A stretch of 64,000 nt of DNA from Escherichia coli (GTDB lineage: Bacteria > Pseudomonadota > Gammaproteobacteria > Enterobacterales > Enterobacteriaceae), in assembly GCA_031701365.1 (NCBI GenBank), contig GCA_031701365.1_4118.1; one strand, given 5' to 3'. Positions 1-64,000 of this stretch are shown piece by piece. The notes under the pieces are model-generated. The model saw only the letters and a list, made by a program, of their open reading frames with translations. It searched no databases and was not told the DNA's origin. Positions within the stretch are counted from its first letter, which is position 1; each line of letters begins with the position of its first letter. The position numbers and the translations under genes were made by a program.

Positions 1-88
1 GTATTCCACGCAGTAAGTACGAAAAAAGTAGTTGCCATTGATAGTAAAGTACTGTAATATAGTTTCATTAACTCAAGGAGTCAATACA

Positions 89-673
89 ATGCGTAACTAT
101 ACTAAATTCATCCGTTCACTTCATGCAATGGAAACTAATAAAGAGATCCTTACAGCTTGTCGGTTAGCTGGTCTGGAGATCGTCGGTGCGGGTTCTTCCC
201 GTATTGTATTCGCTTTAAATGATCGGTTAGTGATTAAGGTCGCTAATAGTGATGCTGGCGTAGATCAAAATGAAACTGAATGTAAGGTATGGAATTTTTT
301 AGATTATGACCGTCCGCACCTTAAACAGTACTTTGCAAAGGTGCATATGCATTTATGCGATCCTGATAATCTGTTTATTGTTATGGATCGTTTGAGTATT
401 GCAAGCAAAGGTAGTGCAAAGCACATAACGGCCTGTAATGAATTAAAGTACAATGCTAAACGTAAAACTATTGAACGCCAACACCATTTTGCCGATGCAC
501 TACAACACGTCGATGATACATTATCAACACTAACGATCATTGATATCAGCAAGACGAACATAGGCCAGGATCGCAACGGCTTGATTAAAGTACTTGATTA
601 CGGTTTAACCCGCAATATCTGGAATCAGTACTATAAAAAGCGTGATGTAAAAACCGTAACAATAACACGATAA
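89..673 (+). CDS. putative protein-kinase-fold protein (194 aa)
   Basis: Track ORF 32..673 trimmed to ATG 89 behind AAGGAG SD. Motifs GAGSSRIV (Gly loop), VIKV (Lys), DISKTNIG (D-x-K-x-x-N catalytic loop), LDYG (DFG-like). Confidence 0.55.
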   Translation: MRNYTKFIRSLHAMETNKEILTACRLAGLEIVGAGSSRIVFALNDRLVIKVANSDAGVDQNETECKVWNFLDYDRPHLKQYFAKVHMHLCDPDNLFIVMDRLSIASKGSAKHITACNELKYNAKRKTIERQHHFADALQHVDDTLSTLTIIDISKTNIGQDRNGLIKVLDYGLTRNIWNQYYKKRDVKTVTITR

Positions 674-685
674 AAAAGATTAAAA

Positions 686-715
686 AAGGGATTGACTCAG
701 GTCAGTCCCTTTGCT
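686..715 (+). terminator. rho-independent terminator-like hairpin
   Basis: Stem GGGATTGAC/GTCAGTCCC (one G.U), loop TCAG, followed by TTTGC; directly after the stop at 673. Confidence 0.55.
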
Positions 716-746
716 ATTATATATTCATTGAGAGATAACTCACTGA

Positions 747-770
747 CCCATAGGGTGCGGAAGTGTATCT
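747..770 (+). repeat. conserved intergenic box, copy 1 (CCCAYAGGGTGCRGA...TATCT)
   Basis: 19/24 nt identical to 2666..2689. Both copies lie between a terminator and an early promoter in homologous ~120-bp spacers. Confidence 0.6.
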
Positions 771-814
771 ATTATATAAGTATTCAGTACTGAAAACTAT
801 TTTATAAAAAGTAC

Positions 815-875
815 TTGCATTGTACTTAGAATCAAGTATAATGTTTTATATCGAGAGGGGGAAATGGTTCTCCCT
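815..875 (+). promoter_or_regulatory. early cassette P1: sigma70-type promoter + 5'UTR hairpin
   Basis: -35 TTGCAT 815-820, 16-nt spacer, -10 TATAAT 837-842, upstream AAAAAGTAC. Hairpin AGGGGGAA-ATGG-TTCTCCCT at 856-875. Confidence 0.7.
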
Positions 876-896
876 GGTACATTAAGGAATAAAATC

Positions 897-1118
897 ATGA
901 CTACGATGACTTGCGTTCACGCTTCAAATCTTCTGAATGATGCAGCATTTAAAGCAGGTGAAGAATATCAATGCTATCGGGATGAAAATAAAAAAGTTTT
1001 CGTCGTTGATGCTAACGGTTTCCATATTGAATTACAATCCGGCTTCACTGGTGTTGATGGTAAATCAGTATGGGGCGTACAGGACGATAACGGTACATAT
1101 CATTTTAAACGTAATTAA
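897..1118 (+). CDS. hypothetical small early protein (73 aa)
   Basis: Track ORF 864..1118 begins at an ATG inside the hairpin loop; trimmed to ATG 897 after AAGGAA SD. Confidence 0.7.
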   Translation: MTTMTCVHASNLLNDAAFKAGEEYQCYRDENKKVFVVDANGFHIELQSGFTGVDGKSVWGVQDDNGTYHFKRN

Positions 1119-1121
1119 GTA

Positions 1122-1180
1122 TTGACAAAGTATATCAGTACTGTATAATAGTTTACATCAAGGGGAGAATAGTTCTCCCC
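1122..1180 (+). promoter_or_regulatory. early cassette P2: promoter + 5'UTR hairpin
   Basis: -35 TTGACA 1122-1127, 16-nt spacer containing CAGTACTG, -10 TATAAT 1144-1149. Perfect hairpin GGGGAGAA-TAG-TTCTCCCC at 1162-1180. Confidence 0.75.
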
Positions 1181-1202
1181 ACCAATAAAAGGAAACAAAA
1201 TT

Positions 1203-1475
1203 ATGTCCAGCTACTCCGCTACTATGATTATTAAAGATATGAACGGTAATCCTACTTCTGCTGGTGGATCATTTGGTAACATTAACTTAGATGGTCGGTT
1301 ATCAATTGAATCAGCCATCAATGCCGCGAAAGAAGTTTTTAAGAATGAATGTACTGTAAGCAAGCTGGATTATATGGGCTTCGCTATCGAGAAAACTAAT
1401 CGTTTTGTGGACTACAAAAAACCACTGATGATCGATACTAACCTGAAAGCTAACGAAGTGGAATACTTATTATGA
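1203..1475 (+). CDS. hypothetical protein (90 aa)
   Basis: ATG after AAAGGAA SD, downstream of cassette P2. Confidence 0.75.
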   Translation: MSSYSATMIIKDMNGNPTSAGGSFGNINLDGRLSIESAINAAKEVFKNECTVSKLDYMGFAIEKTNRFVDYKKPLMIDTNLKANEVEYLL

Positions 1476-1663
1476 CAGTAGAAGAAGTTAAAAAAGTACT
1501 GGCAGTACTACGCTATCATAATCATTGTAAGGTGAAGAATGATCCTGATTATCTTGATTCATCGCTGGAAGAGGATACACTACAAGCAATAAGCCATATG
1601 CAAAAAATGCTTAAGCGTATGACCGAAAAGAATAGGCCGGACTATATAGGAAATAAAATTTAA
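1472..1663 (+). CDS. hypothetical protein (63 aa)
   Basis: ATGA start/stop overlap with the upstream gene (translational coupling). Confidence 0.7.
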   Translation: MTVEEVKKVLAVLRYHNHCKVKNDPDYLDSSLEEDTLQAISHMQKMLKRMTEKNRPDYIGNKI

Positions 1664-1670
1664 AAAGTAC

Positions 1671-1727
1671 TTGCATTGTAAGTAAAACAAAGTATAATGT
1701 TTTGCATAGGGGGAGATATCCTCCCCC
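1671..1727 (+). promoter_or_regulatory. early cassette P3: promoter + 5'UTR hairpin
   Basis: -35 TTGCAT 1671-1676, 16-nt spacer, -10 TATAAT 1693-1698. Hairpin GGGGGAG-ATATC-CTCCCCC at 1709-1727. Confidence 0.7.
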
Positions 1728-1746
1728 ACTAATAAGGAGTACTAAA

Positions 1747-1971
1747 ATGGCTAACTTTGATGAACTGATGCGGGAAGTAGCTACCCTGGCAGAAGAGAAG
1801 AAATCATTTGATTCTATCTATAACACCGCTTACAGTGATTCAGTACTGGCATGTACTCAGGATCAAAAAGATGAACTGATCGCCACCTATCATGAAGCAT
1901 GGAAGTATTACCGCCAATGGGAGAAAGAAGAAAGCGAGTCTACCATCAACGGCCTCAATAATCTAATCTAA
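1747..1971 (+). CDS. hypothetical protein (74 aa)
   Basis: Track ORF 1702 (non-ATG start upstream of the hairpin, reading through it) trimmed to ATG 1747 after AAGGAG SD. Confidence 0.75.
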   Translation: MANFDELMREVATLAEEKKSFDSIYNTAYSDSVLACTQDQKDELIATYHEAWKYYRQWEKEESESTINGLNNLI

Positions 1972-1981
1972 AGTTTTATTT

Positions 1982-2011
1982 CAGTACTATTATCATAGCG
2001 TGATAGTACTG
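1982..2011. repeat. inverted repeat CAGTACTAT-N12-ATAGTACTG
   Basis: 9-bp perfect arms at 1982-1990 and 2003-2011, each carrying AGTACT. Lies in the only early intergenic spacer lacking the standard promoter cassette. Confidence 0.6.
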
Positions 2012-2046
2012 TTGTGATAACTTTACTAACTACAAGGGGAAACATA

Positions 2047-2304
2047 ATGGAACAGTTTAAAACGTATCGGGTAAATCCAATCGCCACAGCCTACGTAGAA
2101 GACCATAAAACATTACCAGTACAGACACCAATCAAAGGCCGTATCTATCGTGCTATGCAGTGGAATAACGCCTATAATGGCTATAAAGCGGTATCCGCTG
2201 CAATGTACTTAGGGGATGGCGAATGGTTTGATCCAAATAATCCTGGTGCACTCGATAGTACTGAAAAAATGAAATGGGCCGACTATATCGAAGATATCTC
2301 ATAA
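2047..2304 (+). CDS. hypothetical protein (85 aa)
   Basis: Track ORF 2014 trimmed to ATG 2047 after AAGGGGA SD. Confidence 0.7.
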   Translation: MEQFKTYRVNPIATAYVEDHKTLPVQTPIKGRIYRAMQWNNAYNGYKAVSAAMYLGDGEWFDPNNPGALDSTEKMKWADYIEDIS

Positions 2305-2311
2305 AAACTAT

Positions 2312-2372
2312 TTGACAGTACTACAAGATAATGTATAATGTTTTACATAGAGCGGGGGAATAGTTCTCCCGC
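2312..2372 (+). promoter_or_regulatory. early cassette P4: promoter + 5'UTR hairpin
   Basis: -35 TTGACA 2312-2317, 16-nt spacer, -10 TATAAT 2334-2339. Hairpin GCGGGGGAA-TAG-TTCTCCCGC (one G.U) at 2352-2372. Confidence 0.75.
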
Positions 2373-2392
2373 ACCTTTAGGAGTAAAACATT

Positions 2393-2593
2393 ATGTCAAT
2401 CGCTAACGAATTGGTTGCAGTACTGAATGAAGCAAAAGCCAACTGCATCGATGTACAGATCAAAGAGCTTGGCAATGGCTTGATCGGCTGTACATGTTCA
2501 GTTCAAACGGCTACCGATTATCGGGAAGTGGAATCACTCGAATCACTGGTACGGTATATTAAAATCCTGGTAGAAGATTGGAGAATCATCTAA
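2393..2593 (+). CDS. hypothetical protein (66 aa)
   Basis: ATG after TAGGAG SD; terminator follows. Confidence 0.75.
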   Translation: MSIANELVAVLNEAKANCIDVQIKELGNGLIGCTCSVQTATDYREVESLESLVRYIKILVEDWRII

Positions 2594-2609
2594 CAAAAAA
2601 GAATAAAAA

Positions 2610-2640
2610 AAGGAGTTGACTTCGGTCCGCTCCTTTAGTA
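2610..2640 (+). terminator. rho-independent terminator-like hairpin
   Basis: Stem GGAGTTGAC/GTCCGCTCC (one mismatch, one G.U) with TTCG tetraloop, then TTT. Positional homolog of 686..715. Confidence 0.5.
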
Positions 2641-2665
2641 CTATATACGCATAGACAAAAACTAG

Positions 2666-2689
2666 CCCACAGGGTGCAGAGAAGTATCT
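2666..2689 (+). repeat. conserved intergenic box, copy 2
   Basis: CCCACAGGGTGCAGAGAAGTATCT; 19/24 identical to 747..770. Confidence 0.6.
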
Positions 2690-2766
2690 GTAAGATAGTT
2701 AATAACGGTGAGTAACTATCTGCTGGTGGATGTAATTCCAGTACTCAAAACTATTTCAAAAAAGTA

Positions 2767-2828
2767 TTGACAAAGTATAGCAGTACTGCAATAATGTATC
2801 TCGTAGGGCGGCAATGGTGCGACGGCCC
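2767..2828 (+). promoter_or_regulatory. early cassette P5: promoter + imperfect 5'UTR hairpin
   Basis: -35 TTGACA 2767-2772, 17-nt spacer with CAGTACTG, -10 AATAAT 2790-2795. GGGC...GCCC hairpin at 2806-2828 keeps the AATGG loop but has internal mismatches. Confidence 0.55.
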
Positions 2829-2848
2829 ACAAAGTTAGGAGCTTCATC

Positions 2849-3175
2849 ATGAGTACTTCAATCGCTATCGTTAAAGCTTTCATCCGTACCAATTTCGACC
2901 GCATTACTGTTGATGGTAATGATCGGGAAGTAGAATACTCTTTCATTGTTGCACAAACCGCAAACGGTGCACGCTATATCTTAAACGATAGTGAAGCTAA
3001 CCACTACTTCTATAATAAAGGATTACACTACATCCCTAGCGAAGTAGTCTACACTAAGATGAATAAGCTGGTAGACAAGATTAACGCTAAAGGTACTATC
3101 GATTTACAGTACTGGACCGAAACAGATCCAGAATACGGATCACATCGTTACCTGAATCCAGGTATTAAAATGTAA
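2849..3175 (+). CDS. hypothetical protein (108 aa)
   Basis: ATG after TAGGAG SD, downstream of cassette P5. Confidence 0.75.
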   Translation: MSTSIAIVKAFIRTNFDRITVDGNDREVEYSFIVAQTANGARYILNDSEANHYFYNKGLHYIPSEVVYTKMNKLVDKINAKGTIDLQYWTETDPEYGSHRYLNPGIKM

Positions 3176-3182
3176 AAAGTAC

Positions 3183-3244
3183 TTGCATAGTACTTAGAAT
3201 CAAGTATAATGTTTTACATAGAGAGGGGGAAATGGTTCTCCCTC
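3183..3244 (+). promoter_or_regulatory. early cassette P6: promoter + 5'UTR hairpin (near-duplicate of P1)
   Basis: -35 TTGCAT 3183-3188, 16-nt spacer, -10 TATAAT 3205-3210. Hairpin GAGGGGGAA-ATGG-TTCTCCCTC at 3223-3244. About 90% identical to 806-900 by eye. Confidence 0.75.
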
Positions 3245-3264
3245 CTAAATTAAGGAGTTTTATC

Positions 3265-3666
3265 ATGACCTTCTCAATCACTTCCTTCGCTGACGTTTTA
3301 GTACTGGCTCGGACTTTTGGTAAAGATGCACTGGAGTACGCTGTAAGTAATGGCACTCTCCAACCGGAACAATGCCGCATCATTGGAAACTGTAAACGTT
3401 GGGCGGTATCCAATACTATTGCACTAGAAAACTTCAACGATGGTAACAATGAGTATTCAGTTGATGCAGTATTCGAAGCCGTTGATCTTGGCGGTATCTA
3501 TAACACTAACCTAAATGATGTGCGTATCGTTCGCACGGGGTTCGGTGCTTATGATGTATCTATCCGTGAAGCTATGAACACCGGATACATTAGTAAGGAC
3601 TTACTTGCTCACATCATGCAGCTATGGACGGAACGTAACGAAGCACGCACTATCTTAGGACTATAA
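3265..3666 (+). CDS. hypothetical protein (133 aa)
   Basis: Track ORF 3232 starts at the hairpin-loop ATG; trimmed to ATG 3265 after AAGGAG SD. Confidence 0.75.
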   Translation: MTFSITSFADVLVLARTFGKDALEYAVSNGTLQPEQCRIIGNCKRWAVSNTIALENFNDGNNEYSVDAVFEAVDLGGIYNTNLNDVRIVRTGFGAYDVSIREAMNTGYISKDLLAHIMQLWTERNEARTILGL

Positions 3667-3690
3667 GCATTACACATCACCAAACATCAT

Positions 3691-3710
3691 AGGCCGCTCT
3701 CTAGCGGCCT
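3691..3710 (+). terminator. terminator-like hairpin (no strong U tract)
   Basis: Perfect stem AGGCCGCT/AGCGGCCT with loop CTCT, 25 nt after the stop. Confidence 0.45.
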
Positions 3711-3734
3711 TAACTATATCAGGAGGGCATACAT

Positions 3735-3944
3735 ATGTTCTATACAGTATACAGCGTTCTAGGTACGATTGCTGGCGTACATGATAACGTCGATGATGCT
3801 ATGCGTACAGTACTAACACAAGTCCCCCTCAAGCCTAAGACTGTTAAGCAGATGACAGCACGACTAACCAGGGCGGGCGATGGCGTGGAAGTATGGCAGG
3901 ACTACGGGGATACACAGATAATCGTTAGCGTAACGAAGGATTAA
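3735..3944 (+). CDS. hypothetical protein (69 aa)
   Basis: ATG after AGGAGGG SD. Confidence 0.7.
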   Translation: MFYTVYSVLGTIAGVHDNVDDAMRTVLTQVPLKPKTVKQMTARLTRAGDGVEVWQDYGDTQIIVSVTKD

Positions 3945-3972
3945 TGCGTAAAGGGATCTAGTACTGATTCAG

Positions 3973-4038
3973 AAAAAAGTCAAGGCGTTTTTAAAATTAT
4001 GCGTTAAAAAAATGCATAGGTAATCCCTTGACTTTTTT
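3973..4038. repeat. 13-bp inverted repeat AAAAAAGTCAAGG / CCTTGACTTTTTT
   Basis: Perfect arms at 3973-3985 and 4026-4038 with a 40-nt spacer. Embedded in the 250-bp non-coding spacer, which also has four TAAAGGG-type boxes and three ATGCGT motifs. Confidence 0.6.
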
Positions 4039-4135
4039 GAAATAAAAGGGATTGGACTATGGCAAAATGCGTAGGGGGCTAAAGGGCGGGTAACCTTAGC
4101 GACTTCGATAAAGGGGTATTACGAATAAAATGTTA

Positions 4136-4163
4136 TTGACTTTTTATACAATTCATATATTAT
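4136..4163 (+). promoter_or_regulatory. promoter of the family-A array
   Basis: -35 TTGACT 4136-4141, 16-nt spacer, -10 TATTAT 4158-4163. No other promoter-like site seen until ~9974. Confidence 0.55.
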
Positions 4164-4193
4164 ATGATTGATATTATTTTCAAGGGAGTCCCT

Positions 4194-4391
4194 ATGCGTA
4201 TTTTAACTCAAGCAGAACACCACGAAAGACTTATCAATAACATGGCTATGATAATGTATAAGTCACATGAACGTGGTATTGCCTATAAGCGTGAATTAAT
4301 TATGGCACTATTCATTGGAACTAACTTTCAGGAAAGGTATGTCAAGGATTGGATTTGGTATTTAATTGAAGATGTAACGAGTAAACTATGA
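4194..4391 (+). CDS. family-A small protein (GTNYQ motif), function unknown
   Basis: Track ORF 4164 trimmed to ATG 4194 after AAGGGAG SD; motif LFIGTNFQERYV; C-terminus SKL. Confidence 0.8.
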   Translation: MRILTQAEHHERLINNMAMIMYKSHERGIAYKRELIMALFIGTNFQERYVKDWIWYLIEDVTSKL

Positions 4392-4588
4392 AAATGCGTA
4401 AATTAACCGAAAAAGAATATCAATCACTGTTACGTAAAAACTACGTAAAGATTTACAATACAGACACACACGTAGAACGAATGGAGTTATACCTTTTGAT
4501 TACATTGGGAACTAACTATCAGGATGCATGGGTGATTCAATATATGGATGCATTGAAAAATGAAATATTGTCCACGAGGAAACAATGA
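4388..4588 (+). CDS. family-A small protein, function unknown
   Basis: ATGA overlap; motif LITLGTNYQDAWV. Confidence 0.8.
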   Translation: MKMRKLTEKEYQSLLRKNYVKIYNTDTHVERMELYLLITLGTNYQDAWVIQYMDALKNEILSTRKQ

Positions 4589-4794
4589 AAACTATAACAC
4601 GAACCCAATCATTCGGACTTATCTTGAAATACATGGACTTAATGGTGGATATCAGCAAAGACCTGCCTAAAACTGCAATTGAAGTTGCAAGAGCAGAGAT
4701 CCGCATGTTGGCTGTACTGAACACAAACCATCAGGAAGAGTATGTTGACGATTGGATTCGATTTTTAATAGAAGATATTAAGAGTAAACTATGA
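4585..4794 (+). CDS. family-A small protein, function unknown
   Basis: ATGA overlap; motif LAVLNTNHQEEYV; C-terminus KSKL. Confidence 0.8.
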   Translation: MKTITRTQSFGLILKYMDLMVDISKDLPKTAIEVARAEIRMLAVLNTNHQEEYVDDWIRFLIEDIKSKL

Positions 4795-5003
4795 TTATAT
4801 TAACACCTGAAGAATATAAGAAACGTTTTAAATCTGTCCAGGCTGAAATATTACTTATATACCTTTCAAATGCAGATCTTAACTTATCAAGGGTAATGGA
4901 GAAGGATTTACTTATGGGTGCATTTTTGGATACAGACTTTCAGGAGTATTATGTAGGAGAATACTTTATTGCACTTCAGAACCACATTAAGAGTAAACTA
5001 TGA
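4791..5003 (+). CDS. family-A small protein, function unknown
   Basis: ATGA overlap; motif GAFLDTDFQEYYV; C-terminus KSKL. Confidence 0.8.
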   Translation: MIILTPEEYKKRFKSVQAEILLIYLSNADLNLSRVMEKDLLMGAFLDTDFQEYYVGEYFIALQNHIKSKL

Positions 5004-5215
5004 TTATTCTAGAAAAATCATATCAATATACTGAACGCATCGCTGCCAGACAACTTGAAATCCTCATAATATACGAAGAGACTTCTGATTTAAACTTAGC
5101 CGAGGTATTGGAAAATGAAATACTTTTGGGTGCATTCTTGGGAACAGACTATCAGGAGTATTATGAGGAAAAGTATTTGTCATCTCTTGAGAAATACGTC
5201 AGGAGCAAACTATGA
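5000..5215 (+). CDS. family-A small protein, function unknown
   Basis: ATGA overlap; motif GAFLGTDYQEYYE. Confidence 0.8.
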   Translation: MIILEKSYQYTERIAARQLEILIIYEETSDLNLAEVLENEILLGAFLGTDYQEYYEEKYLSSLEKYVRSKL

Positions 5216-5439
5216 AACATTTAAGTAATATAGAGAAGAATAAAATTATCATTGCTGTAATAAACAAATATTTTACACTTCCACAAAAAGAATGTTTATC
5301 TATAAGGGAACACAGGATAAACACCACCGAGATTCGCATGTTGGCTGTACTGGGGACTAACTTCCAAGAAGGCTATGTTCATGAGCACATCGTTGCACTC
5401 ACTAATTACATAATGGACAAATGTAATGAACATCATTAA
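5212..5439 (+). CDS. family-A small protein, function unknown
   Basis: ATGA overlap; motif LAVLGTNFQEGYV. Confidence 0.8.
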   Translation: MKHLSNIEKNKIIIAVINKYFTLPQKECLSIREHRINTTEIRMLAVLGTNFQEGYVHEHIVALTNYIMDKCNEHH

Positions 5440-5650
5440 TAACTTTGAATACGAGGCCCGTGCTAAGAGTGCCAGAAAAAAAGAGAACACCATTTACTTC
5501 ACTATGATGTACTTACAATGGACTGAGATTGAAGAAAAGGTTGCTGAAGTATGGATGTTGGAATTCATGGGGACGCAGTATCAGAATAGGTTTGCGGGTG
5601 AGTATATCAATGTTCTTATGAAACAAATAGAAAGAAAGGAAAAGAACTAA
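5426..5650 (+). CDS. family-A small protein, function unknown
   Basis: Motif LEFMGTQYQNRFA. Confidence 0.8.
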   Translation: MNIINNFEYEARAKSARKKENTIYFTMMYLQWTEIEEKVAEVWMLEFMGTQYQNRFAGEYINVLMKQIERKEKN

Positions 5651-5808
5651 TGGTTTTCATTAACATATCTGACCAACTCGATACTAAACTAAAAGTCGAG
5701 AAGAGTGAGGGATGGATGCTGTACTTTCTTGGAACTTCTCATCAGAATTTTTATATCCATGAACACATAGTTGCACTCACAAATCTAATAAGGGATAAAT
5801 GCAAATGA
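5650..5808 (+). CDS. family-A small protein (52 aa, below ORF-track cutoff)
   Basis: Read by hand: TAATG overlap at 5650, MVFINISDQLDTKLKVEKSEGWMLYFLGTSHQNFYIHEHIVALTNLIRDKCK, stop TGA 5806-5808. Confidence 0.7.
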   Translation: MVFINISDQLDTKLKVEKSEGWMLYFLGTSHQNFYIHEHIVALTNLIRDKCK

Positions 5809-6062
5809 AACACTTAACACAAGATGAATATTCACTTAGAATTCGAAAGCTCACCCCAGAAGCAAGAGTAATCTACGATGACGATGCACTTTCATGGAAC
5901 GAGATGAAAGTTAAAGTTCATGAGCTATGGTTGCTGTACTTTGTGGGAACCCAATATCAAGAGAAATATTGTACCGATTATCTTGAACAACTAATGGATC
6001 TTATACAGATAAAACTAAATGAACGAATTGTGGAAAAATATGAAAACTTTATCAAGCACTGA
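5805..6062 (+). CDS. family-A small protein, function unknown
   Basis: ATGA overlap at 5805 (track start 5799 also possible); motif LYFVGTQYQEKYC. C-terminus extended past the usual IKL end by a 1-nt difference at ~6015. Confidence 0.75.
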   Translation: MKHLTQDEYSLRIRKLTPEARVIYDDDALSWNEMKVKVHELWLLYFVGTQYQEKYCTDYLEQLMDLIQIKLNERIVEKYENFIKH

Positions 6063-6291
6063 GTATCAAACTGCCCTCTTCTCCCTTCTAAACACTCTCC
6101 GCACGAACAATAAACTTTATAATTCCCGTGAAGCTGATATTGTCAACGGTGAACTTTATCTTATGAAATTCATTGGAACAAACTATCAAGATCTGTTCAT
6201 TCAACGATACCTGGCAGCATTGAGAAACGAAATATCAGATAAAACCCGCCAAGCCAGAAGAGAATGGAAGAAACAATGCGACAAAGACTAA
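6040..6291 (+). CDS. family-A small protein, function unknown
   Basis: Family-typical N-terminus MKTLSSTEY at 6040 (track start 6019 possible); motif MKFIGTNYQDLFI. Confidence 0.7.
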   Translation: MKTLSSTEYQTALFSLLNTLRTNNKLYNSREADIVNGELYLMKFIGTNYQDLFIQRYLAALRNEISDKTRQARREWKKQCDKD

Positions 6292-6527
6292 ATCACAAAA
6301 TGTATTGTAAACTATTACAGAATCTGGGACAAAAACACTATGATACAGTATCTGAAATATTACCCTATGATATCATGCGTTTAATTCATAGTGAGGCAGA
6401 GATGCTTGTACTGATGACAGGCACTGATAAAACAGCAATTACCAAATCTATAGATATGTTCATCGATGCACACTGCCAACACATTAGAACCGAGATATGG
6501 AGACGTGAGAATGAAAATCCTGACTGA
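6264..6527 (+). CDS. family-A small protein, divergent copy
   Basis: Motif position reads LVLMTGTDKTAIT; alternative start 6276 (MRQRL). Confidence 0.65.
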   Translation: MEETMRQRLNHKMYCKLLQNLGQKHYDTVSEILPYDIMRLIHSEAEMLVLMTGTDKTAITKSIDMFIDAHCQHIRTEIWRRENENPD

Positions 6528-6726
6528 GCATGAGTATTACAATAGGTTAAGAACGATACAAGGAAAAGTCTCGTGGACTTTTTTAGATAATTCTATTGCA
6601 GAAGCGGACCGATGTGTTATAATAGCTGAAATGAAGCTATTACTCTTCATTGGGACAAACTATCAAAGTATCTACATAGACGCATGGTTAAGCAGCTTAC
6701 GTCTGAAGTCGGTGAGTTTAAAATGA
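6511..6726 (+). CDS. family-A small protein, function unknown
   Basis: Track ORF 6466 trimmed to ATG 6511 (MKILTEHEY) after GGAGA SD; motif LLFIGTNYQSIYI. Confidence 0.75.
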   Translation: MKILTEHEYYNRLRTIQGKVSWTFLDNSIAEADRCVIIAEMKLLLFIGTNYQSIYIDAWLSSLRLKSVSLK

Positions 6727-6941
6727 GAAAATTAATAGGTTTCGAATATGTTAAGCTTCTACAAACCTGTGGAATCAGAAGGAGAATGATTCAAAAGGAT
6801 AAAAGAATTGCCGAAGAACGAAAGTATATAATGATAACTGAACTTTATGTCTTAACACTCTTAGGCACAAACTATCAACACACTTATGTAGACCTATGGA
6901 TCGATGCACTACAGAAAGAGGTTAAAAGTAAATGCAAATGA
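6723..6941 (+). CDS. family-A small protein, function unknown
   Basis: Track ORF 6684 trimmed to the ATGA overlap at 6723 (MRKLIGFEY); motif LTLLGTNYQHTYV. Confidence 0.75.
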   Translation: MRKLIGFEYVKLLQTCGIRRRMIQKDKRIAEERKYIMITELYVLTLLGTNYQHTYVDLWIDALQKEVKSKCK

Positions 6942-7150
6942 TTAATTTAAGTAAAGACGAATTTTATGTTATACTGGCGAAAACTTATCCAGCACGTAAG
7001 GCCGTTTATGATAGTCACATTATTGAACCCTCAAAGAAGTTGATTTTAGTAAATGAGATAAAGATGCTTTCAGTCTTAGGAACAAACTATCAAGAGAATG
7101 CGGTACTGATGTTAATTGATGCCCTCCAGCGAGAGGTTAAACGTAAATGA
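6938..7150 (+). CDS. family-A small protein, function unknown
   Basis: ATGA overlap at 6938 (track start 6932 possible); motif LSVLGTNYQENAV. Confidence 0.75.
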   Translation: MINLSKDEFYVILAKTYPARKAVYDSHIIEPSKKLILVNEIKMLSVLGTNYQENAVLMLIDALQREVKRK

Positions 7151-7392
7151 AAATGATTAATTTAACTTACCATGAATATCAAAAACGTTTAAATGCATCC
7201 AGAGATATAAGGATTCAAATATTCAATAACAAAAGATTGAAGCCTGATATCAGGAAAATCAAAATCATAGAAGCCGTGTTGTGCAACTTCCTAGGGACTA
7301 ACTATCAGGAAGGTAAGGTAGAAAACTATCTTATAGAACTCATGAATAGTATTGAAAATAAATGCGAGGATAATGATCATGAAAATGATTAA
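7147..7392 (+). CDS. family-A small protein, function unknown
   Basis: ATGA overlap; motif CNFLGTNYQEGKV. Confidence 0.8.
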   Translation: MKMINLTYHEYQKRLNASRDIRIQIFNNKRLKPDIRKIKIIEAVLCNFLGTNYQEGKVENYLIELMNSIENKCEDNDHEND

Positions 7393-7642
7393 TTTAAGTA
7401 AAGATGAATATACCGAGCGTATGACAAAAAATACTCTTAAACGTAATACAATCTATCACAACCCAGAAATTCAACACAGTAAGAAAATGATTATGATACG
7501 TGAGTTAAAGATGGGTGTATTCTTAGGAACAAACTATCAAGAGATGGAAGTAAATCGCTTAATCGCGGAGTTACTAATGGAAATCAAAGGTAAGCTGTAC
7601 TTTTATCAAATGACCCGTCCACTAAGGTGTACTGATCGATGA
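7379..7642 (+). CDS. family-A small protein with C-terminal extension
   Basis: Start ATGAAAATGATTAATTTAA at 7379 repeats the start of the 7147 gene (track start 7352); motif GVFLGTNYQEMEV. Confidence 0.7.
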   Translation: MKMINLSKDEYTERMTKNTLKRNTIYHNPEIQHSKKMIMIRELKMGVFLGTNYQEMEVNRLIAELLMEIKGKLYFYQMTRPLRCTDR

Positions 7643-7881
7643 ATATTGTGAATAACATCAGATTAGCAGAAAGATTTGATAGAATTGGGGAAGCACTGAG
7701 AAGATACGATAAAGAATATGGTCATTTGAGCTTTTCTATAGAAAAGAGATATGAACTTGAAGCAGAGTTTAAAATGCAGAGTCTCTTAGGCACACAGTAT
7801 CAAAACCAATATATTCAAACTTGGATTGATTGTTTAATCCAGACAATTTACGTAAGGAACATTAAATGCAAAATGAAATGA
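7639..7881 (+). CDS. family-A small protein, function unknown
   Basis: ATGA overlap; motif QSLLGTQYQNQYI. Confidence 0.8.
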   Translation: MNIVNNIRLAERFDRIGEALRRYDKEYGHLSFSIEKRYELEAEFKMQSLLGTQYQNQYIQTWIDCLIQTIYVRNIKCKMK

Positions 7882-8111
7882 TATACTTAACATATAATGA
7901 ATACGTCGAGAGATTAGTTAGTGCCAAGAGATATACAAATCAACTTCCTCACAACCCAAACCAAACCCCAGAGGAAAAGAATGCGGAAGCTCTATTCCAA
8001 GCACTACCATACCTTCTTGGAACTGATAGGCAGGAGTATCACGTTGAACGTATAATTAAATCTCTTAAAATCACTATTAAGGAAAAGATACATGAAGCAC
8101 TTGACAGATGA
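7878..8111 (+). CDS. family-A small protein, function unknown
   Basis: ATGA overlap at 7878 (track start 7866 possible); motif PYLLGTDRQEYHV. Confidence 0.75.
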   Translation: MIYLTYNEYVERLVSAKRYTNQLPHNPNQTPEEKNAEALFQALPYLLGTDRQEYHVERIIKSLKITIKEKIHEALDR

Positions 8112-8322
8112 TGAACATGGGCTTATAGTAATGGATGTAATCAACATCGAATACAAAAAGTTGATACGCTACCGTTGTTATGAAGATAAGCAACTAGTTC
8201 TAGCAGAACAGAAGTTGTTTCGACTCTTAAACACAAACTACCAAGCACAATACGAAGAATCGTATATGTACCTTTTGGCGAGGAAAGCAAAAAGAGATTA
8301 TGAAAATTTTAAGCAAAGGTGA
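8092..8322 (+). CDS. family-A small protein, function unknown
   Basis: AAGGA SD; motif FRLLNTNYQAQYE. Confidence 0.75.
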   Translation: MKHLTDDEHGLIVMDVINIEYKKLIRYRCYEDKQLVLAEQKLFRLLNTNYQAQYEESYMYLLARKAKRDYENFKQR

Positions 8323-8521
8323 TTCAGTAATATTACTTATAGAGAGTTCAAGTAAATTCTTAAACATAACACTGTCTGATATAGATGAAGATGATAAAGA
8401 AGTACTGAGAGCAGATTTAAGAGTACTGTTGCATCTCGGAACAAACCTACAAGAAGAATATGTAGAGTACTACATTGATGAACTTAAAGAATCAGTACTG
8501 AGAAGATGCAAATGCGAATGA
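8300..8521 (+). CDS. family-A small protein, function unknown
   Basis: Motif LLHLGTNLQEEYV. Confidence 0.75.
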   Translation: MKILSKGDSVILLIESSSKFLNITLSDIDEDDKEVLRADLRVLLHLGTNLQEEYVEYYIDELKESVLRRCKCE

Positions 8522-8733
8522 TTACCGACGAAGAATACCTAACAATTATAAATGGATTGTTTTTGAAGTTGTTTGTTATTAACACATCAGATATACCAGA
8601 TATGGATAAAATTATTAAGAGAAATGAAATCTATGTTCTAGCTACCCTGGGAACTAACTATCAAGAATACGATATTAATGATTATATTAATACACTTAAA
8701 CGAGCGATTGAACTAAAATGCCAAAACCACTAG
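8518..8733 (+). CDS. family-A small protein, function unknown
   Basis: ATGA overlap at 8518 (track start 8506 possible); motif LATLGTNYQEYDI. Confidence 0.75.
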   Translation: MITDEEYLTIINGLFLKLFVINTSDIPDMDKIIKRNEIYVLATLGTNYQEYDINDYINTLKRAIELKCQNH

Positions 8734-8933
8734 GAACAGCAGAATACATTGAACTCATGGGATTACACTTCTCATCCTTTCAGAAACTTATGCGAGAATC
8801 AAAGAATGATTTAGAATATACCATCAGAGGTTCAGATTTAAGAATGCTTCTCACCCTAGACACAGATTCCCAAGAGCGTTTTGTCAATGAGCACATTAGA
8901 GCACTTTTAATGGAAATTAAAAGTAAACTATGA
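8718..8933 (+). CDS. family-A small protein, function unknown
   Basis: Motif LLTLDTDSQERFV; C-terminus KSKL. Confidence 0.75.
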   Translation: MPKPLGTAEYIELMGLHFSSFQKLMRESKNDLEYTIRGSDLRMLLTLDTDSQERFVNEHIRALLMEIKSKL

Positions 8934-9145
8934 AGATAATATCAAATCAAGAGTACTTGGCACTATTCAGAAAGAATAATCACAAATTTATGGCACTTGA
9001 TTCAAGAACTGATATAAGTGAACTTGAAAAAAATCTTTTGCGTTCAGAGATGATAGTACTGACACTCTTAGGAACACAGCATCAAGAAAGAACTGTTAAT
9101 TCACACATAGAAATACTTAAGAAGCTTATACAGGAAAAGTTATGA
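8930..9145 (+). CDS. family-A small protein, function unknown
   Basis: ATGA overlap; motif LTLLGTQHQERTV. Confidence 0.8.
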   Translation: MKIISNQEYLALFRKNNHKFMALDSRTDISELEKNLLRSEMIVLTLLGTQHQERTVNSHIEILKKLIQEKL

Positions 9146-9363
9146 GAATCATAACACAACAAGATATTCTTAAGTTCACAAGGGTTCATGCATCTGAATT
9201 TGATGCTATATTATCAAAAAGTTACAACAACCCTTATACAGAAGATGTACACTACAATGAATTATGGATGTATATACTTTTAGGTACAGATCATCAAGAG
9301 CAAGCCGTACAGAGGTATTTGAGTGCTTTAAGTACTGCTACTGCTAATGGAGTATGTGTTTAA
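9142..9363 (+). CDS. family-A small protein, function unknown
   Basis: ATGA overlap; motif YILLGTDHQEQAV. Confidence 0.8.
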   Translation: MRIITQQDILKFTRVHASEFDAILSKSYNNPYTEDVHYNELWMYILLGTDHQEQAVQRYLSALSTATANGVCV

Positions 9364-9364
9364 T

Positions 9365-9607
9365 ATGAAAGTACTGACAGAATTAGAAATGTATCATAGA
9401 TTTAATAAGTACTATCATTTACTTAAACCTATACAGAGGATTAAGTGTCCCTTTGTAGTGAAACAGGTATTAATTTATGAGCATAAGTTATTTGTATCAT
9501 TAGGTACGAATGAACAAGAGTATTATTTGAAGTTGTACTTGATTACATTAATAGATTTAATTCACTATAAAACCAAACAAGCTAATAAAGAGAAATATGA
9601 AAACTAA
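9365..9607 (+). CDS. family-A small protein, function unknown
   Basis: Track ORF 9347 trimmed to ATG 9365 (MKVLTELE), just after the upstream stop; motif FVSLGTNEQEYYL. Confidence 0.75.
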   Translation: MKVLTELEMYHRFNKYYHLLKPIQRIKCPFVVKQVLIYEHKLFVSLGTNEQEYYLKLYLITLIDLIHYKTKQANKEKYEN

Positions 9608-9941
9608 TATACAACTCAAGGTATATAAATCATTTGAACATACATATATCAAAAGTAGTCTATGTAGAGATGTAATGGATTACAAGGGTAAGCCATTCAC
9701 AATTACCTATGATTCTTATGTTAGTGATTTATATATATCATTTGTTAATTACGAAAATAAAATATACAAGCACGTTGATATTAAAGATTTAAGTACTTTA
9801 TCACCAGAGGAATACTTTCAGGAATCATTAGTATGGGATTTAGAGTTCCCTATGCCATTAGTACATAAGATGATAGTACTAATGAAAGAATCTAAACAGG
9901 AGCCTAATAGTGGTTATGAAGAACACATTATTGAGTATTAA
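9597..9941 (+). CDS. family-B protein (short form), function unknown
   Basis: Core motif SPEEYFQESLVWD; 114 aa. Confidence 0.8.
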   Translation: MKTNIQLKVYKSFEHTYIKSSLCRDVMDYKGKPFTITYDSYVSDLYISFVNYENKIYKHVDIKDLSTLSPEEYFQESLVWDLEFPMPLVHKMIVLMKESKQEPNSGYEEHIIEY

Positions 9942-9973
9942 GAGTTCTGATAGTACTGAGAGTACAAATGTTC

Positions 9974-10002
9974 TTGACAGTACTTTTCATTACTGATATA
10001 GT
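9974..10002 (+). promoter_or_regulatory. sigma70-type promoter with extended -10
   Basis: -35 TTGACA 9974-9979, 17-nt spacer, TGa + TATAGT 9997-10002. Confidence 0.6.
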
Positions 10003-10031
10003 GCACCAACGTTAATCATAGGGTACAGATT

Positions 10032-10277
10032 ATGTTAAAATTTTTAAATTTCCTTATCGTCTTGTGTATTGTTCTTGGAATTGCACCGTTTGTATTAGCG
10101 TATCTGGATTCAGATGAAATGCAGAAGATGAATTGCACAAAGACAGGACAGAGTAGAGAAGAGACGGTTATGATGCCTGTAACGGTTATTGTGAATAACA
10201 TACCAATTACGAACATGATTCCTACCCTAACGACAACGTACCAGTACTCTTGTACAGATGGAGAGAGGTGGAGATGA
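10032..10277 (+). CDS. small membrane or secreted protein (81 aa)
   Basis: Hydrophobic N-terminus MLKFLNFLIVLCIVLGIAPFVLAYL; first gene after the 9974 promoter. Confidence 0.6.
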   Translation: MLKFLNFLIVLCIVLGIAPFVLAYLDSDEMQKMNCTKTGQSREETVMMPVTVIVNNIPITNMIPTLTTTYQYSCTDGERWR

Positions 10278-10594
10278 AATTTAATATAGCAAAAACATCT
10301 AATATATGTATATTTGGTTATGCCGAAGAGTTGGGTGATATTGACATTCTTTTGTACAAAAAGGATGGTGTTATGCATTTCAAGTACCAGGATGAAGAGG
10401 CAGACAATTATCCTTTACCTAATTTAGTACAAATGCAGGAAGAGGAATTATTCCAGTACAGCTTAGTATATGACATTGATATTTGCACGATGCCAGTACT
10501 AATTAATATTCAAAAAGTGATGCTCGATGTGTTTGATAGGCTAATACAAGGCACACAAGGAAGAACCATATATGTCAATGTACAAGACAATTAA
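10274..10594 (+). CDS. family-B protein (short form)
   Basis: Track ORF 10250 trimmed to the ATGA overlap at 10274 after GGTGGAG SD; motif QEEELFQYSLVYD. Confidence 0.8.
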   Translation: MKFNIAKTSNICIFGYAEELGDIDILLYKKDGVMHFKYQDEEADNYPLPNLVQMQEEELFQYSLVYDIDICTMPVLINIQKVMLDVFDRLIQGTQGRTIYVNVQDN

Positions 10595-10787
10595 TCAAGA
10601 ATGGAAGACCCAAAAGTACAGGGAATTCAGTACTAGTTTAACAAAAGATGCATTGAATTTAAAAAGAACAGAGTTTGATATGTTTATTTTTCTTGGAACA
10701 CGTTCCCAGGAACAATACATTCATTATTATATAAGTTCATTGCGAACGGAGATCGTATGCAAAACACAGGGTATTATAAAAAAGTAA
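10572..10787 (+). CDS. family-A small protein embedded in the B array
   Basis: Motif FIFLGTRSQEQYI. Confidence 0.75.
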   Translation: MSMYKTINQEWKTQKYREFSTSLTKDALNLKRTEFDMFIFLGTRSQEQYIHYYISSLRTEIVCKTQGIIKK

Positions 10788-11023
10788 ACCAATATTTGTA
10801 CGCTACAAAGTACAGGGATTTTTGTTTAAAGGGTGGTGATGAAGATTTTTCTTTGCGATTATCAGAATTTAATCTGTTATTTTATCTTGGTACATCGGAA
10901 CAAGAAGAAATGGCACAGAAATTTATCAAGCACCTTGAACAAAAAATTCATATGCAAATTTTGATGCTTAAGGTACATAATGAGATAAACAAATATGAAC
11001 CCAACAATAGTACAGGATCTTAA
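10757..11023 (+). CDS. family-A small protein embedded in the B array
   Basis: Motif LFYLGTSEQEEMA. Confidence 0.75.
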   Translation: MQNTGYYKKVNQYLYATKYRDFCLKGGDEDFSLRLSEFNLLFYLGTSEQEEMAQKFIKHLEQKIHMQILMLKVHNEINKYEPNNSTGS

Positions 11024-11384
11024 ACAAGTAATATTCCTTTTGAATACAAGAAGTGAAATGTATACAGAGTTTAAAGAGATTAATGCATTTTATCAGAATT
11101 TTGTAATTCAAGAGTTCAGTGATTTAATTACAGATGCATTATTTGAATTATCGGAAAAATACAAAGGAACAGAGTTCAGTGTTAAGAATGTATTACGTTC
11201 TTTATCAAAGCGTATAATAAAATTAGATCATTTTACATTTGACAATAAAGATTTATTCAGTCACAATCCAAGTACAGCTTTATATTTTATTCCTGATTCA
11301 GACAAAAATCATCCTATTCATTACGGATGGATTTTGTCGTACATAGTACAAGGAAAGGAGTATCCTATTAAATGGAACGATTAG
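10995..11384 (+). CDS. hypothetical protein (129 aa)
   Basis: Long ORF with no family motif. Confidence 0.65.
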   Translation: MNPTIVQDLKQVIFLLNTRSEMYTEFKEINAFYQNFVIQEFSDLITDALFELSEKYKGTEFSVKNVLRSLSKRIIKLDHFTFDNKDLFSHNPSTALYFIPDSDKNHPIHYGWILSYIVQGKEYPIKWND

Positions 11385-11533
11385 GGCGATTAGATTATTA
11401 CACAATTAATACAAATTATTTGTTGCGTAATATAAAATCCGATTACAAAATATGGATAAAGAACAGAGATAGTATGTGTTATGAATTTTATTTAGATTAT
11501 GCCATCAAACGCTTTTTAAGAGAAGAACATTAA
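11372..11533 (+). CDS. hypothetical mini-protein (53 aa, below track cutoff)
   Basis: Read by hand: ATG 11372 after AAGGAAAGGAG SD; MERLGRLDYYTINTNYLLRN...; TAATG overlap with the next ORF at 11533. Confidence 0.45.
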   Translation: MERLGRLDYYTINTNYLLRNIKSDYKIWIKNRDSMCYEFYLDYAIKRFLREEH

Positions 11534-11733
11534 TGCACACACCGCACAAAGAGCACACAGAGCACAAAAATACAAAAACGATAAATGTTTTAAATGATTC
11601 TTTATTGGTGAGTATAAATTTATATTATAAAATTCATTTAAATGGTGGTATTGAAAATTTTAGTTATTATTTGAGTACAATATCGCAAGAGCATTTAATA
11701 TACCAAGATCATTTATTGCACCCGAATCCATAA
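11533..11733 (+). CDS. hypothetical protein (66 aa)
   Basis: TAATG coupling to the upstream mini-ORF; His/Lys/Thr-rich N-terminus. Confidence 0.5.
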   Translation: MHTPHKEHTEHKNTKTINVLNDSLLVSINLYYKIHLNGGIENFSYYLSTISQEHLIYQDHLLHPNP

Positions 11734-11741
11734 GGCGAATT

Positions 11742-12287
11742 ATGAATGAGATAGAATTATTAGCACACAAGATTAGTACAATAATGCTTATCCTAAATAA
11801 CAACCATCCTATATCGCAGATAGATGGAATCCTGAGTCAGAGGACAGGTGGTAGTTTATATTTGACATTAACAGAGGTTATCGCAAGGAATTACATTGAT
11901 ATTGAAATCGAGAACAGTGATGCATCAGGAAAGGTTGATGTAGGTGCATTAATCAGTTCAAATCCAGTATCAGCATCCCCATTGACCAAAGGTGTTAGTA
12001 CAGGATTCGAAGGGTATTTGTGGTACAATACCAATGATGATTATTTTATATATCAGCATTCCAATACAAATTATGATGAAGACAAATTTCAGTTCATAGA
12101 CCCTTATGATGAAGCTGAAGTATTTCAAAAATCATTAATCACAAAACCGCATGAGATGATGTATCTAATGTTATTCAGTACAATGCATTTGAATCCATTA
12201 ATTAAAGGTTTAAAATTTTATATTCAATTGAAATTAGTCCATGTAGTTTATGATTTATTAATGCAAGGATATAGTTATGAAGTATAA
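11742..12287 (+). CDS. family-B protein (long form)
   Basis: Motif DEAEVFQKSLITK; 181 aa. Confidence 0.8.
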   Translation: MNEIELLAHKISTIMLILNNNHPISQIDGILSQRTGGSLYLTLTEVIARNYIDIEIENSDASGKVDVGALISSNPVSASPLTKGVSTGFEGYLWYNTNDDYFIYQHSNTNYDEDKFQFIDPYDEAEVFQKSLITKPHEMMYLMLFSTMHLNPLIKGLKFYIQLKLVHVVYDLLMQGYSYEV

Positions 12288-12588
12288 AATGATGTATACC
12301 CCAGATATGATTTATGTTGAATTAGAAGATGATGACGATGGGTGGAATTTGATTTATTCAAGAAGTTCAGGTTGGTACATGGCACATTTAAATGATTCGA
12401 TAGTTACAGATTATTTTGTAGATTTCAATACATTATCCGATGAAGAATTGTTCCAACAGCAATTAGTAATTGACACGGGTGGTTATGATGTTTTATTATT
12501 AAAAAAGATACAGAAAGCTGTTATTGATTTTAAGCCCAAGATGTTGCAAAGGAAATATTATGACCTCGAAGTACCGTACCAGCAATGA
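12277..12588 (+). CDS. family-B protein (short form)
   Basis: AAGGA SD; motif SDEELFQQQLVID. Confidence 0.8.
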   Translation: MKYKMMYTPDMIYVELEDDDDGWNLIYSRSSGWYMAHLNDSIVTDYFVDFNTLSDEELFQQQLVIDTGGYDVLLLKKIQKAVIDFKPKMLQRKYYDLEVPYQQ

Positions 12589-13126
12589 AATTCAGTACAC
12601 CTACGCTAATGCAATCATTATGGGACAAAAGTTAGCTTGTATTGTTGCAGCCTTATATAATGCCCAGAAATATCACAAGCGTCATTTCCACAAATGTATT
12701 GGTATTATTCCATCGAAGTACAATACATATATTGCGTGCACGAGTCATTTTGATAAACGATTCAATACACCTGATACCCCAAATGCCAGTAGTGTTATTG
12801 GTCTTTTGGATTTCGCACCTGGTGCTGTTATTGGAAAGAATGATTTAGAGTACGCATGGTATAATAAAAATGCACCGTTAGTAATGGTAAAATATGATAC
12901 AGAAACGAACAAAACAATAGAGTACAATACATATAAATCAGAGGAAGAATTTTTCCAAGGTTCATTGCTTGTGCCAGTGCGTTTGTTGTTTTATAATGTC
13001 CTTATTAGTACAGTACACAATAGTCCATTACACAAGAATCACAAAATTAATTTCAATTTTTGTGCTTATGCGATTGATGGTGTGTATGAGTGTTTAATGG
13101 AGGTATTGAGTTATGAAGCTGAATAA
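12560..13126 (+). CDS. family-B protein (long form)
   Basis: Track ORF 12524 trimmed to ATG 12560 after AAGGA SD; motif SEEEFFQGSLLVP. Confidence 0.75.
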   Translation: MTSKYRTSNEIQYTYANAIIMGQKLACIVAALYNAQKYHKRHFHKCIGIIPSKYNTYIACTSHFDKRFNTPDTPNASSVIGLLDFAPGAVIGKNDLEYAWYNKNAPLVMVKYDTETNKTIEYNTYKSEEEFFQGSLLVPVRLLFYNVLISTVHNSPLHKNHKINFNFCAYAIDGVYECLMEVLSYEAE

Positions 13127-13454
13127 TACATTTGATATTAATAAGTTAAGAGAATGGTTTTATAGTATTGAAATTGAAGCCATCCCGTATCATAGATATG
13201 AACAATATAATTTAACCAGTATTGATATCAGTGAGTTGTACGCGTATTATCAAAGTGCATTAGAGATGCATAAGTTATTTTTGAGTACAGATTTTGTTCT
13301 AAATTACAATTTTGAGGAATTTAATAATTATAATTTAGTACAGAAATATGTAGTAGCAAAGTATATGTACCTTCAAGGAATTACAAGTAATTTGGAATTC
13401 AATACAGTCCTTGCTTTAGTTGAGGTAATTTTATGCAGTACATGTATGATTTAG
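13113..13454 (+). CDS. hypothetical protein (113 aa)
   Basis: GGAGG SD; no family motif. Confidence 0.65.
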   Translation: MKLNNTFDINKLREWFYSIEIEAIPYHRYEQYNLTSIDISELYAYYQSALEMHKLFLSTDFVLNYNFEEFNNYNLVQKYVVAKYMYLQGITSNLEFNTVLALVEVILCSTCMI

Positions 13455-13939
13455 AGTTTAGTTTAGATGCTGCCTTTAAATTTGTTCACAAGATAGAAAC
13501 AATATACAGTACATTATGTGCAATAAAATCAGTAACAGAAGAGCTTGATGTTGGTGAAAAATATCAGGTATGGAATAATACATTTCTAAACAAAGAACGT
13601 TGCTCTACGGGGTTTAATATTTTAACATTTAATCCCAGCAATTGTTACCCAGAGAAGCATGAACGTTATCCGAATGACGACATGTGGTTTGATTACACAA
13701 AAGATGGTGATATGTCATCCCTTGTAGTTCCTGATGATTTTAATGCCGAAGATTTAACGGAAGAGTGGTGGTTTCAACAGAATTTAGTACACGATGATAT
13801 TGATTTATTTTTTTATGTAGTATTTAAAATGCTTTACCACAACAATATATTAAAAGATAGTGTGTTTTTTTCATGTCTATATATTGATGATTTGTACAAT
13901 GAAATCCAAATCAACATACCCAGAACGCCTGTATCGTAA
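13433..13939 (+). CDS. family-B protein (long form)
   Basis: Motif TEEWWFQQNLVHD. Confidence 0.8.
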   Translation: MQYMYDLEFSLDAAFKFVHKIETIYSTLCAIKSVTEELDVGEKYQVWNNTFLNKERCSTGFNILTFNPSNCYPEKHERYPNDDMWFDYTKDGDMSSLVVPDDFNAEDLTEEWWFQQNLVHDDIDLFFYVVFKMLYHNNILKDSVFFSCLYIDDLYNEIQINIPRTPVS

Positions 13940-13964
13940 GATATGGGCTTTTTTCGTTTTGGTA

Positions 13965-13993
13965 TTGACAAAGAAGTGCAAAGCTGTTATCAT
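13965..13993 (+). promoter_or_regulatory. sigma70-type promoter inside the B array
   Basis: -35 TTGACA 13965-13970, 17-nt spacer, -10 TATCAT 13988-13993; preceded by a T-rich tract. Confidence 0.55.
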
Positions 13994-14021
13994 GTGTAAT
14001 CATTTTAAAGGAGAACATATA

Positions 14022-14534
14022 GTGAGTTTCATAATCCCAAGTACATACGAAGATGCATCAAGTGCAGTTCATAAGATTCATTATATTTTTAATTTAATTA
14101 TTAGATCTGCAAAAATTAAAATGTATGCACCTCTTGTGACAAATAATCGAAATGAAGAAATTTTTATTAGCACAGACAAAATTATTTTTCCATATTTCAA
14201 TGAAGATAGATTGTGGTTCATACATTTAGCTGCATTACAAAAATATAAGATGTCAATTCGTAATAATTTGGATATACCGTTATATCATCCTGATATTGGA
14301 GAGGATGAATATTTTCAGTACAGTACAGTACACCGCCATGAAGATATCTTTGTTGCTATGCTTATTGCTAAATTGAATACCGTTGATTTGGAGCAGTACA
14401 AATACAATAATAAATCATGTAAGATCATAATCCCTGCATTCATAGCTCTTTATGATTATGTGGTGCATAACAAAAAAGATGATACATATGCTTTCAATGA
14501 AGAGTATTTGAATTTTTTTAAGGAGAACATATGA
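14022..14534 (+). CDS. family-B protein (long form)
   Basis: Track ORF 13860 runs through the promoter; trimmed to GTG 14022, 8 nt after AAAGGAG SD; motif GEDEYFQYSTVHR. Confidence 0.7.
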   Translation: MSFIIPSTYEDASSAVHKIHYIFNLIIRSAKIKMYAPLVTNNRNEEIFISTDKIIFPYFNEDRLWFIHLAALQKYKMSIRNNLDIPLYHPDIGEDEYFQYSTVHRHEDIFVAMLIAKLNTVDLEQYKYNNKSCKIIIPAFIALYDYVVHNKKDDTYAFNEEYLNFFKENI

Positions 14535-15058
14535 GCAGTGAAGTGCTGAAATCAATGACATTCAATGAAATTGGTACATTTAAAGATAAGATCATTGATT
14601 GCATTGAATACATGATTTGTAGTAATATCGAAAGTATCGAGATATTTAACAAGACAAATCGCTCTTACCATATGATGTACATTGCAAACAATAATGGTAT
14701 CATTCCATTTATTTCGGATAGTACAATATGGTACGCATGTGATACGAAAAAAACCACAATAGGTTTACATTCATTTGAGACACATTATGATCTAATTATT
14801 CCTGAACATTGTATGCAAGAAGAAGAATATTTTCAAATGCAATGTATACATTCACCATTAGTGTTGTTTAGTTTATATATTATACCTTATATCACCAAAT
14901 GTGTTCATGAGAATAAAGCTCCGTGGAATCATGAATTTGTATCGTTGAAGTTATTGTATAATGTATTAGTAGAATATTATGATTACAGGCACAATGGTAC
15001 AATCAGTGATGTATGGGATTTTGAATCGCTAAGGGTGAAAACATACACAGGTGAATGA
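14531..15058 (+). CDS. family-B protein (long form)
   Basis: ATGA overlap; motif QEEEYFQMQCIHS. Confidence 0.8.
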   Translation: MSSEVLKSMTFNEIGTFKDKIIDCIEYMICSNIESIEIFNKTNRSYHMMYIANNNGIIPFISDSTIWYACDTKKTTIGLHSFETHYDLIIPEHCMQEEEYFQMQCIHSPLVLFSLYIIPYITKCVHENKAPWNHEFVSLKLLYNVLVEYYDYRHNGTISDVWDFESLRVKTYTGE

Positions 15059-15059
15059 T

Positions 15060-15674
15060 ATGACCAGAATTAAAATGTATGATTTGATGCAGTACAGTAA
15101 AATTGCCATTCCAGTGCTTAATAAAGTGCTGGATGCATTCATTGCCAAATACCCTGAGAATTCAGTGTTATGTATTCCATTTAGTGTTCCAGATAAAGAT
15201 GATATATTCCAAGTGAATGTCAGTACACGTGGTATTACATTGCAGCAGAAATACATGGATACGGAATATTATGGAATAAAGTTGGATTCAGTACAGGGTT
15301 CAAAATCAGCCTATGATTTTTTTGTTCCTAATAACATCGAGTCATGGGAAACAAACATTTCAAAGAAAGATGAAAATGATGTTCCTATTAGTGGTGTGTT
15401 CAACAATAAAGTTTTTTATTATTACGAAACCGACAAATTCCCTGAAGAGTTATATTACAATTCAGAAATGAATGAAGATGTAGATGCATTCATGTTTCAA
15501 TTATCTTTAGTACATGATATCATTGATGTTCAAGAGTTAAGAGCAGAAATCAATTTAGCTAAAGAGTTATCGGACATGCTGCCACCGTTTAGTATGCTTT
15601 TTTGTGAAGGAGGTTATTTTTCAAAAGAAGTGTTTGAACATTTCGTAGATGTTGTAAAAGGGTTGGATATATAG
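15060..15674 (+). CDS. family-B protein (long form)
   Basis: First in-frame ATG at 15060 (track GTG 15051); motif DVDAFMFQLSLVHD. Confidence 0.75.
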   Translation: MTRIKMYDLMQYSKIAIPVLNKVLDAFIAKYPENSVLCIPFSVPDKDDIFQVNVSTRGITLQQKYMDTEYYGIKLDSVQGSKSAYDFFVPNNIESWETNISKKDENDVPISGVFNNKVFYYYETDKFPEELYYNSEMNEDVDAFMFQLSLVHDIIDVQELRAEINLAKELSDMLPPFSMLFCEGGYFSKEVFEHFVDVVKGLDI

Positions 15675-15675
15675 T

Positions 15676-15870
15676 ATGCTTATAATTGATATTAAACAAA
15701 AATACCGTAAGTTTGATTGGTTCACCGATAGTTTCCAGCTTGAATTATTACATATGAATATCAGTGAAACATTATGTGCAGAAACACAAGATGAATTTGA
15801 TGATAGAGTGATGAACATAGTAATGCTTTCTTGCTTTAAACATTTTGGTTATTTTTTCGGGCAGAATTGA
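15676..15870 (+). CDS. family-B remnant (64 aa, lacks the N-terminal two-thirds)
   Basis: Motif-like TDSFQLELLH sits near the N-terminus, so this looks like a truncated copy. Confidence 0.5.
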   Translation: MLIIDIKQKYRKFDWFTDSFQLELLHMNISETLCAETQDEFDDRVMNIVMLSCFKHFGYFFGQN

Positions 15871-15877
15871 GGTAAAA

Positions 15878-16393
15878 ATGCATCAACACAAGCATCATTC
15901 ATATGATTTTGCAATTAACATTATGAAGTTTATTCGAGCGTTGGAGGATGGGAAGCTTAGTCATAAGTACAGGAAAGAGGGTAACAATTGGTTCAGAAAT
16001 GATTCCGAGTTCAGTTGTCATAAAATCGTGTATAGTAATCAGTACAGTGCCAATTACCTACAAGATGTAGTGATGTGTTTTGAATACGTGTTGCAGTTCA
16101 GGGGTTCAATCCAAGATGAGTTGATGGAGAACATGTACATCCGATACCTTCCAATGCTCAAAGATGAAAATGTATTATTAAATTCAATATATCAACGAGT
16201 TCGTGAAATAGAGTGCAGGGATATATTAGATACAGAAGAATCGTATTTCCAGCAATCCCTGATTTATTCACCTGATTTATTACAGGTACATAATTTGTTT
16301 AATACATTACGTCAGAACATCAGTACAGACATATTTTTGTCATTATCGGATTATGATACATTTGTCAAAGATTTAGAGGAAATAGGTTTATGA
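15878..16393 (+). CDS. family-B protein (long form)
   Basis: Track ORF 15845 trimmed to ATG 15878 after GAGGT SD; motif TEESYFQQSLIYS. Confidence 0.75.
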   Translation: MHQHKHHSYDFAINIMKFIRALEDGKLSHKYRKEGNNWFRNDSEFSCHKIVYSNQYSANYLQDVVMCFEYVLQFRGSIQDELMENMYIRYLPMLKDENVLLNSIYQRVREIECRDILDTEESYFQQSLIYSPDLLQVHNLFNTLRQNISTDIFLSLSDYDTFVKDLEEIGL

Positions 16394-16734
16394 GTAGATT
16401 TTCAGTTTATATAGTAAACGTCAGTAAAGATGGTAGTTTAATTGAATTTGATGTAGTTGATAACAATGATAATTCATATGGTATTAAGGTACAGGACAAT
16501 GATGTGCAGTTCAGTACAAGAACAAATTTTGAAAATCCAGTCCAAGTTCCTAATTTCATAGAAGATGAAGCAGCACGTTTCCAATACGAAACGGCATATG
16601 ACAATGTACATATGCATATTATTATGCAAACGAGTTTAGTTCAATTAGTTCCTTTGTTCAGACAAAATATATATGTACATGAAGTGTCGATTAATGGCAT
16701 TCAAAGTTCCGTTTTGTTCGATACAAATATGTAA
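16390..16734 (+). CDS. family-B protein (short form)
   Basis: ATGA overlap; motif DEAARFQYETAYD. Confidence 0.8.
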   Translation: MSRFSVYIVNVSKDGSLIEFDVVDNNDNSYGIKVQDNDVQFSTRTNFENPVQVPNFIEDEAARFQYETAYDNVHMHIIMQTSLVQLVPLFRQNIYVHEVSINGIQSSVLFDTNM

Positions 16735-16744
16735 GGAAAGTACA

Positions 16745-17296
16745 ATGAGTTCAATGAGTTTATTAGATACATTAGAAAAAGACAGAAGTGCAATTAAGCG
16801 TTTAAAAGAGCAAGTACAAAAGATTGTATACAACGTTGATAAGTTTGAGGTTCCCGGAAGATTTGGTGATATTTCCCATACGGAGATCAAATCCCTTAAG
16901 TCAGATTTGTTGATTAAAAATAAAAATGGGTTGATTTTAGTTTTGAGTTCAGATATGATGGGGGCAACACATAGTTATAATGCCGTATCGGTGCGTTCCG
17001 AGTGTGAAGGTATATATCTATCACAGGGTTTCAATAGCGAGACACAGGTTTGTTTTTGTGATGCAGTACATGACCCTATGAAGTTCACGAGAAGTGAAGC
17101 CCAAGCGTTATTAGAGCTATCAGACGAGAGTTTGTTTCAGTACAGTACAATGTATGACAATGATAAGATTCGTTGTATGTACGCTGTAAAGCATTATACA
17201 CAGGAGTTTTCTGGATTTGCATACCTTTTAGTTAGAACCAATACCAGATATATTGATATGTTAGAAGATTACATCGATAAAGTTGTTAATGTATGA
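16745..17296 (+). CDS. family-B protein (long form)
   Basis: Track ORF 16673 trimmed to ATG 16745 after AAGGA SD; motif SDESLFQYSTMYD. Confidence 0.75.
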   Translation: MSSMSLLDTLEKDRSAIKRLKEQVQKIVYNVDKFEVPGRFGDISHTEIKSLKSDLLIKNKNGLILVLSSDMMGATHSYNAVSVRSECEGIYLSQGFNSETQVCFCDAVHDPMKFTRSEAQALLELSDESLFQYSTMYDNDKIRCMYAVKHYTQEFSGFAYLLVRTNTRYIDMLEDYIDKVVNV

Positions 17297-17308
17297 TTTT
17301 GTGATGGG

Positions 17309-17488
17309 ATGATGCTAATGAAAGAGTTATTTGAAGATCAGTTCAATACATATGTGGATAATATTCTTTATTCCAGTCGTGCCAGTCAACGAGGAAATCG
17401 TGCTTACAATATTGATTACCTATTAGTGGTGCTGAGTTCACAGTACACCAATGCGGTACAAAGGGTTTATTATGAAAAGTGCAAGTAA
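17309..17488 (+). CDS. hypothetical mini-protein (59 aa, below track cutoff)
   Basis: Read by hand: MMLMKELFEDQFNTYVDNILYSS...; fills an otherwise empty 150-bp gap. Confidence 0.4.
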   Translation: MMLMKELFEDQFNTYVDNILYSSRASQRGNRAYNIDYLLVVLSSQYTNAVQRVYYEKCK

Positions 17489-17681
17489 TAGTGATATTGC
17501 AAAGGAGAAGTTTAAGTGCAGTTTAGATTACGGTTTAAATAATTTTCTTACATGCACAATGTACAGGGATGATGATTATGAACAATCCGTAATTTCGTTG
17601 CACAGATATTTCGAAATAATTTACGCAAGATATCTTAGAAGGTTAGATGGGATAGGGGATTGGAATTATGATTACGTTTGA
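17472..17681 (+). CDS. hypothetical protein (69 aa)
   Basis: Track ORF 17451 trimmed to ATG 17472 (MKSASNS) after AAGGG. Confidence 0.5.
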   Translation: MKSASNSDIAKEKFKCSLDYGLNNFLTCTMYRDDDYEQSVISLHRYFEIIYARYLRRLDGIGDWNYDYV

Positions 17682-17892
17682 AGAGCCGGAAGTGGTATAT
17701 TGCTTTAGTGTGAAAGGTTTTGAATACATGATGGATTCGATTTTGAAGGATACATATTTGGTTCAGATTGCAGTTGCACATAATGCAGATAATGCATTAC
17801 AGCGAGTATTGAATATATACGAGAGGACGAGTCGAAGGCTTTGTGCAATGAAAAGGATTGAAGAAATAAAGGTTTCTAGGCTGAATAAATAG
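17668..17892 (+). CDS. hypothetical protein (74 aa)
   Basis: GGGGATTGGA upstream; last gene before a 200-bp non-coding gap. Confidence 0.6.
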   Translation: MITFEEPEVVYCFSVKGFEYMMDSILKDTYLVQIAVAHNADNALQRVLNIYERTSRRLCAMKRIEEIKVSRLNK

Positions 17893-18090
17893 AGACGTTT
17901 CATTTTGACAGGCCGCTGGAGGGGGTCAAAAAAATTTCCGCTGAAAAACATGCTAAGGTATATGTTTAATATAAAGTTTTATATTGTGTTTTTCAGAGTA
18001 CAGTTCATGTTTCCTTAAACAAAAAATACCCCGCCACCGAACGTGCTCTTTATATTGGAGTTTACCTTATTAATTATAGTAGAGATTGAG

Positions 18091-18468
18091 ATGGAAATAA
18101 AATATAATGAATTTTGTGCAAGGACATGGATGTACACTGGTGAGTTAGTTACGCACTCTAACTTATACAAGGGTGATTTAAACTACGCTAGGGACAAGAT
18201 TTTAAAGTACTGGAATGCTGACTTTTATTTGATGGATTTTAGTACTGGGTTTAGGGGTAAAGCAACCGAGATGTTGGACTATACAGTACTTGATGATGCT
18301 GCACTGTTTCAGGCGGCATTAGTATTTGATAAGAAGTACATCTGTACATTAGAAGAGATGATTGAATTACAGCGTAGAATTAAATGTATTCACAGGGAAT
18401 GTATAGATATCTGGTGCAGTACTGGTGAAGATGATTTTTGTAATCATTTCAATCTAGGGGAAGAGTGA
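18091..18468 (+). CDS. family-B protein (short form, triplet copy 1)
   Basis: Track ORF 18043 trimmed to ATG 18091; DDAALFQAALVFDKKYICTLEEM. Confidence 0.75.
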   Translation: MEIKYNEFCARTWMYTGELVTHSNLYKGDLNYARDKILKYWNADFYLMDFSTGFRGKATEMLDYTVLDDAALFQAALVFDKKYICTLEEMIELQRRIKCIHRECIDIWCSTGEDDFCNHFNLGEE

Positions 18469-18824
18469 TGGAATTTGATTTTTTAATATCAGTACATTCT
18501 TTTAAGCACAGTTTTCAGTACTTTTGTAATTTAAACAAAGGTGATTTAATGCACAGTGCGAATGAGTATATTCATTACACTCAGGGTAAATTTACATTCA
18601 TTGATTACAGTTCATTACAGTATCCACACCAAGATATGCCGGACTATACATTAATGGATACCGCAGAACTATTCCAAGAATCATTAGTATTTGATAAGAA
18701 GTACATATGTACCTTTGAAGAAGTAATTGCTATACAAAATGAAATGAAGAAGTATGCTGCTTTGAATAAACCCAATGCAAGTATTAATCAAGAATACAAA
18801 TTCAATTTAGGAATTCAAGAATGA
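18465..18824 (+). CDS. family-B protein (short form, triplet copy 2)
   Basis: ATGA overlap; DTAELFQESLVFDKKYICTFEEV. Confidence 0.8.
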   Translation: MMEFDFLISVHSFKHSFQYFCNLNKGDLMHSANEYIHYTQGKFTFIDYSSLQYPHQDMPDYTLMDTAELFQESLVFDKKYICTFEEVIAIQNEMKKYAALNKPNASINQEYKFNLGIQE

Positions 18825-19180
18825 CATATGATTATTCTATGTACTATTATAAGTTACCTAAAGGATGGGACTTGTGCTGTAATCTTATTAAGGGAGACTC
18901 GGAACATGAGTTGAGTTTATATATGCACTACAAAGATTCTTGTTTTAAATTTATTCATGTATTACATGATGGCTATGACTATGAATCTGAGAGTCTCATA
19001 GATTATACAGTACTGGACGATGGTGAACTATTTCAGGAAGCATTAGTGTTTGATAAGAATAAGTACTCCTGTACATTTGAAGAAATGGTTTCTTTGCAAA
19101 ATGAAATGAAGAGATTTGAAAAAGAAAACGTATTTAATCCATCCCCATCAAGAACGAATAATTATTATTTCAATATATGA
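18821..19180 (+). CDS. family-B protein (short form, triplet copy 3)
   Basis: ATGA overlap; DDGELFQEALVFDKNKYSCTFEEM. Confidence 0.8.
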   Translation: MTYDYSMYYYKLPKGWDLCCNLIKGDSEHELSLYMHYKDSCFKFIHVLHDGYDYESESLIDYTVLDDGELFQEALVFDKNKYSCTFEEMVSLQNEMKRFEKENVFNPSPSRTNNYYFNI

Positions 19181-19189
19181 GATTATAAA

Positions 19190-19660
19190 ATGACATTACA
19201 GAGTTCATTGGAAAAAGCAAAGAAGATTCATGAGTACATGAATATGGCAAAAGAAGGTTCAGTTTACGGTGTTTTCAAAGACACAAGTACTCAATATTAT
19301 GTACCGGATAACCTCCTTTATAATGACTGCTCAGATACAGAAACGTGCGTACTGGATACCGACCCTAATGATTATGAATGCTTCATTAATATGCATAATG
19401 AGTACATGGTCTATATTAATGATTCAGATACTATCTACAGTACTGACAGCGATTCCAATGACATTATAATTCCGAGTGAAGTACTGGAAGGTCCGTGGGA
19501 TAGTGAAGAGTATTACTTCCAACAAAGTACTGTATACGATAATGAAGTACTTGATGTTATTATAATTATGTGGTACTTTAAAAGTATTGGTTCTGGGAAC
19601 TTCTTTTTCGATTACAAATACGTAAAGAAAACTGTAGATAACGGTATTAACAGGGGTTAA
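19190..19660 (+). CDS. family-B protein (long form, quintet copy 1)
   Basis: N-terminus MTLQSSLEKAKKIHEY; VLEGPWDSEEYYFQQSTVYD; WYFK. Confidence 0.85.
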   Translation: MTLQSSLEKAKKIHEYMNMAKEGSVYGVFKDTSTQYYVPDNLLYNDCSDTETCVLDTDPNDYECFINMHNEYMVYINDSDTIYSTDSDSNDIIIPSEVLEGPWDSEEYYFQQSTVYDNEVLDVIIIMWYFKSIGSGNFFFDYKYVKKTVDNGINRG

Positions 19661-19661
19661 A

Positions 19662-20132
19662 ATGAGTTTAGAAAGAGCATTAGAGATTGCGAAGTTAATT
19701 GATTTATGCAGCAAAGAAATTGTATCAAATTGTCTCAATGGATATCTATTCAAGGAAGGTAAATCATATTGTCGAATGATATACGATGACAGTAGTGAAT
19801 ATATCCATATGTATGAAGAAAACTTAGATGATTCTGACATAGTACTCACAGGATGTGATGTTAATTTGGAAGATAATTACATGTACTTCTGCCGTGATGC
19901 TGATATTTTAATCCAAGATTCATTAATTCAAACAGGTGCACCAGAGGTATATCTTCCGTATTCAGTACTGGATAATAACTGGGGTAGTGAAGATTACTAT
20001 TTCCAGCAGAGTACTATATATAATGAAGATATACTTGACAAACTTGTTATTTCTTGGTACTTTCATAACACGGATTATAGTAGCTTCTACATAGACTTGG
20101 ATCTACTAAGAGTACTTAAAGAGGATATATGA
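19662..20132 (+). CDS. family-B protein (long form, quintet copy 2)
   Basis: MSLERALEIAK; NNWGSEDYYFQQSTIYN; WYFH. Confidence 0.85.
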   Translation: MSLERALEIAKLIDLCSKEIVSNCLNGYLFKEGKSYCRMIYDDSSEYIHMYEENLDDSDIVLTGCDVNLEDNYMYFCRDADILIQDSLIQTGAPEVYLPYSVLDNNWGSEDYYFQQSTIYNEDILDKLVISWYFHNTDYSSFYIDLDLLRVLKEDI

Positions 20133-20569
20133 GTTTAGAAAGAGCACTAGAACTAGCCAACAAAATACATCAGTACCATGATAAAATAAAAAGTGGGTTC
20201 TATGCTGATAAAGTACATGCATATGGGAATGAATATTATCTCACAGGAGTAAAGAGATACTCTAATGATATTTTACTTATGGGTCATGATAAAGACTATA
20301 CTATACAGTACTCTTCATGTAGTCAATATACTAGTTTTATGGTATATATTCCTGGTACTAAGATTACTTTTGACACATCAAATACACCTGTTGACTTCGG
20401 GGTACTTGATGGCCCGTGGGGTACTGAAGAGTATTACTTCCAACAGAGTCTCATTTTTAACCAAGAAATGCTTGATTCCTTGGTTGTGTTGTGGTACTTT
20501 AAGGAATTGAATTTTGAACCATTCTTTCTTGACTGGGGTTCATGTGAGTATTTAAGTTCAGGGGAATAA
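20129..20569 (+). CDS. family-B protein (long form, quintet copy 3)
   Basis: MSLERALELAN; GPWGTEEYYFQQSLIFN; WYFK. Confidence 0.85.
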   Translation: MSLERALELANKIHQYHDKIKSGFYADKVHAYGNEYYLTGVKRYSNDILLMGHDKDYTIQYSSCSQYTSFMVYIPGTKITFDTSNTPVDFGVLDGPWGTEEYYFQQSLIFNQEMLDSLVVLWYFKELNFEPFFLDWGSCEYLSSGE

Positions 20570-20571
20570 TA

Positions 20572-21060
20572 ATGTCATTACAAAGTGCATTGAAAGAAGC
20601 AAAGAAGATTCATGAGTACATGATTATGGTACAGGAAGGTTCAGTACCAGGTGTATACAAAACATCAGATACGGAATTCTTCGTTAAGGATAGAGATGAT
20701 TATGACGAATCAGAGGTATGTGCAGAAACATTAGTACTGCACACTGATACTGGTGACAGTGATAACTGTGAATATCATATGTACAACCAGTACATTAGTT
20801 ATTGCCGTAATGAAGATATTACCATCTACAACACAGATAGTGATGCTGATGACACTATCATTCCTTATTCAGTACTGGAAGGTCAGTGGGATAGTGAAGA
20901 ATATTACTTCCAGAATAGTACTATCTACAATGAAGAAGAACTGGATGTTATTGTGATTATGTGGTATTTCAAAAGTATTGACTCCAGTAGTTTCTATTTT
21001 GATTATGAATATGTAGAGAATACGATAGGAGAAGGTAATGTCATTACAAAGTGCTCTTGA
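20572..21060 (+). CDS. family-B protein (long form, quintet copy 4)
   Basis: MSLQSALKEAKKIHEY; GQWDSEEYYFQNSTIYN; WYFK. Confidence 0.85.
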   Translation: MSLQSALKEAKKIHEYMIMVQEGSVPGVYKTSDTEFFVKDRDDYDESEVCAETLVLHTDTGDSDNCEYHMYNQYISYCRNEDITIYNTDSDADDTIIPYSVLEGQWDSEEYYFQNSTIYNEEELDVIVIMWYFKSIDSSSFYFDYEYVENTIGEGNVITKCS

Positions 21061-21490
21061 AAAAGCAAAAGAACTACATGGATACGTTGAAGATATAAAG
21101 GCAGAAAAGTTCAAAGAAGTGTACAAAGCCGAGAACGGTAACTACTACAAAGATGAAATGTATAATAACTCCGTTGGAGTAAGGGTTATTCTTGGGTTGA
21201 ATTCCAATAGCCCAGTGTCGTATTCGGAATACAATAGAGATGCAGAATTCATTAGTTATGTTGAAAATGGTAGCATTCGTTTTATTAATAGACAAAAACC
21301 ATTAACATTGAATTGTGAAGTACTGAATGGTCCGTGGAATAGTGAAGAGTATTACTTCCAAAACAGTACTGTATATGATGATGAAGTACTTGAAGCATTA
21401 GTTATTATGTGGTACTTCAAGAGTGTTAGCTGTCCTCGATTTTATTTGGATTTCGAAGAACTTCGTAAAGATCCAGAAGGTATAGAATGA
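21038..21490 (+). CDS. family-B protein (long form, quintet copy 5)
   Basis: MSLQSALEKAKELHGY; GPWNSEEYYFQNSTVYD; WYFK. Confidence 0.85.
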   Translation: MSLQSALEKAKELHGYVEDIKAEKFKEVYKAENGNYYKDEMYNNSVGVRVILGLNSNSPVSYSEYNRDAEFISYVENGSIRFINRQKPLTLNCEVLNGPWNSEEYYFQNSTVYDDEVLEALVIMWYFKSVSCPRFYLDFEELRKDPEGIE

Positions 21491-21801
21491 AAAACTTATT
21501 CAGTGTTCAGTACGTCCCTGGTGAAATTGGTTTATTATATCTATTTGACCATGATAATTCATTATTACTAGTAGTGAAGAAATGCCAAGCTAGTTCGTTT
21601 GTTGAATACATTCACGATAGTGAATACATTCCTGATTTCCTAGAGTGTGATTATCACGATGAACATGAATCATTTATTTTTCAGGAATCACTAGTATGGG
21701 ATAAATCGATCAACTTCTTTACGTTAATTGAATTACAAAAGCAGGTGAAGTATTATTGGGATTACTTAATTACACAGGATTACATTGAGATTGAAACATA
21801 A
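21487..21801 (+). CDS. family-B protein (short form)
   Basis: ATGA overlap; motif HESFIFQESLVWD. Confidence 0.8.
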   Translation: MKNLFSVQYVPGEIGLLYLFDHDNSLLLVVKKCQASSFVEYIHDSEYIPDFLECDYHDEHESFIFQESLVWDKSINFFTLIELQKQVKYYWDYLITQDYIEIET

Positions 21802-22109
21802 TGACAAAAAATGAATTTGATTCACTTTGTACGGTTTATAATTCATTGACAGAAATACCTGACTTTATTAATTACATTTCAGCGTTAAATCATATTATGC
21901 ATAGTTTTGAACAATCGTTTGAAGAGAAATATGCAGGTAGAAAAGTTCTATGTCATATGTCAATGTACTTGGGAGATGGTGAGCCTTACACTACCAGTAC
22001 TACATGTGAAATAAAAAAATATAATATATTATTGGGCACAATAGAATTCACAGTATCCAATGGTGGTAGTTATATGTACTTTAGAGATGGAGTGGTTGAA
22101 TTATTATGA
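21801..22109 (+). CDS. family-C small protein inside the B array
   Basis: TAATG overlap; EEKYAGRKVLCHM followed by a beta-rich C-terminal half, as in the 53407 and 53664 genes. Confidence 0.7.
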   Translation: MTKNEFDSLCTVYNSLTEIPDFINYISALNHIMHSFEQSFEEKYAGRKVLCHMSMYLGDGEPYTTSTTCEIKKYNILLGTIEFTVSNGGSYMYFRDGVVELL

Positions 22110-22555
22110 GTTACGAAAGTGCAATCAAGAAAGCAAATGATATTCTAAAAGTTGTTCAGTTCTTCAAAGAAAATCCTGAATACCTAGATGATGAAAACCA
22201 TGATCACGATGAGAGATTGAGAAGAAAAATTGTCTCTTTATTTGACACTAATGCGGATAATTATAGTCTAATTGAGTTAGCATACGATTATATTTCATTG
22301 AACCGAAACGGACATTTAGTTAATATAGAAAGACATGCGAGTGAAGAATCTTTTAAAATTTCAGACATTTTATCCCTGAGTACTGAAGAAGGGTACTTCC
22401 AGGGTAGTACTGTTTATGAACAAGGAACACTTGACAATCTATGCACATTCAGTGTAATATATCAGAAATCAGTACTGGATGTATTTTATCTTGACACTGC
22501 TGAACTGGATACACTAATCAATTTTGTTACTACTGAAGAGGCCACATTTGAGTGA
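22106..22555 (+). CDS. family-B protein (long form)
   Basis: MSYESAIKKANDIL; motif TEEGYFQGSTVYE, which fits the TEV consensus E-x-x-Y-x-Q-G. Confidence 0.8.
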   Translation: MSYESAIKKANDILKVVQFFKENPEYLDDENHDHDERLRRKIVSLFDTNADNYSLIELAYDYISLNRNGHLVNIERHASEESFKISDILSLSTEEGYFQGSTVYEQGTLDNLCTFSVIYQKSVLDVFYLDTAELDTLINFVTTEEATFE

Positions 22556-23088
22556 TGAAAGTTAACATCAATGACTTTGATGCATTACAAGATTTATCAA
22601 AAAAGATTCGCATAATCGTACCAGTACTCAAAAAATGCAGTACTGGTTTAATTGATCCTAGTACTGTTGTTAATGAGAAGTACAATTTTCATCGTGTATT
22701 ACAGGGTACAGGTGCATTTCAGAAGTGTGATGTACGTGAGAAACACGTAATTGATACATCATTGTTTTCTATTGGTGCACCTGTGTCGAATAATTCTATT
22801 TTCCTGGATAACGCAGGAAATATTCAACAATTAACATTTAAGAAAAGGAAAAAGAACAATAACATTGGTGTGTACGCGATGAAGTGGGGTCAACCTGATT
22901 TGAAGCGTGAAATTCACATCCCTAAGTACAATTACAATGCATTTGACGAACAGTGTTTTCAACTATCGTGTACTGACCCTGACTATGCAATCATTCAGTT
23001 CTATATGGAATTGCAGATAGCATTTAACAGTAATTTATATATTAACTTGTTGGCAATGAACATCGATGAAGTATTCAAAAACATTTAA
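22552..23088 (+). CDS. family-B protein (long form, divergent)
   Basis: ATGA overlap; motif FDEQCFQLSCTDP. Confidence 0.75.
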   Translation: MMKVNINDFDALQDLSKKIRIIVPVLKKCSTGLIDPSTVVNEKYNFHRVLQGTGAFQKCDVREKHVIDTSLFSIGAPVSNNSIFLDNAGNIQQLTFKKRKKNNNIGVYAMKWGQPDLKREIHIPKYNYNAFDEQCFQLSCTDPDYAIIQFYMELQIAFNSNLYINLLAMNIDEVFKNI

Positions 23089-23284
23089 TCGAATTGAATA
23101 CATGAGAACTGTGAGTGCAGTGTGGGATATATGGTTCACTACTAAACCAAAAATGGATTACCATGACTTTAAGCTCTTGTTCTTCGTTGGCTCTAACAAA
23201 CAGGATGTTGCAATGAAGGGTTATATTCAGCACTTACAGGAACTAATTCAGAAGAGGGTTAATGAAAATAATAGACCAAGATGA
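23066..23284 (+). CDS. family-A small protein embedded in the B array
   Basis: Motif LFFVGSNKQDVAM. Confidence 0.7.
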   Translation: MKYSKTFNRIEYMRTVSAVWDIWFTTKPKMDYHDFKLLFFVGSNKQDVAMKGYIQHLQELIQKRVNENNRPR

Positions 23285-23453
23285 TATTGCTAAACTATTC
23301 AATATATATTCTACTAGAATGATGCAAACCGACTCATATGGTACGGAATTCAAAGAGTTGAAAGTACTGATGTACTTGGGAACCCAATATCAGGAACAAG
23401 TTATTTTGGAATATATTAATTCGTTGAAGAAGGATATCCGTTATGTACGATGA
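23262..23453 (+). CDS. family-A small protein embedded in the B array
   Basis: Motif LMYLGTQYQEQVI. Confidence 0.75.
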   Translation: MKIIDQDDIAKLFNIYSTRMMQTDSYGTEFKELKVLMYLGTQYQEQVILEYINSLKKDIRYVR

Positions 23454-24003
23454 TTTAGATCTTGCGTTTGAACGTATGGTAATTTTAATGCAATGTGCAG
23501 AAATGCATGAAACAATCCGTCGCACCAAAGGGATTGAATATACAAGTAAACTATTCTCATACGAAAGTCGTCGAGGGATGGATCATTTTTACTGCACTGA
23601 TTGTTCAAAGTTTTCAGTACTGAAATATTATCATCCTACTGTTTCCAATAATAGTTTAATATCCACATATGACGGTGATCTGTTTAGTGTAATGTATGAC
23701 ACATTACATCCATCAATTTCAATCTATAAAGATTGCGATAGTAGTTTATCGTATATAATTGAAGATTACTTATCTCCTAATACTGAAGAGAATATTTTTC
23801 AGAACAGTGTGTTGCATGATGAATTAAGTATAAAATGCATCTATATGTTCAATAAGTTAAAAGAGTACGCCGATAATAATTACTTCATTGATGATTTAGC
23901 GGTATTGTCTGTTTCCGTTTTTAATACAAATGATATTGATATGAAATACTATAATGAGATTTATAAAGTACATCATATGTATAAGGAACTATTATGTCAA
24001 TAA
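23443..24003 (+). CDS. family-B protein (long form)
   Basis: Motif TEENIFQNSVLHD. Confidence 0.8.
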   Translation: MYDDLDLAFERMVILMQCAEMHETIRRTKGIEYTSKLFSYESRRGMDHFYCTDCSKFSVLKYYHPTVSNNSLISTYDGDLFSVMYDTLHPSISIYKDCDSSLSYIIEDYLSPNTEENIFQNSVLHDELSIKCIYMFNKLKEYADNNYFIDDLAVLSVSVFNTNDIDMKYYNEIYKVHHMYKELLCQ

Positions 24004-24596
24004 ATGCAAATAAATGTTGTAGTGCAGATGTGCATTTGTTTTTTAAGAAATTGGCAAATGATATTATATATATGCAGGAAATGATTTATCACAAACGAGC
24101 GGATTTAGAAAAAGCATTAGTACAGTTCTCATTTATGCTTGATGGTGATATATTTCTAGAGAGTGATGCATTGCGAATAGTATTAGACAAAAATGCTAAA
24201 AGATTTTTATTTCATGTAGATAATAAATTATGTTCCTCCGTATGTCGTACTTTTTATAATCGTGATTCGGACTTATATCAATTCCTTTATTCTAAAGGTG
24301 CAGTAGAAGCATCATATGGTGATGGTTATGCCCTAGGAAAGAGTATTCCATTTATGAAATCATTTAAAATAGAACACATCAGTACTGATGAAGATGCAAT
24401 GTTCACAAATGATATAACTATGGGACGTGAAGATGCAATGCGATATATTACAAATTCTATGTATACATTCTTTCAACGAACAGAATTTGATAATGTATAT
24501 ATATCAAATGTAAATATTTTCAATGACCTGTGTCAGTACTTGAGAAGTGTTTGTAATTTCGATGAAAGCTATTGTAAGCTATATACTGAGGTATAA
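23994..24596 (+). CDS. family-B protein (long form, degenerate motif)
   Basis: Motif position reads TDEDAMFTNDITMG. Confidence 0.65.
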   Translation: MSINANKCCSADVHLFFKKLANDIIYMQEMIYHKRADLEKALVQFSFMLDGDIFLESDALRIVLDKNAKRFLFHVDNKLCSSVCRTFYNRDSDLYQFLYSKGAVEASYGDGYALGKSIPFMKSFKIEHISTDEDAMFTNDITMGREDAMRYITNSMYTFFQRTEFDNVYISNVNIFNDLCQYLRSVCNFDESYCKLYTEV

Positions 24597-24601
24597 AACA
24601 A

Positions 24602-24964
24602 ATGAACACATTAAGTATTACATACTATACAACTAAAAAATTAGTTACTTGTTTAATATCTTTGAAGACAAACCATGATGATATGTTTGATATGGCTGCA
24701 TATGAATTAGAATTATCAGAAGATGGCTTCAAGAGCTATGAAGTATATAGCTATGTCCGTGAAGATGTAATTGACACTACACTAATGCAAGAGGATGAGT
24801 TATTCCAAGAAAGTTTAGTATGGGATAATAAGTACGATTGTAACTTTGATTTCTTATGTTTAATCCAGAAAGAAATGAAAAGAATCTTTGATAATTATCC
24901 AATCAAACGTTTCAGTACTGCACCTGAGCAATATAAAAGGATTATATTCACCTATGAAGATTGA
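24602..24964 (+). CDS. family-B protein (short form)
   Basis: Motif QEDELFQESLVWD. Confidence 0.8.
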   Translation: MNTLSITYYTTKKLVTCLISLKTNHDDMFDMAAYELELSEDGFKSYEVYSYVREDVIDTTLMQEDELFQESLVWDNKYDCNFDFLCLIQKEMKRIFDNYPIKRFSTAPEQYKRIIFTYED

Positions 24965-25331
24965 ATTTGAAGTTATTACATATAGTATAGGTGATGGTAT
25001 CCGTTGCTATGTACAAGCAAGGCATATGGTTCCTGATGATAAACTGTCACCAAAAAGCTTCTGTATCACACAAGATCTCTTAGATATCAACGGAGAGAAC
25101 AAGTACATATATTATCTTACTAAGGGTTATTGTAGTACACGTGGTTTTAATATTGTAGCTGTTTCTAGAGATGAAATTGATGATTTAACTGAGTACGGGG
25201 AAGAAGAGATGTTCCAGTACAGTACTGTTTTTAATGAACTGGATGTGTTTCTGTTACGAAAAATACAACACATTATGCAAGAATGTTTGCATCATAAGAG
25301 AGGTATGGTATGCGACGTGAATCTGAATTAG
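24954..25331 (+). CDS. family-B protein (short form)
   Basis: Track ORF 24888 trimmed to ATG 24954 (MKIEFEV); motif GEEEMFQYSTVFN. Confidence 0.7.
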   Translation: MKIEFEVITYSIGDGIRCYVQARHMVPDDKLSPKSFCITQDLLDINGENKYIYYLTKGYCSTRGFNIVAVSRDEIDDLTEYGEEEMFQYSTVFNELDVFLLRKIQHIMQECLHHKRGMVCDVNLN

Positions 25332-25651
25332 TTAAAGTAATGTACGCTACTCATATTAAACTACTACTTGTTAAATTTGATTATAATAAAAAACATAATG
25401 ATTTCTATACTTTAATTCGTGATGAAAATACATTCTCCTTGCGATGCAACAATATACCCTTGAAGATAAATGATTTTACTTCACTTGACGAGGGGGAATT
25501 ATTTCAAGAATCATTAGTTTTTAATAGTAATATAAAAATTGATATAGAAGTTATTAAAAAATACCAGATTCTATTGAACAAAATTATGAATTGTTATCCA
25601 TGTGAAATAGGTGGTCATATGCAGTTCAAATCAAAAATGTATGAATTATGA
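25310..25651 (+). CDS. family-B protein (short form)
   Basis: GAGAGG SD; motif DEGELFQESLVFN. Confidence 0.75.
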   Translation: MRRESELVKVMYATHIKLLLVKFDYNKKHNDFYTLIRDENTFSLRCNNIPLKINDFTSLDEGELFQESLVFNSNIKIDIEVIKKYQILLNKIMNCYPCEIGGHMQFKSKMYEL

Positions 25652-25658
25652 GGTTTAT

Positions 25659-26195
25659 ATGTTAGATAAAAAAATGAACTCTGGAACCCAATATAATCAT
25701 CTTAAGTTGGATACATTCGAATCAGCTATCAGTACAGCACAAGATATAATTGATATTATCAAGTTCATTAAAGAAGATAAGTTCAAATGTTTGAAAATAC
25801 TAAATCGTTCAATGTACCGTGATAAAAATATTCATGTATCAGTACGTAGACCGAAAGATCAAGAAAGTGGGAGAGATTTCTATAACAACAGTGAGCAGTT
25901 CGAATGTGAATATGATCCAGAATTTAGAGGTGGTTTCATGTGTTACTGTATGAAGGATACCTCACACATTGAGATACGTTCATCGAAAGGTGGCATACGT
26001 ACATTAGAGTTTATTGATATAGTTTTAAATCAGGAATACTACTTTCAACTATCATTATTGTTTCCTGCATACGATTTAGGAGTTCTATTCATGTATAAGT
26101 ACTTTCATGAGCACTGGAATGAAGACTTCTATCTGGACTTAGAAGATTACCACTTAGTTTGGAAAGAAATGGTAAAACTTCGCAACCCATCTTGA
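25659..26195 (+). CDS. family-B protein (long form)
   Basis: Track ORF 25611 trimmed to ATG 25659 after GAGG SD; FESAISTAQDII; motif NQEYYFQLSLLFP; FYLDL. Confidence 0.75.
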   Translation: MLDKKMNSGTQYNHLKLDTFESAISTAQDIIDIIKFIKEDKFKCLKILNRSMYRDKNIHVSVRRPKDQESGRDFYNNSEQFECEYDPEFRGGFMCYCMKDTSHIEIRSSKGGIRTLEFIDIVLNQEYYFQLSLLFPAYDLGVLFMYKYFHEHWNEDFYLDLEDYHLVWKEMVKLRNPS

Positions 26196-26221
26196 CACCC
26201 TCCGATTCTTTGTGATATAAT
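26192..26221 (+). promoter_or_regulatory. TRTG-extended -10 promoter
   Basis: -35 TTGACA 26192-26197, 18-nt spacer ending TGTGA, -10 TATAAT 26216-26221. Confidence 0.65.
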
Positions 26222-26254
26222 CTCTTTATATTAATTGTAAAGGGTTATATCACA

Positions 26255-26731
26255 ATGTCCAAAGACCTATCATTTAGCAATGCACAAAAAATAGCAAAAG
26301 ACATTATCAGGGTTTATAAATTCCTTACAAATGTTACTGAAGATTTTTCCGTAGGCAAACATACAGTCAAAAAACGAAATGGATACCTTTCCTTTATGGA
26401 TGGGTTACTCTATAGTTCAGATGAATCAACTTGTAGTATTAGAGTGCTTGATGAAGTACCAAGTGGTGATTTTATTTCATACCATTTCCCAAGTTCAGAT
26501 AATTTCAAATACTACAATCATCATCTTATAAATGAAGGATTTGATACGGCTGAAATTAACACTGAAGAAGAGTTCTTCCAGTACAGTACTGTGTATCCAG
26601 AGAGGATTGTTTTCAGTTCAGTGATTTACACTGCCCTTAAAAATGAACTAAATTCAGATAGTGATCATTTCTACTTGGACCTGAACAATATCGATTGTAT
26701 TATTGAGTACCTGGAGAAAAATGGTTTATGA
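26255..26731 (+). CDS. family-B protein (long form)
   Basis: FSNAQKIAKDII; motif TEEEFFQYSTVYP; FYLDL. Confidence 0.8.
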   Translation: MSKDLSFSNAQKIAKDIIRVYKFLTNVTEDFSVGKHTVKKRNGYLSFMDGLLYSSDESTCSIRVLDEVPSGDFISYHFPSSDNFKYYNHHLINEGFDTAEINTEEEFFQYSTVYPERIVFSSVIYTALKNELNSDSDHFYLDLNNIDCIIEYLEKNGL

Positions 26732-27222
26732 TTACTACAGAATATGATTACGATGGTGTTTTAGAATTTGCAGACAATATCTATCGCATTGCAAAGGAGT
26801 TCAGAAGTCCTGACCCATTTGGTGGTATGTTCGAATACGATGAGTTTAGTTCATCCAAAGGAAGACTTGCGTTTACTAATGTAAGAGGTAATCAAATCTA
26901 TGCCGAGTACTTTGATGACAATGACTTTCATTACAAAGCCGGATACATTTCATATTGCCCTGGGTCTGATTTGAAGATTAATATTGACAATTATAGAGAA
27001 GCAGTATTTGTTAAGTATGATGATTTAGTGTTCATGTCAGAGGAAATGTACTTTCAGGGTTCTTGTATTCATGATGTAAAAGTACTTAATGCTATGTTAT
27101 TTTATGGTGCACTACTTCATCATTACAAATACAAACAACGATTCTTTTTAGATTTAGTAGTATACTATAAATGCGTGGATTATTTGAATGCAAAATACGA
27201 CAACAATTCAGTACATGACTGA
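26728..27222 (+). CDS. family-B protein (long form)
   Basis: ATGA overlap; motif SEEMYFQGSCIHD; FFLDL. Confidence 0.8.
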   Translation: MITTEYDYDGVLEFADNIYRIAKEFRSPDPFGGMFEYDEFSSSKGRLAFTNVRGNQIYAEYFDDNDFHYKAGYISYCPGSDLKINIDNYREAVFVKYDDLVFMSEEMYFQGSCIHDVKVLNAMLFYGALLHHYKYKQRFFLDLVVYYKCVDYLNAKYDNNSVHD

Positions 27223-27550
27223 TGGTACTGAATACTTTGTTTCAAGATATGTAATCAACCACAACCATTATGTAACCTATATTCCAGAATACAATCAATT
27301 TTATATCCAGATTTATCAATATAATGGAAAGATAAATGATATATATTCAGAAATAAAAATCCCTGATTATAGTACTTTATCAGAAGAGGAATTGTTTCAG
27401 CAGAGCACTATCAGTACTGAAGATGTGTACGAAATAATGGAATACCAGAAGGTACTTAAACATTTTCATGAAGTACAGGATATACAAATAGATATTCTTA
27501 CTGCATGGAGTTATATCACACACGAGGTAAATTATGTTCGAAATGATTAA
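27188..27550 (+). CDS. family-B protein (short form)
   Basis: Motif SEEELFQQSTIST; alternative start 27215. Confidence 0.75.
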   Translation: MQNTTTIQYMTDGTEYFVSRYVINHNHYVTYIPEYNQFYIQIYQYNGKINDIYSEIKIPDYSTLSEEELFQQSTISTEDVYEIMEYQKVLKHFHEVQDIQIDILTAWSYITHEVNYVRND

Positions 27551-27947
27551 AATTATACAACGATGTGTTGTTGACAAACACGGGATATATGGATATCGTT
27601 TAAGTGCTCCTATTGACAAAAATAAAACAACCTATGTAAGCTATAATGCTGTACAAGGATTTGATATATTCATTAGTACTAAAGTTCAAATCAAACAAGC
27701 TAAAGATGTGTCTATGATGACTCCTGAAGAGATATTTCAATACAGCTTAGTTCTGCCTACATGTATCGATTTACAACGTCTAGGAGCGATACAGAAGGTT
27801 TTACGCGAACATAAAGTACAACCCAATAAAGTTACACACCTTCCAGAAACATTCTTCAAAACAATAGAAGTAGAAACTCCTGATTATATGTTAAGTGATG
27901 ATGAGTACTACGAGAAACACTTCCCTGGTAAAGATTGGAGAGATTGA
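27534..27947 (+). CDS. family-B protein (short form)
   Basis: Motif TPEEIFQYSLVLP. Confidence 0.8.
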   Translation: MFEMIKIIQRCVVDKHGIYGYRLSAPIDKNKTTYVSYNAVQGFDIFISTKVQIKQAKDVSMMTPEEIFQYSLVLPTCIDLQRLGAIQKVLREHKVQPNKVTHLPETFFKTIEVETPDYMLSDDEYYEKHFPGKDWRD

Positions 27948-28438
27948 TGAACCGAAAGTACAGAGAAACTATGAAGTTTGCTAGGGAGTGTTTAGAAGTG
28001 TTTGAGTTCATCAATGCTCATAAAGATTTACTCCATAGATACATTGCAATCAGTGAGACAGATGACCATAGGTACATATGTTCTCGAATTCAAGATAAGA
28101 TATATAAGATTGTGTTCTCGGAAACATACACAGATACATCTAATTCACTATATGATTTTGCACGTACTGATTACGTTTCATACAAATCTTGGTCTGATAG
28201 TATTAAAATTGTGCACAAGCAAAATACATTTTATTCTTTTCTTACGGACATTTCCGAAGAAAGTTACTTTCAAAACAGTTTAATTTATACAGAAAAAGAA
28301 CTCAAAATGTTATATATTATGTCGTACTTTAAAAAGTACTGCAAATTTAATACATTATCTTTTGAGATTTCTGCAATGAAAGTATTCATTAAAAATGTAA
28401 AAGAATTAAAGAGGGCTTTTAATGTACATAGAAAATGA
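27947..28438 (+). CDS. family-B protein (long form)
   Basis: Track TTG 27935 trimmed to the TGATG overlap at 27947; motif SEESYFQNSLIYT. Confidence 0.75.
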   Translation: MNRKYRETMKFARECLEVFEFINAHKDLLHRYIAISETDDHRYICSRIQDKIYKIVFSETYTDTSNSLYDFARTDYVSYKSWSDSIKIVHKQNTFYSFLTDISEESYFQNSLIYTEKELKMLYIMSYFKKYCKFNTLSFEISAMKVFIKNVKELKRAFNVHRK

Positions 28439-28964
28439 GAATGTAAAATGCATTACTGAAATTTGTATAAAATTAATGAAAATTTTCATTAACCCAAAAT
28501 ACAAAAAACGTTCATTACATCATAATATTGATGAGCATTGTACCATTAATATACTAGGTAGTATTCTTGATGTAAAATATGATGGTAGAATGTTATTTGG
28601 CATAAGAGAAGAGAAAATAGATGATGCATTCTTTTCCTGTAAAGATAAATTTGAACCTTCTGATTATAAAGTAATTATTCGTGATGATAGCATCTACATT
28701 AGTAGTGATTATTCAAATTACTTCGATAAAATATACACTGAAAACGTTGACTACCATTATGAAATGATAGATTTACCAGTAACAGACATTGATATGGAGA
28801 GAATCAAATTTTCATTATCAGATAATGAGTACTTAGGTATACAAACATATTATTCACTACAAGGAAAGATTCCACCTGCTATGTATATAAGGATTGAGAT
28901 TGGTAATGTATTCAATGATAAGGTTATATCTATTGCTGATAAAATATTGAGGGTTGAATTATGA
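28422..28964 (+). CDS. family-B protein (long form, degenerate motif)
   Basis: Motif position reads DMERIKFSLSDN. Confidence 0.65.
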   Translation: MYIENENVKCITEICIKLMKIFINPKYKKRSLHHNIDEHCTINILGSILDVKYDGRMLFGIREEKIDDAFFSCKDKFEPSDYKVIIRDDSIYISSDYSNYFDKIYTENVDYHYEMIDLPVTDIDMERIKFSLSDNEYLGIQTYYSLQGKIPPAMYIRIEIGNVFNDKVISIADKILRVEL

Positions 28965-29524
28965 ATATCAATGATTACCAATTTCATAGGCTTGAATTTC
29001 GTCATTGTGTTGCATTTGCAAAAACATTGATGTGCATCATTGACACTCTTTCATCCAAACAATTTCGTAAGGATAATGATTTATTTCTGAAAAAAGGTCG
29101 TGTAACATCAACCGATATCGGTATTGAACTATTTGTTGATATCAGTGTTGATACCGGAGACAGTACAAGGGTTGGTTGTATAGGTCATATTGGTACACAT
29201 TGCTTCACATGGAATCCAAATACAAGTCAAGTACGAATTGATTATAGAAATTCACGTTGGGTTGATCTTAGTACTGAATCAGATTTAGAATCAGCTATGT
29301 TCCAGCTAAGTTTAATTCACAATCCTAATGAACTTCTTTACATTATTACTTTCAGTTATCTGTTACAAAACTACAATAAACCATCAGGTTTTTTTATAGA
29401 ATCAGATATAGATGAAATTATGGAAGAGATTCCCAGTTTAAAGGATATTCTGGAAGAAAAAGATTTCTATGAAGACTTCATAGATTTATACGACATGCAC
29501 TTGGAGTTATTTAAGAATGGATAA
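28961..29524 (+). CDS. family-B protein (long form)
   Basis: ATGA overlap; motif DLESAMFQLSLIHN. Confidence 0.8.
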   Translation: MNINDYQFHRLEFRHCVAFAKTLMCIIDTLSSKQFRKDNDLFLKKGRVTSTDIGIELFVDISVDTGDSTRVGCIGHIGTHCFTWNPNTSQVRIDYRNSRWVDLSTESDLESAMFQLSLIHNPNELLYIITFSYLLQNYNKPSGFFIESDIDEIMEEIPSLKDILEEKDFYEDFIDLYDMHLELFKNG

Positions 29525-30035
29525 AGATGATATTCTAATTAGACTAATTAATAGTTTAATAAAGTTCTCAAATAATGATGTCGATACATACAAAGTGGGG
29601 GATATTGAATTTAAATCATTTGGTATGTACGGTGAGGATAAAACATATTATGCGTCAATGAAATTTCAAGATTTTCACGAGATGTTAATATCGTTATCAT
29701 ATGAAGATGTTGATCCAAGATGGAGTTCCAGTATTTCACTATCGAGAATGGTAATTCGTAGTAAGCATCGTTATATTTCGTCAAAGAATACTCCTAACTT
29801 GATTAATATTGTGTTGAATGAAAATACAAATCCCCTATCTAAACATGATATCGTACCGTTAACCGATGAAGTTCTTTTTCAATTGAGTACCATTTGTGAT
29901 GAAGATGTGATATCATGTATGAAAATTTATGAGAAGGTTGGGAGTGATATTCCCATGAACTATTACCTAACTATAGATGGAACGTACCTTCGAGATGAGG
30001 TTCTAGCGTACATTGACAGTGTTTTACCAAAATAA
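29517..30035 (+). CDS. family-B protein (long form)
   Basis: Motif TDEVLFQLSTICD (compare the HRV-3C site LEVLFQ). Confidence 0.8.
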   Translation: MDKDDILIRLINSLIKFSNNDVDTYKVGDIEFKSFGMYGEDKTYYASMKFQDFHEMLISLSYEDVDPRWSSSISLSRMVIRSKHRYISSKNTPNLINIVLNENTNPLSKHDIVPLTDEVLFQLSTICDEDVISCMKIYEKVGSDIPMNYYLTIDGTYLRDEVLAYIDSVLPK

Positions 30036-30058
30036 AGACCCGTATGGGTCTTTTTGTG
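30034..30058 (+). terminator. rho-independent terminator
   Basis: Stem AAAGACCC/GGGTCTTT, loop GTAT, then TTGTGTTT. Confidence 0.7.
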
Positions 30059-30066
30059 TTTATGGC

Positions 30067-30095
30067 TTTACAAGAGCATTCAGGTGTGTTATACT
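30067..30095 (+). promoter_or_regulatory. extended -10 promoter
   Basis: -35 TTTACA 30067-30072, 17-nt spacer ending TGt, -10 TATACT 30090-30095. Confidence 0.6.
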
Positions 30096-30122
30096 TGATT
30101 TTAACTAGAGTTGGAGGAATCT

Positions 30123-30689
30123 ATGAGTACTGAATTAATTAAAGAAGTCACATTACTTCTGAAGCATTGTTTTAAGTTCATTCCTGATACTGGCTCACGC
30201 CAGTACATTAAAGTTAATGAGAAATATAACATCAATATCCTTGTATCTGAAACTGCGAGCAGTTATGCTAACATTGAGTTGGATTCTGAAGAAAAATATA
30301 CAGTATTACAAATCATAGCAGATGTACAACGTAAACAAGATTATCGTTCTTCATTTTACAACGATTATCTGTGTGTTTGCTCAAACTTCAGTGAGAATAA
30401 AATTGTGTATAAGAATTTATACACACATGAAGTGATTGATACATATAATTATAAAATTTCATCTGATGAATACAATGTTCTAATGTTCAACGCAAACCTT
30501 TTGTATGATGCCAGTACTGTACGCTGTTTAGAGTTAGCATATAAAATTCCAAAGATCATGGAAAGAAAAGATTTGATTCACTTTAAAACTATTTTAAAAT
30601 ACAGTACAAAAGAATTAGAGGATTTAGTACAGGCTCTTAAGAATTTCATTAATGAACATGTACCTGTTAAATTCGAGGATGCACAATGA
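30123..30689 (+). CDS. family-B protein (long form, degenerate motif)
   Basis: Track TTG 30111 trimmed to ATG 30123 after GGAGG SD; motif position reads EYNVLMFNANLLYD. Confidence 0.7.
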   Translation: MSTELIKEVTLLLKHCFKFIPDTGSRQYIKVNEKYNINILVSETASSYANIELDSEEKYTVLQIIADVQRKQDYRSSFYNDYLCVCSNFSENKIVYKNLYTHEVIDTYNYKISSDEYNVLMFNANLLYDASTVRCLELAYKIPKIMERKDLIHFKTILKYSTKELEDLVQALKNFINEHVPVKFEDAQ

Positions 30690-31270
30690 ACCATATCAGA
30701 ACTAAAATTTTGAGACTCATGCATGACATTGCAGAACTTTCAGAGATTCATGACATTACGGAAATTGTTGAATTTGATAATTATCGACTGAAAATTGAAA
30801 ACAAATCCAAACATCGTTTTGGTTCAGTTCAGTTGGATGTATATAAAACTTATGAATTTTCTAAAAAAATTAAAAGTTCATGGGATACGATTACTATGTA
30901 CATTCGCACATCCAGAAATCGTGAACGTATTGGTTCTATTTCTTCTAATATGGTATTTGCGAATGCATTACATGAAAAAATGAATAAAATTGTAGAATCT
31001 GATTTCAGTGAAGATGATGGTTTTATTGGGTTGGATGTTCCACCAGAATTAGACCAAAGTGAAGATATTCGAGATGCATTCATTTTCCAGAAATCATTGT
31101 TGGACAATTACAAAGAATTCGAGTACTTAATGCTTTGTTACGATACTGCAAAAATTCTTGATTGTGGTGAACTAGTTATGTACAATGATTTTATCAATTG
31201 CAAGACTGATGTTCTGAATACACTACTTCAAAATATAGAATCTGTTAAGGAAAAATATGAACGCTTATAG
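30686..31270 (+). CDS. family-B protein (long form)
   Basis: ATGA overlap; motif IRDAFIFQKSLLDN. Confidence 0.8.
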   Translation: MNHIRTKILRLMHDIAELSEIHDITEIVEFDNYRLKIENKSKHRFGSVQLDVYKTYEFSKKIKSSWDTITMYIRTSRNRERIGSISSNMVFANALHEKMNKIVESDFSEDDGFIGLDVPPELDQSEDIRDAFIFQKSLLDNYKEFEYLMLCYDTAKILDCGELVMYNDFINCKTDVLNTLLQNIESVKEKYERL

Positions 31271-31838
31271 TTATATGACAGAACGCCATCAGTTATTATA
31301 TGATATCAGTAAAAAAATGCTATCAATTGTTGGTAGTGCGAAAGAAATTGAAAAACAATATCTCATCCGTGATGTATCAATTTCATCTAAATGTTGGTCA
31401 AATGAATATTACGACCACGGTATTCTTACTATTTCTGGGGCCAGAAATATTTGTATTGTAAAAAATAAAAGTAAAAGTAATGAAGAGTGTGAGATTAGAA
31501 CCGATATACAAATTAAGGATGATGGAAGTTTTTCACATCACCCATTCCATATTAGTACTGTTGGTGTTTTATATAATATTAAAGTACTATTCGGTGATGA
31601 AGAGTATGTGTTAAAAGCTATCAATCCAGATTCAAGTACAGTTGAAGAAGAACTGTTCCAGATGAGCACTGTTATACCTGAAGAGGTTCTTAGTACTGTT
31701 GTTTTTTGTAGTTTAATTTATCATGAATACAAAAAGAACCAATTCGATTTCCACATTTTAGGAACGTACATCTTCAATACTTTGAATGTTGATCGTTTAA
31801 AAGCATTAAATGCAGCAATGGATAAGGTGCTACAATGA
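31257..31838 (+). CDS. family-B protein (long form)
   Basis: Motif VEEELFQMSTVIP. Confidence 0.8.
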   Translation: MNAYSYMTERHQLLYDISKKMLSIVGSAKEIEKQYLIRDVSISSKCWSNEYYDHGILTISGARNICIVKNKSKSNEECEIRTDIQIKDDGSFSHHPFHISTVGVLYNIKVLFGDEEYVLKAINPDSSTVEEELFQMSTVIPEEVLSTVVFCSLIYHEYKKNQFDFHILGTYIFNTLNVDRLKALNAAMDKVLQ

Positions 31839-32263
31839 CAAGAGATGATTGTTTGTACATATGGGATATAATTGAAACTACACTTTCAAATCCAGAAAAT
31901 TATAAAACAAAAAAAAGACAACGACACAAAATATGGATAGATTTGTTCGTTGAGGGCATACACGCAGTGACTATTTGGGATTCACCGAGGGCATCAGCAT
32001 CTACTCTATTGGACAATGAATGCATTGATTGCATTAATTCCACTTTTCATCTCTACGGTACTACATTTTTCGGTACATTTCTGGATATTGAAAGTAAAGA
32101 TGATATTGATTCACTTGCGTTACAATACCAAGTACTGTATAATACTAAATTAATTTACGATTTAGTACTAGCTTCTTATGTGTATAAATTAATGATGAAA
32201 TATAATCATATTTCTGTTTCAGTTTATACTAAGGATATTCTTTCATTAAGAGACAAAACATGA
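31835..32263 (+). CDS. family-B protein (degenerate motif)
   Basis: ATGA overlap; motif position reads DSLALQYQVLYN. Confidence 0.65.
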   Translation: MTRDDCLYIWDIIETTLSNPENYKTKKRQRHKIWIDLFVEGIHAVTIWDSPRASASTLLDNECIDCINSTFHLYGTTFFGTFLDIESKDDIDSLALQYQVLYNTKLIYDLVLASYVYKLMMKYNHISVSVYTKDILSLRDKT

Positions 32264-32769
32264 GTTTATTAAATGCACGCGAATTAGTTGAGATGTATGA
32301 GATTTTGTCTTCATATAAAAATTCTCATGGAGATGTGATTCTCGACAAAAAGTTCCATGTCAGTGTTGAACATATATCAAATATAGATATGATTTCTTTG
32401 GTGGAAAGTAATAAGTCAGGTCTTGAACGCGATATCATGCGTTTGATTTATATTCCCAAACCATCATATACTAATGATAGTTCAATTAGTAATGAGACAT
32501 TTATGTATAGTCCTGGTACGGATTCTACTATAGTATCGCTGTCCAATAAATCAATGGGTACTTTCCAATTCATCTATACCAGTACTGATAACATTGAAGA
32601 AATTGAATTTCAAAACAATACATTAAGTCCATGTAGTAGTGTTATAACCTTTATGTCATATCTATGGTCAACTAAAACAAGTGCTGTTGTATATAGTTCA
32701 AATTATACACAAGATAGTATTGTTGAATCATATAAAGTTCTAAAGGAATACTATGAAAATAACAAATGA
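32260..32769 (+). CDS. family-B protein (long form)
   Basis: ATGA overlap; motif IEEIEFQNNTLSP. Confidence 0.75.
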   Translation: MSLLNARELVEMYEILSSYKNSHGDVILDKKFHVSVEHISNIDMISLVESNKSGLERDIMRLIYIPKPSYTNDSSISNETFMYSPGTDSTIVSLSNKSMGTFQFIYTSTDNIEEIEFQNNTLSPCSSVITFMSYLWSTKTSAVVYSSNYTQDSIVESYKVLKEYYENNK

Positions 32770-33334
32770 TTTTATTAAAAGTGTAGTACACCCTATGCTT
32801 AGTATTATGAAAAAAATACAGAATCTACCGGAAGATAACGATTACAAGTTTAATCGTTTTGATTCAGATGTGTTTTGTATTGAAATTGAAATTAATAACA
32901 ATCGCAATTTACATTTAAAATTCAAAGAATCGTCAAGTCCGTACTACAACTTTGATATGAATTTTAAAATAGATACTGACATTGAAGAAAACGTAATATC
33001 AAATCATACTAGCAAAAATGGTTTTATGCATAGAACTACTATGTACAATAATAAAAATAGTATTATATCTAAATGGAATCATCAATTCACTAAAATTTGT
33101 GAAATTGAATATAGTGATTTTGGTGAAGAGAATTACTTTCAGTTAAGTACAATTCATGAACTTCCACCGTATGATTATGTTAAAACATGGTTTGATATTC
33201 ATAATATAATTGATGATGCAATCAAACTTCCATTTGGTGTGTCAATATCATATACTGCTCCTAAAACATTTGTTTTTACTGAAGATATGATTATGAAAAA
33301 GATATGGGCAATTATCCCACTTATGATGGATTAA
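32753..33334 (+). CDS. family-B protein (long form)
   Basis: Motif GEENYFQLSTIHE. Confidence 0.8.
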   Translation: MKITNDFIKSVVHPMLSIMKKIQNLPEDNDYKFNRFDSDVFCIEIEINNNRNLHLKFKESSSPYYNFDMNFKIDTDIEENVISNHTSKNGFMHRTTMYNNKNSIISKWNHQFTKICEIEYSDFGEENYFQLSTIHELPPYDYVKTWFDIHNIIDDAIKLPFGVSISYTAPKTFVFTEDMIMKKIWAIIPLMMD

Positions 33335-33339
33335 ATTCG

Positions 33340-33366
33340 TACCAGGGGTTGACTCTGGTATTTTTG
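33340..33366 (+). terminator. weak terminator hairpin overlapping a promoter
   Basis: Stem TACCAG/CTGGTA, 9-nt loop containing TTGACT, then TTTTTG. Confidence 0.45.
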
Positions 33367-33377
33367 TATGATACATT
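33349..33377 (+). promoter_or_regulatory. extended -10 promoter
   Basis: -35 TTGACT 33349-33354, 17-nt spacer ending TGa, -10 TACATT 33372-33377. Confidence 0.45.
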
Positions 33378-33395
33378 GTCCTAAAGGAGAATTTT

Positions 33396-33947
33396 ATGAA
33401 CTACAATCATGATCTTTTTACATTATGTGCATCCAAATGTGTTGATGGATGGACAGATAAAATCAATACCATAATTCATCGATATCTGGTCTTTAGTTCT
33501 CGTGCTCGAAGTGAGGGGGCTATGGATTTCAAATATACACTATCTATTGATGGTGTAACTATCCATGCAGACGAAGAACGTCTGAGCATTAATTTGTATG
33601 ATTCCTGTGTATTTGCTATTCACCAAAAGATGGGGAAAGGATGGGGTTGTAATAACATTAACTCAAAAGCTATCTTTTGGGTTGGTCACCACCAGACAGT
33701 ACTTGATCCTTCAATCAAATCTAATCTTTTAACCGACAACATCGTTTATGATTTAGCGTACCCTGAAGAACTACATTTCCAGTTGAGTACATTACATAAT
33801 TTGGCACACTACGATGATTGTTATAAAACATTAGAACTATGCCATTCCCTTGATCTTAAAGATAAATTGATACAAGTTTACCCTTCATTCTTTCATGAAG
33901 AAGTACAAAGTACACTAGATCATATTTTATATGGATACGATAAATGA
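33396..33947 (+). CDS. family-B protein (long form)
   Basis: AAAGGAG SD; motif PEELHFQLSTLHN. Confidence 0.8.
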   Translation: MNYNHDLFTLCASKCVDGWTDKINTIIHRYLVFSSRARSEGAMDFKYTLSIDGVTIHADEERLSINLYDSCVFAIHQKMGKGWGCNNINSKAIFWVGHHQTVLDPSIKSNLLTDNIVYDLAYPEELHFQLSTLHNLAHYDDCYKTLELCHSLDLKDKLIQVYPSFFHEEVQSTLDHILYGYDK

Positions 33948-34546
33948 GAAAAAGTTATCAAGAAGCTATTGACTTAATTCGTGAAGTTATCAAGGTGGCT
34001 CCTGCTGCTATTGAGTTCAAGAAGTCCATATACAAGAAGTATGGTCCAATGTCGAGTATGTGCTTTCAAAAGAAACGTAGTGCATATACTACACAGTACT
34101 GGAATGATTCTATCATCCTGAGCAATGAGACTCAGCGTATTTTATCTCTAGAATCTGAACCTACTGATTACGGGGAAGGGAACATTTGTGTACCTGATTA
34201 TGATGAAATTAACTTCAACTGCGGTGATTTTGAAACAACATTATTACTTCATGAGGGTTATCCAGAAGGTGATGTATTAGCTGAGTACAATCCAAAAACT
34301 AAAATTCTCAAAAGTGGAATCCAGTTCACTATTAATAACAAAGATGATGTTCAAGCAGCACTGATGCAACTGAGTACAAGTGAACCTATCACTATTAGTG
34401 TAGAAGAGTTATGGGGAATTATTTCAGTACTCAATGAGTGCTACAAAGTAAAATCATTGCGTAAACACAGCATTATATTACATACCAATATGGCAAATAT
34501 AAAATGTAAGCACATTCAAGAAATGGTGGTTCCAGATGGACTTTAA
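33944..34546 (+). CDS. family-B protein (long form, weak motif)
   Basis: ATGA overlap; motif position reads VQAALMQLSTSEP. Confidence 0.7.
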   Translation: MRKSYQEAIDLIREVIKVAPAAIEFKKSIYKKYGPMSSMCFQKKRSAYTTQYWNDSIILSNETQRILSLESEPTDYGEGNICVPDYDEINFNCGDFETTLLLHEGYPEGDVLAEYNPKTKILKSGIQFTINNKDDVQAALMQLSTSEPITISVEELWGIISVLNECYKVKSLRKHSIILHTNMANIKCKHIQEMVVPDGL

Positions 34547-35120
34547 AGAAATTGAAAGTAAATTAAAGTACTTCAAAGATATCAAACTTCTTTGGAAAAA
34601 GTATAAAGTTGATTACAATTTCAGTGATGATGAGACAATAAAATACATTGAGATTAATATCAAAATCAAGTTCAAGAATAATAATTATGGTGAAGTAACC
34701 TTAAATCATACTGGTATATCACTCAAGGACTATGATGGTACAACACTCGCATATTTTGACTTCACACCAGAACCAGGTGAAACACTACTTAGTGAGATAA
34801 ATTCCTATGACATGGAAGTGTTCGGCGGGAATCCGTTACTGTTCCGACTTTCTGAAGAGTGGAGTGAAGAGTACTACACTTACAAAGATGGTGTAGTACT
34901 TGACATTCATGGAGAAGTTGTGAATGACTTGGAAGAACGTTTGTTCCAAGAATTGTGTGTTTCAAATACTTCATATGCATACAATCATATCCTTGACATG
35001 TTTGATTTATATAGTAAAATAGATGCTGAAATGAAGGCACATGGTATTCATTACCTTACAATTAACGACTATGCTCAACTCGAAACCGCTGTGAAAGCAT
35101 TGACTAAAGTACTGAAATAG
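34536..35120 (+). CDS. family-B protein (long form)
   Basis: Motif LEERLFQELCVSN. Confidence 0.75.
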   Translation: MDFKEIESKLKYFKDIKLLWKKYKVDYNFSDDETIKYIEINIKIKFKNNNYGEVTLNHTGISLKDYDGTTLAYFDFTPEPGETLLSEINSYDMEVFGGNPLLFRLSEEWSEEYYTYKDGVVLDIHGEVVNDLEERLFQELCVSNTSYAYNHILDMFDLYSKIDAEMKAHGIHYLTINDYAQLETAVKALTKVLK

Positions 35121-35129
35121 GAATGAAAT

Positions 35130-35543
35130 ATGAAACTGTATCATGCGAGTACTGTAAAAATTGATAACTTTTATATCCCGTATGGTGGTCTTCATATGGG
35201 AGGTAAACACAGTGCTTTGGAAGCTGCATTACGCAAGCTGAGAAGCCCACTGAACGTAGTAGACGCATGTACAGTATACTTGCATACCTTAGAAGTTGAT
35301 GTTGATAACGTGCTTCTGTGTGAAGATTTAGGCAGTGATGATGAGTGGCGTTCACTTATTGAGAATTGCACTGCTCAAGGTTATGATGCTGTTCAGTACA
35401 AAAATGACTACGAGCCTGATAATGTTCCTAGTTATATGATTTGGGATGCATCTAAAGTTCGCATCATTGAAGTTGATGCTATGCATATGGATGAAGCTGA
35501 AATAATTATCGAAGATTTTCTTGATGAATATGAAGGTGTATAA
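35130..35543 (+). CDS. hypothetical protein interrupting the B array (137 aa)
   Basis: No family-B motif. LYHAS...GGLHMGG...QYKNDYE...SYMIWD; acidic C-terminus. Any enzymatic assignment is speculative. Confidence 0.7.
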   Translation: MKLYHASTVKIDNFYIPYGGLHMGGKHSALEAALRKLRSPLNVVDACTVYLHTLEVDVDNVLLCEDLGSDDEWRSLIENCTAQGYDAVQYKNDYEPDNVPSYMIWDASKVRIIEVDAMHMDEAEIIIEDFLDEYEGV

Positions 35544-36079
35544 TGACTGACCCGATGGTAGCACTGGCACGTACTAAGTTACTATTAAAGATTGGTGAGA
35601 TTTTTACGGTTCTTCTGTCCAATAATATTGATATTACTGAGCTAGATATTAAGCAACCGTGGGAAGTGACTATGTTCTCGGCGTTCCACCGATTGTCATA
35701 TAAAGGTGAAAGTGTTCTTGATTTTAACCCTAAAGCAAAATTCATAGATTATGCTGCGTTGTACAGAGAGTTGCACCGAAATATTTATTCCGGTTGTATA
35801 ACCAATAACTTCAAAGAAATTAAAGTTCAAACTGCATCACATGAGTTCAATGATTTACTTTATCCAGAATTTAATCTAACTGAAGAATTACTCTTTCAGT
35901 ACTCGTTAATTCTCACAAATCTCGAAACGTTAGAGTACTACAAAGAGTTAGTAGATATTTTTATGAATACACGACTTTCAAAAGATATTGTGATATTCTG
36001 GTATACAGAGCATGTTACGGAGGAATTGCTTACTGAATTTCTTCTAAATATGACAGCTATAAAGGAGAAGTTATGTTAG
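35543..36079 (+). CDS. family-B protein (long form)
   Basis: TAATG overlap; motif TEELLFQYSLILT. Confidence 0.8.
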   Translation: MTDPMVALARTKLLLKIGEIFTVLLSNNIDITELDIKQPWEVTMFSAFHRLSYKGESVLDFNPKAKFIDYAALYRELHRNIYSGCITNNFKEIKVQTASHEFNDLLYPEFNLTEELLFQYSLILTNLETLEYYKELVDIFMNTRLSKDIVIFWYTEHVTEELLTEFLLNMTAIKEKLC

Positions 36080-36546
36080 ATATTTTAGGAAACATTGATA
36101 CTGCAAATTATTTTATCCAGGACGCACTGTTCAATACAGTTCAACATGGATTAGAAGTTCGTCATAACGTTTACCAAGGTGATGGTTATTTCGTTGATAT
36201 TGTTGAGGCACGAAAGAATACGTTTAATGTTAACATTACAACACTGGGTAGACAGAACATTGCACGAATTTTAGTAAGTAAAGATGAAATTGTATTGAGA
36301 TACAGTGCTAAGTTTATGTTGACTTATAAGAAAAAAACTGATATGTTCAGTACTAATTTATTTGATGAGCCATTTGACCTTGAAGATATTGAAGCTACTT
36401 TCTTTACTCAAAGTACTATGGTAAAATACACTGATGTTCAATTTTCTGCTGATGTAATGTCAGAAACATTACAAATGATCAAGGTATTATTTTATGCATT
36501 TGAGCAATTTAGAGAAGAAAGAAACAAGGTTAACAACCACAGATGA
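36073..36546 (+). CDS. family-B protein (weak motif)
   Basis: Motif position reads IEATFFTQSTMVK. Confidence 0.7.
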   Translation: MLDILGNIDTANYFIQDALFNTVQHGLEVRHNVYQGDGYFVDIVEARKNTFNVNITTLGRQNIARILVSKDEIVLRYSAKFMLTYKKKTDMFSTNLFDEPFDLEDIEATFFTQSTMVKYTDVQFSADVMSETLQMIKVLFYAFEQFREERNKVNNHR

Positions 36547-36907
36547 ACTAATAGAGGCGATCACTAAGGAGTCAAAATACCACAAAGGGATTCGTCTATA
36601 TTTTATAGATATTGGTTCAATGGAAGGCATATACATTTATGGTTCACAATCTTTATCTTATGATGTAATGCCAAAAAAACATGTAAAAATCTTTTTAGGT
36701 TCAGATAAAAAAACTTTCTTGACAATTAATGATAAAAACGTTATTATGAATTCGTTGGGTCATGATAAGGTGGAAATTGATCTAAACACACTGGAGGATA
36801 TTGATTTTTTTCAATACGAGTGTTTAGGTGTTGACTTACATGGCATTAGTAGCGATATGATAAAATCATTAATCAAATATTTCGAAGGTGTTCATAAATG
36901 TATCTAA
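36494..36907 (+). CDS. family-B protein (short form)
   Basis: Motif EDIDFFQYECLGV; 53-nt overlap with the upstream gene, so the start is uncertain. Confidence 0.65.
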   Translation: MHLSNLEKKETRLTTTDELIEAITKESKYHKGIRLYFIDIGSMEGIYIYGSQSLSYDVMPKKHVKIFLGSDKKTFLTINDKNVIMNSLGHDKVEIDLNTLEDIDFFQYECLGVDLHGISSDMIKSLIKYFEGVHKCI

Positions 36908-37395
36908 CTAAATCAATGAAAAATTCATTTGATAAAATCAAGAGTTGTCTTGATGGGGAAAATATTACAAGTGTTACACAAACTGCTGACCAAATTCAAA
37001 GCAGTTCAAGTGATTGTACTGTTATTTTAGGTTTACATAGTCTACGTTTATCAATAGTAAATAATATTGACAACACTGCTATTGTAATCACACCATGCAA
37101 TATTCAAAATGAGAATGGTGTATATCTTCATCACATGGGAACAGTATTTCATATTTTCAATACAAACGAAAACATTGTTAAGGAATACAAATCTCTTAAT
37201 ATTGATTCAGGTGAATTATTTCAAATGAGTACTTTGTACTCATGTAATTTCACAGATACTTCATGCATTTTGCCATTTTTCTTGGAAATTATTAAGAAAA
37301 TGGAAAATTTAAAACGTGAATACAATAAAGAAATGGTTCCTGAAGCTATATTAAATATTACTAATGCTATAGAGAAGTATAATGCAGTGACTTAA
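36898..37395 (+). CDS. family-B protein (long form)
   Basis: Motif DSGELFQMSTLYS. Confidence 0.8.
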   Translation: MYLTKSMKNSFDKIKSCLDGENITSVTQTADQIQSSSSDCTVILGLHSLRLSIVNNIDNTAIVITPCNIQNENGVYLHHMGTVFHIFNTNENIVKEYKSLNIDSGELFQMSTLYSCNFTDTSCILPFFLEIIKKMENLKREYNKEMVPEAILNITNAIEKYNAVT

Positions 37396-37437
37396 TAAAA
37401 ACGCACATGGAGTGCATTAGAAGATCAAGGATAGATC

Positions 37438-37911
37438 ATGGAGATTAAAACTGTTGAAAATGGGAAAATTGATGACATTTTAGAGTTGGACGCATTCAAA
37501 GTTCATGATATAATGTTTAATGTGAAGGACATTATTCAATGTCTATTTTTGTGTAGCAAGACAATGCATGATTTTTTTCACAACCCAAATACTAACGTTT
37601 TTATACTAACAATCAGTACTGAAAACTCGTTTATCATGGGTATGCCTATGAGTACAAATGAACAATATATTGATTGTGTTATTCGTAATAACGATAGTAT
37701 TACGCCACAATCTGAAGTACGTAAAAAGAAAAACACCTACACAATCAAAGATGATAAAATTATGATGTGCTGTAGTAAAGGGTTTATATTAGATAATTTT
37801 ATCGTCAAAGACAGTTATCACGACTTTAAAGTGTCTGAAAATCAATCCAATGTAGTTCTTTATGCGAGTGACATAGAAAGTCTAACAGTTAAAGATCCCA
37901 GTTTGGAGTAA
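37438..37911 (+). CDS. hypothetical protein (157 aa)
   Basis: AAGGA SD; no family motif. Confidence 0.7.
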   Translation: MEIKTVENGKIDDILELDAFKVHDIMFNVKDIIQCLFLCSKTMHDFFHNPNTNVFILTISTENSFIMGMPMSTNEQYIDCVIRNNDSITPQSEVRKKKNTYTIKDDKIMMCCSKGFILDNFIVKDSYHDFKVSENQSNVVLYASDIESLTVKDPSLE

Positions 37912-37913
37912 GT

Positions 37914-38045
37914 ATGGCTAAGAAAGTAAACAATTTCGTACAGAAACACATGAATGAGTTTAACAAGCCTCAGACACATGTGGATCGTAAAAAAGAAATG
38001 AAAAATGGTAAAGTAAAACACAAGTCGAGATTTATTCTCGACTAA
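37914..38045 (+). CDS. K/R-rich mini-protein (43 aa), weak ArfA-like resemblance
   Basis: Read by hand: GGAG SD + 5 nt + ATG; MAKKVNNFVQKHMNEFNKPQTHVDRKKEMKNGKVKHKSRFILD. The last 7 codons lie in the terminator stem-loop. Confidence 0.5.
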   Translation: MAKKVNNFVQKHMNEFNKPQTHVDRKKEMKNGKVKHKSRFILD

Positions 38046-38052
38046 TTTTTTG
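38024..38052 (+). terminator. rho-independent terminator overlapping the 3' end of the mini-ORF
   Basis: Stem GTCGAGA/TCTCGAC, loop TTTAT, then TAA (stop) TTTTTTG. Confidence 0.7.
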
Positions 38053-38074
38053 TCTAAATTTATGAGGATTGTAT

Positions 38075-38923
38075 ATGTTAGATATTTCAGATTTTCTTAA
38101 TTTTAAAAAGTATTCAGTACTTGAACATATCAACGAATTTCTGAATTCTACTACACCATTTGGTATCAGTACATCAGATGCATACGATGGATATACAATC
38201 TTCCCATACAATGACTTTCAAATTTCCGTCAAAAAAGGTTTTACAAAAGAAGTTGCAATTCGTGATGTAGTAATGTATAGCGATTCTTCTATTTCTTACT
38301 GTCATGACGTGAACAAGTTTGAATCTCTTTCAACACCTAATTGTTCATACTACAAATCCCATGACACGATGATGTATAAAGAACAACATATTAATGGTGT
38401 TTCGTTCTATAAAACTAGCAGTGATAAATCATATACATCTAGAGATGATTTTGGAAAATACACATGTACTATGCACACGGATAATGAAAAAACAAATTAC
38501 ACTCATTCATTCGAGTCCAAATTCCAAGAGAGTGAAGTTTCAAATATCACTATACAAGAACAGGTTTCAGAAGGCATTGTATATCGTAGTACTGCATTCT
38601 TTCGCATGAAAGATATTGCCACAGGCAGACCAATGATGTACAATATTGACATATACATGAAAGGTGATATATCCGAAGTAGTGATTAGTACTGGTTATCG
38701 TGAAAAATATACAGTTACAATGGAATCACCAGATGCATCATTAGTTCACCTCTTTAACAATTTATATACATTCCAATTCGAACTTAGTTTCGATCCAAAT
38801 GAATATCAAATATTTGATATATTAAAAAGTAATATTATTAATAAGTTAGAATATTACTACAAGTTAGGTGGTAAGATGTGCATAGTTAATACTATGTTAC
38901 ATAACATAAAAGAAACATTATAA
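38075..38923 (+). CDS. family-B-related protein (282 aa, long divergent)
   Basis: Track TTG 38069 trimmed to ATG 38075 after GAGGA SD; C-terminal NLYTFQFELSFDP. Confidence 0.7.
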   Translation: MLDISDFLNFKKYSVLEHINEFLNSTTPFGISTSDAYDGYTIFPYNDFQISVKKGFTKEVAIRDVVMYSDSSISYCHDVNKFESLSTPNCSYYKSHDTMMYKEQHINGVSFYKTSSDKSYTSRDDFGKYTCTMHTDNEKTNYTHSFESKFQESEVSNITIQEQVSEGIVYRSTAFFRMKDIATGRPMMYNIDIYMKGDISEVVISTGYREKYTVTMESPDASLVHLFNNLYTFQFELSFDPNEYQIFDILKSNIINKLEYYYKLGGKMCIVNTMLHNIKETL

Positions 38924-38939
38924 ATCTGGAGGATTTGGT

Positions 38940-39233
38940 ATGGATACTAAATTCAAAATTATTTTTAAAACTAAGCCGTATATTCCACATACAGCAGAAC
39001 GTTTTATACCACATGGTGCTGAGGAAATTATTCACCAAGATGGTACTAAGTTATACCTTGTTCCTTGTTCTTATGAACGTGCAGTAGAAATGTTACTAAT
39101 GAATGCTAGACTATGCAAAAACAAGTACATTAGTTACCTATACAATGAACATATTTTAGATTTCAATGATGAAAATATGTTCATTCTAGCAATTGAGGAT
39201 TTTGATAACTGGTACAATATTATTAAAATCTAA
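38940..39233 (+). CDS. hypothetical protein (97 aa)
   Basis: GGAGG SD. Confidence 0.7.
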   Translation: MDTKFKIIFKTKPYIPHTAERFIPHGAEEIIHQDGTKLYLVPCSYERAVEMLLMNARLCKNKYISYLYNEHILDFNDENMFILAIEDFDNWYNIIKI

Positions 39234-39242
39234 TGAAAATAA

Positions 39243-39290
39243 TGTGAACATATTAGATTCTTGTGATATAATGTTCACATCTTTTTTTGA
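39243..39290 (+). terminator. terminator hairpin with a promoter embedded in its loop
   Basis: Arms TGTGAACAT 39243-39251 and ATGTTCACA 39271-39279, then TCTTTTTTT. Confidence 0.65.
39244..39272 (+). promoter_or_regulatory. TRTG-extended -10 promoter inside the terminator hairpin
   Basis: -35-like GTGAAC 39244-39249, 17-nt spacer ending TGTGA, -10 TATAAT 39267-39272. The predicted start site falls at the end of the 3' arm. Confidence 0.55.
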
Positions 39291-39304
39291 TAACGGAGAT
39301 ATAG

Positions 39305-39691
39305 ATGAATACAAGTTCAGTCCTAAAAGCAATTGGTGGTGTTTTACTCATTGAAGTAAAAGGTGAGCCAAAGCTATGCTGTTTAGAAGATATGAAGAAT
39401 ACAAAACACTTCAGTACTGGTCAGATTTTCAATGCCATTCGTATTCTAAATGACAAATCCATTGCTGATTATGGAAAAGTTTGGCCTGTATATCAAAATG
39501 CTGATGGTGATATCAGTACTGATTGGAAAACAATTGAGGCGGTACGACAAAGTTGTGAGAGTGATTGGGACTTCATTGTTGAAGTTTGTGATCAACTACA
39601 AGAAGATGTTCCAGAAATTGTTGAACGAAAAGAAGTTCTAGCACGACTTGAAAAATTCCGTCACGGAACACTACAGTATGACACAATCTAA
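39305..39691 (+). CDS. hypothetical protein (128 aa)
   Basis: ACGGAGA SD; first gene after the 39244 promoter. Confidence 0.7.
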   Translation: MNTSSVLKAIGGVLLIEVKGEPKLCCLEDMKNTKHFSTGQIFNAIRILNDKSIADYGKVWPVYQNADGDISTDWKTIEAVRQSCESDWDFIVEVCDQLQEDVPEIVERKEVLARLEKFRHGTLQYDTI

Positions 39692-39740
39692 TCTGCTTAT
39701 TAAAAATATCTAATTAACATTATATAAAAGGAATTTAAAA

Positions 39741-40046
39741 ATGGAAGACAATGGAATGAAATTTGATATGTTTGAAGGTGTACCAGAGTTCGATTTCAAC
39801 AAACTTGAAGAAGGTGAGGAATCAGAACTAGTTAGTGTTACACTTAAAGCAGATTCTAAAAAGAAATATTCATCATCAGTACGTTCACGTTCACAAGAAG
39901 AATACGAAACATTTATTGAAAGTATTCATTATGAAACATTCCATCACGCAGATGGAACTCCATATGAAGTACGTGTAACAGTACTGAAGCCTGAAGTAAA
40001 TCCAATGGAAAATCTACGTCCTGTTTACTGCTGGGCAAGTCACTAA
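39741..40046 (+). CDS. hypothetical acidic protein (101 aa)
   Basis: AAGGA SD; strong terminator follows. Confidence 0.7.
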   Translation: MEDNGMKFDMFEGVPEFDFNKLEEGEESELVSVTLKADSKKKYSSSVRSRSQEEYETFIESIHYETFHHADGTPYEVRVTVLKPEVNPMENLRPVYCWASH

Positions 40047-40052
40047 TAAACC

Positions 40053-40086
40053 AAAGGACGGGATTTGTTATCTCGTCCTTTTTTTG
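40053..40086 (+). terminator. rho-independent terminator
   Basis: 11-bp stem AAAGGACGGGA/TCTCGTCCTTT (one G.U), loop TTTGTTA, T-run. Confidence 0.8.
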
Positions 40087-40097
40087 TCTGGAGATGT

Positions 40098-40952
40098 ATG
40101 AAACTTTATCTAATCGTTGACTACAATAAGGATTATGCTGGTAACTTCACCGAAGATTCGGATGGATATTGCACATCGACTAATGTCAATGTACGTAGCA
40201 GTAGTGCTCATGAACATGAATCTTGTAAAAATCTAAAAGATTTTATCGCATACCGAGCATTTGAAAAGAACTTCTGCCGCAGTAGATATTCGAAGTTTGA
40301 GTACCCGTTAATTGATGTTCCTGATGATTTAATGTTCCAGTTAATGCTGACTGGAGTTCAAGATTATGATTACATAGCGTATAATCATATTACTAAGAAA
40401 ATTTATATTGGTACATCATCACATGACACTTCTATGTATGCATCATGCCCAGATGATCGAATGAATGATAGAAAATCATACTATAGTGGGTCAGTTGGTT
40501 TAAATGATTCATTAAATAAAAATTCATTCTTTGAGTATGTTTATGATTACCATCATGAGAAAAAAGAACGTGAAGATTACTGTATAGCAATTGATAGTAC
40601 TAATGGTTATGAAGACGTGAAAGAAGCACTTATGCCGTACATTATTGAAAAGTACTACAAAGATTTTCAGTACTGTAGTAATTTTCTAATCAGAAATTCT
40701 ATTATAATCGGTCGCCAATCTAGTGCATACTCTCAGTACTACAACGATTCACCAGTAGCATCGGCAAATGAAATGTGTGATATTTTACAAATTCCACGTG
40801 AAGATATGACATTTATTTTTACGTCTTTTATTGAAGATGATGAGTTGTATATTAAAAATAAACACCGTTTCATGCCAAGCAAGATTGAGGTTATTCGAAG
40901 TTTTAGTGTTGATATACTAACAAATTTCACAGAAAAAACCGAATATAACTGA
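40098..40952 (+). CDS. family-B-related protein (284 aa)
   Basis: Track TTG 40065 lies inside the terminator; trimmed to ATG 40098 after GGAG; motif PDDLMFQLMLTGV. Confidence 0.7.
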   Translation: MKLYLIVDYNKDYAGNFTEDSDGYCTSTNVNVRSSSAHEHESCKNLKDFIAYRAFEKNFCRSRYSKFEYPLIDVPDDLMFQLMLTGVQDYDYIAYNHITKKIYIGTSSHDTSMYASCPDDRMNDRKSYYSGSVGLNDSLNKNSFFEYVYDYHHEKKEREDYCIAIDSTNGYEDVKEALMPYIIEKYYKDFQYCSNFLIRNSIIIGRQSSAYSQYYNDSPVASANEMCDILQIPREDMTFIFTSFIEDDELYIKNKHRFMPSKIEVIRSFSVDILTNFTEKTEYN

Positions 40953-40969
40953 GACAAATGATAAGTTAA

Positions 40970-40978
40970 TGATATAAT
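40970..40978 (+). promoter_or_regulatory. extended -10 element TGATATAAT
   Basis: TGa+TATAAT at 40970-40978. The predicted start site (~40985) falls inside the 5' arm of the following terminator hairpin. It would drive the ORF-free region downstream. Confidence 0.45.
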
Positions 40979-40980
40979 AT

Positions 40981-41014
40981 AAGGTGACAACATAATATGT
41001 TAGTCACCTTTTTT
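40981..41014 (+). terminator. rho-independent terminator
   Basis: AAGGTGAC-AACAT-AAT-ATGTT-A-GTCACCTT, then TTTT. Confidence 0.7.
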
Positions 41015-41540
41015 AATCCTGAAAGGTTCCCATAAGGAAATGATTAAAAGCCTAATCCACTCGAAAATGTAGAGGGTAGATGAGTAGTCCTTTCAGTACG
41101 AACAGCAGATGAAACCCGTTAGATGATGGCATAGTTTGAACCACTCACGGCAATGCGGCTGTATAAAGAACTCCAATAGGATAAAGAGAGTTCCTCGATA
41201 GACATATAAGGATCGCACCTTACCAATTATCTAAGGGAGATTTCATAAGAAATATGCGGTCGGAATTATACAATATAGTTGCGTCCAAATTTTGTGAAAT
41301 CAAATACAAGTACTGGTCATATGGTATTTGTATTATGTGTCGGGATGTTTAAGACCGACGACCGTTGCTACAAGAACCGCGATAGAGAGAAACAGAGCAA
41401 CCCGCTTTCGTCTCGTAAGAGAATTCGTGATATGAACTATGTGAAGGCCACCAGCGTCAAATTTTTTTGTTCTTTCCCCTGCGGGGGGATGAAATATGCT
41501 CAAGCAAACCCCGTCAATATTAATTAAAAGAAAATAGTAC
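41015..41540 (+). ncRNA. candidate structured non-coding RNA region (family unknown)
   Basis: ~0.5 kb with no credible ORF and higher GC than its flanks. Many local helices: CTGAAAGG/CCTTTCAG, GAACTC/GAGTTC, GTCGG/CCGAC, GTTGCT/AGCAAC, TCTC-GTAA-GAGA (GNRA loop), CCCC-TGC-GGGG. Confidence 0.3.
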
Positions 41541-41632
41541 TTGTAGAATTAAACATGCGTAGCATGATAATTCTACTGATGTTGATGCAATCAACGTCAC
41601 GTATATTCATTGATGTTTCCATAGGAATAATG

Positions 41633-42175
41633 ATGGCATTTATTAGAAAAGAAAAAACTGTTACTTATAAAACTTTGAATTTTGATGATTGCATTAATCA
41701 ATCACAAGACGAAGATATCTTTACTGGATATGTGGTTATTAAAGAAAAAGGATGCATTTCTTATATAAAGGAATTACAAAATGGAATTGAAGTGACTTCA
41801 GTTAAATTACTTCCTACTCAAAAACCAACAATATCAAAAGCCCAGTATGGTAATTATTTTGAAGAAAGATATAGTAATAATTCAATAAGTGTTAAGGCTC
41901 ATATTATTAAAGGAGAACTAGAAGGAGAATATAGAAAATACAACCCACAAGGAAAATGTGTTTGGGTTAAATACTTCAATTCAGGATATGATGTAACATC
42001 TGAAATTATAGAATTCTTGGGTTTAAAATGTACCCCTGAGACTATTCATGATTACAAGTTCAATACTGAAGAAGAGTTTAATCTGATGATGCGTTACGGT
42101 TCACATTTTAAATTTTTATATGAATATAACATTGACAGTAGTACTTTTGATAAGATAGTACACAACTGTCTCTAA
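41633..42175 (+). CDS. hypothetical protein with MORN/YwqK-like repeat (about 180 aa)
   Basis: Track ORF 41555 trimmed to ATG 41633 (or 41630) after AGGAA; GELEGEYRKYNPQGKCVWVKYFNSG repeat pattern. Confidence 0.55.
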   Translation: MAFIRKEKTVTYKTLNFDDCINQSQDEDIFTGYVVIKEKGCISYIKELQNGIEVTSVKLLPTQKPTISKAQYGNYFEERYSNNSISVKAHIIKGELEGEYRKYNPQGKCVWVKYFNSGYDVTSEIIEFLGLKCTPETIHDYKFNTEEEFNLMMRYGSHFKFLYEYNIDSSTFDKIVHNCL

Positions 42176-42191
42176 CAAAAGGAATTATATA

Positions 42192-42713
42192 ATGTCGAAG
42201 AAGGATGCTTCGAAAAAACATTCAGTACATTTCAGTACTGGAAAGGACAACTGGACAACTCCCAAAGATTTCTTTGAAGATTTGGATGAGTTATGGGGAT
42301 TTACACTTGATGCTGCTTGTGTTGATGAGACTGCATTGTGTGATAACTATTTTACACCTGATGATAATTCTCTTGAACAAGACTGGGGAAAAAATATTGT
42401 TTGGTTAAATCCCCCATATAGTGATTTAAAAACTTGGTTAGCCAAGGCAGTAGATGCGTATAATAAAGGTGCTACAGTACTGATTCTAGTACCATCCAGG
42501 ACTGATACAATAGCATTTCAGGAATATGCAGCCAAAATATGTGATTGTATTTGTTTTATCAAAGGTAGATTACGTTTTGGTATTCCAGAAGAACCTGATA
42601 AGAAAACAGATTCAGCACCATTTCCTTCGTGTCTTATAGTCCTTGATAAGTACCTCACTACTGCTAAAATTAATTATCTTAAATCTCTCGGATTGGTGAT
42701 GAAGAATCTATGA
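42192..42713 (+). CDS. phage Dam-type DNA N6-adenine methyltransferase
   Basis: WTTP...LDAAC...WLNPPYS...LVPSRTDT...IKGRLRFG, the order of motifs typical of the small phage N6A-MTase family (Pfam Dam, PF05869). Confidence 0.85.
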   Translation: MSKKDASKKHSVHFSTGKDNWTTPKDFFEDLDELWGFTLDAACVDETALCDNYFTPDDNSLEQDWGKNIVWLNPPYSDLKTWLAKAVDAYNKGATVLILVPSRTDTIAFQEYAAKICDCICFIKGRLRFGIPEEPDKKTDSAPFPSCLIVLDKYLTTAKINYLKSLGLVMKNL

Positions 42714-43243
42714 AAGAAACATGTGTATTAACGTTTGGTCGTATTAATCCTGTACATCGTGGACATGGTTTAGTTTTTGAAAAGGCCAAAACATTACAAG
42801 AACAGTACAATGCTGATTTAAAAATATATCTAAGCACCAGTACTGACAATATAAAAAACCCACTCCCACCTGAACTAAAAATGTATTATACAGAGGGATT
42901 CTATCCTTCAGTGCAAGAGAACATCTACACAGAAGACAATCTATTTGATATAATGAGAGAACTGGATGGAAAGTACTTAGATGTTCTTTTCATTTGTGGT
43001 TCTGACCGTATTGATTCTTTTCAAAAAACTCTTGACATGTACAATGGTAAGTTGTATAATTTTTGTAGTATAAAAGCAATTCAGGCAGGTATTGACCGTA
43101 ATGTAAGTCAATATAGCTCAACACAAATGCGTAACTTCGCAAAAAATGAAGATTTTGATAGTTTTCGTGAGTTTTTACCTGGAAATGACGAGGACTTAAA
43201 AATACAATTATTTGAAGACGTTATAAAATACATGAGGAAATAA
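42710..43243 (+). CDS. nucleotidyltransferase, NMN adenylyltransferase-like
   Basis: ATGA overlap with the MTase; FGRINPVHRGH (HxGH motif) and SSTQMR (ISSTxxR-like motif). Confidence 0.6.
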   Translation: MKETCVLTFGRINPVHRGHGLVFEKAKTLQEQYNADLKIYLSTSTDNIKNPLPPELKMYYTEGFYPSVQENIYTEDNLFDIMRELDGKYLDVLFICGSDRIDSFQKTLDMYNGKLYNFCSIKAIQAGIDRNVSQYSSTQMRNFAKNEDFDSFREFLPGNDEDLKIQLFEDVIKYMRK

Positions 43244-43245
43244 TT

Positions 43246-43539
43246 ATGTCAGTACTGTTCAAAACCAATCCAGTACTTTGGGATCAAAATGAGCAATCAG
43301 GATTTCGTTCCATCCATGTTGAATACAAAGGTAATACTGTAGTTGCAATTATTGCTAACAAAACTCTAGGAAACTGGACTGCACAGGTTGTTCCTATGGG
43401 ATATTCTTACACATCTGATGAGGTACAATTCTTGGCTGAACTATATCGCCAAGTGCCGTTTATCATTAATGTACTAGAAGGTAATGATACATTATCACAT
43501 GCAGATGTGATTAATTTTCTTGGAAACTTGCATGTGTGA
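43246..43539 (+). CDS. hypothetical protein (97 aa)
   Basis: GAGGAAA SD. Confidence 0.7.
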   Translation: MSVLFKTNPVLWDQNEQSGFRSIHVEYKGNTVVAIIANKTLGNWTAQVVPMGYSYTSDEVQFLAELYRQVPFIINVLEGNDTLSHADVINFLGNLHV

Positions 43540-43819
43540 TGAAATAAATCTTACAGGATATTTTTTACAAGAATCAATGATTAAATTTAGTGAAAAATTT
43601 TCAGTACTGGATGGTATCGAAATGTGGCATGTCAAACCACTGTTCCACACTTTCAGTAAAGAGCACAAAATGTTATTGACTGAAGCGAGTAAATCAAATA
43701 ACATATGTGAAATCAAAATTGGTGTAAATGTCTATAAAGGGATGGTTATCTTTTTTGACAATAACAGCAACTACTTTTATATTGTTAAGGAGCATTACGT
43801 TGACAAATACAAATACTAA
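43532..43819 (+). CDS. hypothetical protein (95 aa)
   Basis: Track TTG 43520 trimmed to ATG 43532. Confidence 0.6.
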   Translation: MCDEINLTGYFLQESMIKFSEKFSVLDGIEMWHVKPLFHTFSKEHKMLLTEASKSNNICEIKIGVNVYKGMVIFFDNNSNYFYIVKEHYVDKYKY

Positions 43820-44414
43820 TACATACTTCCGTTATCTTCGCTTAGGTCTTTCCCTACGTCCGATCCGTGGAAAGTGCGATTCACTCGCTGATCTTGACTA
43901 TGCATATGCATTACATCATGAAGGTGTACAGTATGTATTGGGTGATTATGGTGAATTTGAAGAAACAAATGACAGTACTGGAATTAATGCTGGTGTAGAA
44001 AATCTTAACAACATTGCTAACAGTTCTCGCCATGACATTGTGTTACAGATTCAAAACTTTATTGAGCAGCACACAGGTAAACGTGTTTGGTGCTATGTCG
44101 GTACTGATGCACAAATGTCAATTTCATTCGGTAACGATGAAGGATATGTTGCACAGCTTATTATGGATTTTGAATCTGAAGAGAAGTTTTTAGAATTCAA
44201 AGAAAAGATTATTCAGTCACTTGTTGATATGGGTATCCCCGAAGATAAAATGCCAGAAGTTCAAAACATTGATGAATTTGTTTTGATTCCATCTGATGAG
44301 AAATATGATGCAATGTTTACTGCCCTTAATATTCCAGGAGTTATTGTGGAGTACTTTGATGATGGTGATGATAGTATCTATATCGATCTAGATGACGATG
44401 ACGACGATGAATAA
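43800..44414 (+). CDS. highly acidic protein with poly-Asp tail (204 aa)
   Basis: Track ORF 43728 overlaps the upstream gene; trimmed to TTG 43800, 7 nt after a perfect AAGGAG. TNTNTNT N-terminus; C-terminus YIDLDDDDDDE. Confidence 0.65.
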   Translation: MTNTNTNTYFRYLRLGLSLRPIRGKCDSLADLDYAYALHHEGVQYVLGDYGEFEETNDSTGINAGVENLNNIANSSRHDIVLQIQNFIEQHTGKRVWCYVGTDAQMSISFGNDEGYVAQLIMDFESEEKFLEFKEKIIQSLVDMGIPEDKMPEVQNIDEFVLIPSDEKYDAMFTALNIPGVIVEYFDDGDDSIYIDLDDDDDDE

Positions 44415-44419
44415 TGTAC

Positions 44420-44449
44420 ATAGCCCGACATAAGTTCGGGCTATTTTTG
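44420..44449 (+). terminator. rho-independent terminator
   Basis: Perfect 9-bp stem ATAGCCCGA/TCGGGCTAT, loop CATAAGT, then TTTTG. Confidence 0.8.
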
Positions 44450-44460
44450 TAAGGGGATAT

Positions 44461-44736
44461 ATGAATTATAAAGTTCTACAATATACATACAGTGTTTTGT
44501 TTGATTTACATCACAATGGAAGATATCTCAATACAATACGAGAAAACACATTCACTCATACTATCTGGATTAATCACTTAATAATGATACGTGAATATTT
44601 TGTTAATAGTGAGATAATCATTCGTGGTAAAAAACATAAGATAGAACAAGTTAATAGTTTTGGTGGTAAATTAGTACTATCATTTATAGATAGTAATACT
44701 AATGAAAGATATAGTATAGATTTGGTGGACATATGA
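44461..44736 (+). CDS. family-C small protein
   Basis: AAGGGGA SD; MNYKVLQYTYSVLFDL...IIIRGKKHKIEQV. Confidence 0.75.
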   Translation: MNYKVLQYTYSVLFDLHHNGRYLNTIRENTFTHTIWINHLIMIREYFVNSEIIIRGKKHKIEQVNSFGGKLVLSFIDSNTNERYSIDLVDI

Positions 44737-44999
44737 ATTATAAAGATTTCCTACTAACATACAAGATTATTCGAGATTTAGCACACGACAATGATAGCCC
44801 TAGTCTAGAAGACACATGCACTGAAATGATTCATACGATTCGTGGTAAGATTAAAAAAAAATTCAGTACTGTTATTATTGGTGATGACCATGCAGAATTT
44901 TCTGATATAATCATTAGACGTGATGGTAAAGTTGAGGTTCAGTACTACACTGATTTTGGATTTACCAGTATTCCGTTGGAGATATTCCCTTGGGATTAA
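44733..44999 (+). CDS. family-C small protein
   Basis: ATGA overlap; MNYKDFLLTYKIIRDL. Confidence 0.75.
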   Translation: MNYKDFLLTYKIIRDLAHDNDSPSLEDTCTEMIHTIRGKIKKKFSTVIIGDDHAEFSDIIIRRDGKVEVQYYTDFGFTSIPLEIFPWD

Positions 45000-45301
45000 A
45001 TTTAAATGATATACAATTCACTTATAAGATCCTATATGATTTGTATGATGTATACCTTGTTAGTAACAAAATAGGTTCACATAACCCATACAAAGAACAA
45101 CCATTTATTGATTTATATATTGAGTACTTAGATTCAGTAGGTGAATATATAAAAAAGAATTACAGTACTTTTATCGACGGAAATGATATATTCGAGTTCT
45201 CTGGAGTTAAATCATACAATGGGATTATCCATGTTGAATTTCTTGAAATAACCGATAGGGGATTTATCGAGATTAAAGTTGTGAAGTTGGTGAATTTATA
45301 A
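44990..45301 (+). CDS. family-C small protein
   Basis: TTG start (no in-frame ATG); LNLNDIQFTYKILYDLY parallels the next gene. Confidence 0.65.
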   Translation: MGLNLNDIQFTYKILYDLYDVYLVSNKIGSHNPYKEQPFIDLYIEYLDSVGEYIKKNYSTFIDGNDIFEFSGVKSYNGIIHVEFLEITDRGFIEIKVVKLVNL

Positions 45302-45311
45302 GAGGTTACAT

Positions 45312-45623
45312 ATGTTATTAAATGATATACAATTCACATACAAATTTTTGTATATCCAATACGCTACGGTTGATGCTGGAGAATATCTCTACGGTGAAAT
45401 CTATCGTTCGGTATGGATAAAGTTTTTGGATGAATTACATGAATATTACCATGATTTGTGTATAGTTCGTGATAATAAAATATACAAATTCCGCGATATT
45501 GTTAGTCATAGCGGTAAGCTACGATTGGAATTAAGTACTGATAGTGATGTTGATTGGATTGGTGTAAATTTACTGGAGTTGGAGAATGAAAAACAACTTA
45601 AAGGAAATACAAGTATTTTATAA
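45312..45623 (+). CDS. family-C small protein
   Basis: GAGGT SD; MLLNDIQFTYKFLYIQY. Confidence 0.75.
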   Translation: MLLNDIQFTYKFLYIQYATVDAGEYLYGEIYRSVWIKFLDELHEYYHDLCIVRDNKIYKFRDIVSHSGKLRLELSTDSDVDWIGVNLLELENEKQLKGNTSIL

Positions 45624-45870
45624 ATTCTTATACTTGTCATATGTAAAAGATGAGTACTATGAAAGTGTGTATTATTTTTTATGGCAACATTACCGTACTA
45701 TAGTAAGAGATTTATATATAGGAAAATCTATCATATCCAATGGTGAAAGATGTATATGTACTGATGTTGTTAGTTTTAATGGTTCTTTAACACTGTGTTT
45801 CAGATGCGATAATAATAGTGGGTCATTTTCATTAAACGTATATCAGTTAGAAGGAATAAATTTTGAATAA
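45586..45870 (+). CDS. family-C small protein
   Basis: MKNNLKEIQVFYKFLYLSY...LYIGKSIISNG. Confidence 0.75.
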   Translation: MKNNLKEIQVFYKFLYLSYVKDEYYESVYYFLWQHYRTIVRDLYIGKSIISNGERCICTDVVSFNGSLTLCFRCDNNSGSFSLNVYQLEGINFE

Positions 45871-46063
45871 ATGTCCATATTGTAACAGTACTCAATTAGC
45901 TCGTTTCCGTTTAGATTCAGACTGGGCGACGGGTGCTGGTGATTTCTTCCCTATCAATGATGATGCAGAATACACCGAAGAACAACACAAAGATTTTGAT
46001 AAATCATGGCGACCTGACATTGAGTGCATTTATTGCCTTAATTGTGAGCGTGTTCATGACTAA
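45863..46063 (+). CDS. zinc-ribbon mini-protein (66 aa)
   Basis: TTG start 7 nt after AAGGA; CPYC...(44 aa)...CLNC cysteine pairs. Confidence 0.6.
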   Translation: MNKCPYCNSTQLARFRLDSDWATGAGDFFPINDDAEYTEEQHKDFDKSWRPDIECIYCLNCERVHD

Positions 46064-46319
46064 AGCTGAACTAATAGTTCATACATATAAAATGATATCA
46101 AGTACTGAGTTATCATATAGTGCAGATAATCCAGTACTGGATTATTTTGTTGAATTATTGAAAGAGCATTATATTGGTAAATCACTGATTCTTAATAATA
46201 TTAATTTCACGGTAAAGGATGTAGCACCTGGAAAAAACGTACTAATAGTATGTGTTACTTCATCTGATAACCCAGTATACCCAATATCAATAATTTTTGA
46301 GATATTAGGAGATTTATGA
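46056..46319 (+). CDS. family-C small protein
   Basis: Track ORF 45933 trimmed to ATG 46056 (MTKAELIVHTYKM); KEHYIGKSLIL. Confidence 0.7.
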   Translation: MTKAELIVHTYKMISSTELSYSADNPVLDYFVELLKEHYIGKSLILNNINFTVKDVAPGKNVLIVCVTSSDNPVYPISIIFEILGDL

Positions 46320-46606
46320 ATATCATTTTAATGCAGAAAACATATGCTATATTGGTGAAAGATTATTCCATTACTTTCGATTCACAAGAAAGTGCTCTAC
46401 ATAACCTATACAAAAACGTAACACAAGAATACAGAAATATGTTTTCTGACTTAGTAGTAGGAAGGTATTTCAGTACTAGAAAATACCCAAAACTTCAAAT
46501 AGTTGATGTTTCTTTTTATTTCAATGGTCATATTACTATTCATAGTTTAGACCAAGATTCAACAACGTACTTAAACTTTTCATTTGATGAGGTAACATTT
46601 TTATGA
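46316..46606 (+). CDS. family-C small protein
   Basis: ATGA overlap; MNIILMQKTYAILVKDY...DLVVGRYF. Confidence 0.75.
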   Translation: MNIILMQKTYAILVKDYSITFDSQESALHNLYKNVTQEYRNMFSDLVVGRYFSTRKYPKLQIVDVSFYFNGHITIHSLDQDSTTYLNFSFDEVTFL

Positions 46607-46785
46607 GAACAGTATTTTTTATCTGGAGTCTTTTTTCATTGGCAGTACTGACAGTTTCAGGTGCTTATTCATTTTTAACAATGAACACATGGTATGTTAA
46701 TTTACTATTCCCAATTGTTGGTGTTGGTTTAGGATTTACTTTACATAGTGTATGTAAGGATTACAATGACAAATACAACAAATGA
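46603..46785 (+). CDS. small membrane protein (60 aa, two predicted TM helices)
   Basis: ATGA overlap; FFIWSLFSLAVLTVSGAYSF and LLFPIVGVGLGFTLHSV hydrophobic segments. Confidence 0.65.
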   Translation: MRTVFFIWSLFSLAVLTVSGAYSFLTMNTWYVNLLFPIVGVGLGFTLHSVCKDYNDKYNK

Positions 46786-47050
46786 AGTTCTTATTGCTGA
46801 AACAATGAAGATGATTTACTTTATTACTACGGCACAGGATTTGTCTTATCCAGTAAAATCGTTACTTAGGTCAATGTATCTTGATATTGTAAAAGAATAT
46901 TATAAATCTAAACACAGAAGCATTATTAGTGTTTATCGTGATTATGAAAGGATTCGTATTTTATTCTGGAACAAGAATCGAGTACGTTCTGAATGTGATC
47001 TAGTAGATTTTAAATTAGAGAATCTTTATTGCTATAAACAGGGACAATAG
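46766..47050 (+). CDS. family-C-like small protein
   Basis: Track GTG 46748 trimmed to ATG 46766, 7 nt after AAGGA. Confidence 0.65.
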   Translation: MTNTTNEVLIAETMKMIYFITTAQDLSYPVKSLLRSMYLDIVKEYYKSKHRSIISVYRDYERIRILFWNKNRVRSECDLVDFKLENLYCYKQGQ

Positions 47051-47059
47051 TCTAATTCA

Positions 47060-47068
47060 TGATATAAT
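47060..47068 (+). promoter_or_regulatory. extended -10 element TGATATAAT
   Basis: TGa+TATAAT at 47060-47068 in the 58-bp gap before the 47109 gene; weak -35. Confidence 0.45.
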
Positions 47069-47108
47069 AATGGGTAAGGAACAATAATTAACACAAGGAG
47101 TGTGTGAA

Positions 47109-47837
47109 ATGCTTGACCGTATCCGTTTCGCTACAGAGATGGCGAATGAATTAAACATGGCAAATTTCCAAATGTTAACATCAGTAATGGCTGAACATGC
47201 ATGTGCTTATTCTGTAAGTGGTGTGCAGTGTGGTCAGGAGAATATGTTAGCAGATGTTTATAGTGAAGTACAAAGTAAGCAATATAGTGTAAAGACATAT
47301 AAGGATAAGTTTGTTAGTCTTTATATGAACGAAGATATTGCCGAAGACCGCAAATTCACTGATTTTATTATTGAACGCCGAGTATCAGGTGTATCTAATC
47401 CTAATGCATCAAGCGATGAAGTTTTTGCAGAAGTACTGAAAGATATATACGAAAATGAATTAAAAAGTAAGAATCATTACAATGTACGTGAAACTAACAC
47501 AGTGCTCTTGGGATATGATGAAGACGAAGAATACTATTATTTTCGTATGACTGAAGTTCCTTTTGAATACAAATCTCCATATACAACTACAGTGAAAGAA
47601 TTTACTGAAAAAAGTAAAAACTTTATGAAGCATGAAGGAAATCGTTGTAGTATAAATGGTTATGACGAAAATGGCATTCACATTTATGAATGGGTTCACC
47701 CAAATTGTCAGACATACACTCGTTGCTTGAAAAAACGTTATAATTTAGAAGAGCATGAATCATTCTATTTTAAAGTTAAGAAGCAAGGTTATACTCGCCC
47801 CGCCGATTCTGAATTGATGGGTATGATATATTTCTAA
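47109..47837 (+). CDS. hypothetical protein (242 aa)
   Basis: Track GTG 47100 overlaps the SD; trimmed to ATG 47109, 8 nt after AAGGAG. Confidence 0.75.
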   Translation: MLDRIRFATEMANELNMANFQMLTSVMAEHACAYSVSGVQCGQENMLADVYSEVQSKQYSVKTYKDKFVSLYMNEDIAEDRKFTDFIIERRVSGVSNPNASSDEVFAEVLKDIYENELKSKNHYNVRETNTVLLGYDEDEEYYYFRMTEVPFEYKSPYTTTVKEFTEKSKNFMKHEGNRCSINGYDENGIHIYEWVHPNCQTYTRCLKKRYNLEEHESFYFKVKKQGYTRPADSELMGMIYF

Positions 47838-47847
47838 GGAAACTGCT

Positions 47848-48129
47848 ATGGATTTTTATCTACACACATGGACATACGAACAATATATTACATTATATCT
47901 TGAAATTATTAACACAGAACCTAGGTGTGGTTGTTGGTTCGCAGATATCATAAAAGAGTATGCGGACGAATTTGAGTTCGTGTATCTTGGTACTGATATA
48001 TTTGTAAAAAGTGTAGGTAAAACCGGACGAATCACTGATATAGATTACGACACTGTTAGTGTGAATTTCTATGTTGATTTTCCTGATGCTGGCGTTGATG
48101 GTGTATATTGTCTTTATGAAATAATTTAA
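47848..48129 (+). CDS. family-C-like small protein
   Basis: AAGGAAA SD; 93 aa with a beta-rich C-half. Confidence 0.65.
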   Translation: MDFYLHTWTYEQYITLYLEIINTEPRCGCWFADIIKEYADEFEFVYLGTDIFVKSVGKTGRITDIDYDTVSVNFYVDFPDAGVDGVYCLYEII

Positions 48130-48136
48130 ATTTTTA

Positions 48137-48160
48137 GGCCAGCGTTTGCTGGTCTTTTTT
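48137..48160 (+). terminator. rho-independent terminator
   Basis: Stem GGCCAGC/GCTGGTC (one G.U), loop GTTT, then TTTTTT. Confidence 0.75.
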
Positions 48161-48173
48161 CGCAGGTACAAAG

Positions 48174-48476
48174 ATGTTCAGTATAGATTTAATTAACAGT
48201 ACTATCAAAATGTTGGCAGATTTGGTGAGACAATCCAATGGAACTTTATATTCTGCAATGTATAAAATGTTTGACCGATATATCAAGGATTGTAACATAT
48301 CATTATATGGACTTGCTGTTGATATAGACGATTACTATGGAATTAATACTTCATATAAAACAGGAATTTTAATTGGTATTAATATAAAGATGGGGTATTT
48401 CCCTTATTACTGTATAGGATTACCAGATAATACTTTGGTAGAATATCCAGCCAGTACTATAAAAATAAGAGGATAA
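48174..48476 (+). CDS. hypothetical protein (100 aa)
   Basis: ORF after the terminator; weak SD (AGG). Confidence 0.6.
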   Translation: MFSIDLINSTIKMLADLVRQSNGTLYSAMYKMFDRYIKDCNISLYGLAVDIDDYYGINTSYKTGILIGINIKMGYFPYYCIGLPDNTLVEYPASTIKIRG

Positions 48477-48483
48477 AACTAAA

Positions 48484-49062
48484 ATGAATGTATTAGAATT
48501 AAGTACTAAGCTGATTACTATGCGTAACGAGTGGTACGATTGGTTTTATAATGGTACTGATATGGATTTTTCAAAATATCCATTTATGGAATCAGGATGT
48601 GATGCAAGATACCGCTGGTTGAGCAAAGATTGTTCTGGTTTACATATTCTAGTTGACGATAGTGGTCAGGGAATTATAAAAGATTTACTTCAAGTTGAAC
48701 AACTCGTCCATGATAATTGGTGTGATAACGATCCATACCTTGGAAATATGATTTATGTAAGTGAAGATGATTGCATATTCGTTATCCAGCGTCATGGTAA
48801 TTCTATGTTTTATGTAGCAGACAGCAGTACTCCAGAAGGTGCAGCAGCCGATGGTCTTATGCCTAAGATTGATATATTGGAATTTGGATTACCTGAGCAC
48901 TTCCAGATTAGTACTTTATACGATATTCCACCACTTGAGTTCTTTGAAGAATTTAAATTGTACTACAATGATCTTCAAAAATTGAGTACTGAGAGTCGCC
49001 TTGAAATAACCGTCAAGTACATGGACGGAACGAAATTAACCGATACGGGGATAGAATTTTGA
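48484..49062 (+). CDS. family-B protein (long form, outlier copy)
   Basis: Motif LPEHFQISTLYD. Confidence 0.75.
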   Translation: MNVLELSTKLITMRNEWYDWFYNGTDMDFSKYPFMESGCDARYRWLSKDCSGLHILVDDSGQGIIKDLLQVEQLVHDNWCDNDPYLGNMIYVSEDDCIFVIQRHGNSMFYVADSSTPEGAAADGLMPKIDILEFGLPEHFQISTLYDIPPLEFFEEFKLYYNDLQKLSTESRLEITVKYMDGTKLTDTGIEF

Positions 49063-49748
49063 TTAAAGATTTAGATAGAATTTTATATGTACTAAGGGGT
49101 GTAATTACATTACATCCACAAATCAATCGAATTGAAAGTACATTTCAGTTGGAGTCAAGAGAAACTCCATATTCACATATATCAAATGTAGTTGGTTCAC
49201 TCAGTACTGAAGACTCGTCTTACGATATTTGTGTATGTGAAGTTCAACCAAGTTCGGATCTTGGATTTGCTATTTTTGATAAAGAACAAAATCTCATTAG
49301 TATGTTTCAGTGCAATAATCCTTTTTGGAAAACATGCCTGTATCCAGAGTGGGCTATGCTTGATCCAACCAAGAGTACCATTAAAGTTTATGACTCTAAA
49401 AATGATGAAGTCGCTATTGATTTGGATGAGTCAATGTCAGAGGAAGAACACTTTCAGCTAATGATGATGCGTGCTATGCCTGAGTACAATGCAATGATTA
49501 ACACTGTGCAATACATTAAGGATACTATGCCATCATTGCGTACACATGAGTTTTGTCATCCTGTATTGTATGAACATTTGGATTTAGATTTCAGTACTAT
49601 TAAATTCAAAGATAGTATTATAAAATATATTCAAGAAAATGTTAAATTTAATTTCATTAGTACTATGAACAATAATCCAAAAACGAATTTTAGGCATCAG
49701 TACAATGAATCTTTTTCTAATGGTCGTGATACCAGTTGGTGGAAATAA
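49059..49748 (+). CDS. family-B protein (long form, outlier copy)
   Basis: TTG start overlapping the upstream TGA (no nearby ATG); motif SEEEHFQLMMMRA. Confidence 0.65.
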   Translation: MIKDLDRILYVLRGVITLHPQINRIESTFQLESRETPYSHISNVVGSLSTEDSSYDICVCEVQPSSDLGFAIFDKEQNLISMFQCNNPFWKTCLYPEWAMLDPTKSTIKVYDSKNDEVAIDLDESMSEEEHFQLMMMRAMPEYNAMINTVQYIKDTMPSLRTHEFCHPVLYEHLDLDFSTIKFKDSIIKYIQENVKFNFISTMNNNPKTNFRHQYNESFSNGRDTSWWK

Positions 49749-49749
49749 C

Positions 49750-50013
49750 ATGAATATCCAAGATAGATTACAATTACTGTACACACTTGAACAGGCTGCT
49801 TTTGAACTTGTTCGAAAAATATCAGATGAACTACCTAAAGGAACTAAAGTTCGTGTACGTGAGATGAATTATTTTTCTGGAGTAATTGAAGAACAAGTAC
49901 TAACAGTGAATAAAGTAACATACTATGAATCTGAGTTGTCTATTCAGTGTGAATCGGATGATGGATTAATATCATATTATGGAACTGATGTAGATATAGA
50001 GGTAATAAAATGA
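49750..50013 (+). CDS. family-C small protein
   Basis: Track ORF 49705 trimmed to ATG 49750 after GGTGGAAA; SDELPKGTKVRVRE. Confidence 0.7.
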   Translation: MNIQDRLQLLYTLEQAAFELVRKISDELPKGTKVRVREMNYFSGVIEEQVLTVNKVTYYESELSIQCESDDGLISYYGTDVDIEVIK

Positions 50014-51152
50014 CCCTTTTACAAATATATGAAGATTTAATGCACTTATGTAATACAAACGATGCATTCTTTTATGTGGATCATAAAAGTCCTGCTGGTG
50101 GCACGTATCGTGTATTCAGTTATCGCCTAGCATCATACACTGATTTCATGCAACCAAATGCGTTGGAAACCCGTGGCTCTATGTGGGAAATTGATGAAGA
50201 AGGTGACATGATACGTTGTGCAGCACGTACAATGAAAAAGTTCTTCAATGCTTACGAGAATCCTGCTACAATGTTCCCTGCTAACACCACATGCGATGAC
50301 ATTGCGGTCGTGATGCCTAAGTTGGATGGTTCGATTATCAGTACTTATCGTGATAATGATGGTGAGATTCGTTGTAAATCACATACTGCATTGTATTCTG
50401 ACCATGCGATTAACAGTACTCGACTTATTAACGAGAACCAGAATTTGTATCAGTACATCGACGAAGCGGAACGTTTAGGTTACACAGTTAATATGGAGTA
50501 TACAAGCCCAGAGTACCGAATTGTATTACCATATCAGGTAGAACAACTGTTTGTACTGAACGTTCGACATCGTGTGAGTGGTGAGTTGCTATGTGGTAAA
50601 GCACTACGTGATAAGTTTCCATGTCTTGCACAGTACAGTACTAATATGACCGGAAAAGATATTCATCACACTTTTCCGGTACGAAATACCTTCCGTGAAA
50701 GCGTGGAGGAAGTTCATAAAATGCTTGATATTGAGGGTTTTGTGTGCATCCTAAATAATGGGACAATGTGTAAAATAAAAACTGACTGGTACAGTTCATT
50801 ACATCTTACAAAAGATAGTATTATTATTGATTCTCATTTATATGAAGCCGTATTAAATGGTTCAAGTGATGATTTAAAACAATTGTTCAGTACTGATGAA
50901 TATGCTATGCAAAAGATATTAAGAATGGAACATTTGGTATTTTCGTGCTATAATGCATTACAAGATGAAGTAGAAAGCTTCGTCAAGGAACACAAGCACT
51001 TGGAGCGAAAGGAATTCGCAATGAAGGTTCAGGAGTGTTTAACTAATGAACTGAATCGTCAGGGCTTGGCCTTTGCAATGTATAACAATAAGAAAGTTGA
51101 TTACAAAGAGACTCTTATAAAATACATGAAAATTGTACTAAAGGATTTTTAG
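50010..51152 (+). CDS. rnlA: RNA ligase 1 (T4 RnlA-like)
   Basis: 380 aa. The N-terminus parallels T4 Rnl1 (GGTYRVFSY...ALETRG...KFFN). Adenylylation motif I is PKLDGS; EGFV and KIKTDWY motifs follow. Confidence 0.9.
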   Translation: MTLLQIYEDLMHLCNTNDAFFYVDHKSPAGGTYRVFSYRLASYTDFMQPNALETRGSMWEIDEEGDMIRCAARTMKKFFNAYENPATMFPANTTCDDIAVVMPKLDGSIISTYRDNDGEIRCKSHTALYSDHAINSTRLINENQNLYQYIDEAERLGYTVNMEYTSPEYRIVLPYQVEQLFVLNVRHRVSGELLCGKALRDKFPCLAQYSTNMTGKDIHHTFPVRNTFRESVEEVHKMLDIEGFVCILNNGTMCKIKTDWYSSLHLTKDSIIIDSHLYEAVLNGSSDDLKQLFSTDEYAMQKILRMEHLVFSCYNALQDEVESFVKEHKHLERKEFAMKVQECLTNELNRQGLAFAMYNNKKVDYKETLIKYMKIVLKDF

Positions 51153-51182
51153 TACTATCTAGCCTAAGCACAAGGAGAAGTG

Positions 51183-51437
51183 ATGGCTAAACCTAAGTAT
51201 AAAAATGACGGTTCCCTTTCTCCGACTGAGTTCAGGAAAATACAAGAAGAAATCGATGAATTACAGCACAAACGCTCAATGAAAGGTGTGAAGATAAGTA
51301 AGAAACGAATCGAGAATACCTTCGGATGTAGTAGTACTGAATACAAGAAGAAAAGGAAACCAAAAGGTGTTAAGCCGAGAATACATGATGTAACTCGCTA
51401 TACATCGAAACGTGAAAATAAATTTGATCCACTATAA
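51183..51437 (+). CDS. highly basic small protein (84 aa)
   Basis: ATG 5 nt after AAGGAG (track GTG 51180); K/R-rich, KKKRKPKGVKPR. Confidence 0.7.
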   Translation: MAKPKYKNDGSLSPTEFRKIQEEIDELQHKRSMKGVKISKKRIENTFGCSSTEYKKKRKPKGVKPRIHDVTRYTSKRENKFDPL

Positions 51438-51446
51438 GGAGTTCAT

Positions 51447-51677
51447 ATGAAAGTTGAAGTTCAGCATAGTATTGTTCAGGATATGTCAGTAGTTAAATTT
51501 CTTTCTCTGAAAGATTACTTCAGATGTATCAAGTTCCTAGAAGAATCTCAATTACAGTGGACCCCATTAAAGTACAGTTCATCCAATGATACAGCTAGTA
51601 TTCGTTGTGATGAATCTGTACTTGTGAAAATCTCCAAACGATTTGGAGTAGGAAAAGTTAATGAGCACAGTAAGTGA
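51447..51677 (+). CDS. hypothetical protein (76 aa)
   Basis: AAGGAG SD. Confidence 0.7.
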   Translation: MKVEVQHSIVQDMSVVKFLSLKDYFRCIKFLEESQLQWTPLKYSSSNDTASIRCDESVLVKISKRFGVGKVNEHSK

Positions 51678-51915
51678 CCTAAAATACTACAACAAAACTG
51701 CGGATACGTTTATTACTCATTTATATGAAGAATTTAGTCGTATCCGTAAGGAATATACAGGTAAATGTATTTTATATAGTTCTTATCATAGTGGTGGAAT
51801 TGAAAGTGCTTACATTACTAAAGTGAAGTTTTCTGATGACTATCAATTACTCTTTGAATTAGATGATTGTTTCGTTATTGAAGCTTGTTTGATAGTGGAT
51901 GTTCTAGATAATTGA
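51661..51915 (+). CDS. family-C small protein
   Basis: RKEYTGKCILYS. Confidence 0.7.
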   Translation: MSTVSDLKYYNKTADTFITHLYEEFSRIRKEYTGKCILYSSYHSGGIESAYITKVKFSDDYQLLFELDDCFVIEACLIVDVLDN

Positions 51916-51921
51916 GGACAT

Positions 51922-52236
51922 ATGAATAAAGAACTTGCATTTGAGAGGATCGAAAAGTTAAAGTACATTGAAAAGGAACTAATAGAATCTGTCGAATCAA
52001 TGGTCGAAGATTACGTTTTCGATTTTAAGAAAACATTGATTGGATGTAAAGTTAAATGCTGGGATCATACAATCAGAGAATGGTTCAGTACTATAATTCT
52101 TGATGTTAAAGTATCGCGTACTGCTATTGGTAATTTAGTAAATGGTGAATGCTTTGTATACACTGAATACAATAACGGAACAAGAAACCTTTCAAGAGGA
52201 TGGCACAAACTCGAAGATGTAGAATTCATTGAGTAA
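51922..52236 (+). CDS. family-C small protein
   Basis: GAGGA SD; KKTLIGCKVKCW. Confidence 0.7.
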   Translation: MNKELAFERIEKLKYIEKELIESVESMVEDYVFDFKKTLIGCKVKCWDHTIREWFSTIILDVKVSRTAIGNLVNGECFVYTEYNNGTRNLSRGWHKLEDVEFIE

Positions 52237-52248
52237 CAAGGAGTAATA

Positions 52249-53181
52249 ATGCCAACTATTACACTAACAGTTGGATTACCTGGGTGTGGAAAAACCACAT
52301 GGGCAGTTCAAGAAATTAAAAATGCCAAATCGAAGACTATCAACATTAACCGTGATGACATTCGAGAATCAATGGCAGGGTCACATGATGCATACAAATT
52401 CAACGACGCTAATGAGCAGTACGTAACTAAAATGCAGTTCAGTGCAGCAAATTCAGCAGCAGAGAATGGTTGGAACATCATTGTGTCCGATACGAACCTT
52501 AAACAACATTTCCGTGATGAATGGAAACGTTGGGCTAAAGATAATGAATACGACTACAAAGAAAAGAACTTCTACGAAGATTTTGTACCGAATGAAGATC
52601 GTGGTGCAGATGTTCATGTTTTCTTTAAGATTAAAGAGTTCGTAAAACTTTGTAAGAAACGTAACCTCATGCGTGAGCGTTCAGTACAAGATAATATCAT
52701 TGACACTATGGCAGATACGTACTATTATAGTAAGGCCATGCACATTGGTTACTATGGTAATTCACGAGAAGCTGCTATCATCGTTGATATCGATGGAACT
52801 CTTGCTCATAAATGGGGGCGTAACCCGTTCGATGAAAGTACTGTTCTTCAGGATACACCTGATGAAGAAGTTATTTTGTCTATTATCGCTGAAGCAGTTT
52901 TTCATAAACGCAAGATTATCGTCATGAGTGGGCGTACTGAAGGGTGTCGTGCTGATACCGAACAGTGGCTTAAGAATTGGGGTGTTCCTTACGATGCATT
53001 GTTTATGCGAGATATCGATGATAAACGTCCTGATGATGTTGTAAAATTCGACCTGTACATGAAAAATGTGGTTGATCATTACGATGTTAAAAAGGTATAT
53101 GATGACCGAGCACAAGTCGTATTCATGTGGCGTAAGCTACTTGGCTTGAAAGTTTTTCAAGTTGCAGAAGGAAATTTCTAA
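52249..53181 (+). CDS. pseT: polynucleotide 5'-kinase/3'-phosphatase (T4 Pnk-like)
   Basis: P-loop GLPGCGKTT, INRDD, SDTN, then HAD phosphatase DIDGTL...SGR...DDR...WQVAxGxF-type C-terminus. Collinear with T4 PseT. Confidence 0.92.
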   Translation: MPTITLTVGLPGCGKTTWAVQEIKNAKSKTININRDDIRESMAGSHDAYKFNDANEQYVTKMQFSAANSAAENGWNIIVSDTNLKQHFRDEWKRWAKDNEYDYKEKNFYEDFVPNEDRGADVHVFFKIKEFVKLCKKRNLMRERSVQDNIIDTMADTYYYSKAMHIGYYGNSREAAIIVDIDGTLAHKWGRNPFDESTVLQDTPDEEVILSIIAEAVFHKRKIIVMSGRTEGCRADTEQWLKNWGVPYDALFMRDIDDKRPDDVVKFDLYMKNVVDHYDVKKVYDDRAQVVFMWRKLLGLKVFQVAEGNF

Positions 53182-53185
53182 TACA

Positions 53186-53218
53186 AAAGGGATCATATGT
53201 TGGTCCCTTTTTCTTTTA
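53186..53218 (+). terminator. rho-independent terminator
   Basis: Stem AAAGGGATCA/TGGTCCCTTT (one G.U), loop TATGT, then TTCTTTT. Confidence 0.75.
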
Positions 53219-53230
53219 AGGTATATTATA

Positions 53231-53407
53231 ATGAATGTAAAAACACAGATGTTGTTACAAAAAGAATACTTAGAAAATATAGAAATGTTCTATAGATTGT
53301 CTTTATACGAAAATAAAGATAAAAAATATAACTTTTCTAAACAACTAAACACAAGTACTAATGATTATCTATTTTCATCAATGTTTTATGTGAGAGGTTT
53401 ATTATAA
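53231..53407 (+). CDS. hypothetical mini-protein (58 aa)
   Basis: Track TTG 53162 starts inside pseT and crosses the terminator; trimmed to ATG 53231. Confidence 0.45.
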   Translation: MNVKTQMLLQKEYLENIEMFYRLSLYENKDKKYNFSKQLNTSTNDYLFSSMFYVRGLL

Positions 53408-53667
53408 TGGATAAATTTCACACAGATATAACACAGATAGGTAATCTTATCAATAGTCTAATTACTGATTTAGAAGAAAAGTATTTAGGTCGAAATGTAT
53501 ACGTAGAAATGTATGAAACATATGGTGTTATTGATATGATTTATTACAGTGCATTGAAGTGTGAAATACGTTTAACAGTATGTTTGTTTGAAAAAAATAC
53601 ATTCAACAGAAGTACTGCAATTCGCCAAGTTGGAGTTGATGATATAGAATTATACGAGGAACAATGA
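53407..53667 (+). CDS. family-C small protein
   Basis: TAATG overlap; EEKYLGRNVYVE. Confidence 0.75.
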   Translation: MDKFHTDITQIGNLINSLITDLEEKYLGRNVYVEMYETYGVIDMIYYSALKCEIRLTVCLFEKNTFNRSTAIRQVGVDDIELYEEQ

Positions 53668-53918
53668 TGTTTGAGCAGGACTTAGAGATATTCAAAAGTC
53701 ATATTGATTACTTGACTATATTAGAAAATGATTTAACTACAAAGTACAAAGGTATTCGTGTTCTGTGCTGGTATGATGATTGGGATTATAAACGTGAACT
53801 CACTATTGATCGAATTTATTTCAGTGACGGTGTACTAAATGTACATGGTGTAAATGATTTTGGTCATTCATATACATATTCTAATAATGCTAAATTTAAA
53901 AGGATCTACAATGAATGA
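53664..53918 (+). CDS. family-C small protein
   Basis: ATGA overlap; TTKYKGIRVLCW. Confidence 0.75.
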   Translation: MMFEQDLEIFKSHIDYLTILENDLTTKYKGIRVLCWYDDWDYKRELTIDRIYFSDGVLNVHGVNDFGHSYTYSNNAKFKRIYNE

Positions 53919-54213
53919 ATATTATCATAATTTATTCGATTACATAAAACTAATAGATGATCTTTCTTTTGAATTTCTCAGTACTGAAAAAGTTCTTGAA
54001 CCTCTCTATTATGATTGTATTAGTTCACTATCTTTAGATGAAAAAGAGATATTATCAAATAATTTACCGTCAACCGTCTGTGTAATCAATGGTTCCAAGG
54101 CTGTGGTGTCTGAGGTTAATTTTCATAAATCACTTAATACAATTGTTTACAAGTTCGATAACACTTGGTTTAATCATGTAACTAGTAATATTAAATCTGT
54201 GAGATTTTTATGA
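53911..54213 (+). CDS. family-C-like small protein
   Basis: Track ORF 53854 trimmed to ATG 53911 after AAGGA. Confidence 0.65.
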   Translation: MNEYYHNLFDYIKLIDDLSFEFLSTEKVLEPLYYDCISSLSLDEKEILSNNLPSTVCVINGSKAVVSEVNFHKSLNTIVYKFDNTWFNHVTSNIKSVRFL

Positions 54214-54506
54214 ATATAAAAAAATTATTTGAACAAGTAAATTTATTGTACTGGTGTTCAGACGGTTCAGATAAGGAATATAGTGAAGTTTATTTAGAAC
54301 TGTTTAGAACTGAAATTCATTATATTCGAAGATACTTAATTGATAACAAAACTAAAGTACAAGTAAGATACCATAATGGTACTTTAAAGGATGGTATAAT
54401 TATTGGATTGATAGTTGCACGATGGTCTAGTAATATTAAAGTTGCAGTAAGATTAATGTCTGATGATGGTGTCTACACAATAGAAGCTAGTGAGATTATA
54501 TATTAA
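54210..54506 (+). CDS. family-C small protein
   Basis: ATGA overlap; IDNKTKVQVRYHNG. Confidence 0.7.
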   Translation: MNIKKLFEQVNLLYWCSDGSDKEYSEVYLELFRTEIHYIRRYLIDNKTKVQVRYHNGTLKDGIIIGLIVARWSSNIKVAVRLMSDDGVYTIEASEIIY

Positions 54507-54812
54507 ATGGATATACAAACATTCAATAAGCTAAAGTACTATGATAATGGTTTTGCATTAATAATTAACGAACTTGATGGGATACCATACGAATATCATA
54601 ATCAATTAATGAAGATAGTAAAATGTATATGTGAAGAATTAAAAAGTATGTTTAAAAATGAATATGTTTATGATTTAGGTAATAGTAGCAAAAAACTATA
54701 CATAAAGAAATTCTGGGGAACGCATTGTGGTTTAATGGTCGATTTAGGTTTAAGTTTAGACGATAATTCTGAATCATGTTCATTATATATAGATGAAATG
54801 CGAATATCATGA
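54507..54812 (+). CDS. family-C-like small protein
   Basis: Starts immediately after the upstream TAA. Confidence 0.65.
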   Translation: MDIQTFNKLKYYDNGFALIINELDGIPYEYHNQLMKIVKCICEELKSMFKNEYVYDLGNSSKKLYIKKFWGTHCGLMVDLGLSLDDNSESCSLYIDEMRIS

Positions 54813-54827
54813 GACGTATCAGAATTC

Positions 54828-54853
54828 GGTGATATAATTTGATTACATCACCA
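54828..54853 (+). promoter_or_regulatory. extended -10 element (GGTGATATAAT) inside a small hairpin
   Basis: TGa+TATAAT at 54830-54838; arms GGTGAT/ATCACC flank it. Confidence 0.45.
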
Positions 54854-54869
54854 ATGTGGAGAAGTTGAA

Positions 54870-55196
54870 GTGAATGGTTCGTTTTTAACAATTTTAGAAA
54901 AGACATCCGAGATGCTTTCTAGTTCGTTAATGCACATTTTCAGTACTAATAATTTATACAATACCCAGGTGTTAGATTCAATTAGTAATAACTATGTGGT
55001 AAGTATATCTGATGAAATATGTCCATTTAATGCGTATACGAATTATAGTGTAGAAGAGTTTCATATATCCGAGATTCGATGTGGTTTTGGTGCTTGGTTA
55101 GTTCTAAATGAACGTTCAGGGACGTCTTTATACATCGAAGAAATTGATAAATTTATATACAAAGGAGTAGAATATGTTAACCCCAATCATTCTTAG
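54870..55196 (+). CDS. hypothetical protein (108 aa)
   Basis: GTG start 8 nt after GGAG. Confidence 0.5.
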   Translation: MNGSFLTILEKTSEMLSSSLMHIFSTNNLYNTQVLDSISNNYVVSISDEICPFNAYTNYSVEEFHISEIRCGFGAWLVLNERSGTSLYIEEIDKFIYKGVEYVNPNHS

Positions 55197-55803
55197 CAGT
55201 GCATATGTAATCGGTATTATTATTTCTGGTATGCTTGCATATAACTATAACAGAAGTGTTATAGGTTATGTAGTACTTGGTACAGTACTAAGTCCAGTGA
55301 TTGCTATTGGTCTTCTTGTTATGCTAGGTGAGAAAAATACAAGCTTCTTTATTACTAAAGAACTTGATAAAATCACCCCAGCACCAGAAACAGTTATTCC
55401 AGAAGTTAAAGAAGAAGTTAAAGAAGTTGAAGTTCAAATGCAAGTTAAAGTGTATAATACACTTGAAGAAACTGACCCTAAAGTTGTAGTGAATGTAGTT
55501 CCAGTCGTTGAAGAGGTGAAACCAAAAGCTCCTAAAGTACAGAAAAATACTAAAACTGCAAAGAAAGCTCGTTACACTAAAGGTAAGAACAAAGGTAAAT
55601 CTAAGGATGAACCACAACTAGGTGTTCATGACCATACTGCACAAATTGCAACGGCAGCGACCGCAGCAGCAATCGTAACATCACCAATCTACAACAATGA
55701 TGATTACAGTGATTATAGCCGTCACAGCAGTTCTTCCTCTGATTCTTGTTCCTATGATAGCTCTAGTTCTGATTCAAGTTCATCTTCTGGAAGTTGTGAT
55801 TAA
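55174..55803 (+). CDS. membrane protein with K/E/V-repeat linker and Ser-rich tail (209 aa)
   Basis: Two N-terminal hydrophobic helices, EVKEEVKEVEVQMQVKV repeats, basic KKARYTKGKNKGKSK, and C-terminus SSSSSDSCSYDSSSSDSSSSSGSCD. Confidence 0.7.
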   Translation: MLTPIILSSAYVIGIIISGMLAYNYNRSVIGYVVLGTVLSPVIAIGLLVMLGEKNTSFFITKELDKITPAPETVIPEVKEEVKEVEVQMQVKVYNTLEETDPKVVVNVVPVVEEVKPKAPKVQKNTKTAKKARYTKGKNKGKSKDEPQLGVHDHTAQIATAATAAAIVTSPIYNNDDYSDYSRHSSSSSDSCSYDSSSSDSSSSSGSCD

Positions 55804-56132
55804 TGTCAATGAAACCACTAATTCAACATAATATTTTTTATAGGTCATTATTCAAAATTCAAGATGATTTTTATCAGACGTTGAGTAATGATCTTATAGG
55901 TAAAACTGTACGATATTCGGAACAATACATCAAACGTATGACAAGTCAGTATATTGACCCTGAATACGAATACGACATTGAACACATTAATCCCAATACT
56001 AGAATGAAAATCATTGAGATATTTAAGAATGGGAGAACTATAGGTGCTGAAATTGAGTACTTGAATTGTGATTGTTACATAGATACAGAGTTGAGTTTGG
56101 ATTATCTTGTTTTAGTGGATGATGAGGAATAA
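55803..56132 (+). CDS. family-C small protein
   Basis: TAATG overlap; SNDLIGKTVRYS. Confidence 0.7.
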   Translation: MSMKPLIQHNIFYRSLFKIQDDFYQTLSNDLIGKTVRYSEQYIKRMTSQYIDPEYEYDIEHINPNTRMKIIEIFKNGRTIGAEIEYLNCDCYIDTELSLDYLVLVDDEE

Positions 56133-56134
56133 TT

Positions 56135-56350
56135 ATGATAACATTTTTCGCAATATATGGATTTGTAGCATTTGTTACATTTATAACCAACTTTCTAGTA
56201 CTTAATTGGGGTTGTTTTAAAGATGAAATCATGATTATCATGAATCTCCAAACAGCAGCACTGATGGCTATTATTTGGCCTGTAACGTTAGTATATATTT
56301 TTATTTCACTTACCCAAGATATTATTAACAAATATAAGAGAAAGAAATAA
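56135..56350 (+). CDS. small membrane protein (71 aa)
   Basis: Two hydrophobic segments (FFAIYGFVAFVTFITNFLVL; AALMAIIWPVTLVYIFISL). Confidence 0.65.
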   Translation: MITFFAIYGFVAFVTFITNFLVLNWGCFKDEIMIIMNLQTAALMAIIWPVTLVYIFISLTQDIINKYKRKK

Positions 56351-56601
56351 TGTTCAACAACGACTTATCACATTTGCGATATCTTATGTCTTTGGCTGAT
56401 GATTTTATAAATGATCTGAAGCCAAAATATATTGGTCAAGAAGTACGATTAATAAACTCCAGAGGGTATGGAAAATATATTATTACTGATATGTATATTA
56501 GTGGTGGTGAATGGCGTTTTAAAATTAATACTTATCTTAAAGATGGTTCTTTTGCTGGAACACAAGTTACTAAACACACTAATATTATATGGTTGGAGTA
56601 A
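56350..56601 (+). CDS. family-C small protein
   Basis: TAATG overlap; KPKYIGQEVRLI. Confidence 0.75.
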   Translation: MFNNDLSHLRYLMSLADDFINDLKPKYIGQEVRLINSRGYGKYIITDMYISGGEWRFKINTYLKDGSFAGTQVTKHTNIIWLE

Positions 56602-56603
56602 TA

Positions 56604-57347
56604 ATGAAACATTTCTTAGAAGTAACCGTACCTGATGATAAAGATTTATACATTGTAGGTGATTTGCATGGTAATGGTAAACTATGGGATGCTACAGTGA
56701 AAGAATTTGGTATTACACACAATGATTATGTTTTCAGTGTAGGTGATATTATCGACCGTGGAGAACAAAATTCAAAGCTCCTTTTTGAATTTTTGTTCGG
56801 AGAAAATCGTTACATGATTGCGGGTAATCATGAGATGATGTGCGTTGATTCGGAAACACTTCGAGATTGGTATCATTGTTGGATAAGTAATGGTGGTGAT
56901 AAATTCCTTGATGAAGTTGGAGGAACAGGCATTCAATTCTTTCGTCAGTACTTAAAAGATCTCCCTATGATTATCCAAATCAATCACCGAGGCTTGAAGA
57001 TTGGGTTAGTTCATGCTGGAGTTCCGTTGGAATATACAACATGGGAACGATTTGTTAATGGGACAAAATCACTTAGTGCTGATATAATTGATAAGTGCTT
57101 GTGGGATAGGAAAACATTCGATTATTGTAGAACGAATAATACCTATTATGCACCTAAGTTAGATGGAGTGCATTGTGTCTTTAGTGGACATACAGCAGTT
57201 ACTGATCCACTCATTTATGGTAATCGCATTTGGATTGATAGTCAATTCTTGACGGGTGACTTAACTCTCGCTACTCCACAAAGTGGTGGGATGAGATACT
57301 TACGTAAAGAAAAAGATGAGTACTCATTCAATCGTTTCAAAAGGTAA
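56604..57347 (+). CDS. Ser/Thr protein phosphatase (lambda PPase / PrpA-like metallophosphatase)
   Basis: Track ORF 56589 trimmed to ATG 56604 after GGAG; GDLHGN, GDIIDRG, GNHE, and HAG/GHT motifs in canonical order. Confidence 0.85.
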   Translation: MKHFLEVTVPDDKDLYIVGDLHGNGKLWDATVKEFGITHNDYVFSVGDIIDRGEQNSKLLFEFLFGENRYMIAGNHEMMCVDSETLRDWYHCWISNGGDKFLDEVGGTGIQFFRQYLKDLPMIIQINHRGLKIGLVHAGVPLEYTTWERFVNGTKSLSADIIDKCLWDRKTFDYCRTNNTYYAPKLDGVHCVFSGHTAVTDPLIYGNRIWIDSQFLTGDLTLATPQSGGMRYLRKEKDEYSFNRFKR

Positions 57348-57352
57348 TAATT

Positions 57353-57622
57353 ATGCATGATGAAGTTAAAAAATATTTGAATGATAGATATATTATGAAA
57401 AAATCTATTAATTCTATCCTAAAAGATCATGCTAATCAAATACGTGAGATTCTATCAAATAAACTTATTGGTTGTTCAGTTGAGTTCAATTACAAAAAGA
57501 ATGTAGTGAAGATTGGAGTTATTAAACGTGTAGTTGCTGTTTATGACCAAAATGTATATGTTGAAATTGAATATGATGGTAAATTATCACAATTAAGTAC
57601 TGAAGATTTAACATTTTTATAA
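57353..57622 (+). CDS. family-C small protein
   Basis: SNKLIGCSVEFN. Confidence 0.7.
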   Translation: MHDEVKKYLNDRYIMKKSINSILKDHANQIREILSNKLIGCSVEFNYKKNVVKIGVIKRVVAVYDQNVYVEIEYDGKLSQLSTEDLTFL

Positions 57623-57632
57623 GGAAATAGAA

Positions 57633-57860
57633 ATGAAAGTAATTCAAGTTATGGTAGAAAAATACCAAACTGAAGATGGTCGTATTTTTGATTCAGCTAA
57701 ACAAGCTGAACACCATGAACGTATTATTTCGGGTGCACGTAAAGTGTGTCCTACATGTAGTGGAACACAACAAGTACCGTCAGAAGATTACCGCAGCTTT
57801 TATGCTTGTCCACACTGTGATGGGAAAGGCTATGTAGAAAAACAAGAGGTATGGAAATGA
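57633..57860 (+). CDS. DnaJ-type zinc-finger mini-protein (75 aa)
   Basis: CPTCSGTQ and CPHCDGKG (CxxCxGxG repeats). Confidence 0.6.
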   Translation: MKVIQVMVEKYQTEDGRIFDSAKQAEHHERIISGARKVCPTCSGTQQVPSEDYRSFYACPHCDGKGYVEKQEVWK

Positions 57861-58270
57861 AATTGTATTGCTTAACTAATATGTACTGTCAAGGTGTCCA
57901 AGCTGGTATTCAAGCATTCCATGCTGGTGTTAAACTAATTAAAGAATATGAAGGTACTGCTTTCAGTACTATTATTGATGAATGGTACTATGAACACGAA
58001 ACTATTGTAGTACTAAATGCTGGTGGACATGATAAATTAAATTCTTATTATAACAACCTTAGCAAACAGGGGAAAGTTCCGTTTGCCAAATTCAATGAAG
58101 CTGGGTTGAATGATGCTATTACCTGTGTAGCAGTACTGTGTACGTCTGAAATGATTGAAGACATGGCTGTTATGCGTATGAATCTTCCTGCTGGTGATCA
58201 ACTAATGCAAGTAAAATATGGTGCATTGTTTGACACACTAAAAGCAATCAGTACAATGAGGACTATTTGA
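57857..58270 (+). CDS. PTH2-like (peptidyl-tRNA hydrolase 2 fold) protein
   Basis: ATGA overlap at 57857 (track start 57851). QAGIQAFHAGV, W..E.TIVVLN and VPFAKFNEAGLNDAITCVAVL parallel archaeal/eukaryotic Pth2 blocks (AAQxxHAAV, W...KIVLK, LPxxxIxDAG.T....T.TxLxIGP). Confidence 0.5.
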   Translation: MKLYCLTNMYCQGVQAGIQAFHAGVKLIKEYEGTAFSTIIDEWYYEHETIVVLNAGGHDKLNSYYNNLSKQGKVPFAKFNEAGLNDAITCVAVLCTSEMIEDMAVMRMNLPAGDQLMQVKYGALFDTLKAISTMRTI

Positions 58271-59469
58271 TGGATTTTCCAGAGAAGTTATTTGTTGCAC
58301 GTTCCTATGTAAACCACAACCAAGTTGATGGTTTTATTATCGATGCAACAAAATCACATACAAAAGCGTTTGAAACAAAGAAAGAGAGAGCAGAGTACTG
58401 GGCAAAGAAGAACAATCTTCCATCGTTATATATTGACAACGTTCCAACTACTGGATTTTGTGTAGTTGATAAATTAACAATTCATGCACGAGAAACATAT
58501 TTCACAATCCGTCACCCAGAAGGATTTGAATTTATGATTAGTGCCAAAAACATGAATGATTTAATTATCAATAACGATATAATCAAAGGTGTTTTTGTAG
58601 ACCCAATGTTTTTCAACAATAACTTAGAATTAATTAATGGTAAAACAAAAACATTTGCTAAGTTAGTTGAAAAAGAAAATAAAAAAGAACAACAAAAAGA
58701 AACTGTAGCAGGTCTTAAAGTTGGTGATGGTTTCACGTATCTCAAAGAAGATTACTATTACTGCGGTAAAGTACATGCAATTTGTATAAAGAAAACTAAA
58801 GAATTTGCATACCCCGACAAAAGTTCTGTTTATCATTTACTTTTTAACAGTACTCGTGGAACTTATGCATTGAATCAACGTTTGGATAATTACAATCTTG
58901 AACCTCGTGCACTCTTGAATAAGAAGACTACGGCAGATGAAGAAATTAAACTTGCTAATGAATTTTGGCAAAGCTATAGAACAAACAGACATAACCCATT
59001 AGGTGAATCTAACATTCCAGTACTGGTACACAATAAATCATTTAAAGCAAAAGACCTAAAAATTAAATATGAAGAAATAAATGTTGATGATCTTATGAAT
59101 AATGGACGTTTCAACGAGAACGTACCATTTATGACTAAAGATAATGAACAATCTTATCGCGTATTTTTTGGTGTAAGTAATAATACAACACGTAGTTATT
59201 ATGGACGTAGCGGGGATTATAATATTCATTATAATGATAAATTTGAACGCTTTAGTGCATACCCAGTTCAAATTGATGATAATGGAATTATGTCAATGGA
59301 TGTTGATATTAATGAGCACACATCATTTAGTACATGGAACGGTTATCGTTCACCATTCTTTCCACCAAATGAACGAAAAACATCAAGTTCTCGTTACTAC
59401 CAAGATAAGCCGTGTCACGTTCAACTATCAATTAGTAATCCACTTTATATTGGAAAGTATTATCTATAA
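58270..59469 (+). CDS. hypothetical protein (399 aa)
   Basis: TGATG overlap at 58270 (track TTG 58267); no recognisable motif. Confidence 0.75.
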   Translation: MDFPEKLFVARSYVNHNQVDGFIIDATKSHTKAFETKKERAEYWAKKNNLPSLYIDNVPTTGFCVVDKLTIHARETYFTIRHPEGFEFMISAKNMNDLIINNDIIKGVFVDPMFFNNNLELINGKTKTFAKLVEKENKKEQQKETVAGLKVGDGFTYLKEDYYYCGKVHAICIKKTKEFAYPDKSSVYHLLFNSTRGTYALNQRLDNYNLEPRALLNKKTTADEEIKLANEFWQSYRTNRHNPLGESNIPVLVHNKSFKAKDLKIKYEEINVDDLMNNGRFNENVPFMTKDNEQSYRVFFGVSNNTTRSYYGRSGDYNIHYNDKFERFSAYPVQIDDNGIMSMDVDINEHTSFSTWNGYRSPFFPPNERKTSSSRYYQDKPCHVQLSISNPLYIGKYYL

Positions 59470-59480
59470 AGGAATATACA

Positions 59481-60899
59481 ATGAGCATTTTAGCAATTCT
59501 TGAAAGCATTAAAAATACTAGCAGTACTCTAGGCAAAAAAGCTATTCTTGAACAAAATAAAGATAATGTAACTTTGCAAAAAGTACTGAAATATACACTC
59601 GATCCTAGTATTGTAAGTGGGTATAAAAAGCTACCAGACGCTGATAACGTGTATCAACATATGACATTGGATGAAGCTATTGATAAACTAGAATGCATCT
59701 ATAAGCGTGCATTGACGGGACATACAGGGCGTGATTTCATTGCTTCAGTACTAGGTAGTGTGAGTCCAGATGATGCTGAAGTTCTTCGTAAGATGCTTAC
59801 AAAGAACTTAGATTGTGGTATTCAAGAAAAGAACTGCAATGATGTATTTGGTAAAGGATTTATTAAAGATGAACCATATATGCGTTGTTCTTTGCTTGAT
59901 AAAAAGACTGTTAAGAACATCAACTTCAAAGGTCATGGTTATGCTGTCTCCGAGGTCAAGATGGATGGTCAGTACTTAAACCATGTAGTCATTAATGGTG
60001 CTCTTACCTCTTCCTCCCGTAATGGTAAACTATATGACTTCTTAGGTTGTCGTGATGGTGAGATGGCAGGTCTTGCACATCAAATTCAAATGAATGATGA
60101 ACGTTTTAGTAGTGGTGTCGTCTTTATGGGTGAAGGTCTAGTACTTGATAATGACGGTGAAACTATTCTTCCACGAACAACTGGTAATGGTATCATTCAG
60201 AAGGCTGGTAAAGATAGTATTAGTCAGAATGAAGCAATGCGTACTGTATTTGTACTATGGGATGTTGTTCCGTATGATGCATTCTGTGAAGGTACATGGA
60301 ATGTAAAACGTAAAGAACGTCGCGAACTTCTTGAATCTGCCATCAATGTATTGGGTAGTGATTTTGTACGTATGGTGAAATACCGTAAGGTTCAAAACAT
60401 TAAAGAAGCATTTGAGTACAATAACGAACTCATGGTTCAGGGTGAAGAAGGATCAGTACTGAAATGTGAAGATGGTATCTGGAAATCACATACATCTCCT
60501 AAGCAGTTGAAAGTAAAACTAAAAATGCAATTGGATTTGCGTATTGTTGGTTTCAACGAAGGTGAAGGTAAGCGTAAAGGTTCACTTGGTTCTTTACAAC
60601 TTGAAAGTGCATGTGGCACACTGAAGGTAAATGTAGGAACAGGTATTAAAGAGAAAGATGCAGAGTGGACGTTCAAAACCATTTGGGAACGAATGCAAGA
60701 ACTAATTGGTAAAGTCGTTACCGTTGAGTGCAATGAGATTGTAATCGACAAGCGTACAGGTGAACCATCACTATTTTTACCAGTGTTTATTGAATTTAGA
60801 TTTGACAAGAACACATGTGACGATTATACTCGTATTTTAGAAATTCGTGATAGTGCTGTTGAGGTATTCTCGAACAGTATCATTGAAGCACTTAGCTAA
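59481..60899 (+). CDS. ATP-dependent DNA ligase (T4 gp30-like)
   Basis: 472 aa. The N-terminus ILAILESIKNTSSTLGKKAILEQNKDN parallels T4 ligase. Motif I is EVKMDGQ; EGSVLK, LKVKL and a C-terminal OB region follow. Confidence 0.92.
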   Translation: MSILAILESIKNTSSTLGKKAILEQNKDNVTLQKVLKYTLDPSIVSGYKKLPDADNVYQHMTLDEAIDKLECIYKRALTGHTGRDFIASVLGSVSPDDAEVLRKMLTKNLDCGIQEKNCNDVFGKGFIKDEPYMRCSLLDKKTVKNINFKGHGYAVSEVKMDGQYLNHVVINGALTSSSRNGKLYDFLGCRDGEMAGLAHQIQMNDERFSSGVVFMGEGLVLDNDGETILPRTTGNGIIQKAGKDSISQNEAMRTVFVLWDVVPYDAFCEGTWNVKRKERRELLESAINVLGSDFVRMVKYRKVQNIKEAFEYNNELMVQGEEGSVLKCEDGIWKSHTSPKQLKVKLKMQLDLRIVGFNEGEGKRKGSLGSLQLESACGTLKVNVGTGIKEKDAEWTFKTIWERMQELIGKVVTVECNEIVIDKRTGEPSLFLPVFIEFRFDKNTCDDYTRILEIRDSAVEVFSNSIIEALS

Positions 60900-60918
60900 T
60901 CATTTATTGGAGGTAATT

Positions 60919-61710
60919 ATGAAATTTGTTGTAACATCTGACGTACACGGTGGAACTGATTACCTCCATAGCGGTGATTACAGTGATGTAGTACTGATCA
61001 TTGCTGGTGACTTTGATGAAGTTAAACGCAGTCGTTATCGTACTGGGATCGAAGAACTGTGTAAGCAGTTCTATAAGGTAGTACTGGTTCCAGGAAATCA
61101 CGAATACTACGGTTCCAATATCCAAAAGACGCATCAAGTACTATCCAATATGCAGGATGAGATTCCTAATTTTATCTTTTTGCAAAACAAATTTGTATGG
61201 CTGGATGGAGTACTGCTTGTTGGTAGTACTCTGTGGACAGACTTCGATAAAGGTAATTCTTTGACGAAGTTTGATGCTCGTCAGAAGATGAACGATTACA
61301 AACATATCCGTCATGGAACAACATCAGAGCCTTGGCGTAAGAAACTGACACCTGATGATACTGAGTTTATGCATCACAAAGATAAACAATTTATCAAAAA
61401 TTCTATTGACACAGTTCGCTTTATGCATGATAATGATTTCAAGGTCATCGTGATTACTCATCACGCACCAAGTTATCAAAGTGTTTCACCAAAATATAAA
61501 AATGATTCACTAAATGGTTGTTACTGTTCCGATATGGATCAGTACATTGAAGATTTGGGTGCTGATGTTTGGATTCATGGTCATGTTCATAGTAGCTTTG
61601 ACTACCACATTGGTAAGACACGTATCATTTGTAATCCACGAGGCTATGAATCGTATAGTGGAGCTTGTGAGAATTTTGATTACAATCCTAAATTTGTATT
61701 TGAAATTTAA
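60919..61710 (+). CDS. calcineurin-like metallophosphoesterase
   Basis: Track ORF 60847 trimmed to ATG 60919 after GGAGGT; SDVHGG, AGDFDE, GNHEYY, THHAP, HGHVH motifs. Confidence 0.85.
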   Translation: MKFVVTSDVHGGTDYLHSGDYSDVVLIIAGDFDEVKRSRYRTGIEELCKQFYKVVLVPGNHEYYGSNIQKTHQVLSNMQDEIPNFIFLQNKFVWLDGVLLVGSTLWTDFDKGNSLTKFDARQKMNDYKHIRHGTTSEPWRKKLTPDDTEFMHHKDKQFIKNSIDTVRFMHDNDFKVIVITHHAPSYQSVSPKYKNDSLNGCYCSDMDQYIEDLGADVWIHGHVHSSFDYHIGKTRIICNPRGYESYSGACENFDYNPKFVFEI

Positions 61711-61722
61711 TGTGAGGATACA

Positions 61723-62106
61723 GTGTCATTGATTTATTTTGAACTACCAGAATATACCAATTATCCAAGCCGAGTTATTTGCTCAGTTTATAGTAATGCA
61801 TATCATCACTTGTTAGTGAATAGTAATAAAGCTGTGCATTATTATCGAAATAAAGAACCACGTACATTAAAGAATCGTTATGGTTTTGACCCAACTAACA
61901 CTGAAGTTGAACTCTGTGATCTGTTTGGGGAAGTAATGGTGGTGTTGAAACGAGATATTCATCTTTTCCATACATACAAACTTAATCAGTACTTTATGGA
62001 AACACTGTCTATACGTTCCCATGCTCCGATGATTAAAGTTGATTTGAATTTTGTTGATGATAAATTGAAATATGATTTCATAAATTCACTTGTTTATTTG
62101 GAGTAA
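61723..62106 (+). CDS. hypothetical protein (127 aa)
   Basis: GTG start 4 nt after GAGGA. Confidence 0.55.
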   Translation: MSLIYFELPEYTNYPSRVICSVYSNAYHHLLVNSNKAVHYYRNKEPRTLKNRYGFDPTNTEVELCDLFGEVMVVLKRDIHLFHTYKLNQYFMETLSIRSHAPMIKVDLNFVDDKLKYDFINSLVYLE

Positions 62107-62107
62107 T

Positions 62108-62512
62108 ATGAATATACGTTCAGTACGAATATTTTCATTTGTTGATATGAATGAAAAACACTCTTATGTGTTTGAAACTGTCAATAAGTTAAATCCTCAT
62201 ACGGCAAAAATGATTGAAACCATGAAGATCTTGAGTTTGCATATAGAAGTTTACTATCTTCATGACGATTCTGTTTTTGTATATGATGATGGATGGTATG
62301 ACGGTGTGTTTTATGATGACATTAGCACTACTGCTGATTACTACTTTCTAGTGAGTAACCCACTATTCAGTACTAAAACTTTGTTTGACATTACCGATAC
62401 AAGCGTGTATGATACAAGTCATGTTGAGTTACTTAAGTTTGATCCAGTATTATTCAACAAAGAAACGGCGTATTGGATGACTGATTTCTTTTCAAATATT
62501 CCAGTAAAATAG
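62108..62512 (+). CDS. hypothetical protein (134 aa)
   Basis: Track ORF 62090 trimmed to ATG 62108 after GGAG. Confidence 0.65.
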   Translation: MNIRSVRIFSFVDMNEKHSYVFETVNKLNPHTAKMIETMKILSLHIEVYYLHDDSVFVYDDGWYDGVFYDDISTTADYYFLVSNPLFSTKTLFDITDTSVYDTSHVELLKFDPVLFNKETAYWMTDFFSNIPVK

Positions 62513-62513
62513 T

Positions 62514-62542
62514 TTGGACATTTTAAATCTTAGTGATATAAT
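62514..62542 (+). promoter_or_regulatory. extended -10 promoter upstream of clpP
   Basis: -35 TTGGAC 62514-62519, 17-nt spacer ending AGTGA, -10 TATAAT 62537-62542. Confidence 0.6.
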
Positions 62543-62576
62543 ACTCACTACAACGAAATAATAGAGGAAATTAACA

Positions 62577-63272
62577 ATGGTTGAACAATTCATGTTTGGT
62601 GGTTATGCTAATGGCGAAGTACGTAACATTTCTATTCCTTACGTAGTTGAGAAAGTTAATGGTTCAGAACGTACATATGATCTAGCATCTCGTATGATGC
62701 AAGACCGTATCATTTTCCTTGATACTGATTTCAATGATCAAATGGCACATATCATCAAACAACAATTGGTGTGGTTAGACTCACAAGGTGATTCCCCTAT
62801 TACATTCTACATTAGTTCACCAGGTGGTTCAGTACACGCAGGTTTGGGTATTGCAGACGTTGCTAAGTCTTGTATTTCCCCAATCCGCACTGTAGTTATG
62901 GGTTATGCGGCATCAATGGGTTGCTATACACAATCTGTTATTGGAACTAAAGGTTTCCGTTTAGGTGGTAAACGCTCATACTTCATGTGTCACCAAGTAA
63001 GTTCTGGTACACAAGGTCTAATTACAGACCAGAAGATTTCCCTACAACATTCTGATGCACTGAATACATTGTTGACCAAAGAAATTGCAGAAGCAGTAGG
63101 CGTATCACATGAACAATTACTAAAAGATGCTGACCGCGATTTGTGGTTAAATGCAGAAGAAGCACTTGAATATGGTGAACATGGTTTCATTGATGGTATT
63201 ATTCTTGGACCACGTAACGAAGAAGGCAAGTACTTAGTTAAGCGTCGCGGCGGTGTGGAAGAGTGGGTGTAA
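62577..63272 (+). CDS. clpP: ATP-dependent Clp protease proteolytic subunit (ClpP family)
   Basis: RIIFL...SSPGGSV...GYAASMG (Ser), MCHQVSSG (His), DRDLWLNAEEALEYG (Asp). All three catalytic residues are present. Confidence 0.9.
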   Translation: MVEQFMFGGYANGEVRNISIPYVVEKVNGSERTYDLASRMMQDRIIFLDTDFNDQMAHIIKQQLVWLDSQGDSPITFYISSPGGSVHAGLGIADVAKSCISPIRTVVMGYAASMGCYTQSVIGTKGFRLGGKRSYFMCHQVSSGTQGLITDQKISLQHSDALNTLLTKEIAEAVGVSHEQLLKDADRDLWLNAEEALEYGEHGFIDGIILGPRNEEGKYLVKRRGGVEEWV

Positions 63273-63281
63273 GATAGATTT

Positions 63282-63310
63282 TGATGCCTCAATATGGGGC
63301 ATCATCTTTG
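63282..63310 (+). terminator. terminator-like hairpin
   Basis: Stem TGATGCC/GGCATCA, 9-nt loop, then TCTTTG. Confidence 0.45.
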
Positions 63311-63320
63311 TGGAGATTAT

Positions 63321-63611
63321 ATGAAAGTACTAGTACGTAATAATACGGAAGTAGCAAATGTATTAGAAGATTCCGATTTTATTAATGTTGCGTTCGATCA
63401 AATTAGTGCAGTAGCACTTGAGTTAAAAAATGTGGATGAATCTGAGCGTGTACTAAATGGTTTTGCAATTGTACTTGAATTAATGAAAGAAGTACTAATT
63501 AAAAAGAACATTAATCCAGTTGATGCGGTTCAACATGCAGAAGCTGTGCGTAAAGAACACGGTACATTCTCTGACAAAAAATACATTCAAACTGATGAGG
63601 TAAAAGAATAA
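63321..63611 (+). CDS. hypothetical protein (96 aa)
   Basis: Track ORF 63294 crosses the hairpin; trimmed to ATG 63321 after GGAG. Confidence 0.65.
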   Translation: MKVLVRNNTEVANVLEDSDFINVAFDQISAVALELKNVDESERVLNGFAIVLELMKEVLIKKNINPVDAVQHAEAVRKEHGTFSDKKYIQTDEVKE

Positions 63612-63612
63612 T

Positions 63613-64000
63613 ATGTCCAATGCACAATATAAAGATGGTTATGACGCATACAAAGCAAAAGTAGTTCTAAGTGCTGAACAGCTAAAAATGCAGCATCCAT
63701 TATATCGTCAGGGCTATCGTGCAGCACAAGCAGAAGCAATGAAGAAAAATAATGTAACTTTCCCTACTACGCTATATGATATTCCAAAACGTCCACACAT
63801 TTTTAAAGCTGAATGGACTGATATTATGGCAGCGACAAAGCGTCCACGTTTTGCTAAATTACACACCGATGAAGGTCGCTGGTTGCTAATGGGGATTATG
63901 AAAGCAGTTGAGAATCAATCTCATAAGATTGTTCGTTATAAAGATGTTGTTGCTATGGTTGATAAAGCATTTGACCTTGTACTTCAATATGGTTATGATG
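63613..64000 (+). CDS. hypothetical protein, 3'-truncated by the window end
   Basis: Read by hand: ATG 63613 just after the upstream TAA; open for 129 codons to the window edge (MSNAQYKDGYDAYKAKVVLSAEQLKMQH...). Confidence 0.6.
   Translation, partial: MSNAQYKDGYDAYKAKVVLSAEQLKMQHPLYRQGYRAAQAEAMKKNNVTFPTTLYDIPKRPHIFKAEWTDIMAATKRPRFAKLHTDEGRWLLMGIMKAVENQSHKIVRYKDVVAMVDKAFDLVLQYGYD

Follow-up and report, generated by a model that had tools for sequence, protein, structure and literature searches.

Overlaps between terminators and promoters are already known from bacterial chromosomes, and promoter-proximal terminators from phages. Within the 64-kb stretch of DNA analysed here, referred to as the window, an initial annotation proposed that two members of an extended -10 promoter class are physically interwoven with intrinsic terminators, the promoter lying inside the terminator hairpin at site 1 and directly upstream of the terminator stem at site 2. 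Transcripts arriving from upstream were proposed to fold the hairpin and terminate, and transcripts initiated at the embedded promoter to lack the 5' arm and escape. The locus raises the question whether such junctions are genuine, and which transcripts they control.

In this giant E. coli phage the junctions are genuine and have been conserved, and they represent a compact variant of an arrangement that bacteria are already known to have. The reading of sites 1 and 2 as compact terminator/promoter junctions that carry a promoter class of the phage family, arranged as proposed, is considered fairly probable. The RNA that the site 2 promoter would drive constitutes a larger point than the junctions themselves. 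Site 2 is, with a slight preference, interpreted as the control region of an undescribed, RaK2-like-specific family of folded RNAs of approximately 0.5 kb, with 3-4 ancient paralogues per genome that have their own phage-type promoters, are often terminator-shielded, and each head a unit.

Origin of the window

The best matches to the window (98.9% identity) were G17, Sharanji, phAPEC6, and 121Q, all of which are E. coli phages, and by this sequence similarity the window is assigned to a jumbo coliphage of the genus Asteriusvirus (121Q/G17/phAPEC6-like). The junctions lie in an extended run of co-oriented genes, most of them small and without an assigned function. The close relatives all infect E. 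coli or other Enterobacterales, and the TRTG-type -16 element, which had been taken as a hint of a Gram-positive host, is present in only about 4 of the 10 promoter sites; since the host is E. coli, this hint was wrong. Extended -10 promoters with TGn are nothing unusual in E. coli. No sigma factor gene was found within the 64-kb window.

A conserved class of predicted promoters

Exact matches to TGATATAAT were encountered ten times in the window, all on the + strand, against 3.85 expected over both strands, and none of 100 shuffled sequences reached this number. In these sites TGn directly precedes a TATAAT-like hexamer, as in sigma-70-type extended -10 promoters, and 6 of the 10 are located in the 6.7% of the window that lacks + strand ORF cover. 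Most sites have a -35-like box (TGAGAC, TGGGAC, AGGGAC, TTGGAC, or GTGAAC) exactly 14 nt 5' of the TG (37506, 39264, 40970, 47060, 54830, and 62534), and this spacing is 15 nt at 57080. The six recurrences of the class that had been listed initially were placed correctly to within 1-2 nt, but four copies (37506, 42946, 44903, and 57080) had been overlooked (Table 1).

The class is kept in the most diverged member of the genus. Orthologous promoter sites are retained in phage JNE01, and at two of these nothing is left but the motif and, at unchanged spacing, a new box. Similarity at the 47060 locus begins exactly at TGATATAAT, yet CTGAAC is again found 14 nt 5' of it. The motif at 57080 is retained despite an identity of just 70% in the flanks, where the 6-bp inverted repeat is not conserved. 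These data support a real class of predicted promoters that is strand-specific, enriched between genes, and conserved. The class would span the phage family as a TGrrAC box followed, after 14 nt, by TGnTATAAT, and could be read by E. coli RNA polymerase with either the host sigma-70 or an RpoD-like sigma factor of the phage itself. The searchable literature yielded no mapped 5' or 3' ends for phages of this group.

Short inverted repeats around the -10 (57080, 62534, and 54830) were considered as a general theme and rejected, as none is followed by a T tract; the repeat at 62534 is only partially conserved in JNE01. The element at 54828-54852, proposed as a smaller version of the terminator/promoter arrangement, does contain a 6-bp hairpin (dG -8.1, z -1.69), but because no T tract follows it is not terminator-like, and the region was not found in JNE01.

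Table 1. Features of the promoter class, the junctions, and the RNA locus in the window.
Feature	Position	Strand	Details
Predicted promoter, intergenic	26213..26221	+	Canonical TTGACA, 18-nt spacer
Third overlapping module	33339..33377	+	Hairpin 33339-33361 and T5; -35 TTGACT 33349-33354; extended -10-like TGATACATT 33369-33377
Predicted promoter in ORF 37438-37911	37506..37514	+	TTGGAC-N14-TGATATAAT; motif kept in JNE01
Site 1, 5' arm ATGTGAACAT	39242..39251	+	Holds -35-like GTGAAC, 39244-39249
Site 1, predicted extended -10 TGATATAAT	39264..39272	+	TATAAT 39267-39272; apical part of hairpin; invariant in 5 Asteriusvirus genomes
Site 1, 3' arm and T tract	39271..39288	+	ATGTTCACAT 39271-39280, then C, then T7 39282-39288
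Site 2, -35-like box TGAGAC	40950..40955	+	Overlaps TGA stop of ORF 40100-40952
Site 2, predicted extended -10 TGATATAAT	40970..40978	+	TATAAT 40973-40978
Site 2, intrinsic terminator	40981..41014	+	Stem 40981-40993/40997-41010, T6 ending 41014
Structured non-coding RNA, copy A	41015..41523	+	~510 nt; conservation, covariation
RNA copy A, helices	41019-41026/41089-41096 (first); 41201-41203 to 41513-41515 (long-range); 41469-41479/41484-41494 (3' hairpin)	+	
Predicted promoter, intergenic	47060..47068	+	AGGGAC-N14-TGATATAAT
Predicted promoter, intergenic	54828..54852	+	TGAGAC-N14-TGATATAAT at 54830-54838; 6-bp GGTGAT/ATCACC hairpin
Predicted promoter in ORF 56589-57347	57080..57088	+	TGGGAC-N15-TGATATAAT
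Predicted promoter, intergenic, 5' of ClpP-like gene	62534..62542	+	TTGGAC-N14-TGATATAAT

A predicted promoter inside a predicted terminator hairpin at site 1

Site 1 is a perfect 10-bp inverted repeat with a 19-nt spacer that is able to add 5 pairs. Its 5' arm contains the -35, and its 3' arm begins with the last two bases of TATAAT. The RNA fold has a dG of -12.1 (z -2.66), and 3 of 200 shuffled sequences folded equally well. The hairpin and T tract with an embedded -10 are thus as initially described, except that the stem comprises 10 bp and not 9, and is followed by C and T7 instead of T8. The hairpin is conserved in JNE01, WPEC5, slurp01, and UE-S1, with changes that yield G.U pairs. The A-to-G substitutions that JNE01 and WPEC5 show in one arm or the other are compatible with pairing in the + strand RNA only; this compensatory evidence is weak, amounting to just two G.U-compatible changes. 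The stem is AT-rich and the apical region large, and ARNOLD made no call at this position in G17.

Transcription from the site 1 promoter is predicted to start at A 39279, 7 nt after the -10 and with C at -1. The terminator of gene 38940-39233 would thereby enclose the entire promoter of gene 39305-39691, its 5' arm containing the -35 and its 3' arm the start site. RNA coming from upstream would form the hairpin and stop at T7, and RNA started at the promoter would be devoid of the hairpin.

A predicted promoter abutting a predicted terminator at site 2

The site 2 stem contains 13 bp with one bulge and begins 2 nt after the -10, in agreement with the proposal that the -10 lies just 5' of a real terminator hairpin and T tract. 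It folds with a dG of -13.9 (z -5.87), which none of 200 shuffled sequences matched. The terminator is annotated by ARNOLD in G17, and it corresponds by orthology to Torf70 of CBB and to a terminator that the annotation of Munch lists. Across genera many stem sequences are found at the orthologous position, all of them paired and all followed by T4-T8. Fold statistics at both sites, together with the ARNOLD annotation and compensatory changes at site 2, therefore bear out the claim that two members of the class are physically interwoven with terminators. In the alignment, the box TGAGAC is matched by TGAAAC in the promoters of CBB, Kaldavass, and Yen9-04.

In this phage the start is predicted at 40985-40986, inside the 5' arm. 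Starts at 40985, 40986, and 40987 would leave a hairpin with a dG of -5.4, -5.0, and -0.7, respectively, compared to -13.9 for the full hairpin, and starts at G 40983 or 40984 would keep most of the stem (dG -10.9 and -8.4). RNA initiated at the predicted positions would form only a weak stem, placed 3-4 nt off the U tract, and would largely read through. The distance from the -10 to the stem ranges from +4 to +11 among orthologues (+6 in CBB and +8 in the L011 type), and with a start at +7 the whole hairpin is transcribed in L011, L055/L061, Yen9-04 copy A, and L131. In RaK2 a homologous AGGACGG/CCGTCCT terminator is located 5' of the promoter and not 3'.

The site 2 promoter would begin on the stop codon of gene 40100-40952, with the terminator of that gene 2 nt past the -10, and would drive a structured RNA of about 510 nt plus about 3 kb of genes behind it. 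The next + strand terminator downstream is at 44421-44448, and the site 2 promoter therefore heads a unit of approximately 3.4 kb, which is in line with the suggestion that these junctions are a compact way to end one transcription unit and begin the next.

Further junctions and their expected frequency

The loop-embedded -35 that had been noted at 33340-33377 is present, as TTGACT lies in the loop and 3' arm of a hairpin (dG -12.9) that is followed by T5, and its layout is identical in JNE01, where the stem is unrelated. The terminator list of CBB includes similar GGGTTGACTTCGGTCAGCCC+T6 terminators. Bases are shared by the upstream terminator and the downstream promoter at site 1 and at the 33339 module, and at site 2 by way of the predicted start in the 5' arm. 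A second promoter-then-terminator junction is found at orf261/262 of CBB, with the stem 4 nt past the -10 and the RBS right after the T tract. Of the copies of the structured RNA, 21 have promoter-then-terminator order and 7 have a terminator just 5' of the -35.

A 10-bp inverted repeat by itself is no rarity, such repeats occurring at 8 loci of the window (12 counted hits) against a shuffle mean of 3.6 counted hits. Of approximately 33 intergenic gaps of at least 40 nt, 4 contain both a promoter and a terminator, where about 2.4 are expected, which is roughly in keeping with the scarcity of intergenic space. The functional case therefore rests on conservation. A permissive terminator scan was uninformative because it gave 84 matches on the + strand and 95 on the - strand, and only about 11 compact hairpin/T-tract sites were retained.

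A structured RNA downstream of site 2

Directly downstream of site 2 lies an RNA, designated copy A, of which the DNA is 66-76% conserved in distant genera, where it is unannotated. Compensatory changes were found at 45 base pairs (alignment A3); the RNA has many covariation-supported helices as well as long invariant unpaired stretches, and its invariant blocks are better conserved than the neighbouring proteins. Paralogues number 3-4 per genome and were found only in RaK2-like jumbo phages, and the copies are usually followed by same-strand genes. The same promoter type is located directly 5' of 42 of the 43 distinct RNA copies. In copies without the hairpin, the distance from the -10 to the conserved 5' end is approximately 9-10 nt, and 18 nt in one copy of 121Q. 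On the basis of this positional conservation, the predicted promoter of site 2 is considered the dedicated promoter of RNA copy A.

The searches for known relatives gave no match: Rfam 15 yielded none at the gathering threshold on the whole window, and no meaningful one at E<=10 on the RNA locus or at E<=0.5 on five other copies; no bacterial genome among 185,579 species representatives carried the RNA, and no second copy was present within the 64-kb window. ARAGORN predicted nothing at the RNA, and no tRNA genes are nearby. A known RNA family in the 540-nt gap was thus rejected for want of an Rfam or ARAGORN match. A protein-coding gene was rejected as well, each copy having 5-19 stops per forward frame and no positionally conserved ORF, and so was homology to ncRNA001, 002, and 004 from PA5oct RNA-seq (no nhmmer match). 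A role as leader of one gene family does not fit, as A copies and B copies precede genes that are not related to each other, and a copy in 121Q is followed by no ORF within 400 nt. A likeness to the P/Q/R/S elements of group I introns and to conserved regions of RNase P was noticed by hand; no model matched, and it is not claimed.

Taken together, this conserved folded RNA gene of about 510 nt appears to be undescribed so far. The RNA may act on its own, as a ribozyme or scaffold, or in cis, by modifying the transcribing polymerase; in the latter case it might, as speculation, be a much larger counterpart of the HK022 put RNA.

Discussion

From the sequence elements at the junctions, their conservation, their compensatory changes, and the link of promoter and RNA, all of which are observed, we infer promoter activity, termination, and start sites, and therefore also the escape of promoter-initiated transcripts. 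The proposed basis of this escape, i.e., absence of the 5' arm, agrees with the geometry of site 1 and is plausible for site 2 of this phage, but it is not general: with stems at +4 to +11 several lineages would transcribe the full hairpin, and escape by the missing arm is therefore not a general rule. The notion that the junctions protect the promoter did not hold, since the terminator lies after or around the promoter and polymerases that read through still cross it, so that transcripts are reset but the promoter is unshielded. Insulation nevertheless seems to have been selected, considering the 21 promoter-then-terminator copies, the 7 with a terminator before the -35, and the upstream terminator in RaK2.

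In several orthologues, with stems at +7, +8, and +11, the predicted start precedes the full hairpin. This raises the possibility that the site 2 hairpin acts mainly on transcripts of its own promoter as a leader attenuator, which would yield an RNA of about 30 nt and regulated read-through, timing or dosing the structured RNA and the operon. Precedents exist in Pseudomonas phages including phiKZ, with 42 termination sites inside 5' UTRs (PMC10914365), and in E. coli, where the greA leader terminator gives the small RNA GraL (PMC6829880). This reading is regarded as doubtful, as paralogues B and C of the RNA share this promoter and lack a hairpin, the D/x-type copies and RaK2 have the terminator 5' of the promoter, which fits an aim at upstream transcription, and the stem at +4/+5 in this phage and the Munch-type lineage puts the start within the stem.

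Alternatively, the overlaps may couple instead of insulate adjacent units, with heavy upstream transcription occluding the embedded downstream promoter. As the terminator encloses the promoter at site 1 and follows it at site 2, such occlusion is unavoidable, and for tufB-secE the authors infer that the overlapping promoter initiates less often when more polymerase is loaded on the terminator (PMC6735719). We consider coupling as the main role rather unlikely, because the order of terminator and promoter is interchangeable at one locus between phages, which suggests that order is not critical.

That promoters and terminators merely share a few short gaps, so that overlaps save space, agrees with the number of shared gaps (4 of approximately 33 of at least 40 nt, against about 2.4 expected) and with the few 10-bp inverted repeats that chance provides per 64 kb; it is improbable in view of the site 2 layout in 21 distinct sequences from several genera despite stem turnover, the 33339 layout kept in JNE01 with an unrelated stem, and the second junction of this kind in CBB. 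Quite improbable, finally, is that site 1 is a palindromic DNA operator for a dimeric regulator covering the promoter and not an RNA terminator: although its perfect 10-bp inverted repeat flanks the -35 and start site, and a 14-bp perfect inverted repeat 100 nt 5' (39144-39185) shares the half-site TGAACAT, the JNE01 and WPEC5 substitutions break the DNA palindrome and keep G.U pairing in the + strand RNA, T7 directly follows the repeat, and the half-site was not found at other promoters of the class.

The terminator/promoter junctions thus preferred have relatives in several known systems. In phage lambda, pR'-tR' with Q antitermination is a phage promoter with a close terminator to be overcome for a long operon; the distance is about 30 nt here and about 200 nt in lambda, and the analysis identified neither a binding element of the Q type nor a pause signal or an antiterminator protein. 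At tufB-secE the upstream terminator shares bases with the promoter of the next unit, an overlap conserved over long times (2019, PMC6735719). The present junctions resemble it in their overlapping bases and host lineage; they differ in residing in a phage genome with a phage-specific promoter class, in enclosing the whole promoter inside the hairpin at site 1, and in placing the terminator 3' of the promoter at site 2. Promoter-proximal 5' UTR terminators have been mapped by ONT-cappable-seq in virulent Pseudomonas phages (Putzeys et al. 2024, PMC10914365); these and greA/GraL likewise have a terminator tens of nt from a promoter that heads a unit, but their start is clearly 5' of the whole hairpin, whereas in this phage transcription is predicted to start within the 5' arm of a hairpin that would also terminate the upstream gene.

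The promoter class corresponds to "Promoter 1" of CBB, TGAAAC(G)-N14-TGnTATAAT, with 18 predicted sites (Buttimer et al. 2017, PMC5259590), which GAP32 is likewise reported to have (Abbasifar et al. 2014, as cited in PMC5259590). The 29-nt architecture is identical, the CBB and GAP32 sites being predictions, and the site 2 promoter aligns base for base with CBB, Kaldavass, and GAP32 at the orthologous locus, and also aligns with Yen9-04. Asteriusvirus differs in its box, which is TGAGAC, TGGGAC, or TTGGAC, and GTGAAC at site 1, and in a -10 that is nearly always TGATATAAT. The published "Promoter 1" lists miss the RNA promoters because MEME was applied to 100 nt upstream of genes.

Three layouts are encountered in this phage group: a -35 located in the loop of a terminator, a whole promoter enclosed by the hairpin, and a terminator that starts 2-10 nt past the -10. 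Moreover, at a single locus the two elements occur in opposite order in different relatives, which provides a natural test set for the minimum terminator-to-start distance that still allows bypass, and for whether overlaps insulate or couple adjacent units.

Discoveries of large structured RNAs are rare and have more than once opened up new biochemistry. The RNA resembles the ornate RNAs GOLLD, ROOL, OLE, and raiA (e.g., bioRxiv 10.1101/2024.12.08.627333) in its size of about 0.5 kb and in being phage-borne, and shares with them many covarying helices and long invariant unpaired stretches. It differs from these RNAs in lacking an Rfam match and nearby tRNA genes, in being confined to RaK2-like jumbo phages of Gram-negative hosts, and in occurring as 3-4 paralogues per genome, each with its own promoter.

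Phage origin and promoter class

Over the 4 kb surrounding the finding, the sequence shares 98.9% identity with Escherichia phages vB_EcoM_G17, Sharanji, phAPEC6, and 121Q, which belong to the genus Asteriusvirus and have genomes of about 350-370 kb. Remoter relatives infect Salmonella, Klebsiella, Erwinia, Yersinia, Serratia, Cronobacter, Pectobacterium, and Xanthomonas. As the matches and relatives are phages of E. coli and other Gram-negative hosts, the sequence identifies the host as a Gram-negative enterobacterium, and the Gram-positive host hinted at in the initial annotation has to be abandoned. Genes in this region are mostly small, have no known function, and are arrayed in one direction over a long stretch.

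The extended -10 motif TGATATAAT was found 10 times in the window, always on the + strand, against 3.85 copies expected over both strands, and none of the shuffles reached 10. The six sites listed initially are correct, and further copies are present at 37506, 42946, 44903, and 57080. Six of the 10 sites fall within the 6.7% of the window that lacks + strand ORFs. At seven sites a -35-like hexamer (TGAGAC, TGGGAC, AGGGAC, TTGGAC, or GTGAAC; here called the box) precedes the TG by 14 nt (15 nt at 57080). Orthologous promoter sites are retained in JNE01, the genus member that has diverged furthest, where similarity at the orthologues of 47060 and 62534 starts exactly at TGATATAAT, and a new CTGAAC or CTAGAC box is again located 14 nt away. 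The 29-nt architecture is identical to that of 'Promoter 1' of Pectobacterium phage CBB (TGAAAC(G)-N14-TGnTATAAT, 18 sites), which was also noted for GAP32 (PMC5259590). On these grounds the class is judged real, but already predicted in relatives. These phages encode an RpoD-like sigma factor (PMC11895373); no sigma gene was found within the window.

Class motifs inside ORFs at 37506-37514, 50946-50954, and 57080-57088 are kept in JNE01 together with their boxes, in flanks of down to ~70% identity, and could possibly act as internal promoters. Through a 10-bp inverted repeat at 26211-26254 (TGTGATATAA-N24-TTATATCACA), promoter 26213 has its extended -10 paired with the sequence immediately preceding the ATG of the following gene.

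Promoter, terminator, and RNA features (window coordinates unless stated otherwise)
Feature	Position	Strand	Description
Terminator-promoter pair	13927/13965-13993	+	Conventional order
Promoter	26213	+	Canonical TTGACA in place of class box
Terminator-promoter pair	30037/30067-30095	+	Conventional order
Terminator-promoter module	33339-33377	+	-35 TTGACT in loop/3' arm of good terminator; T tract in spacer; TGATACATT as -10
Site-1 5' arm	39242-39251	+	Contains the -35 (39244-39249)
Site-1 TATAAT	39267-39272	+	Runs into 3' arm
Site-2 box		+	TGAGAC, overlaps TGA stop codon of ORF 40100-40952
Site-2 extended -10	40970-40978	+
Site-2 stem	40981-41010	+	13 bp, one bulge, begins two bases past -10; T6 tract to 41014
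First helix of RNA	41019-41026/41089-41096	+	Starts 5 nt past site-2 T tract
TGATATAAT	42946	+	Inside ORF; no convincing box
TGATATAAT	44903	+	Inside ORF
CBB orf261/orf262 junction	187,470-187,555 (CBB)		TGAAAC-N14-TGATATAAT, 3 nt, 10-bp stem, T7, ribosome binding site, orf262 start

Interwoven terminators and promoters

At site 1 (39242-39288), where hairpin and promoter overlap, a perfect 10-bp stem is formed by ATGTGAACAT (39242-39251) and ATGTTCACAT (39271-39280); the 19-nt spacer contributes five pairs, and C and T7 follow the 3' arm (dG -12.1, z -2.66). A 10-bp inverted repeat by itself is not rare, and ARNOLD calls no terminator at site 1 in G17. The alternative that the repeat is an operator is disfavored: arms and T tract are kept in four further Asteriusvirus genomes, and the two variable positions, A to G in either arm, maintain G.U pairing in the + strand RNA while breaking the DNA palindrome, which favours an RNA hairpin. 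Transcription starting 7 nt after the -10 would begin at A 39279, near the stem end, so that the promoter-started RNA would lack this RNA hairpin if both elements are active. The same gene junction in RaK2 and Munch has almost no spacer, which makes the module genus-specific. A perfect 14-bp inverted repeat (AATGAACATATTTT-N14-AAAATATGTTCATT, 39144-39185) lies 100 nt upstream in ORF 38940-39233, shares the half-site TGAACAT with site 1, and displays one compensatory and one breaking change in JNE01.

The site-2 hairpin (site 2, 40950-41014, promoter followed by terminator; dG -13.9, z -5.87) is an annotated terminator in G17, as are the orthologous hairpins in CBB (Torf70) and Munch. The order of promoter, hairpin, and T4-T8 is kept across 21 distinct orthologous sequences, in which the stem turns over with compensatory changes (variants include AAGGTGAC.., AAGGTGATA, AGGGGTAAAGG, AGGACGGTAC, AGGACGATGC, AGGACAGCAC, and AGACAGC). 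Intrinsic termination requires a stem that adjoins the U tract. Starts at 40985, 40986, and 40987 would weaken the hairpin, with the computed dG going from -13.9 to -5.4, -5.0, and -0.7, respectively, and would also shift the stem base 3-4 nt from the U tract; by this model, starts inside the 5' arm should strongly reduce termination.

The interwoven arrangement was confirmed with small corrections. Its proposed interpretation, in which transcripts from the embedded promoter lack the 5' arm and pass the terminator while read-through transcripts stop, is partly supported, by the site-1 geometry and by the loss of hairpin stability at site 2, making escape plausible in this phage. Among orthologues it is not universal. 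The first paired base lies at +4/+5 from the -10 in Asteriusvirus and Munch-type phages, at +6 in the CBB/Kaldavass/GAP32 type, at +7 in Yen9-04, at +8 in two uncultured lineages, and at +11 in one other lineage; with a start at +7, the complete hairpin would be transcribed in the +7, +8, and +11 lineages. Moreover, at the orthologous RaK2 RNA locus (4120-4200 of its sequence) a homologous terminator, AGGACGG..CCGTCCT with T6, lies upstream of the promoter, implying that the order was swapped in evolution. The varying stem offset and the RaK2 order argue that what is conserved is the presence of a terminator no more than about 40 nt from the promoter, rather than a start inside the arm. What stands of the interpretation is real, conserved junctions of a phage-specific promoter class.

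The promoter-then-terminator layout is recurrent, since CBB has a second case between orf261 and orf262, where orf262 would be expressed only by passing the terminator. The supplement of the CBB paper lists this promoter and terminator separately, and the searched part of its text does not remark on their adjacency (PMC5259590). With the terminator placed around the promoter or downstream of it, polymerases reading through from upstream would cross the promoter; the layout is therefore expected to reset transcripts without shielding the promoter. Such crossing of an overlapped promoter resembles the Salmonella tufB-secE overlap, for which occlusion by crossing polymerases was inferred (PMC6735719). 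Overall, the junctions represent a known arrangement in compact form.

Elsewhere in the window, the JNE01 equivalent of the 33339-33377 module has an unrelated stem in the same layout, and terminators of the form GGGTTGACTTCGGTCAGCCC+T6 are listed for CBB (PMC5259590). The 'smaller version' proposed at 54828 is a hairpin without a T tract. Five of ~11 convincing + strand terminators have a promoter inside or within 40 nt, roughly as expected from the scarce intergenic space. The promoters of the two conventional pairs (TTGACA/TTTACA-N17-TATCAT/TATACT with TGT, 10-11 nt past the T tract) probably belong to the first promoter class of the initial annotation.

A structured RNA downstream of site 2

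The most valuable outcome lies outside the initial claim: sequence comparison marks site 2 as the 5' control region of an apparently new, large and structured phage RNA. The unannotated gap downstream of its promoter spans about 620 nt (41015-41633), of which a core of ~510 nt (41015-41523) retains 66-76% identity in distant genera, mostly without annotation there. A consensus fold from a 20-copy alignment contains 106 pairs in 23 helices. In this alignment 93.6% of the cells are paired, against 33-45% with partners slid; two-sided changes occur at 45 pairs (14-20 when slid), and the covariation score is 0.353 (0.06-0.12), values reached in 0 of 500 shuffles. Every copy contains 5-19 stop codons per forward frame. 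No match was found to an Rfam family, tRNA, or tmRNA, nor to the ncRNAs seen by RNA-seq in PA5oct, a distant relative, and no description was found in the searchable literature.

The element occurs in several copies per genome (by motif, four in Yen9-04 and three each in CBB, GAP32, and 121Q), with only one in the window. Profile search and two pattern scans yielded 43 distinct copies with upstream sequence, 42 of which are directly preceded by a box-N14-TGnTATAAT promoter; in hairpin-less copies the -10 and the conserved 5' end AATTCTG are about 9-10 nt apart, except for one copy in 121Q with 18 nt. A search of 185,579 species genomes of bacteria and archaea gave no copy, and the finds were confined to RaK2-like jumbo phages. 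A metagenome pattern scan gave 21 loci, nearly all upheld by the RNA profile, with several lying on contigs of jumbo-phage size (355-371 kb).

Proteins downstream of the copy at site 2 share 35-75% identity among phages and are unrelated to those behind a paralogous copy; in 121Q, one copy lacks any ORF within 400 nt. No terminator directly follows the RNA, and the next on the + strand is at 44421; the RNA is therefore predicted to head a ~3.4-kb unit including a Dam methylase and a cytidylyltransferase-like gene.

Other sequence features of the window

With 200 occurrences in the window against 21 expected, the palindrome AGTACT is enriched 9.3-fold (the runner-up 6-bp palindrome reaches 2.8-fold), and the GC-rich palindromes CCATGG, CAGCTG, AGGCCT, AGCGCT, and ACCGGT have zero occurrences. 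For CAGTACTG the count is 44 (0.6 expected), spread over all codon phases and intergenic sequence, with none at 4001-8000 or 12001-16000. Window positions 1-4200 gave no tRNA or Rfam match; they hold an unusual density of gaps free of + strand ORFs (ten, of 56-255 nt), and their G+C of 0.37-0.41 is above that of the rest of the window.

Follow-up and report, generated by a model that had tools for sequence, protein, structure and literature searches.

We identified the segment at approximately 40950-41595 of the window (the whole 64-kb stretch of DNA analysed here, that of a jumbo phage resembling Escherichia phage 121Q) as a stand-alone non-coding transcription unit, which represents "copy A" of a previously uncatalogued RNA family with members of roughly 0.5-0.6 kb. 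Considering the at least 79 distinct members of the family, in which helices and pseudoknots are held by compensatory substitutions, this is almost certainly a genuine family of structured-RNA genes; the initial annotation had proposed a candidate large structured RNA at 41015-41555. Structured RNA does lie within that span; the unit itself, however, passes both of its ends. Its parts, read from 5' to 3' on the plus strand, are a phage-class promoter, a 5' hairpin, the core, a U-run resembling a terminator, a pair of direct repeats and a downstream hairpin module.

The same annotation had described 41015-41555 as free of credible open reading frames and enriched in G+C, and both descriptions agree with our results. 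The frames of at least 40 amino acids present there are one of 82 residues on the plus strand and two of 41 and 56 residues on the minus strand, and in 200-nt windows the GC content is 0.38-0.44 for 41000-41500, compared with 0.27-0.335 on either flank. The longest open reading frame on either strand has a median length of 55 and a maximum of 98 amino acids (n=79 members), and no conserved reading frame was found across these 79 members. An intact gene in related genomes, which had been named as the finding that would speak for a pseudogene, was absent from all of them.

Transcription starts at the phage's own middle-type promoter class. The promoter (40950..40978) is formed by a -35-like TGAGACA (40950-56), which overlaps the upstream gene's stop codon, and, at a spacing of 13 nt, by the extended -10 element TGATATAAT (40970-78), with a 10/12 match to sigma-70 that includes the TG. 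The proposal that TGATATAAT acts as a promoter is strengthened by the enrichment of the composite GACA-N12-18-TGNTATAAT, which occurs five times in the 64-kb window, always on the plus strand, against 0.45 expected, a number reached by none of 100 shuffles; almost all family members have an equivalent promoter on their 5' side. The 'divergent RpoD-like' TGAAACG promoters of CBB and GAP32 constitute the equivalent class, and in CBB they are associated with DNA-synthesis genes (PMC5259590). The terminator-like stem-loop GGTGACAACATAATATGTTAGTCACC and the T-run that follows it (40983..41014), initially placed before the RNA, lie 3' of the -10 element and are therefore within the transcript; they probably also end transcription of the upstream gene. 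A hairpin between the -10 element and the core is present in the orthologous A-type copies of all genera, and the non-A paralogue types display the same 5' hairpin without the long U-run.

Comparative analysis overwhelmingly places the structure beyond chance. The 77 proposed base pairs are 96.5% canonical among the 79 distinct members, against 76.5% after column shuffling and 37-44% with slid partners, all of these values being calculated with kinship ignored. Double changes occur in 57 of the 77 pairs, and the double-change cells number 1123 observed versus 293. An independent tool, applied to 26 sequences, counted 96.2% versus 78.8% canonical pairs, and none of 500 shuffles matched the observed score; compensatory pairs beyond shuffle and slide controls are what is generally expected of a conserved structured RNA. 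G-U pairs are frequent and A-C pairs absent, implying that the plus strand is the folded one. Folding of the single sequence was not significant (MFE -128.1 kcal/mol, z = -1.24, 9 of 100 shuffles equally stable), so the finding is not validated by thermodynamics alone.

About 14 helices and 3-4 pseudoknots make up the fold of the RNA, many of its unpaired nucleotides are invariant, and the seven complementary pairs listed from the window before any comparison (7/7) map to helices that covary across the family. The 5' domain starts (41019..41099) with the 5' strand of PK1, followed by the hairpins H1 (41052-79), where the H1b part shows double changes in 5/5 pairs, and H2 (41084-99), which is 100% canonical. 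The listed pair CTGAAAGG/CCTTTCAG corresponds to PK1, a long-range pseudoknot of 7 bp with double changes in six, in which CTGAAAG (41019-25) pairs with the H2 loop CTTTCAG (41090-96). The next segment (41102..41222) harbors the stacked helices H3/H4 (41102-06/41158-62 and 41116-19/41147-50), whose tip is variable, H5 (GAACTC/GAGTTC, 41168-72/41189-93) and H6 (AAGG/CCTT, within TAAGG/CCTTA, 41207-11/41218-22), together with the invariant junctions ATAAAG and GATAGA. H3 and H5 have double changes in four to five pairs each, H6 also covaries, and PK4, an ATG/CAT pairing between 41153-55 and 41203-05, is 95.6% canonical with double changes in two of its three pairs. In the family alignment an invariant TAAGGGAG is followed by an optional peripheral module (41232..41294), composed of a hairpin (41261-83) with the conserved loop ATACAATAT, plus TCCAAATTTTG. 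By eye, other members appear to carry the peripheral module at a second insertion point, within H12.

Two hairpins occupy 41304..41359: the long H8 (41304-07/41330-33 and 41311-14/41323-26) and the covarying H9 (GTCGG/CCGAC, 41339-43/41355-59). The H8 loop TCATAT (41317-22) pairs with ATATGA (41430-35) to form PK3, which has 7 bp, is 98.9% canonical and is double-changed in six. The most conserved core (41360..41436) contains a GACC, PK2 (GTTGC/GCAAC, 41364-68/41397-41401), H10 (41378-82/41425-29), H11 (GAGAG/CTTTC, 41385-89/41405-09), the covarying H12 (TCTC-GTAA-GAGA, 41411-22) and the 3' strand of PK3. PK2, which is interleaved with H11 as an H-type pseudoknot, H10 and H11 are 99.5-100% canonical, with three to four covarying pairs apiece.

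Beyond the core, direct repeat 1 (CCAGCGTCAA, 41451-60) is followed by a run of seven T (41462-68), the two together spanning 41451..41468. The segment 41474..41517 then holds H13 (CCCC-TGC-GGGG, with an invariant G-run and ATG, 41476-41491) and direct repeat 2 (CCCCGTCAA, 41509-17). The covariation of H13 is limited to C-G to U-G changes, which again indicates that the plus strand is folded. The two repeats, of consensus YCNCGUCAR and separated by a variable 47-87 nt, are identical to each other in 70 of 79 members, where 20 would be expected (MI 0.99 bit), and among the 79 members no column emerged as their complementary partner. A terminator-like hairpin or U-run follows the core in at least 45 of 77 members. 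Module 2 (41543..41595) consists of a 9-bp hairpin, GTAGAATTA/TAATTCTAC with the loop AACATGCGTAGCATGA (41543-76), and of the hairpin GTTGAT-GCA-ATCAAC (41581-95). Of the 79 members, 29 have a hairpin with a CGNAG(U/C)(G/A) loop at most 130 nt downstream, compared with 1.2% of random 150-nt windows of 121Q, and the loop motif is not widespread within the 64-kb window. Two other pairings were rejected: GAUAG/CUAUC, which the window copy contradicts, and a long-range pair from RNAalifold between GAUGA (after H1) and the CGUCAR repeat, which is invariant and hence offers no covariation to judge by; in the type 2 clade the apparent partner is a local hairpin covarying with its own 3' arm.

The earlier remark that the RNA is not assignable to a known family agrees with a scan of the whole 64-kb window against Rfam 15, including GOLLD, ROOL, OLE, HEARO, RNase P, tmRNA, group I and II introns, 6S and riboswitches, which gave no matches at the gathering threshold. 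Under permissive conditions (E up to 10) the window copy and the Enterobacter hormaechei island copy, two of three divergent members scanned, produced only chance snoRNA, miRNA and sRNA matches with less than half the gathering scores, and a phage copy of type 2, a divergent second clade of the family, produced none. ARAGORN detected no tRNA or tmRNA genes in the window, and no description of the family was found by full-text search of the literature, including a catalogue of 10,006 csRNAs taken without its supplement (PMC10690425).

Several specific candidates were discarded. A hammerhead ribozyme had been suggested by CAGAUGAG...CGAA...GUC, and the required core positions vary or are paired. 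The hammerhead core is C3 U4 G5 A6 N7 G8 A9 and G12 A13 A14, with stem III closed by A15.1-U16.1; in the family position 4 is occupied by A, some members have U in place of A6 (CAGTTGAG), and the 'GAA' after stem II varies (CGAA, CGAU, CGCA, CGUU, CGCC), its bases pairing in H3. Visual resemblances to CR-IV/V of RNase P and to R/S elements of group I had no model match in support. DRT2-like templates are flanked by repeats, their concatemer is an open reading frame and a reverse transcriptase is adjacent; for a rolling-circle template of this kind, the inter-repeat length modulo 3 is spread 27/27/21 and no reverse transcriptase is among the neighbours seen. A small peptide after GGGGGGAUG was also rejected, its frames being broken in copies B, C and islands.

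All Rak2-like jumbo phages carry 4-5 ancient, same-strand, syntenic paralogues of this RNA. The 121Q genome contains four diverged paralogues, with about 70% identity (70-74%), at 90, 193, 247 and 327 kb, and GAP32 has copies at 35, 99, 178, 262 and 341 kb, the same pattern being observed in BF, fHe-Yen9-04 and a 366-kb metagenomic phage. In total, 71 phage records show 4-5 places apiece, and in Mimasvirus, Eneladusvirus, Salmonella 7t3, Xanthomonas XaC1 and RaK2 the 4-5 syntenic copies lie on one strand, 44-112 kb apart. The probability of a minimum gap this large by chance is about 0.006-0.02, although, because the genomes are syntenic, the spacing amounts to approximately one or two independent observations. 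The paralogue types are orthologous between genera and kept in place, neither homogenised nor lost, with a nucleotide identity across genera of 66-76% and no open reading frame kept.

Small integrative islands of Enterobacterales contain the RNA as well, as part of their core. Copies that are intact, with 70-77 of the 77 pairs, adjoin an integrase in islands of Serratia, Silvania, E. hormaechei, E. coli and an Enterobacteriaceae MAG, with the same fold and invariant nucleotides as the phage copies. The island backbones are unrelated and their integrases are of the serine or the tyrosine type. The RNA sits in the conserved island core, outside a variable slot in which the cargo is anti-phage (GmrSD; nSTAND3 with DUF4238; an SMC/AAA_15 protein with a Dam-type methyltransferase). 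The promoter is of the Asteriusvirus type in the E. coli island (TGGGATG...TGTGATATAAT) and of the TGAAAC type in the other islands. In the island L155 a terminator stops the transcript ahead of cI, and an antisense-to-cI induction model was rejected on this basis. Replication and packaging genes were absent from the visible island parts (8-20 kb views, with L155/L156 at full length); given that the views cover only 8-20 kb, replication genes possibly lie outside them. No candidate for a partner protein common to all islands was found.

With respect to function, our leading reading, which we put forward tentatively, is that each locus may encode a cis-acting origin-organising or primer RNA, a candidate replication-origin module that the islands have pirated. 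Host RNA polymerase, steered to the middle-class promoter, would synthesise the RNA, and the folded 5' body would govern the fate of the 3' end, by analogy with ColE1 RNA II and the R-loop origins oriF/oriG of T4. The U-run, the G-run hairpin, the iteron-like repeats, an AT-rich stretch and the hairpin module might then recruit or position the T4-type replisome, and islands with the same module and a local phage-type promoter would be replicated by an infecting jumbo phage. A cis or positional role is suggested by the retention of the paralogues in place, widely spaced and on a single strand even between opposite-strand neighbours. Further circumstantial evidence for the origin model comes from the promoter class, enriched here and linked to DNA-synthesis genes in CBB, from the G-run, the iteron-like repeats and carriage in the island core, and from the phage genes for RNase H, a UvsW-like helicase and a T4-type replisome. 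In its most specific form, a new class of large, pseudoknotted RNA would specify the 4-5 origins of Rak2-like phages, its fold and the iteron-like repeats jointly organising the formation of primers or R-loops and the loading of the replisome, and a widespread family of Enterobacterales defence islands of ~10 kb, devoid of replication and packaging genes, would pirate these origins along with the helper's promoter type as the first known jumbo-phage satellites, a proposal that we regard as doubtful.

The comparison with known origins is mixed. ColE1 RNA II is, like the family, a promoter-driven non-coding RNA of the class of about 550 nt; it is cis-acting, its 5' fold decides the persistent 3' hybrid at the origin, its G-run matters, and the element encodes no initiator. 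In contrast to the family, it has no pseudoknots, invariant junctions, identity-covarying repeats or multi-copy arrangement, and the two have no sequence or covariance-model relation; moreover, ColE1 RNA II is plasmid-borne, whereas none of the 72,556 plasmids in PLSDB carries the family. Middle-mode promoters are shared with T4 oriF/oriG, as is the number of sites, about five origins in T4 and 4-5 dispersed candidate-origin loci per genome here, and the phage itself, distantly related to T4, encodes the replication proteins named above. The T4 origins differ in that they contain no conserved structured RNA and have little in common beyond a promoter and an unwinding element. Origin iterons (lambda ori, T4 oriE) are, like the YCNCGUCAR pair, short direct repeats that co-evolve as a set; the family, however, has just two repeats (possibly three with the module-2 loop) at the variable spacing given above, and no initiator protein was identified. 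The YCNCGUCAR repeats may act on RNA rather than DNA.

Other observations weigh against the origin model. T4 R-loop origins need no conserved fold and ColE1 RNA II does without pseudoknots, and folds of such intricacy, in which junction nucleotides are invariant, are met more typically in ribozymes or RNP scaffolds. At the copies the GC skew of 121Q is featureless, though the skew there simply follows the direction of transcription. Selection against deletions between close direct repeats could also give wide spacing, and the C-G to U-G change in H13 suggests that the region past the U-run also acts as RNA. The absence of the family from the PLSDB plasmids and from the related islands L153/L154 points in the same direction.

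Nearly as likely as the origin model is a trans-acting RNA machine, a ribozyme or RNP scaffold supplied at high dose by several gene copies and working away from its locus, for example in RNA or DNA processing, packaging or host takeover, with the island copies competing for or redirecting a phage partner protein. The understood large RNAs with such architecture (rRNA, RNase P, group I/II introns and tmRNA) nearly all serve fundamental chemistry or scaffolding, and the size, the 3-4 pseudoknots and the invariant unpaired nucleotides of the family fit RNase P, introns, tmRNA, OLE, GOLLD and ROOL. With GOLLD, ROOL and OLE the family shares its size class, a complex fold and discovery by comparative genomics, and with GOLLD and ROOL also a phage or prophage link. 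It differs from the three in its architecture, no covariance model matches it even when E values up to 10 are admitted, and it alone has 4-5 diverged syntenic copies per genome in addition to copies in integrative islands. A trans-acting role would also be in agreement with the presence of an own promoter and a terminator-like 3' signal, and with the D-type and island copies being stand-alone genes, and proteins could bind the RNA at its repeated YCNCGUCAR and loop motifs. In RNA-seq of PA5oct, a jumbo phage that is a distant relative, lncRNAs 236-619 nt long account for 2-5% of phage reads. Its ncRNA001-004 are, like the family, long and non-coding, two of them being very abundant and one lying between opposite-strand genes as the D-type copies do; no structure or family is described for them, and homology was not detected to ncRNA001, ncRNA002 and ncRNA004, the three that were compared (nhmmer --max, best E 1.8). 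A trans-acting machine would not, however, lead one to expect that all diverged paralogues persist over the long term at their syntenic places, widely and evenly spaced and on a single strand, and it leaves unexplained the island core's own copy, the conservation beyond the terminator-like U-run and the lack of a candidate partner protein shared by all islands.

We consider it unlikely that the RNA is a cis element of transcription, namely a giant leader that would be either a riboswitch- or T-box-like sensor controlling the terminator-like hairpin after the core or a put-/EAR-like processive antiterminator carrying RNA polymerase through a block of downstream genes. In most copies an aptamer-like body is followed by a hairpin with a U-run and by a downstream gene, and in C-type copies repeat 1 forms one arm of a terminator-like hairpin. 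In the A-, B- and C-types no terminator separates module 2 from the adjoining ribosome-binding site, which belongs to a co-directional gene, and the spacing of roughly 70 kb could delimit transcription domains. The D-type copies of 121Q and GAP32 are, however, flanked by two opposite-strand genes while remaining on the common strand, the island copies are followed 3' by opposite-strand genes or nothing, L155 has its own terminator, and the downstream genes are unrelated between paralogue types; the family thus does not show the consistent placement before a related, co-directional gene set that defines a cis-regulatory 5' leader (riboswitch, T-box, attenuator). The HK022 put/EAR RNAs are, like the family, folded RNAs located just 3' of a promoter and before terminators; their target is the polymerase by which they were transcribed. 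With about 70-120 nt they are far smaller, and the D-type and island copies are not followed by co-directional genes on which antitermination could act.

A conflict RNA, by which the phage would carry a decoy or inhibitor of host defence and the islands a decoy or interference RNA expressed when the phage transcription apparatus arrives, is quite improbable. Both the variable anti-phage cargo and the phage-type promoters of the island copies would fit such a role, but the RNA is found in the conserved core beside the integrase and not in the cargo slot, its fold and invariant nucleotides are shared with no arms-race divergence seen, and syntenic retention of multiple, spaced copies is not predicted. 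Very unlikely is a selfish mobile element or its remnant, intron- or transposon-like, with the direct repeats as target duplications or cleavage/ligation sites. The dispersed copies, the unrelated island backbones with serine or tyrosine integrases, the repeats held identical and the HNH endonuclease genes within about 1 kb of 121Q copies B and C are compatible with it; on the other hand, synteny across genera means that recent mobility is not seen, every copy has its own promoter, genes are never interrupted, both repeats lie at the 3' end instead of flanking the element, and Rfam revealed no group I or group II signature. Protein coding, whether by a degraded gene or by a short one like the 82-aa frame of the window (41279..41527, plus strand), is extremely unlikely, given that this frame has a TTG start and no SD, that its equivalent is broken by stops or frameshifts in all other family members, that the helix substitutions are compensatory and not codon-like, and that the nucleotide identity across genera persists without any open reading frame.

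Large RNAs of comparable tertiary architecture are rare, and the unexplained classes OLE, GOLLD and ROOL each grew into a research programme. If the origin model is true, the family would bear on how 350-kb phage genomes replicate, on RNA-structure-dependent initiation and on minimal islands hitch-hiking on jumbo phages; a trans-acting RNA would be a strong new ribozyme or RNP candidate. Cultured systems exist in E. coli with 121Q, phAPEC6 or Sharanji, in Cronobacter with GAP32 and in Serratia with BF. Experimental handles include 4-5 diverged natural variants per genome, the divergent second clade, a repeat pair evolving in lockstep, and intact copies in islands of common clinical Enterobacter and E. 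coli that bear defence systems. Either way, roughly 3 kb per genome of un- or mis-annotated sequence (spurious small ORFs, wrong starts) is explained in at least 71 phage genomes.

The gene downstream of copy A (41630..42175, plus strand), the orthologue of 121Q gp416, is separate from the RNA. The initial annotation, whose upstream promoter stood, had placed the next gene at 41555; this ORF start and the annotated start at 41565 both fall inside the module-2 hairpin. Given that orthologous proteins align from 41630/41633 and that 41543-41595 is a conserved hairpin module, the start is most likely at 41630/41633, where the ATG is preceded by AGGAA at 41623-27. The orthologues in GAP32, CBB, BF, Kaldavass and 7t3 start with MKIVYKCK/MNEVTYKQK, aligned to ...KEKTVTYKT.

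At 99.8% identity, the window matches Escherichia phage 121Q (Asteriusvirus, 348.5 kb), with position 40900 corresponding to 121Q 192692, and the candidate structured RNA (copy A) occupies an unannotated gap there between gp415 and gp416. BLAST gave four to five matching places per genome in all the related genomes. The remaining 121Q sequence contains three extra copies with 70-74% identity, all on the plus strand and in unannotated gaps: copy B at 90.3 kb, directly after the sigma-factor gene; copy C at 247.5 kb; and copy D at 326.7 kb, between the minus-strand endonuclease VII and baseplate hub genes. In an alignment of these copies, invariant blocks alternate with segments that change in a compensatory manner. 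A separate gap of ~2 kb in 121Q (L004:35194-37161, i.e., 135,194-137,161), free of annotated genes and flanked by two runs of ~60-aa tandem ORFs, showed no match to the RNA by BLAST or nhmmer.

Searches with blastn and nhmmer, and pattern scans across IMG/VR, GTDB genomes and metagenomes, yielded 79 distinct full-length members. They come from Asteriusvirus, Mimasvirus (GAP32, CBB), Eneladusvirus (Serratia BF, Yersinia fHe-Yen9-04 and Erwinia phages), Salmonella 7t3 and Munch, Erwinia Kaldavass, Xanthomonas XaC1, RaK2 (diverged) and uncultured relatives. A second clade, type 2, similar only in its 3' half, adjoins Dda-like helicase, DHFR and MazG genes in another Rak2-like phage. The initial annotation could not assign the region to a known RNA family, in agreement with the absence of Rfam 15 matches at the gathering threshold over the whole window; in permissive mode the window copy and an island copy gave only chance-level matches to unrelated models and the type 2 copy none. 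ARAGORN found no tRNA or tmRNA in the window, and a hammerhead was rejected: the string CAGAUGAG...CGAA resembles one but does not keep the core that such a ribozyme needs. Our literature search found no description of the family; the closest item is a set of four unrelated lncRNAs detected by RNA-seq in jumbo phage PA5oct, and the three of them that were compared showed no similarity. The family is new, without counterpart in Rfam or the searched literature, and it is a multi-copy, pseudoknot-rich RNA common to Rak2-like jumbo phages and small Enterobacterales islands.

Folded as a single sequence, the flagged region (41015-41555) is unexceptional (z = -1.24; 9 of 100 shuffles fold equally well), and therefore the meaning of its hairpins had to be decided by comparison with relatives, where covariation analysis had been proposed. 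RNAalifold on 26 sequences gave 67 pairs, 42 with compensatory changes, and an all-against-all covariation scan over the HMM match columns of the 79 sequences recovered these helices and added long-range ones. PK1 joins the 5' leader to the loop of hairpin H2 through 7 bp, six with double changes, and in the window is the pair CTGAAAGG/CCTTTCAG; PK2 (GUUGC/GCAAC) interleaves with helix H11; PK3 joins the H8 loop to the strand after H10, again through 7 bp with six double changes; and PK4 is a 3-bp contact. All seven complementary pairs listed by the initial annotation are helices of the combined 77-pair model. Without correction for phylogeny, 96.5% of the cells of this model are canonical, against 76.5 ± 0.3% after column shuffling and 37-44% when the partner is slid by 1-3 columns; double-change cells, likewise uncorrected and compared with column shuffles only, number 1123 against 293 ± 17 and occur in 57 of the 77 pairs. 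A separate, equally uncorrected count on a 26-sequence MAFFT alignment gave 96.2% against 78.8%, with double changes in 48 of 70 pairs and none of 500 shuffles as high. Compensatory changes across the 79 members lie far above those of shuffles. Since G-U pairs are common and A-C pairs absent, the folded strand is the plus strand, as would be consistent with an RNA transcribed from the upstream promoter. An optional module of ~35 nt (columns ~295-325 and ~460-490 of the family alignment A2; window 41261-41294), a hairpin with loop (U)UACAAUAU followed by UCCAAAAUUUG, has two alternative insertion points among members and is doubled in tandem in L091 and L108; its behaviour is that of a peripheral tertiary-contact or protein-binding module that can move.

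The -10 element from which transcription had been proposed is an extended -10, TGATATAAT (40970-78), located 13 nt after TGAGACA. Five matches to the composite GACA-N12-18-TGNTATAAT lie in the window, all of them on the plus strand (expected 0.45; none of 100 shuffles reaches five), and an extended -10 promoter lies 60-75 nt upstream of the core in almost every member. Mimasvirus and Eneladusvirus have TGAAACG as the -35-like element, and Asteriusvirus has TG(A/G)GACA or TGGGATG; this class corresponds to the "divergent RpoD-like" promoter linked to DNA-synthesis genes in the CBB paper (PMC5259590). The four other plus-strand GACA-N12-18-TGATATAAT sites (26194-26221, 47043-47068, 57062-57088 and 62517-62542) probably mark where middle-type transcription begins in this genome segment.

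The promoter is followed by a 5' hairpin, which in A-type copies carries a U-run (window 40983-41014) and there probably also terminates the upstream gene. Repeat 1 (YCANCGUCAR, 41451-60) lies 3' of the core; at least 45 of 77 members continue with a terminator-like hairpin and U-run, in place of which the window has just a T7 run (41462-68). Past the U-run come an invariant CCCC/GGGGGG hairpin, repeat 2 (YCNCGUCAR, 41509-17), an AT-rich stretch and finally module 2. The latter is a hairpin whose loop is of the CGNAGUGA type; 29 of 79 members have it, against 1.2% of random 150-nt genome windows. The repeats, 47-87 nt apart, covary by identity and not by complementarity. All eight comparable positions are identical within the molecule in 70 of 79 members (shuffles: mean 20, maximum 33), and one U/C position agrees in 79 of 79, with a mutual information of 0.99 bit, where no other column exceeds 0.55. 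Both sites read CGCUUCAA in RaK2-type copies and ACGAAG in the type 2 clade; no column that pairs with them by complementarity was found. The pattern looks like that of two sites recognised by a single sequence-specific factor. The inter-repeat lengths are not multiples of three, and a rolling-circle template was rejected for this reason.

The limits first given to the segment (41015-41555) enclose a structured RNA, but the unit exceeds them and the downstream gene most probably starts at ~41630, not 41555. Module 2 (41543-95) reaches into gp416 as annotated: the annotated start (41565), like the start of the longest ORF (41555), is located in a conserved non-coding hairpin. According to orthologues, the real start would be ATG 41630/41633, behind AGGAA, and hence the deposited protein probably begins with 22-26 codons that are not translated. 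Further downstream, a 177-aa ORF (42710-43243; ...RINPVHRGH...) is labelled "ribonucleotide reductase A (NrdB)" in 121Q; GAP32, CBB, BF, RaK2 and Kaldavass have orthologues of it under the name cytidylyltransferase (CTP_transf_like), and the NrdB label in 121Q and 7t3 looks wrong.

The paralogue types are orthologous across genera: A precedes the gp416, Dam methylase and cytidylyltransferase genes, B follows the sigma factor, C lies between orthologues of gp515 and the Dps-like gp518, and D between endonuclease VII and baseplate hub. It follows that the copies are old and that each has been kept on its own, without homogenisation. They are located at 35/99/178/262/341 kb in GAP32 (359 kb), 30/93/175/259/335 kb in Serratia BF (357 kb), 25/93/174/260/335 kb in Yersinia fHe-Yen9-04 (354 kb), 41/108/188/269/333 kb in an uncultured phage (366 kb) and 90/193/247/327 kb in 121Q (349 kb). 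Neighbouring copies are always at least 44 kb apart; an equally large minimum gap among five random points on a circle has a probability of ~0.006-0.02, and because the genomes are syntenic the spacing amounts to one or two independent observations.

Outside phages, pattern scans matched four bacterial genomes and BLAST two E. coli chromosomes. Each island copy is intact (70-77 of 77 pairs), lies in a 1.3-2 kb non-coding gap at the inner edge of a small integrative island, and is usually directly downstream of the integrase. Tracing the cI-like repressor beside the RNA revealed a widespread Enterobacterales island family of ~10 kb (L155:3500-13400 and L156, both Enterobacter hormaechei; also L075, L074, L153 and L154), inserted between msrA and corC. 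Its genes run from variable anti-phage cargo (GmrSD, DUF4238 with nSTAND3, or an SMC/AAA_15 protein with a Dam-type methyltransferase) through resolvase, LprI, a 286-aa protein, Ner and cI to the RNA and integrase. The RNA is part of the conserved island core; the related L153 and L154 islands are without it. No replication or packaging genes were seen in the islands viewed. Island promoters are phage-type, TGAAAC in Serratia, Silvania and Enterobacter and the Asteriusvirus type in the E. coli island, the latter matching phages of the same host. In L155 a terminator closes the RNA unit before cI; a second promoter-like site, TGAAA-N18-TATACT (L155:12087-12116, minus strand), lies directly after the integrase gene, ~500 nt upstream of the RNA's own promoter. 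The msrA-corC islands are candidate jumbo-phage satellites or defence islands.

What these comparisons show is an RNA gene family that is non-coding, intricately folded, driven by promoters and conserved in position. The model covering most observations, which we advance tentatively, is that each RNA locus would act as an origin module, like ColE1 RNA II and the T4 oriF/oriG R-loop origins; the phage encodes a T4-type replisome, a UvsW-like helicase and RNase H. That the locus does something in place, and that islands gain by owning one, is suggested by the retention in place of diverged paralogues, by their wide spacing and single strand, by conservation past the terminator-like signal, iteron-like repeats included, and by the presence of the RNA, behind helper-type promoters, in the core of islands in which no rep genes were seen. 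The 121Q GC skew was uninformative and a plasmid search (PLSDB) negative as to origin evidence. The fold itself argues for a ribozyme- or RNP-type RNA, and one acting in trans is only slightly less probable than the origin module. A cis-acting transcription element is improbable, being weakened by the D-type and island contexts; a conflict or decoy RNA is slightly more doubtful still, and a selfish element quite unlikely. A coding function is barely conceivable: the region is ORF-free as initially described, with only a TTG-started 82-aa frame (41279..41527) on the plus strand that is broken in all other members, and the 79 members have no conserved ORF that would make the segment a pseudogene (longest ORF, median 55 aa). 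Its G+C enrichment was likewise borne out (0.38-0.44 at 41000-41500 against 0.27-0.335 on both flanks).

Several deposited genomes carry small minus-strand genes wholly within RNA copies, such as the "hypothetical protein" gp516 of 121Q (L005:32799-32954) and others at L027:1773-1868 and 2014-2106 and L028:1548-1915, which are almost certainly spurious calls. In a Serratia fonticola chromosome, the visible part of an 8-kb locus (L077:1-5500) holds nothing but a serine recombinase, two ParB/RepB-like proteins and the RNA locus; it adjoins a duplicated rof gene (4775-5038, 5227-5490), its left boundary lies beyond the locus, and it is possibly a minimal island. The island of E. coli LR-29-1 (L078:15958-26302), between ffs and ybaA, has a different backbone, with DUF4326, DUF488 and dual-OB proteins and a tyrosine integrase that is interrupted by IS3. 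Its full-length RNA copy is nearest (at least 78% identity) to the D-type of Eneladusvirus Serratia BF and Yersinia fHe-Yen9-04, and despite this its promoter is of the Asteriusvirus type.
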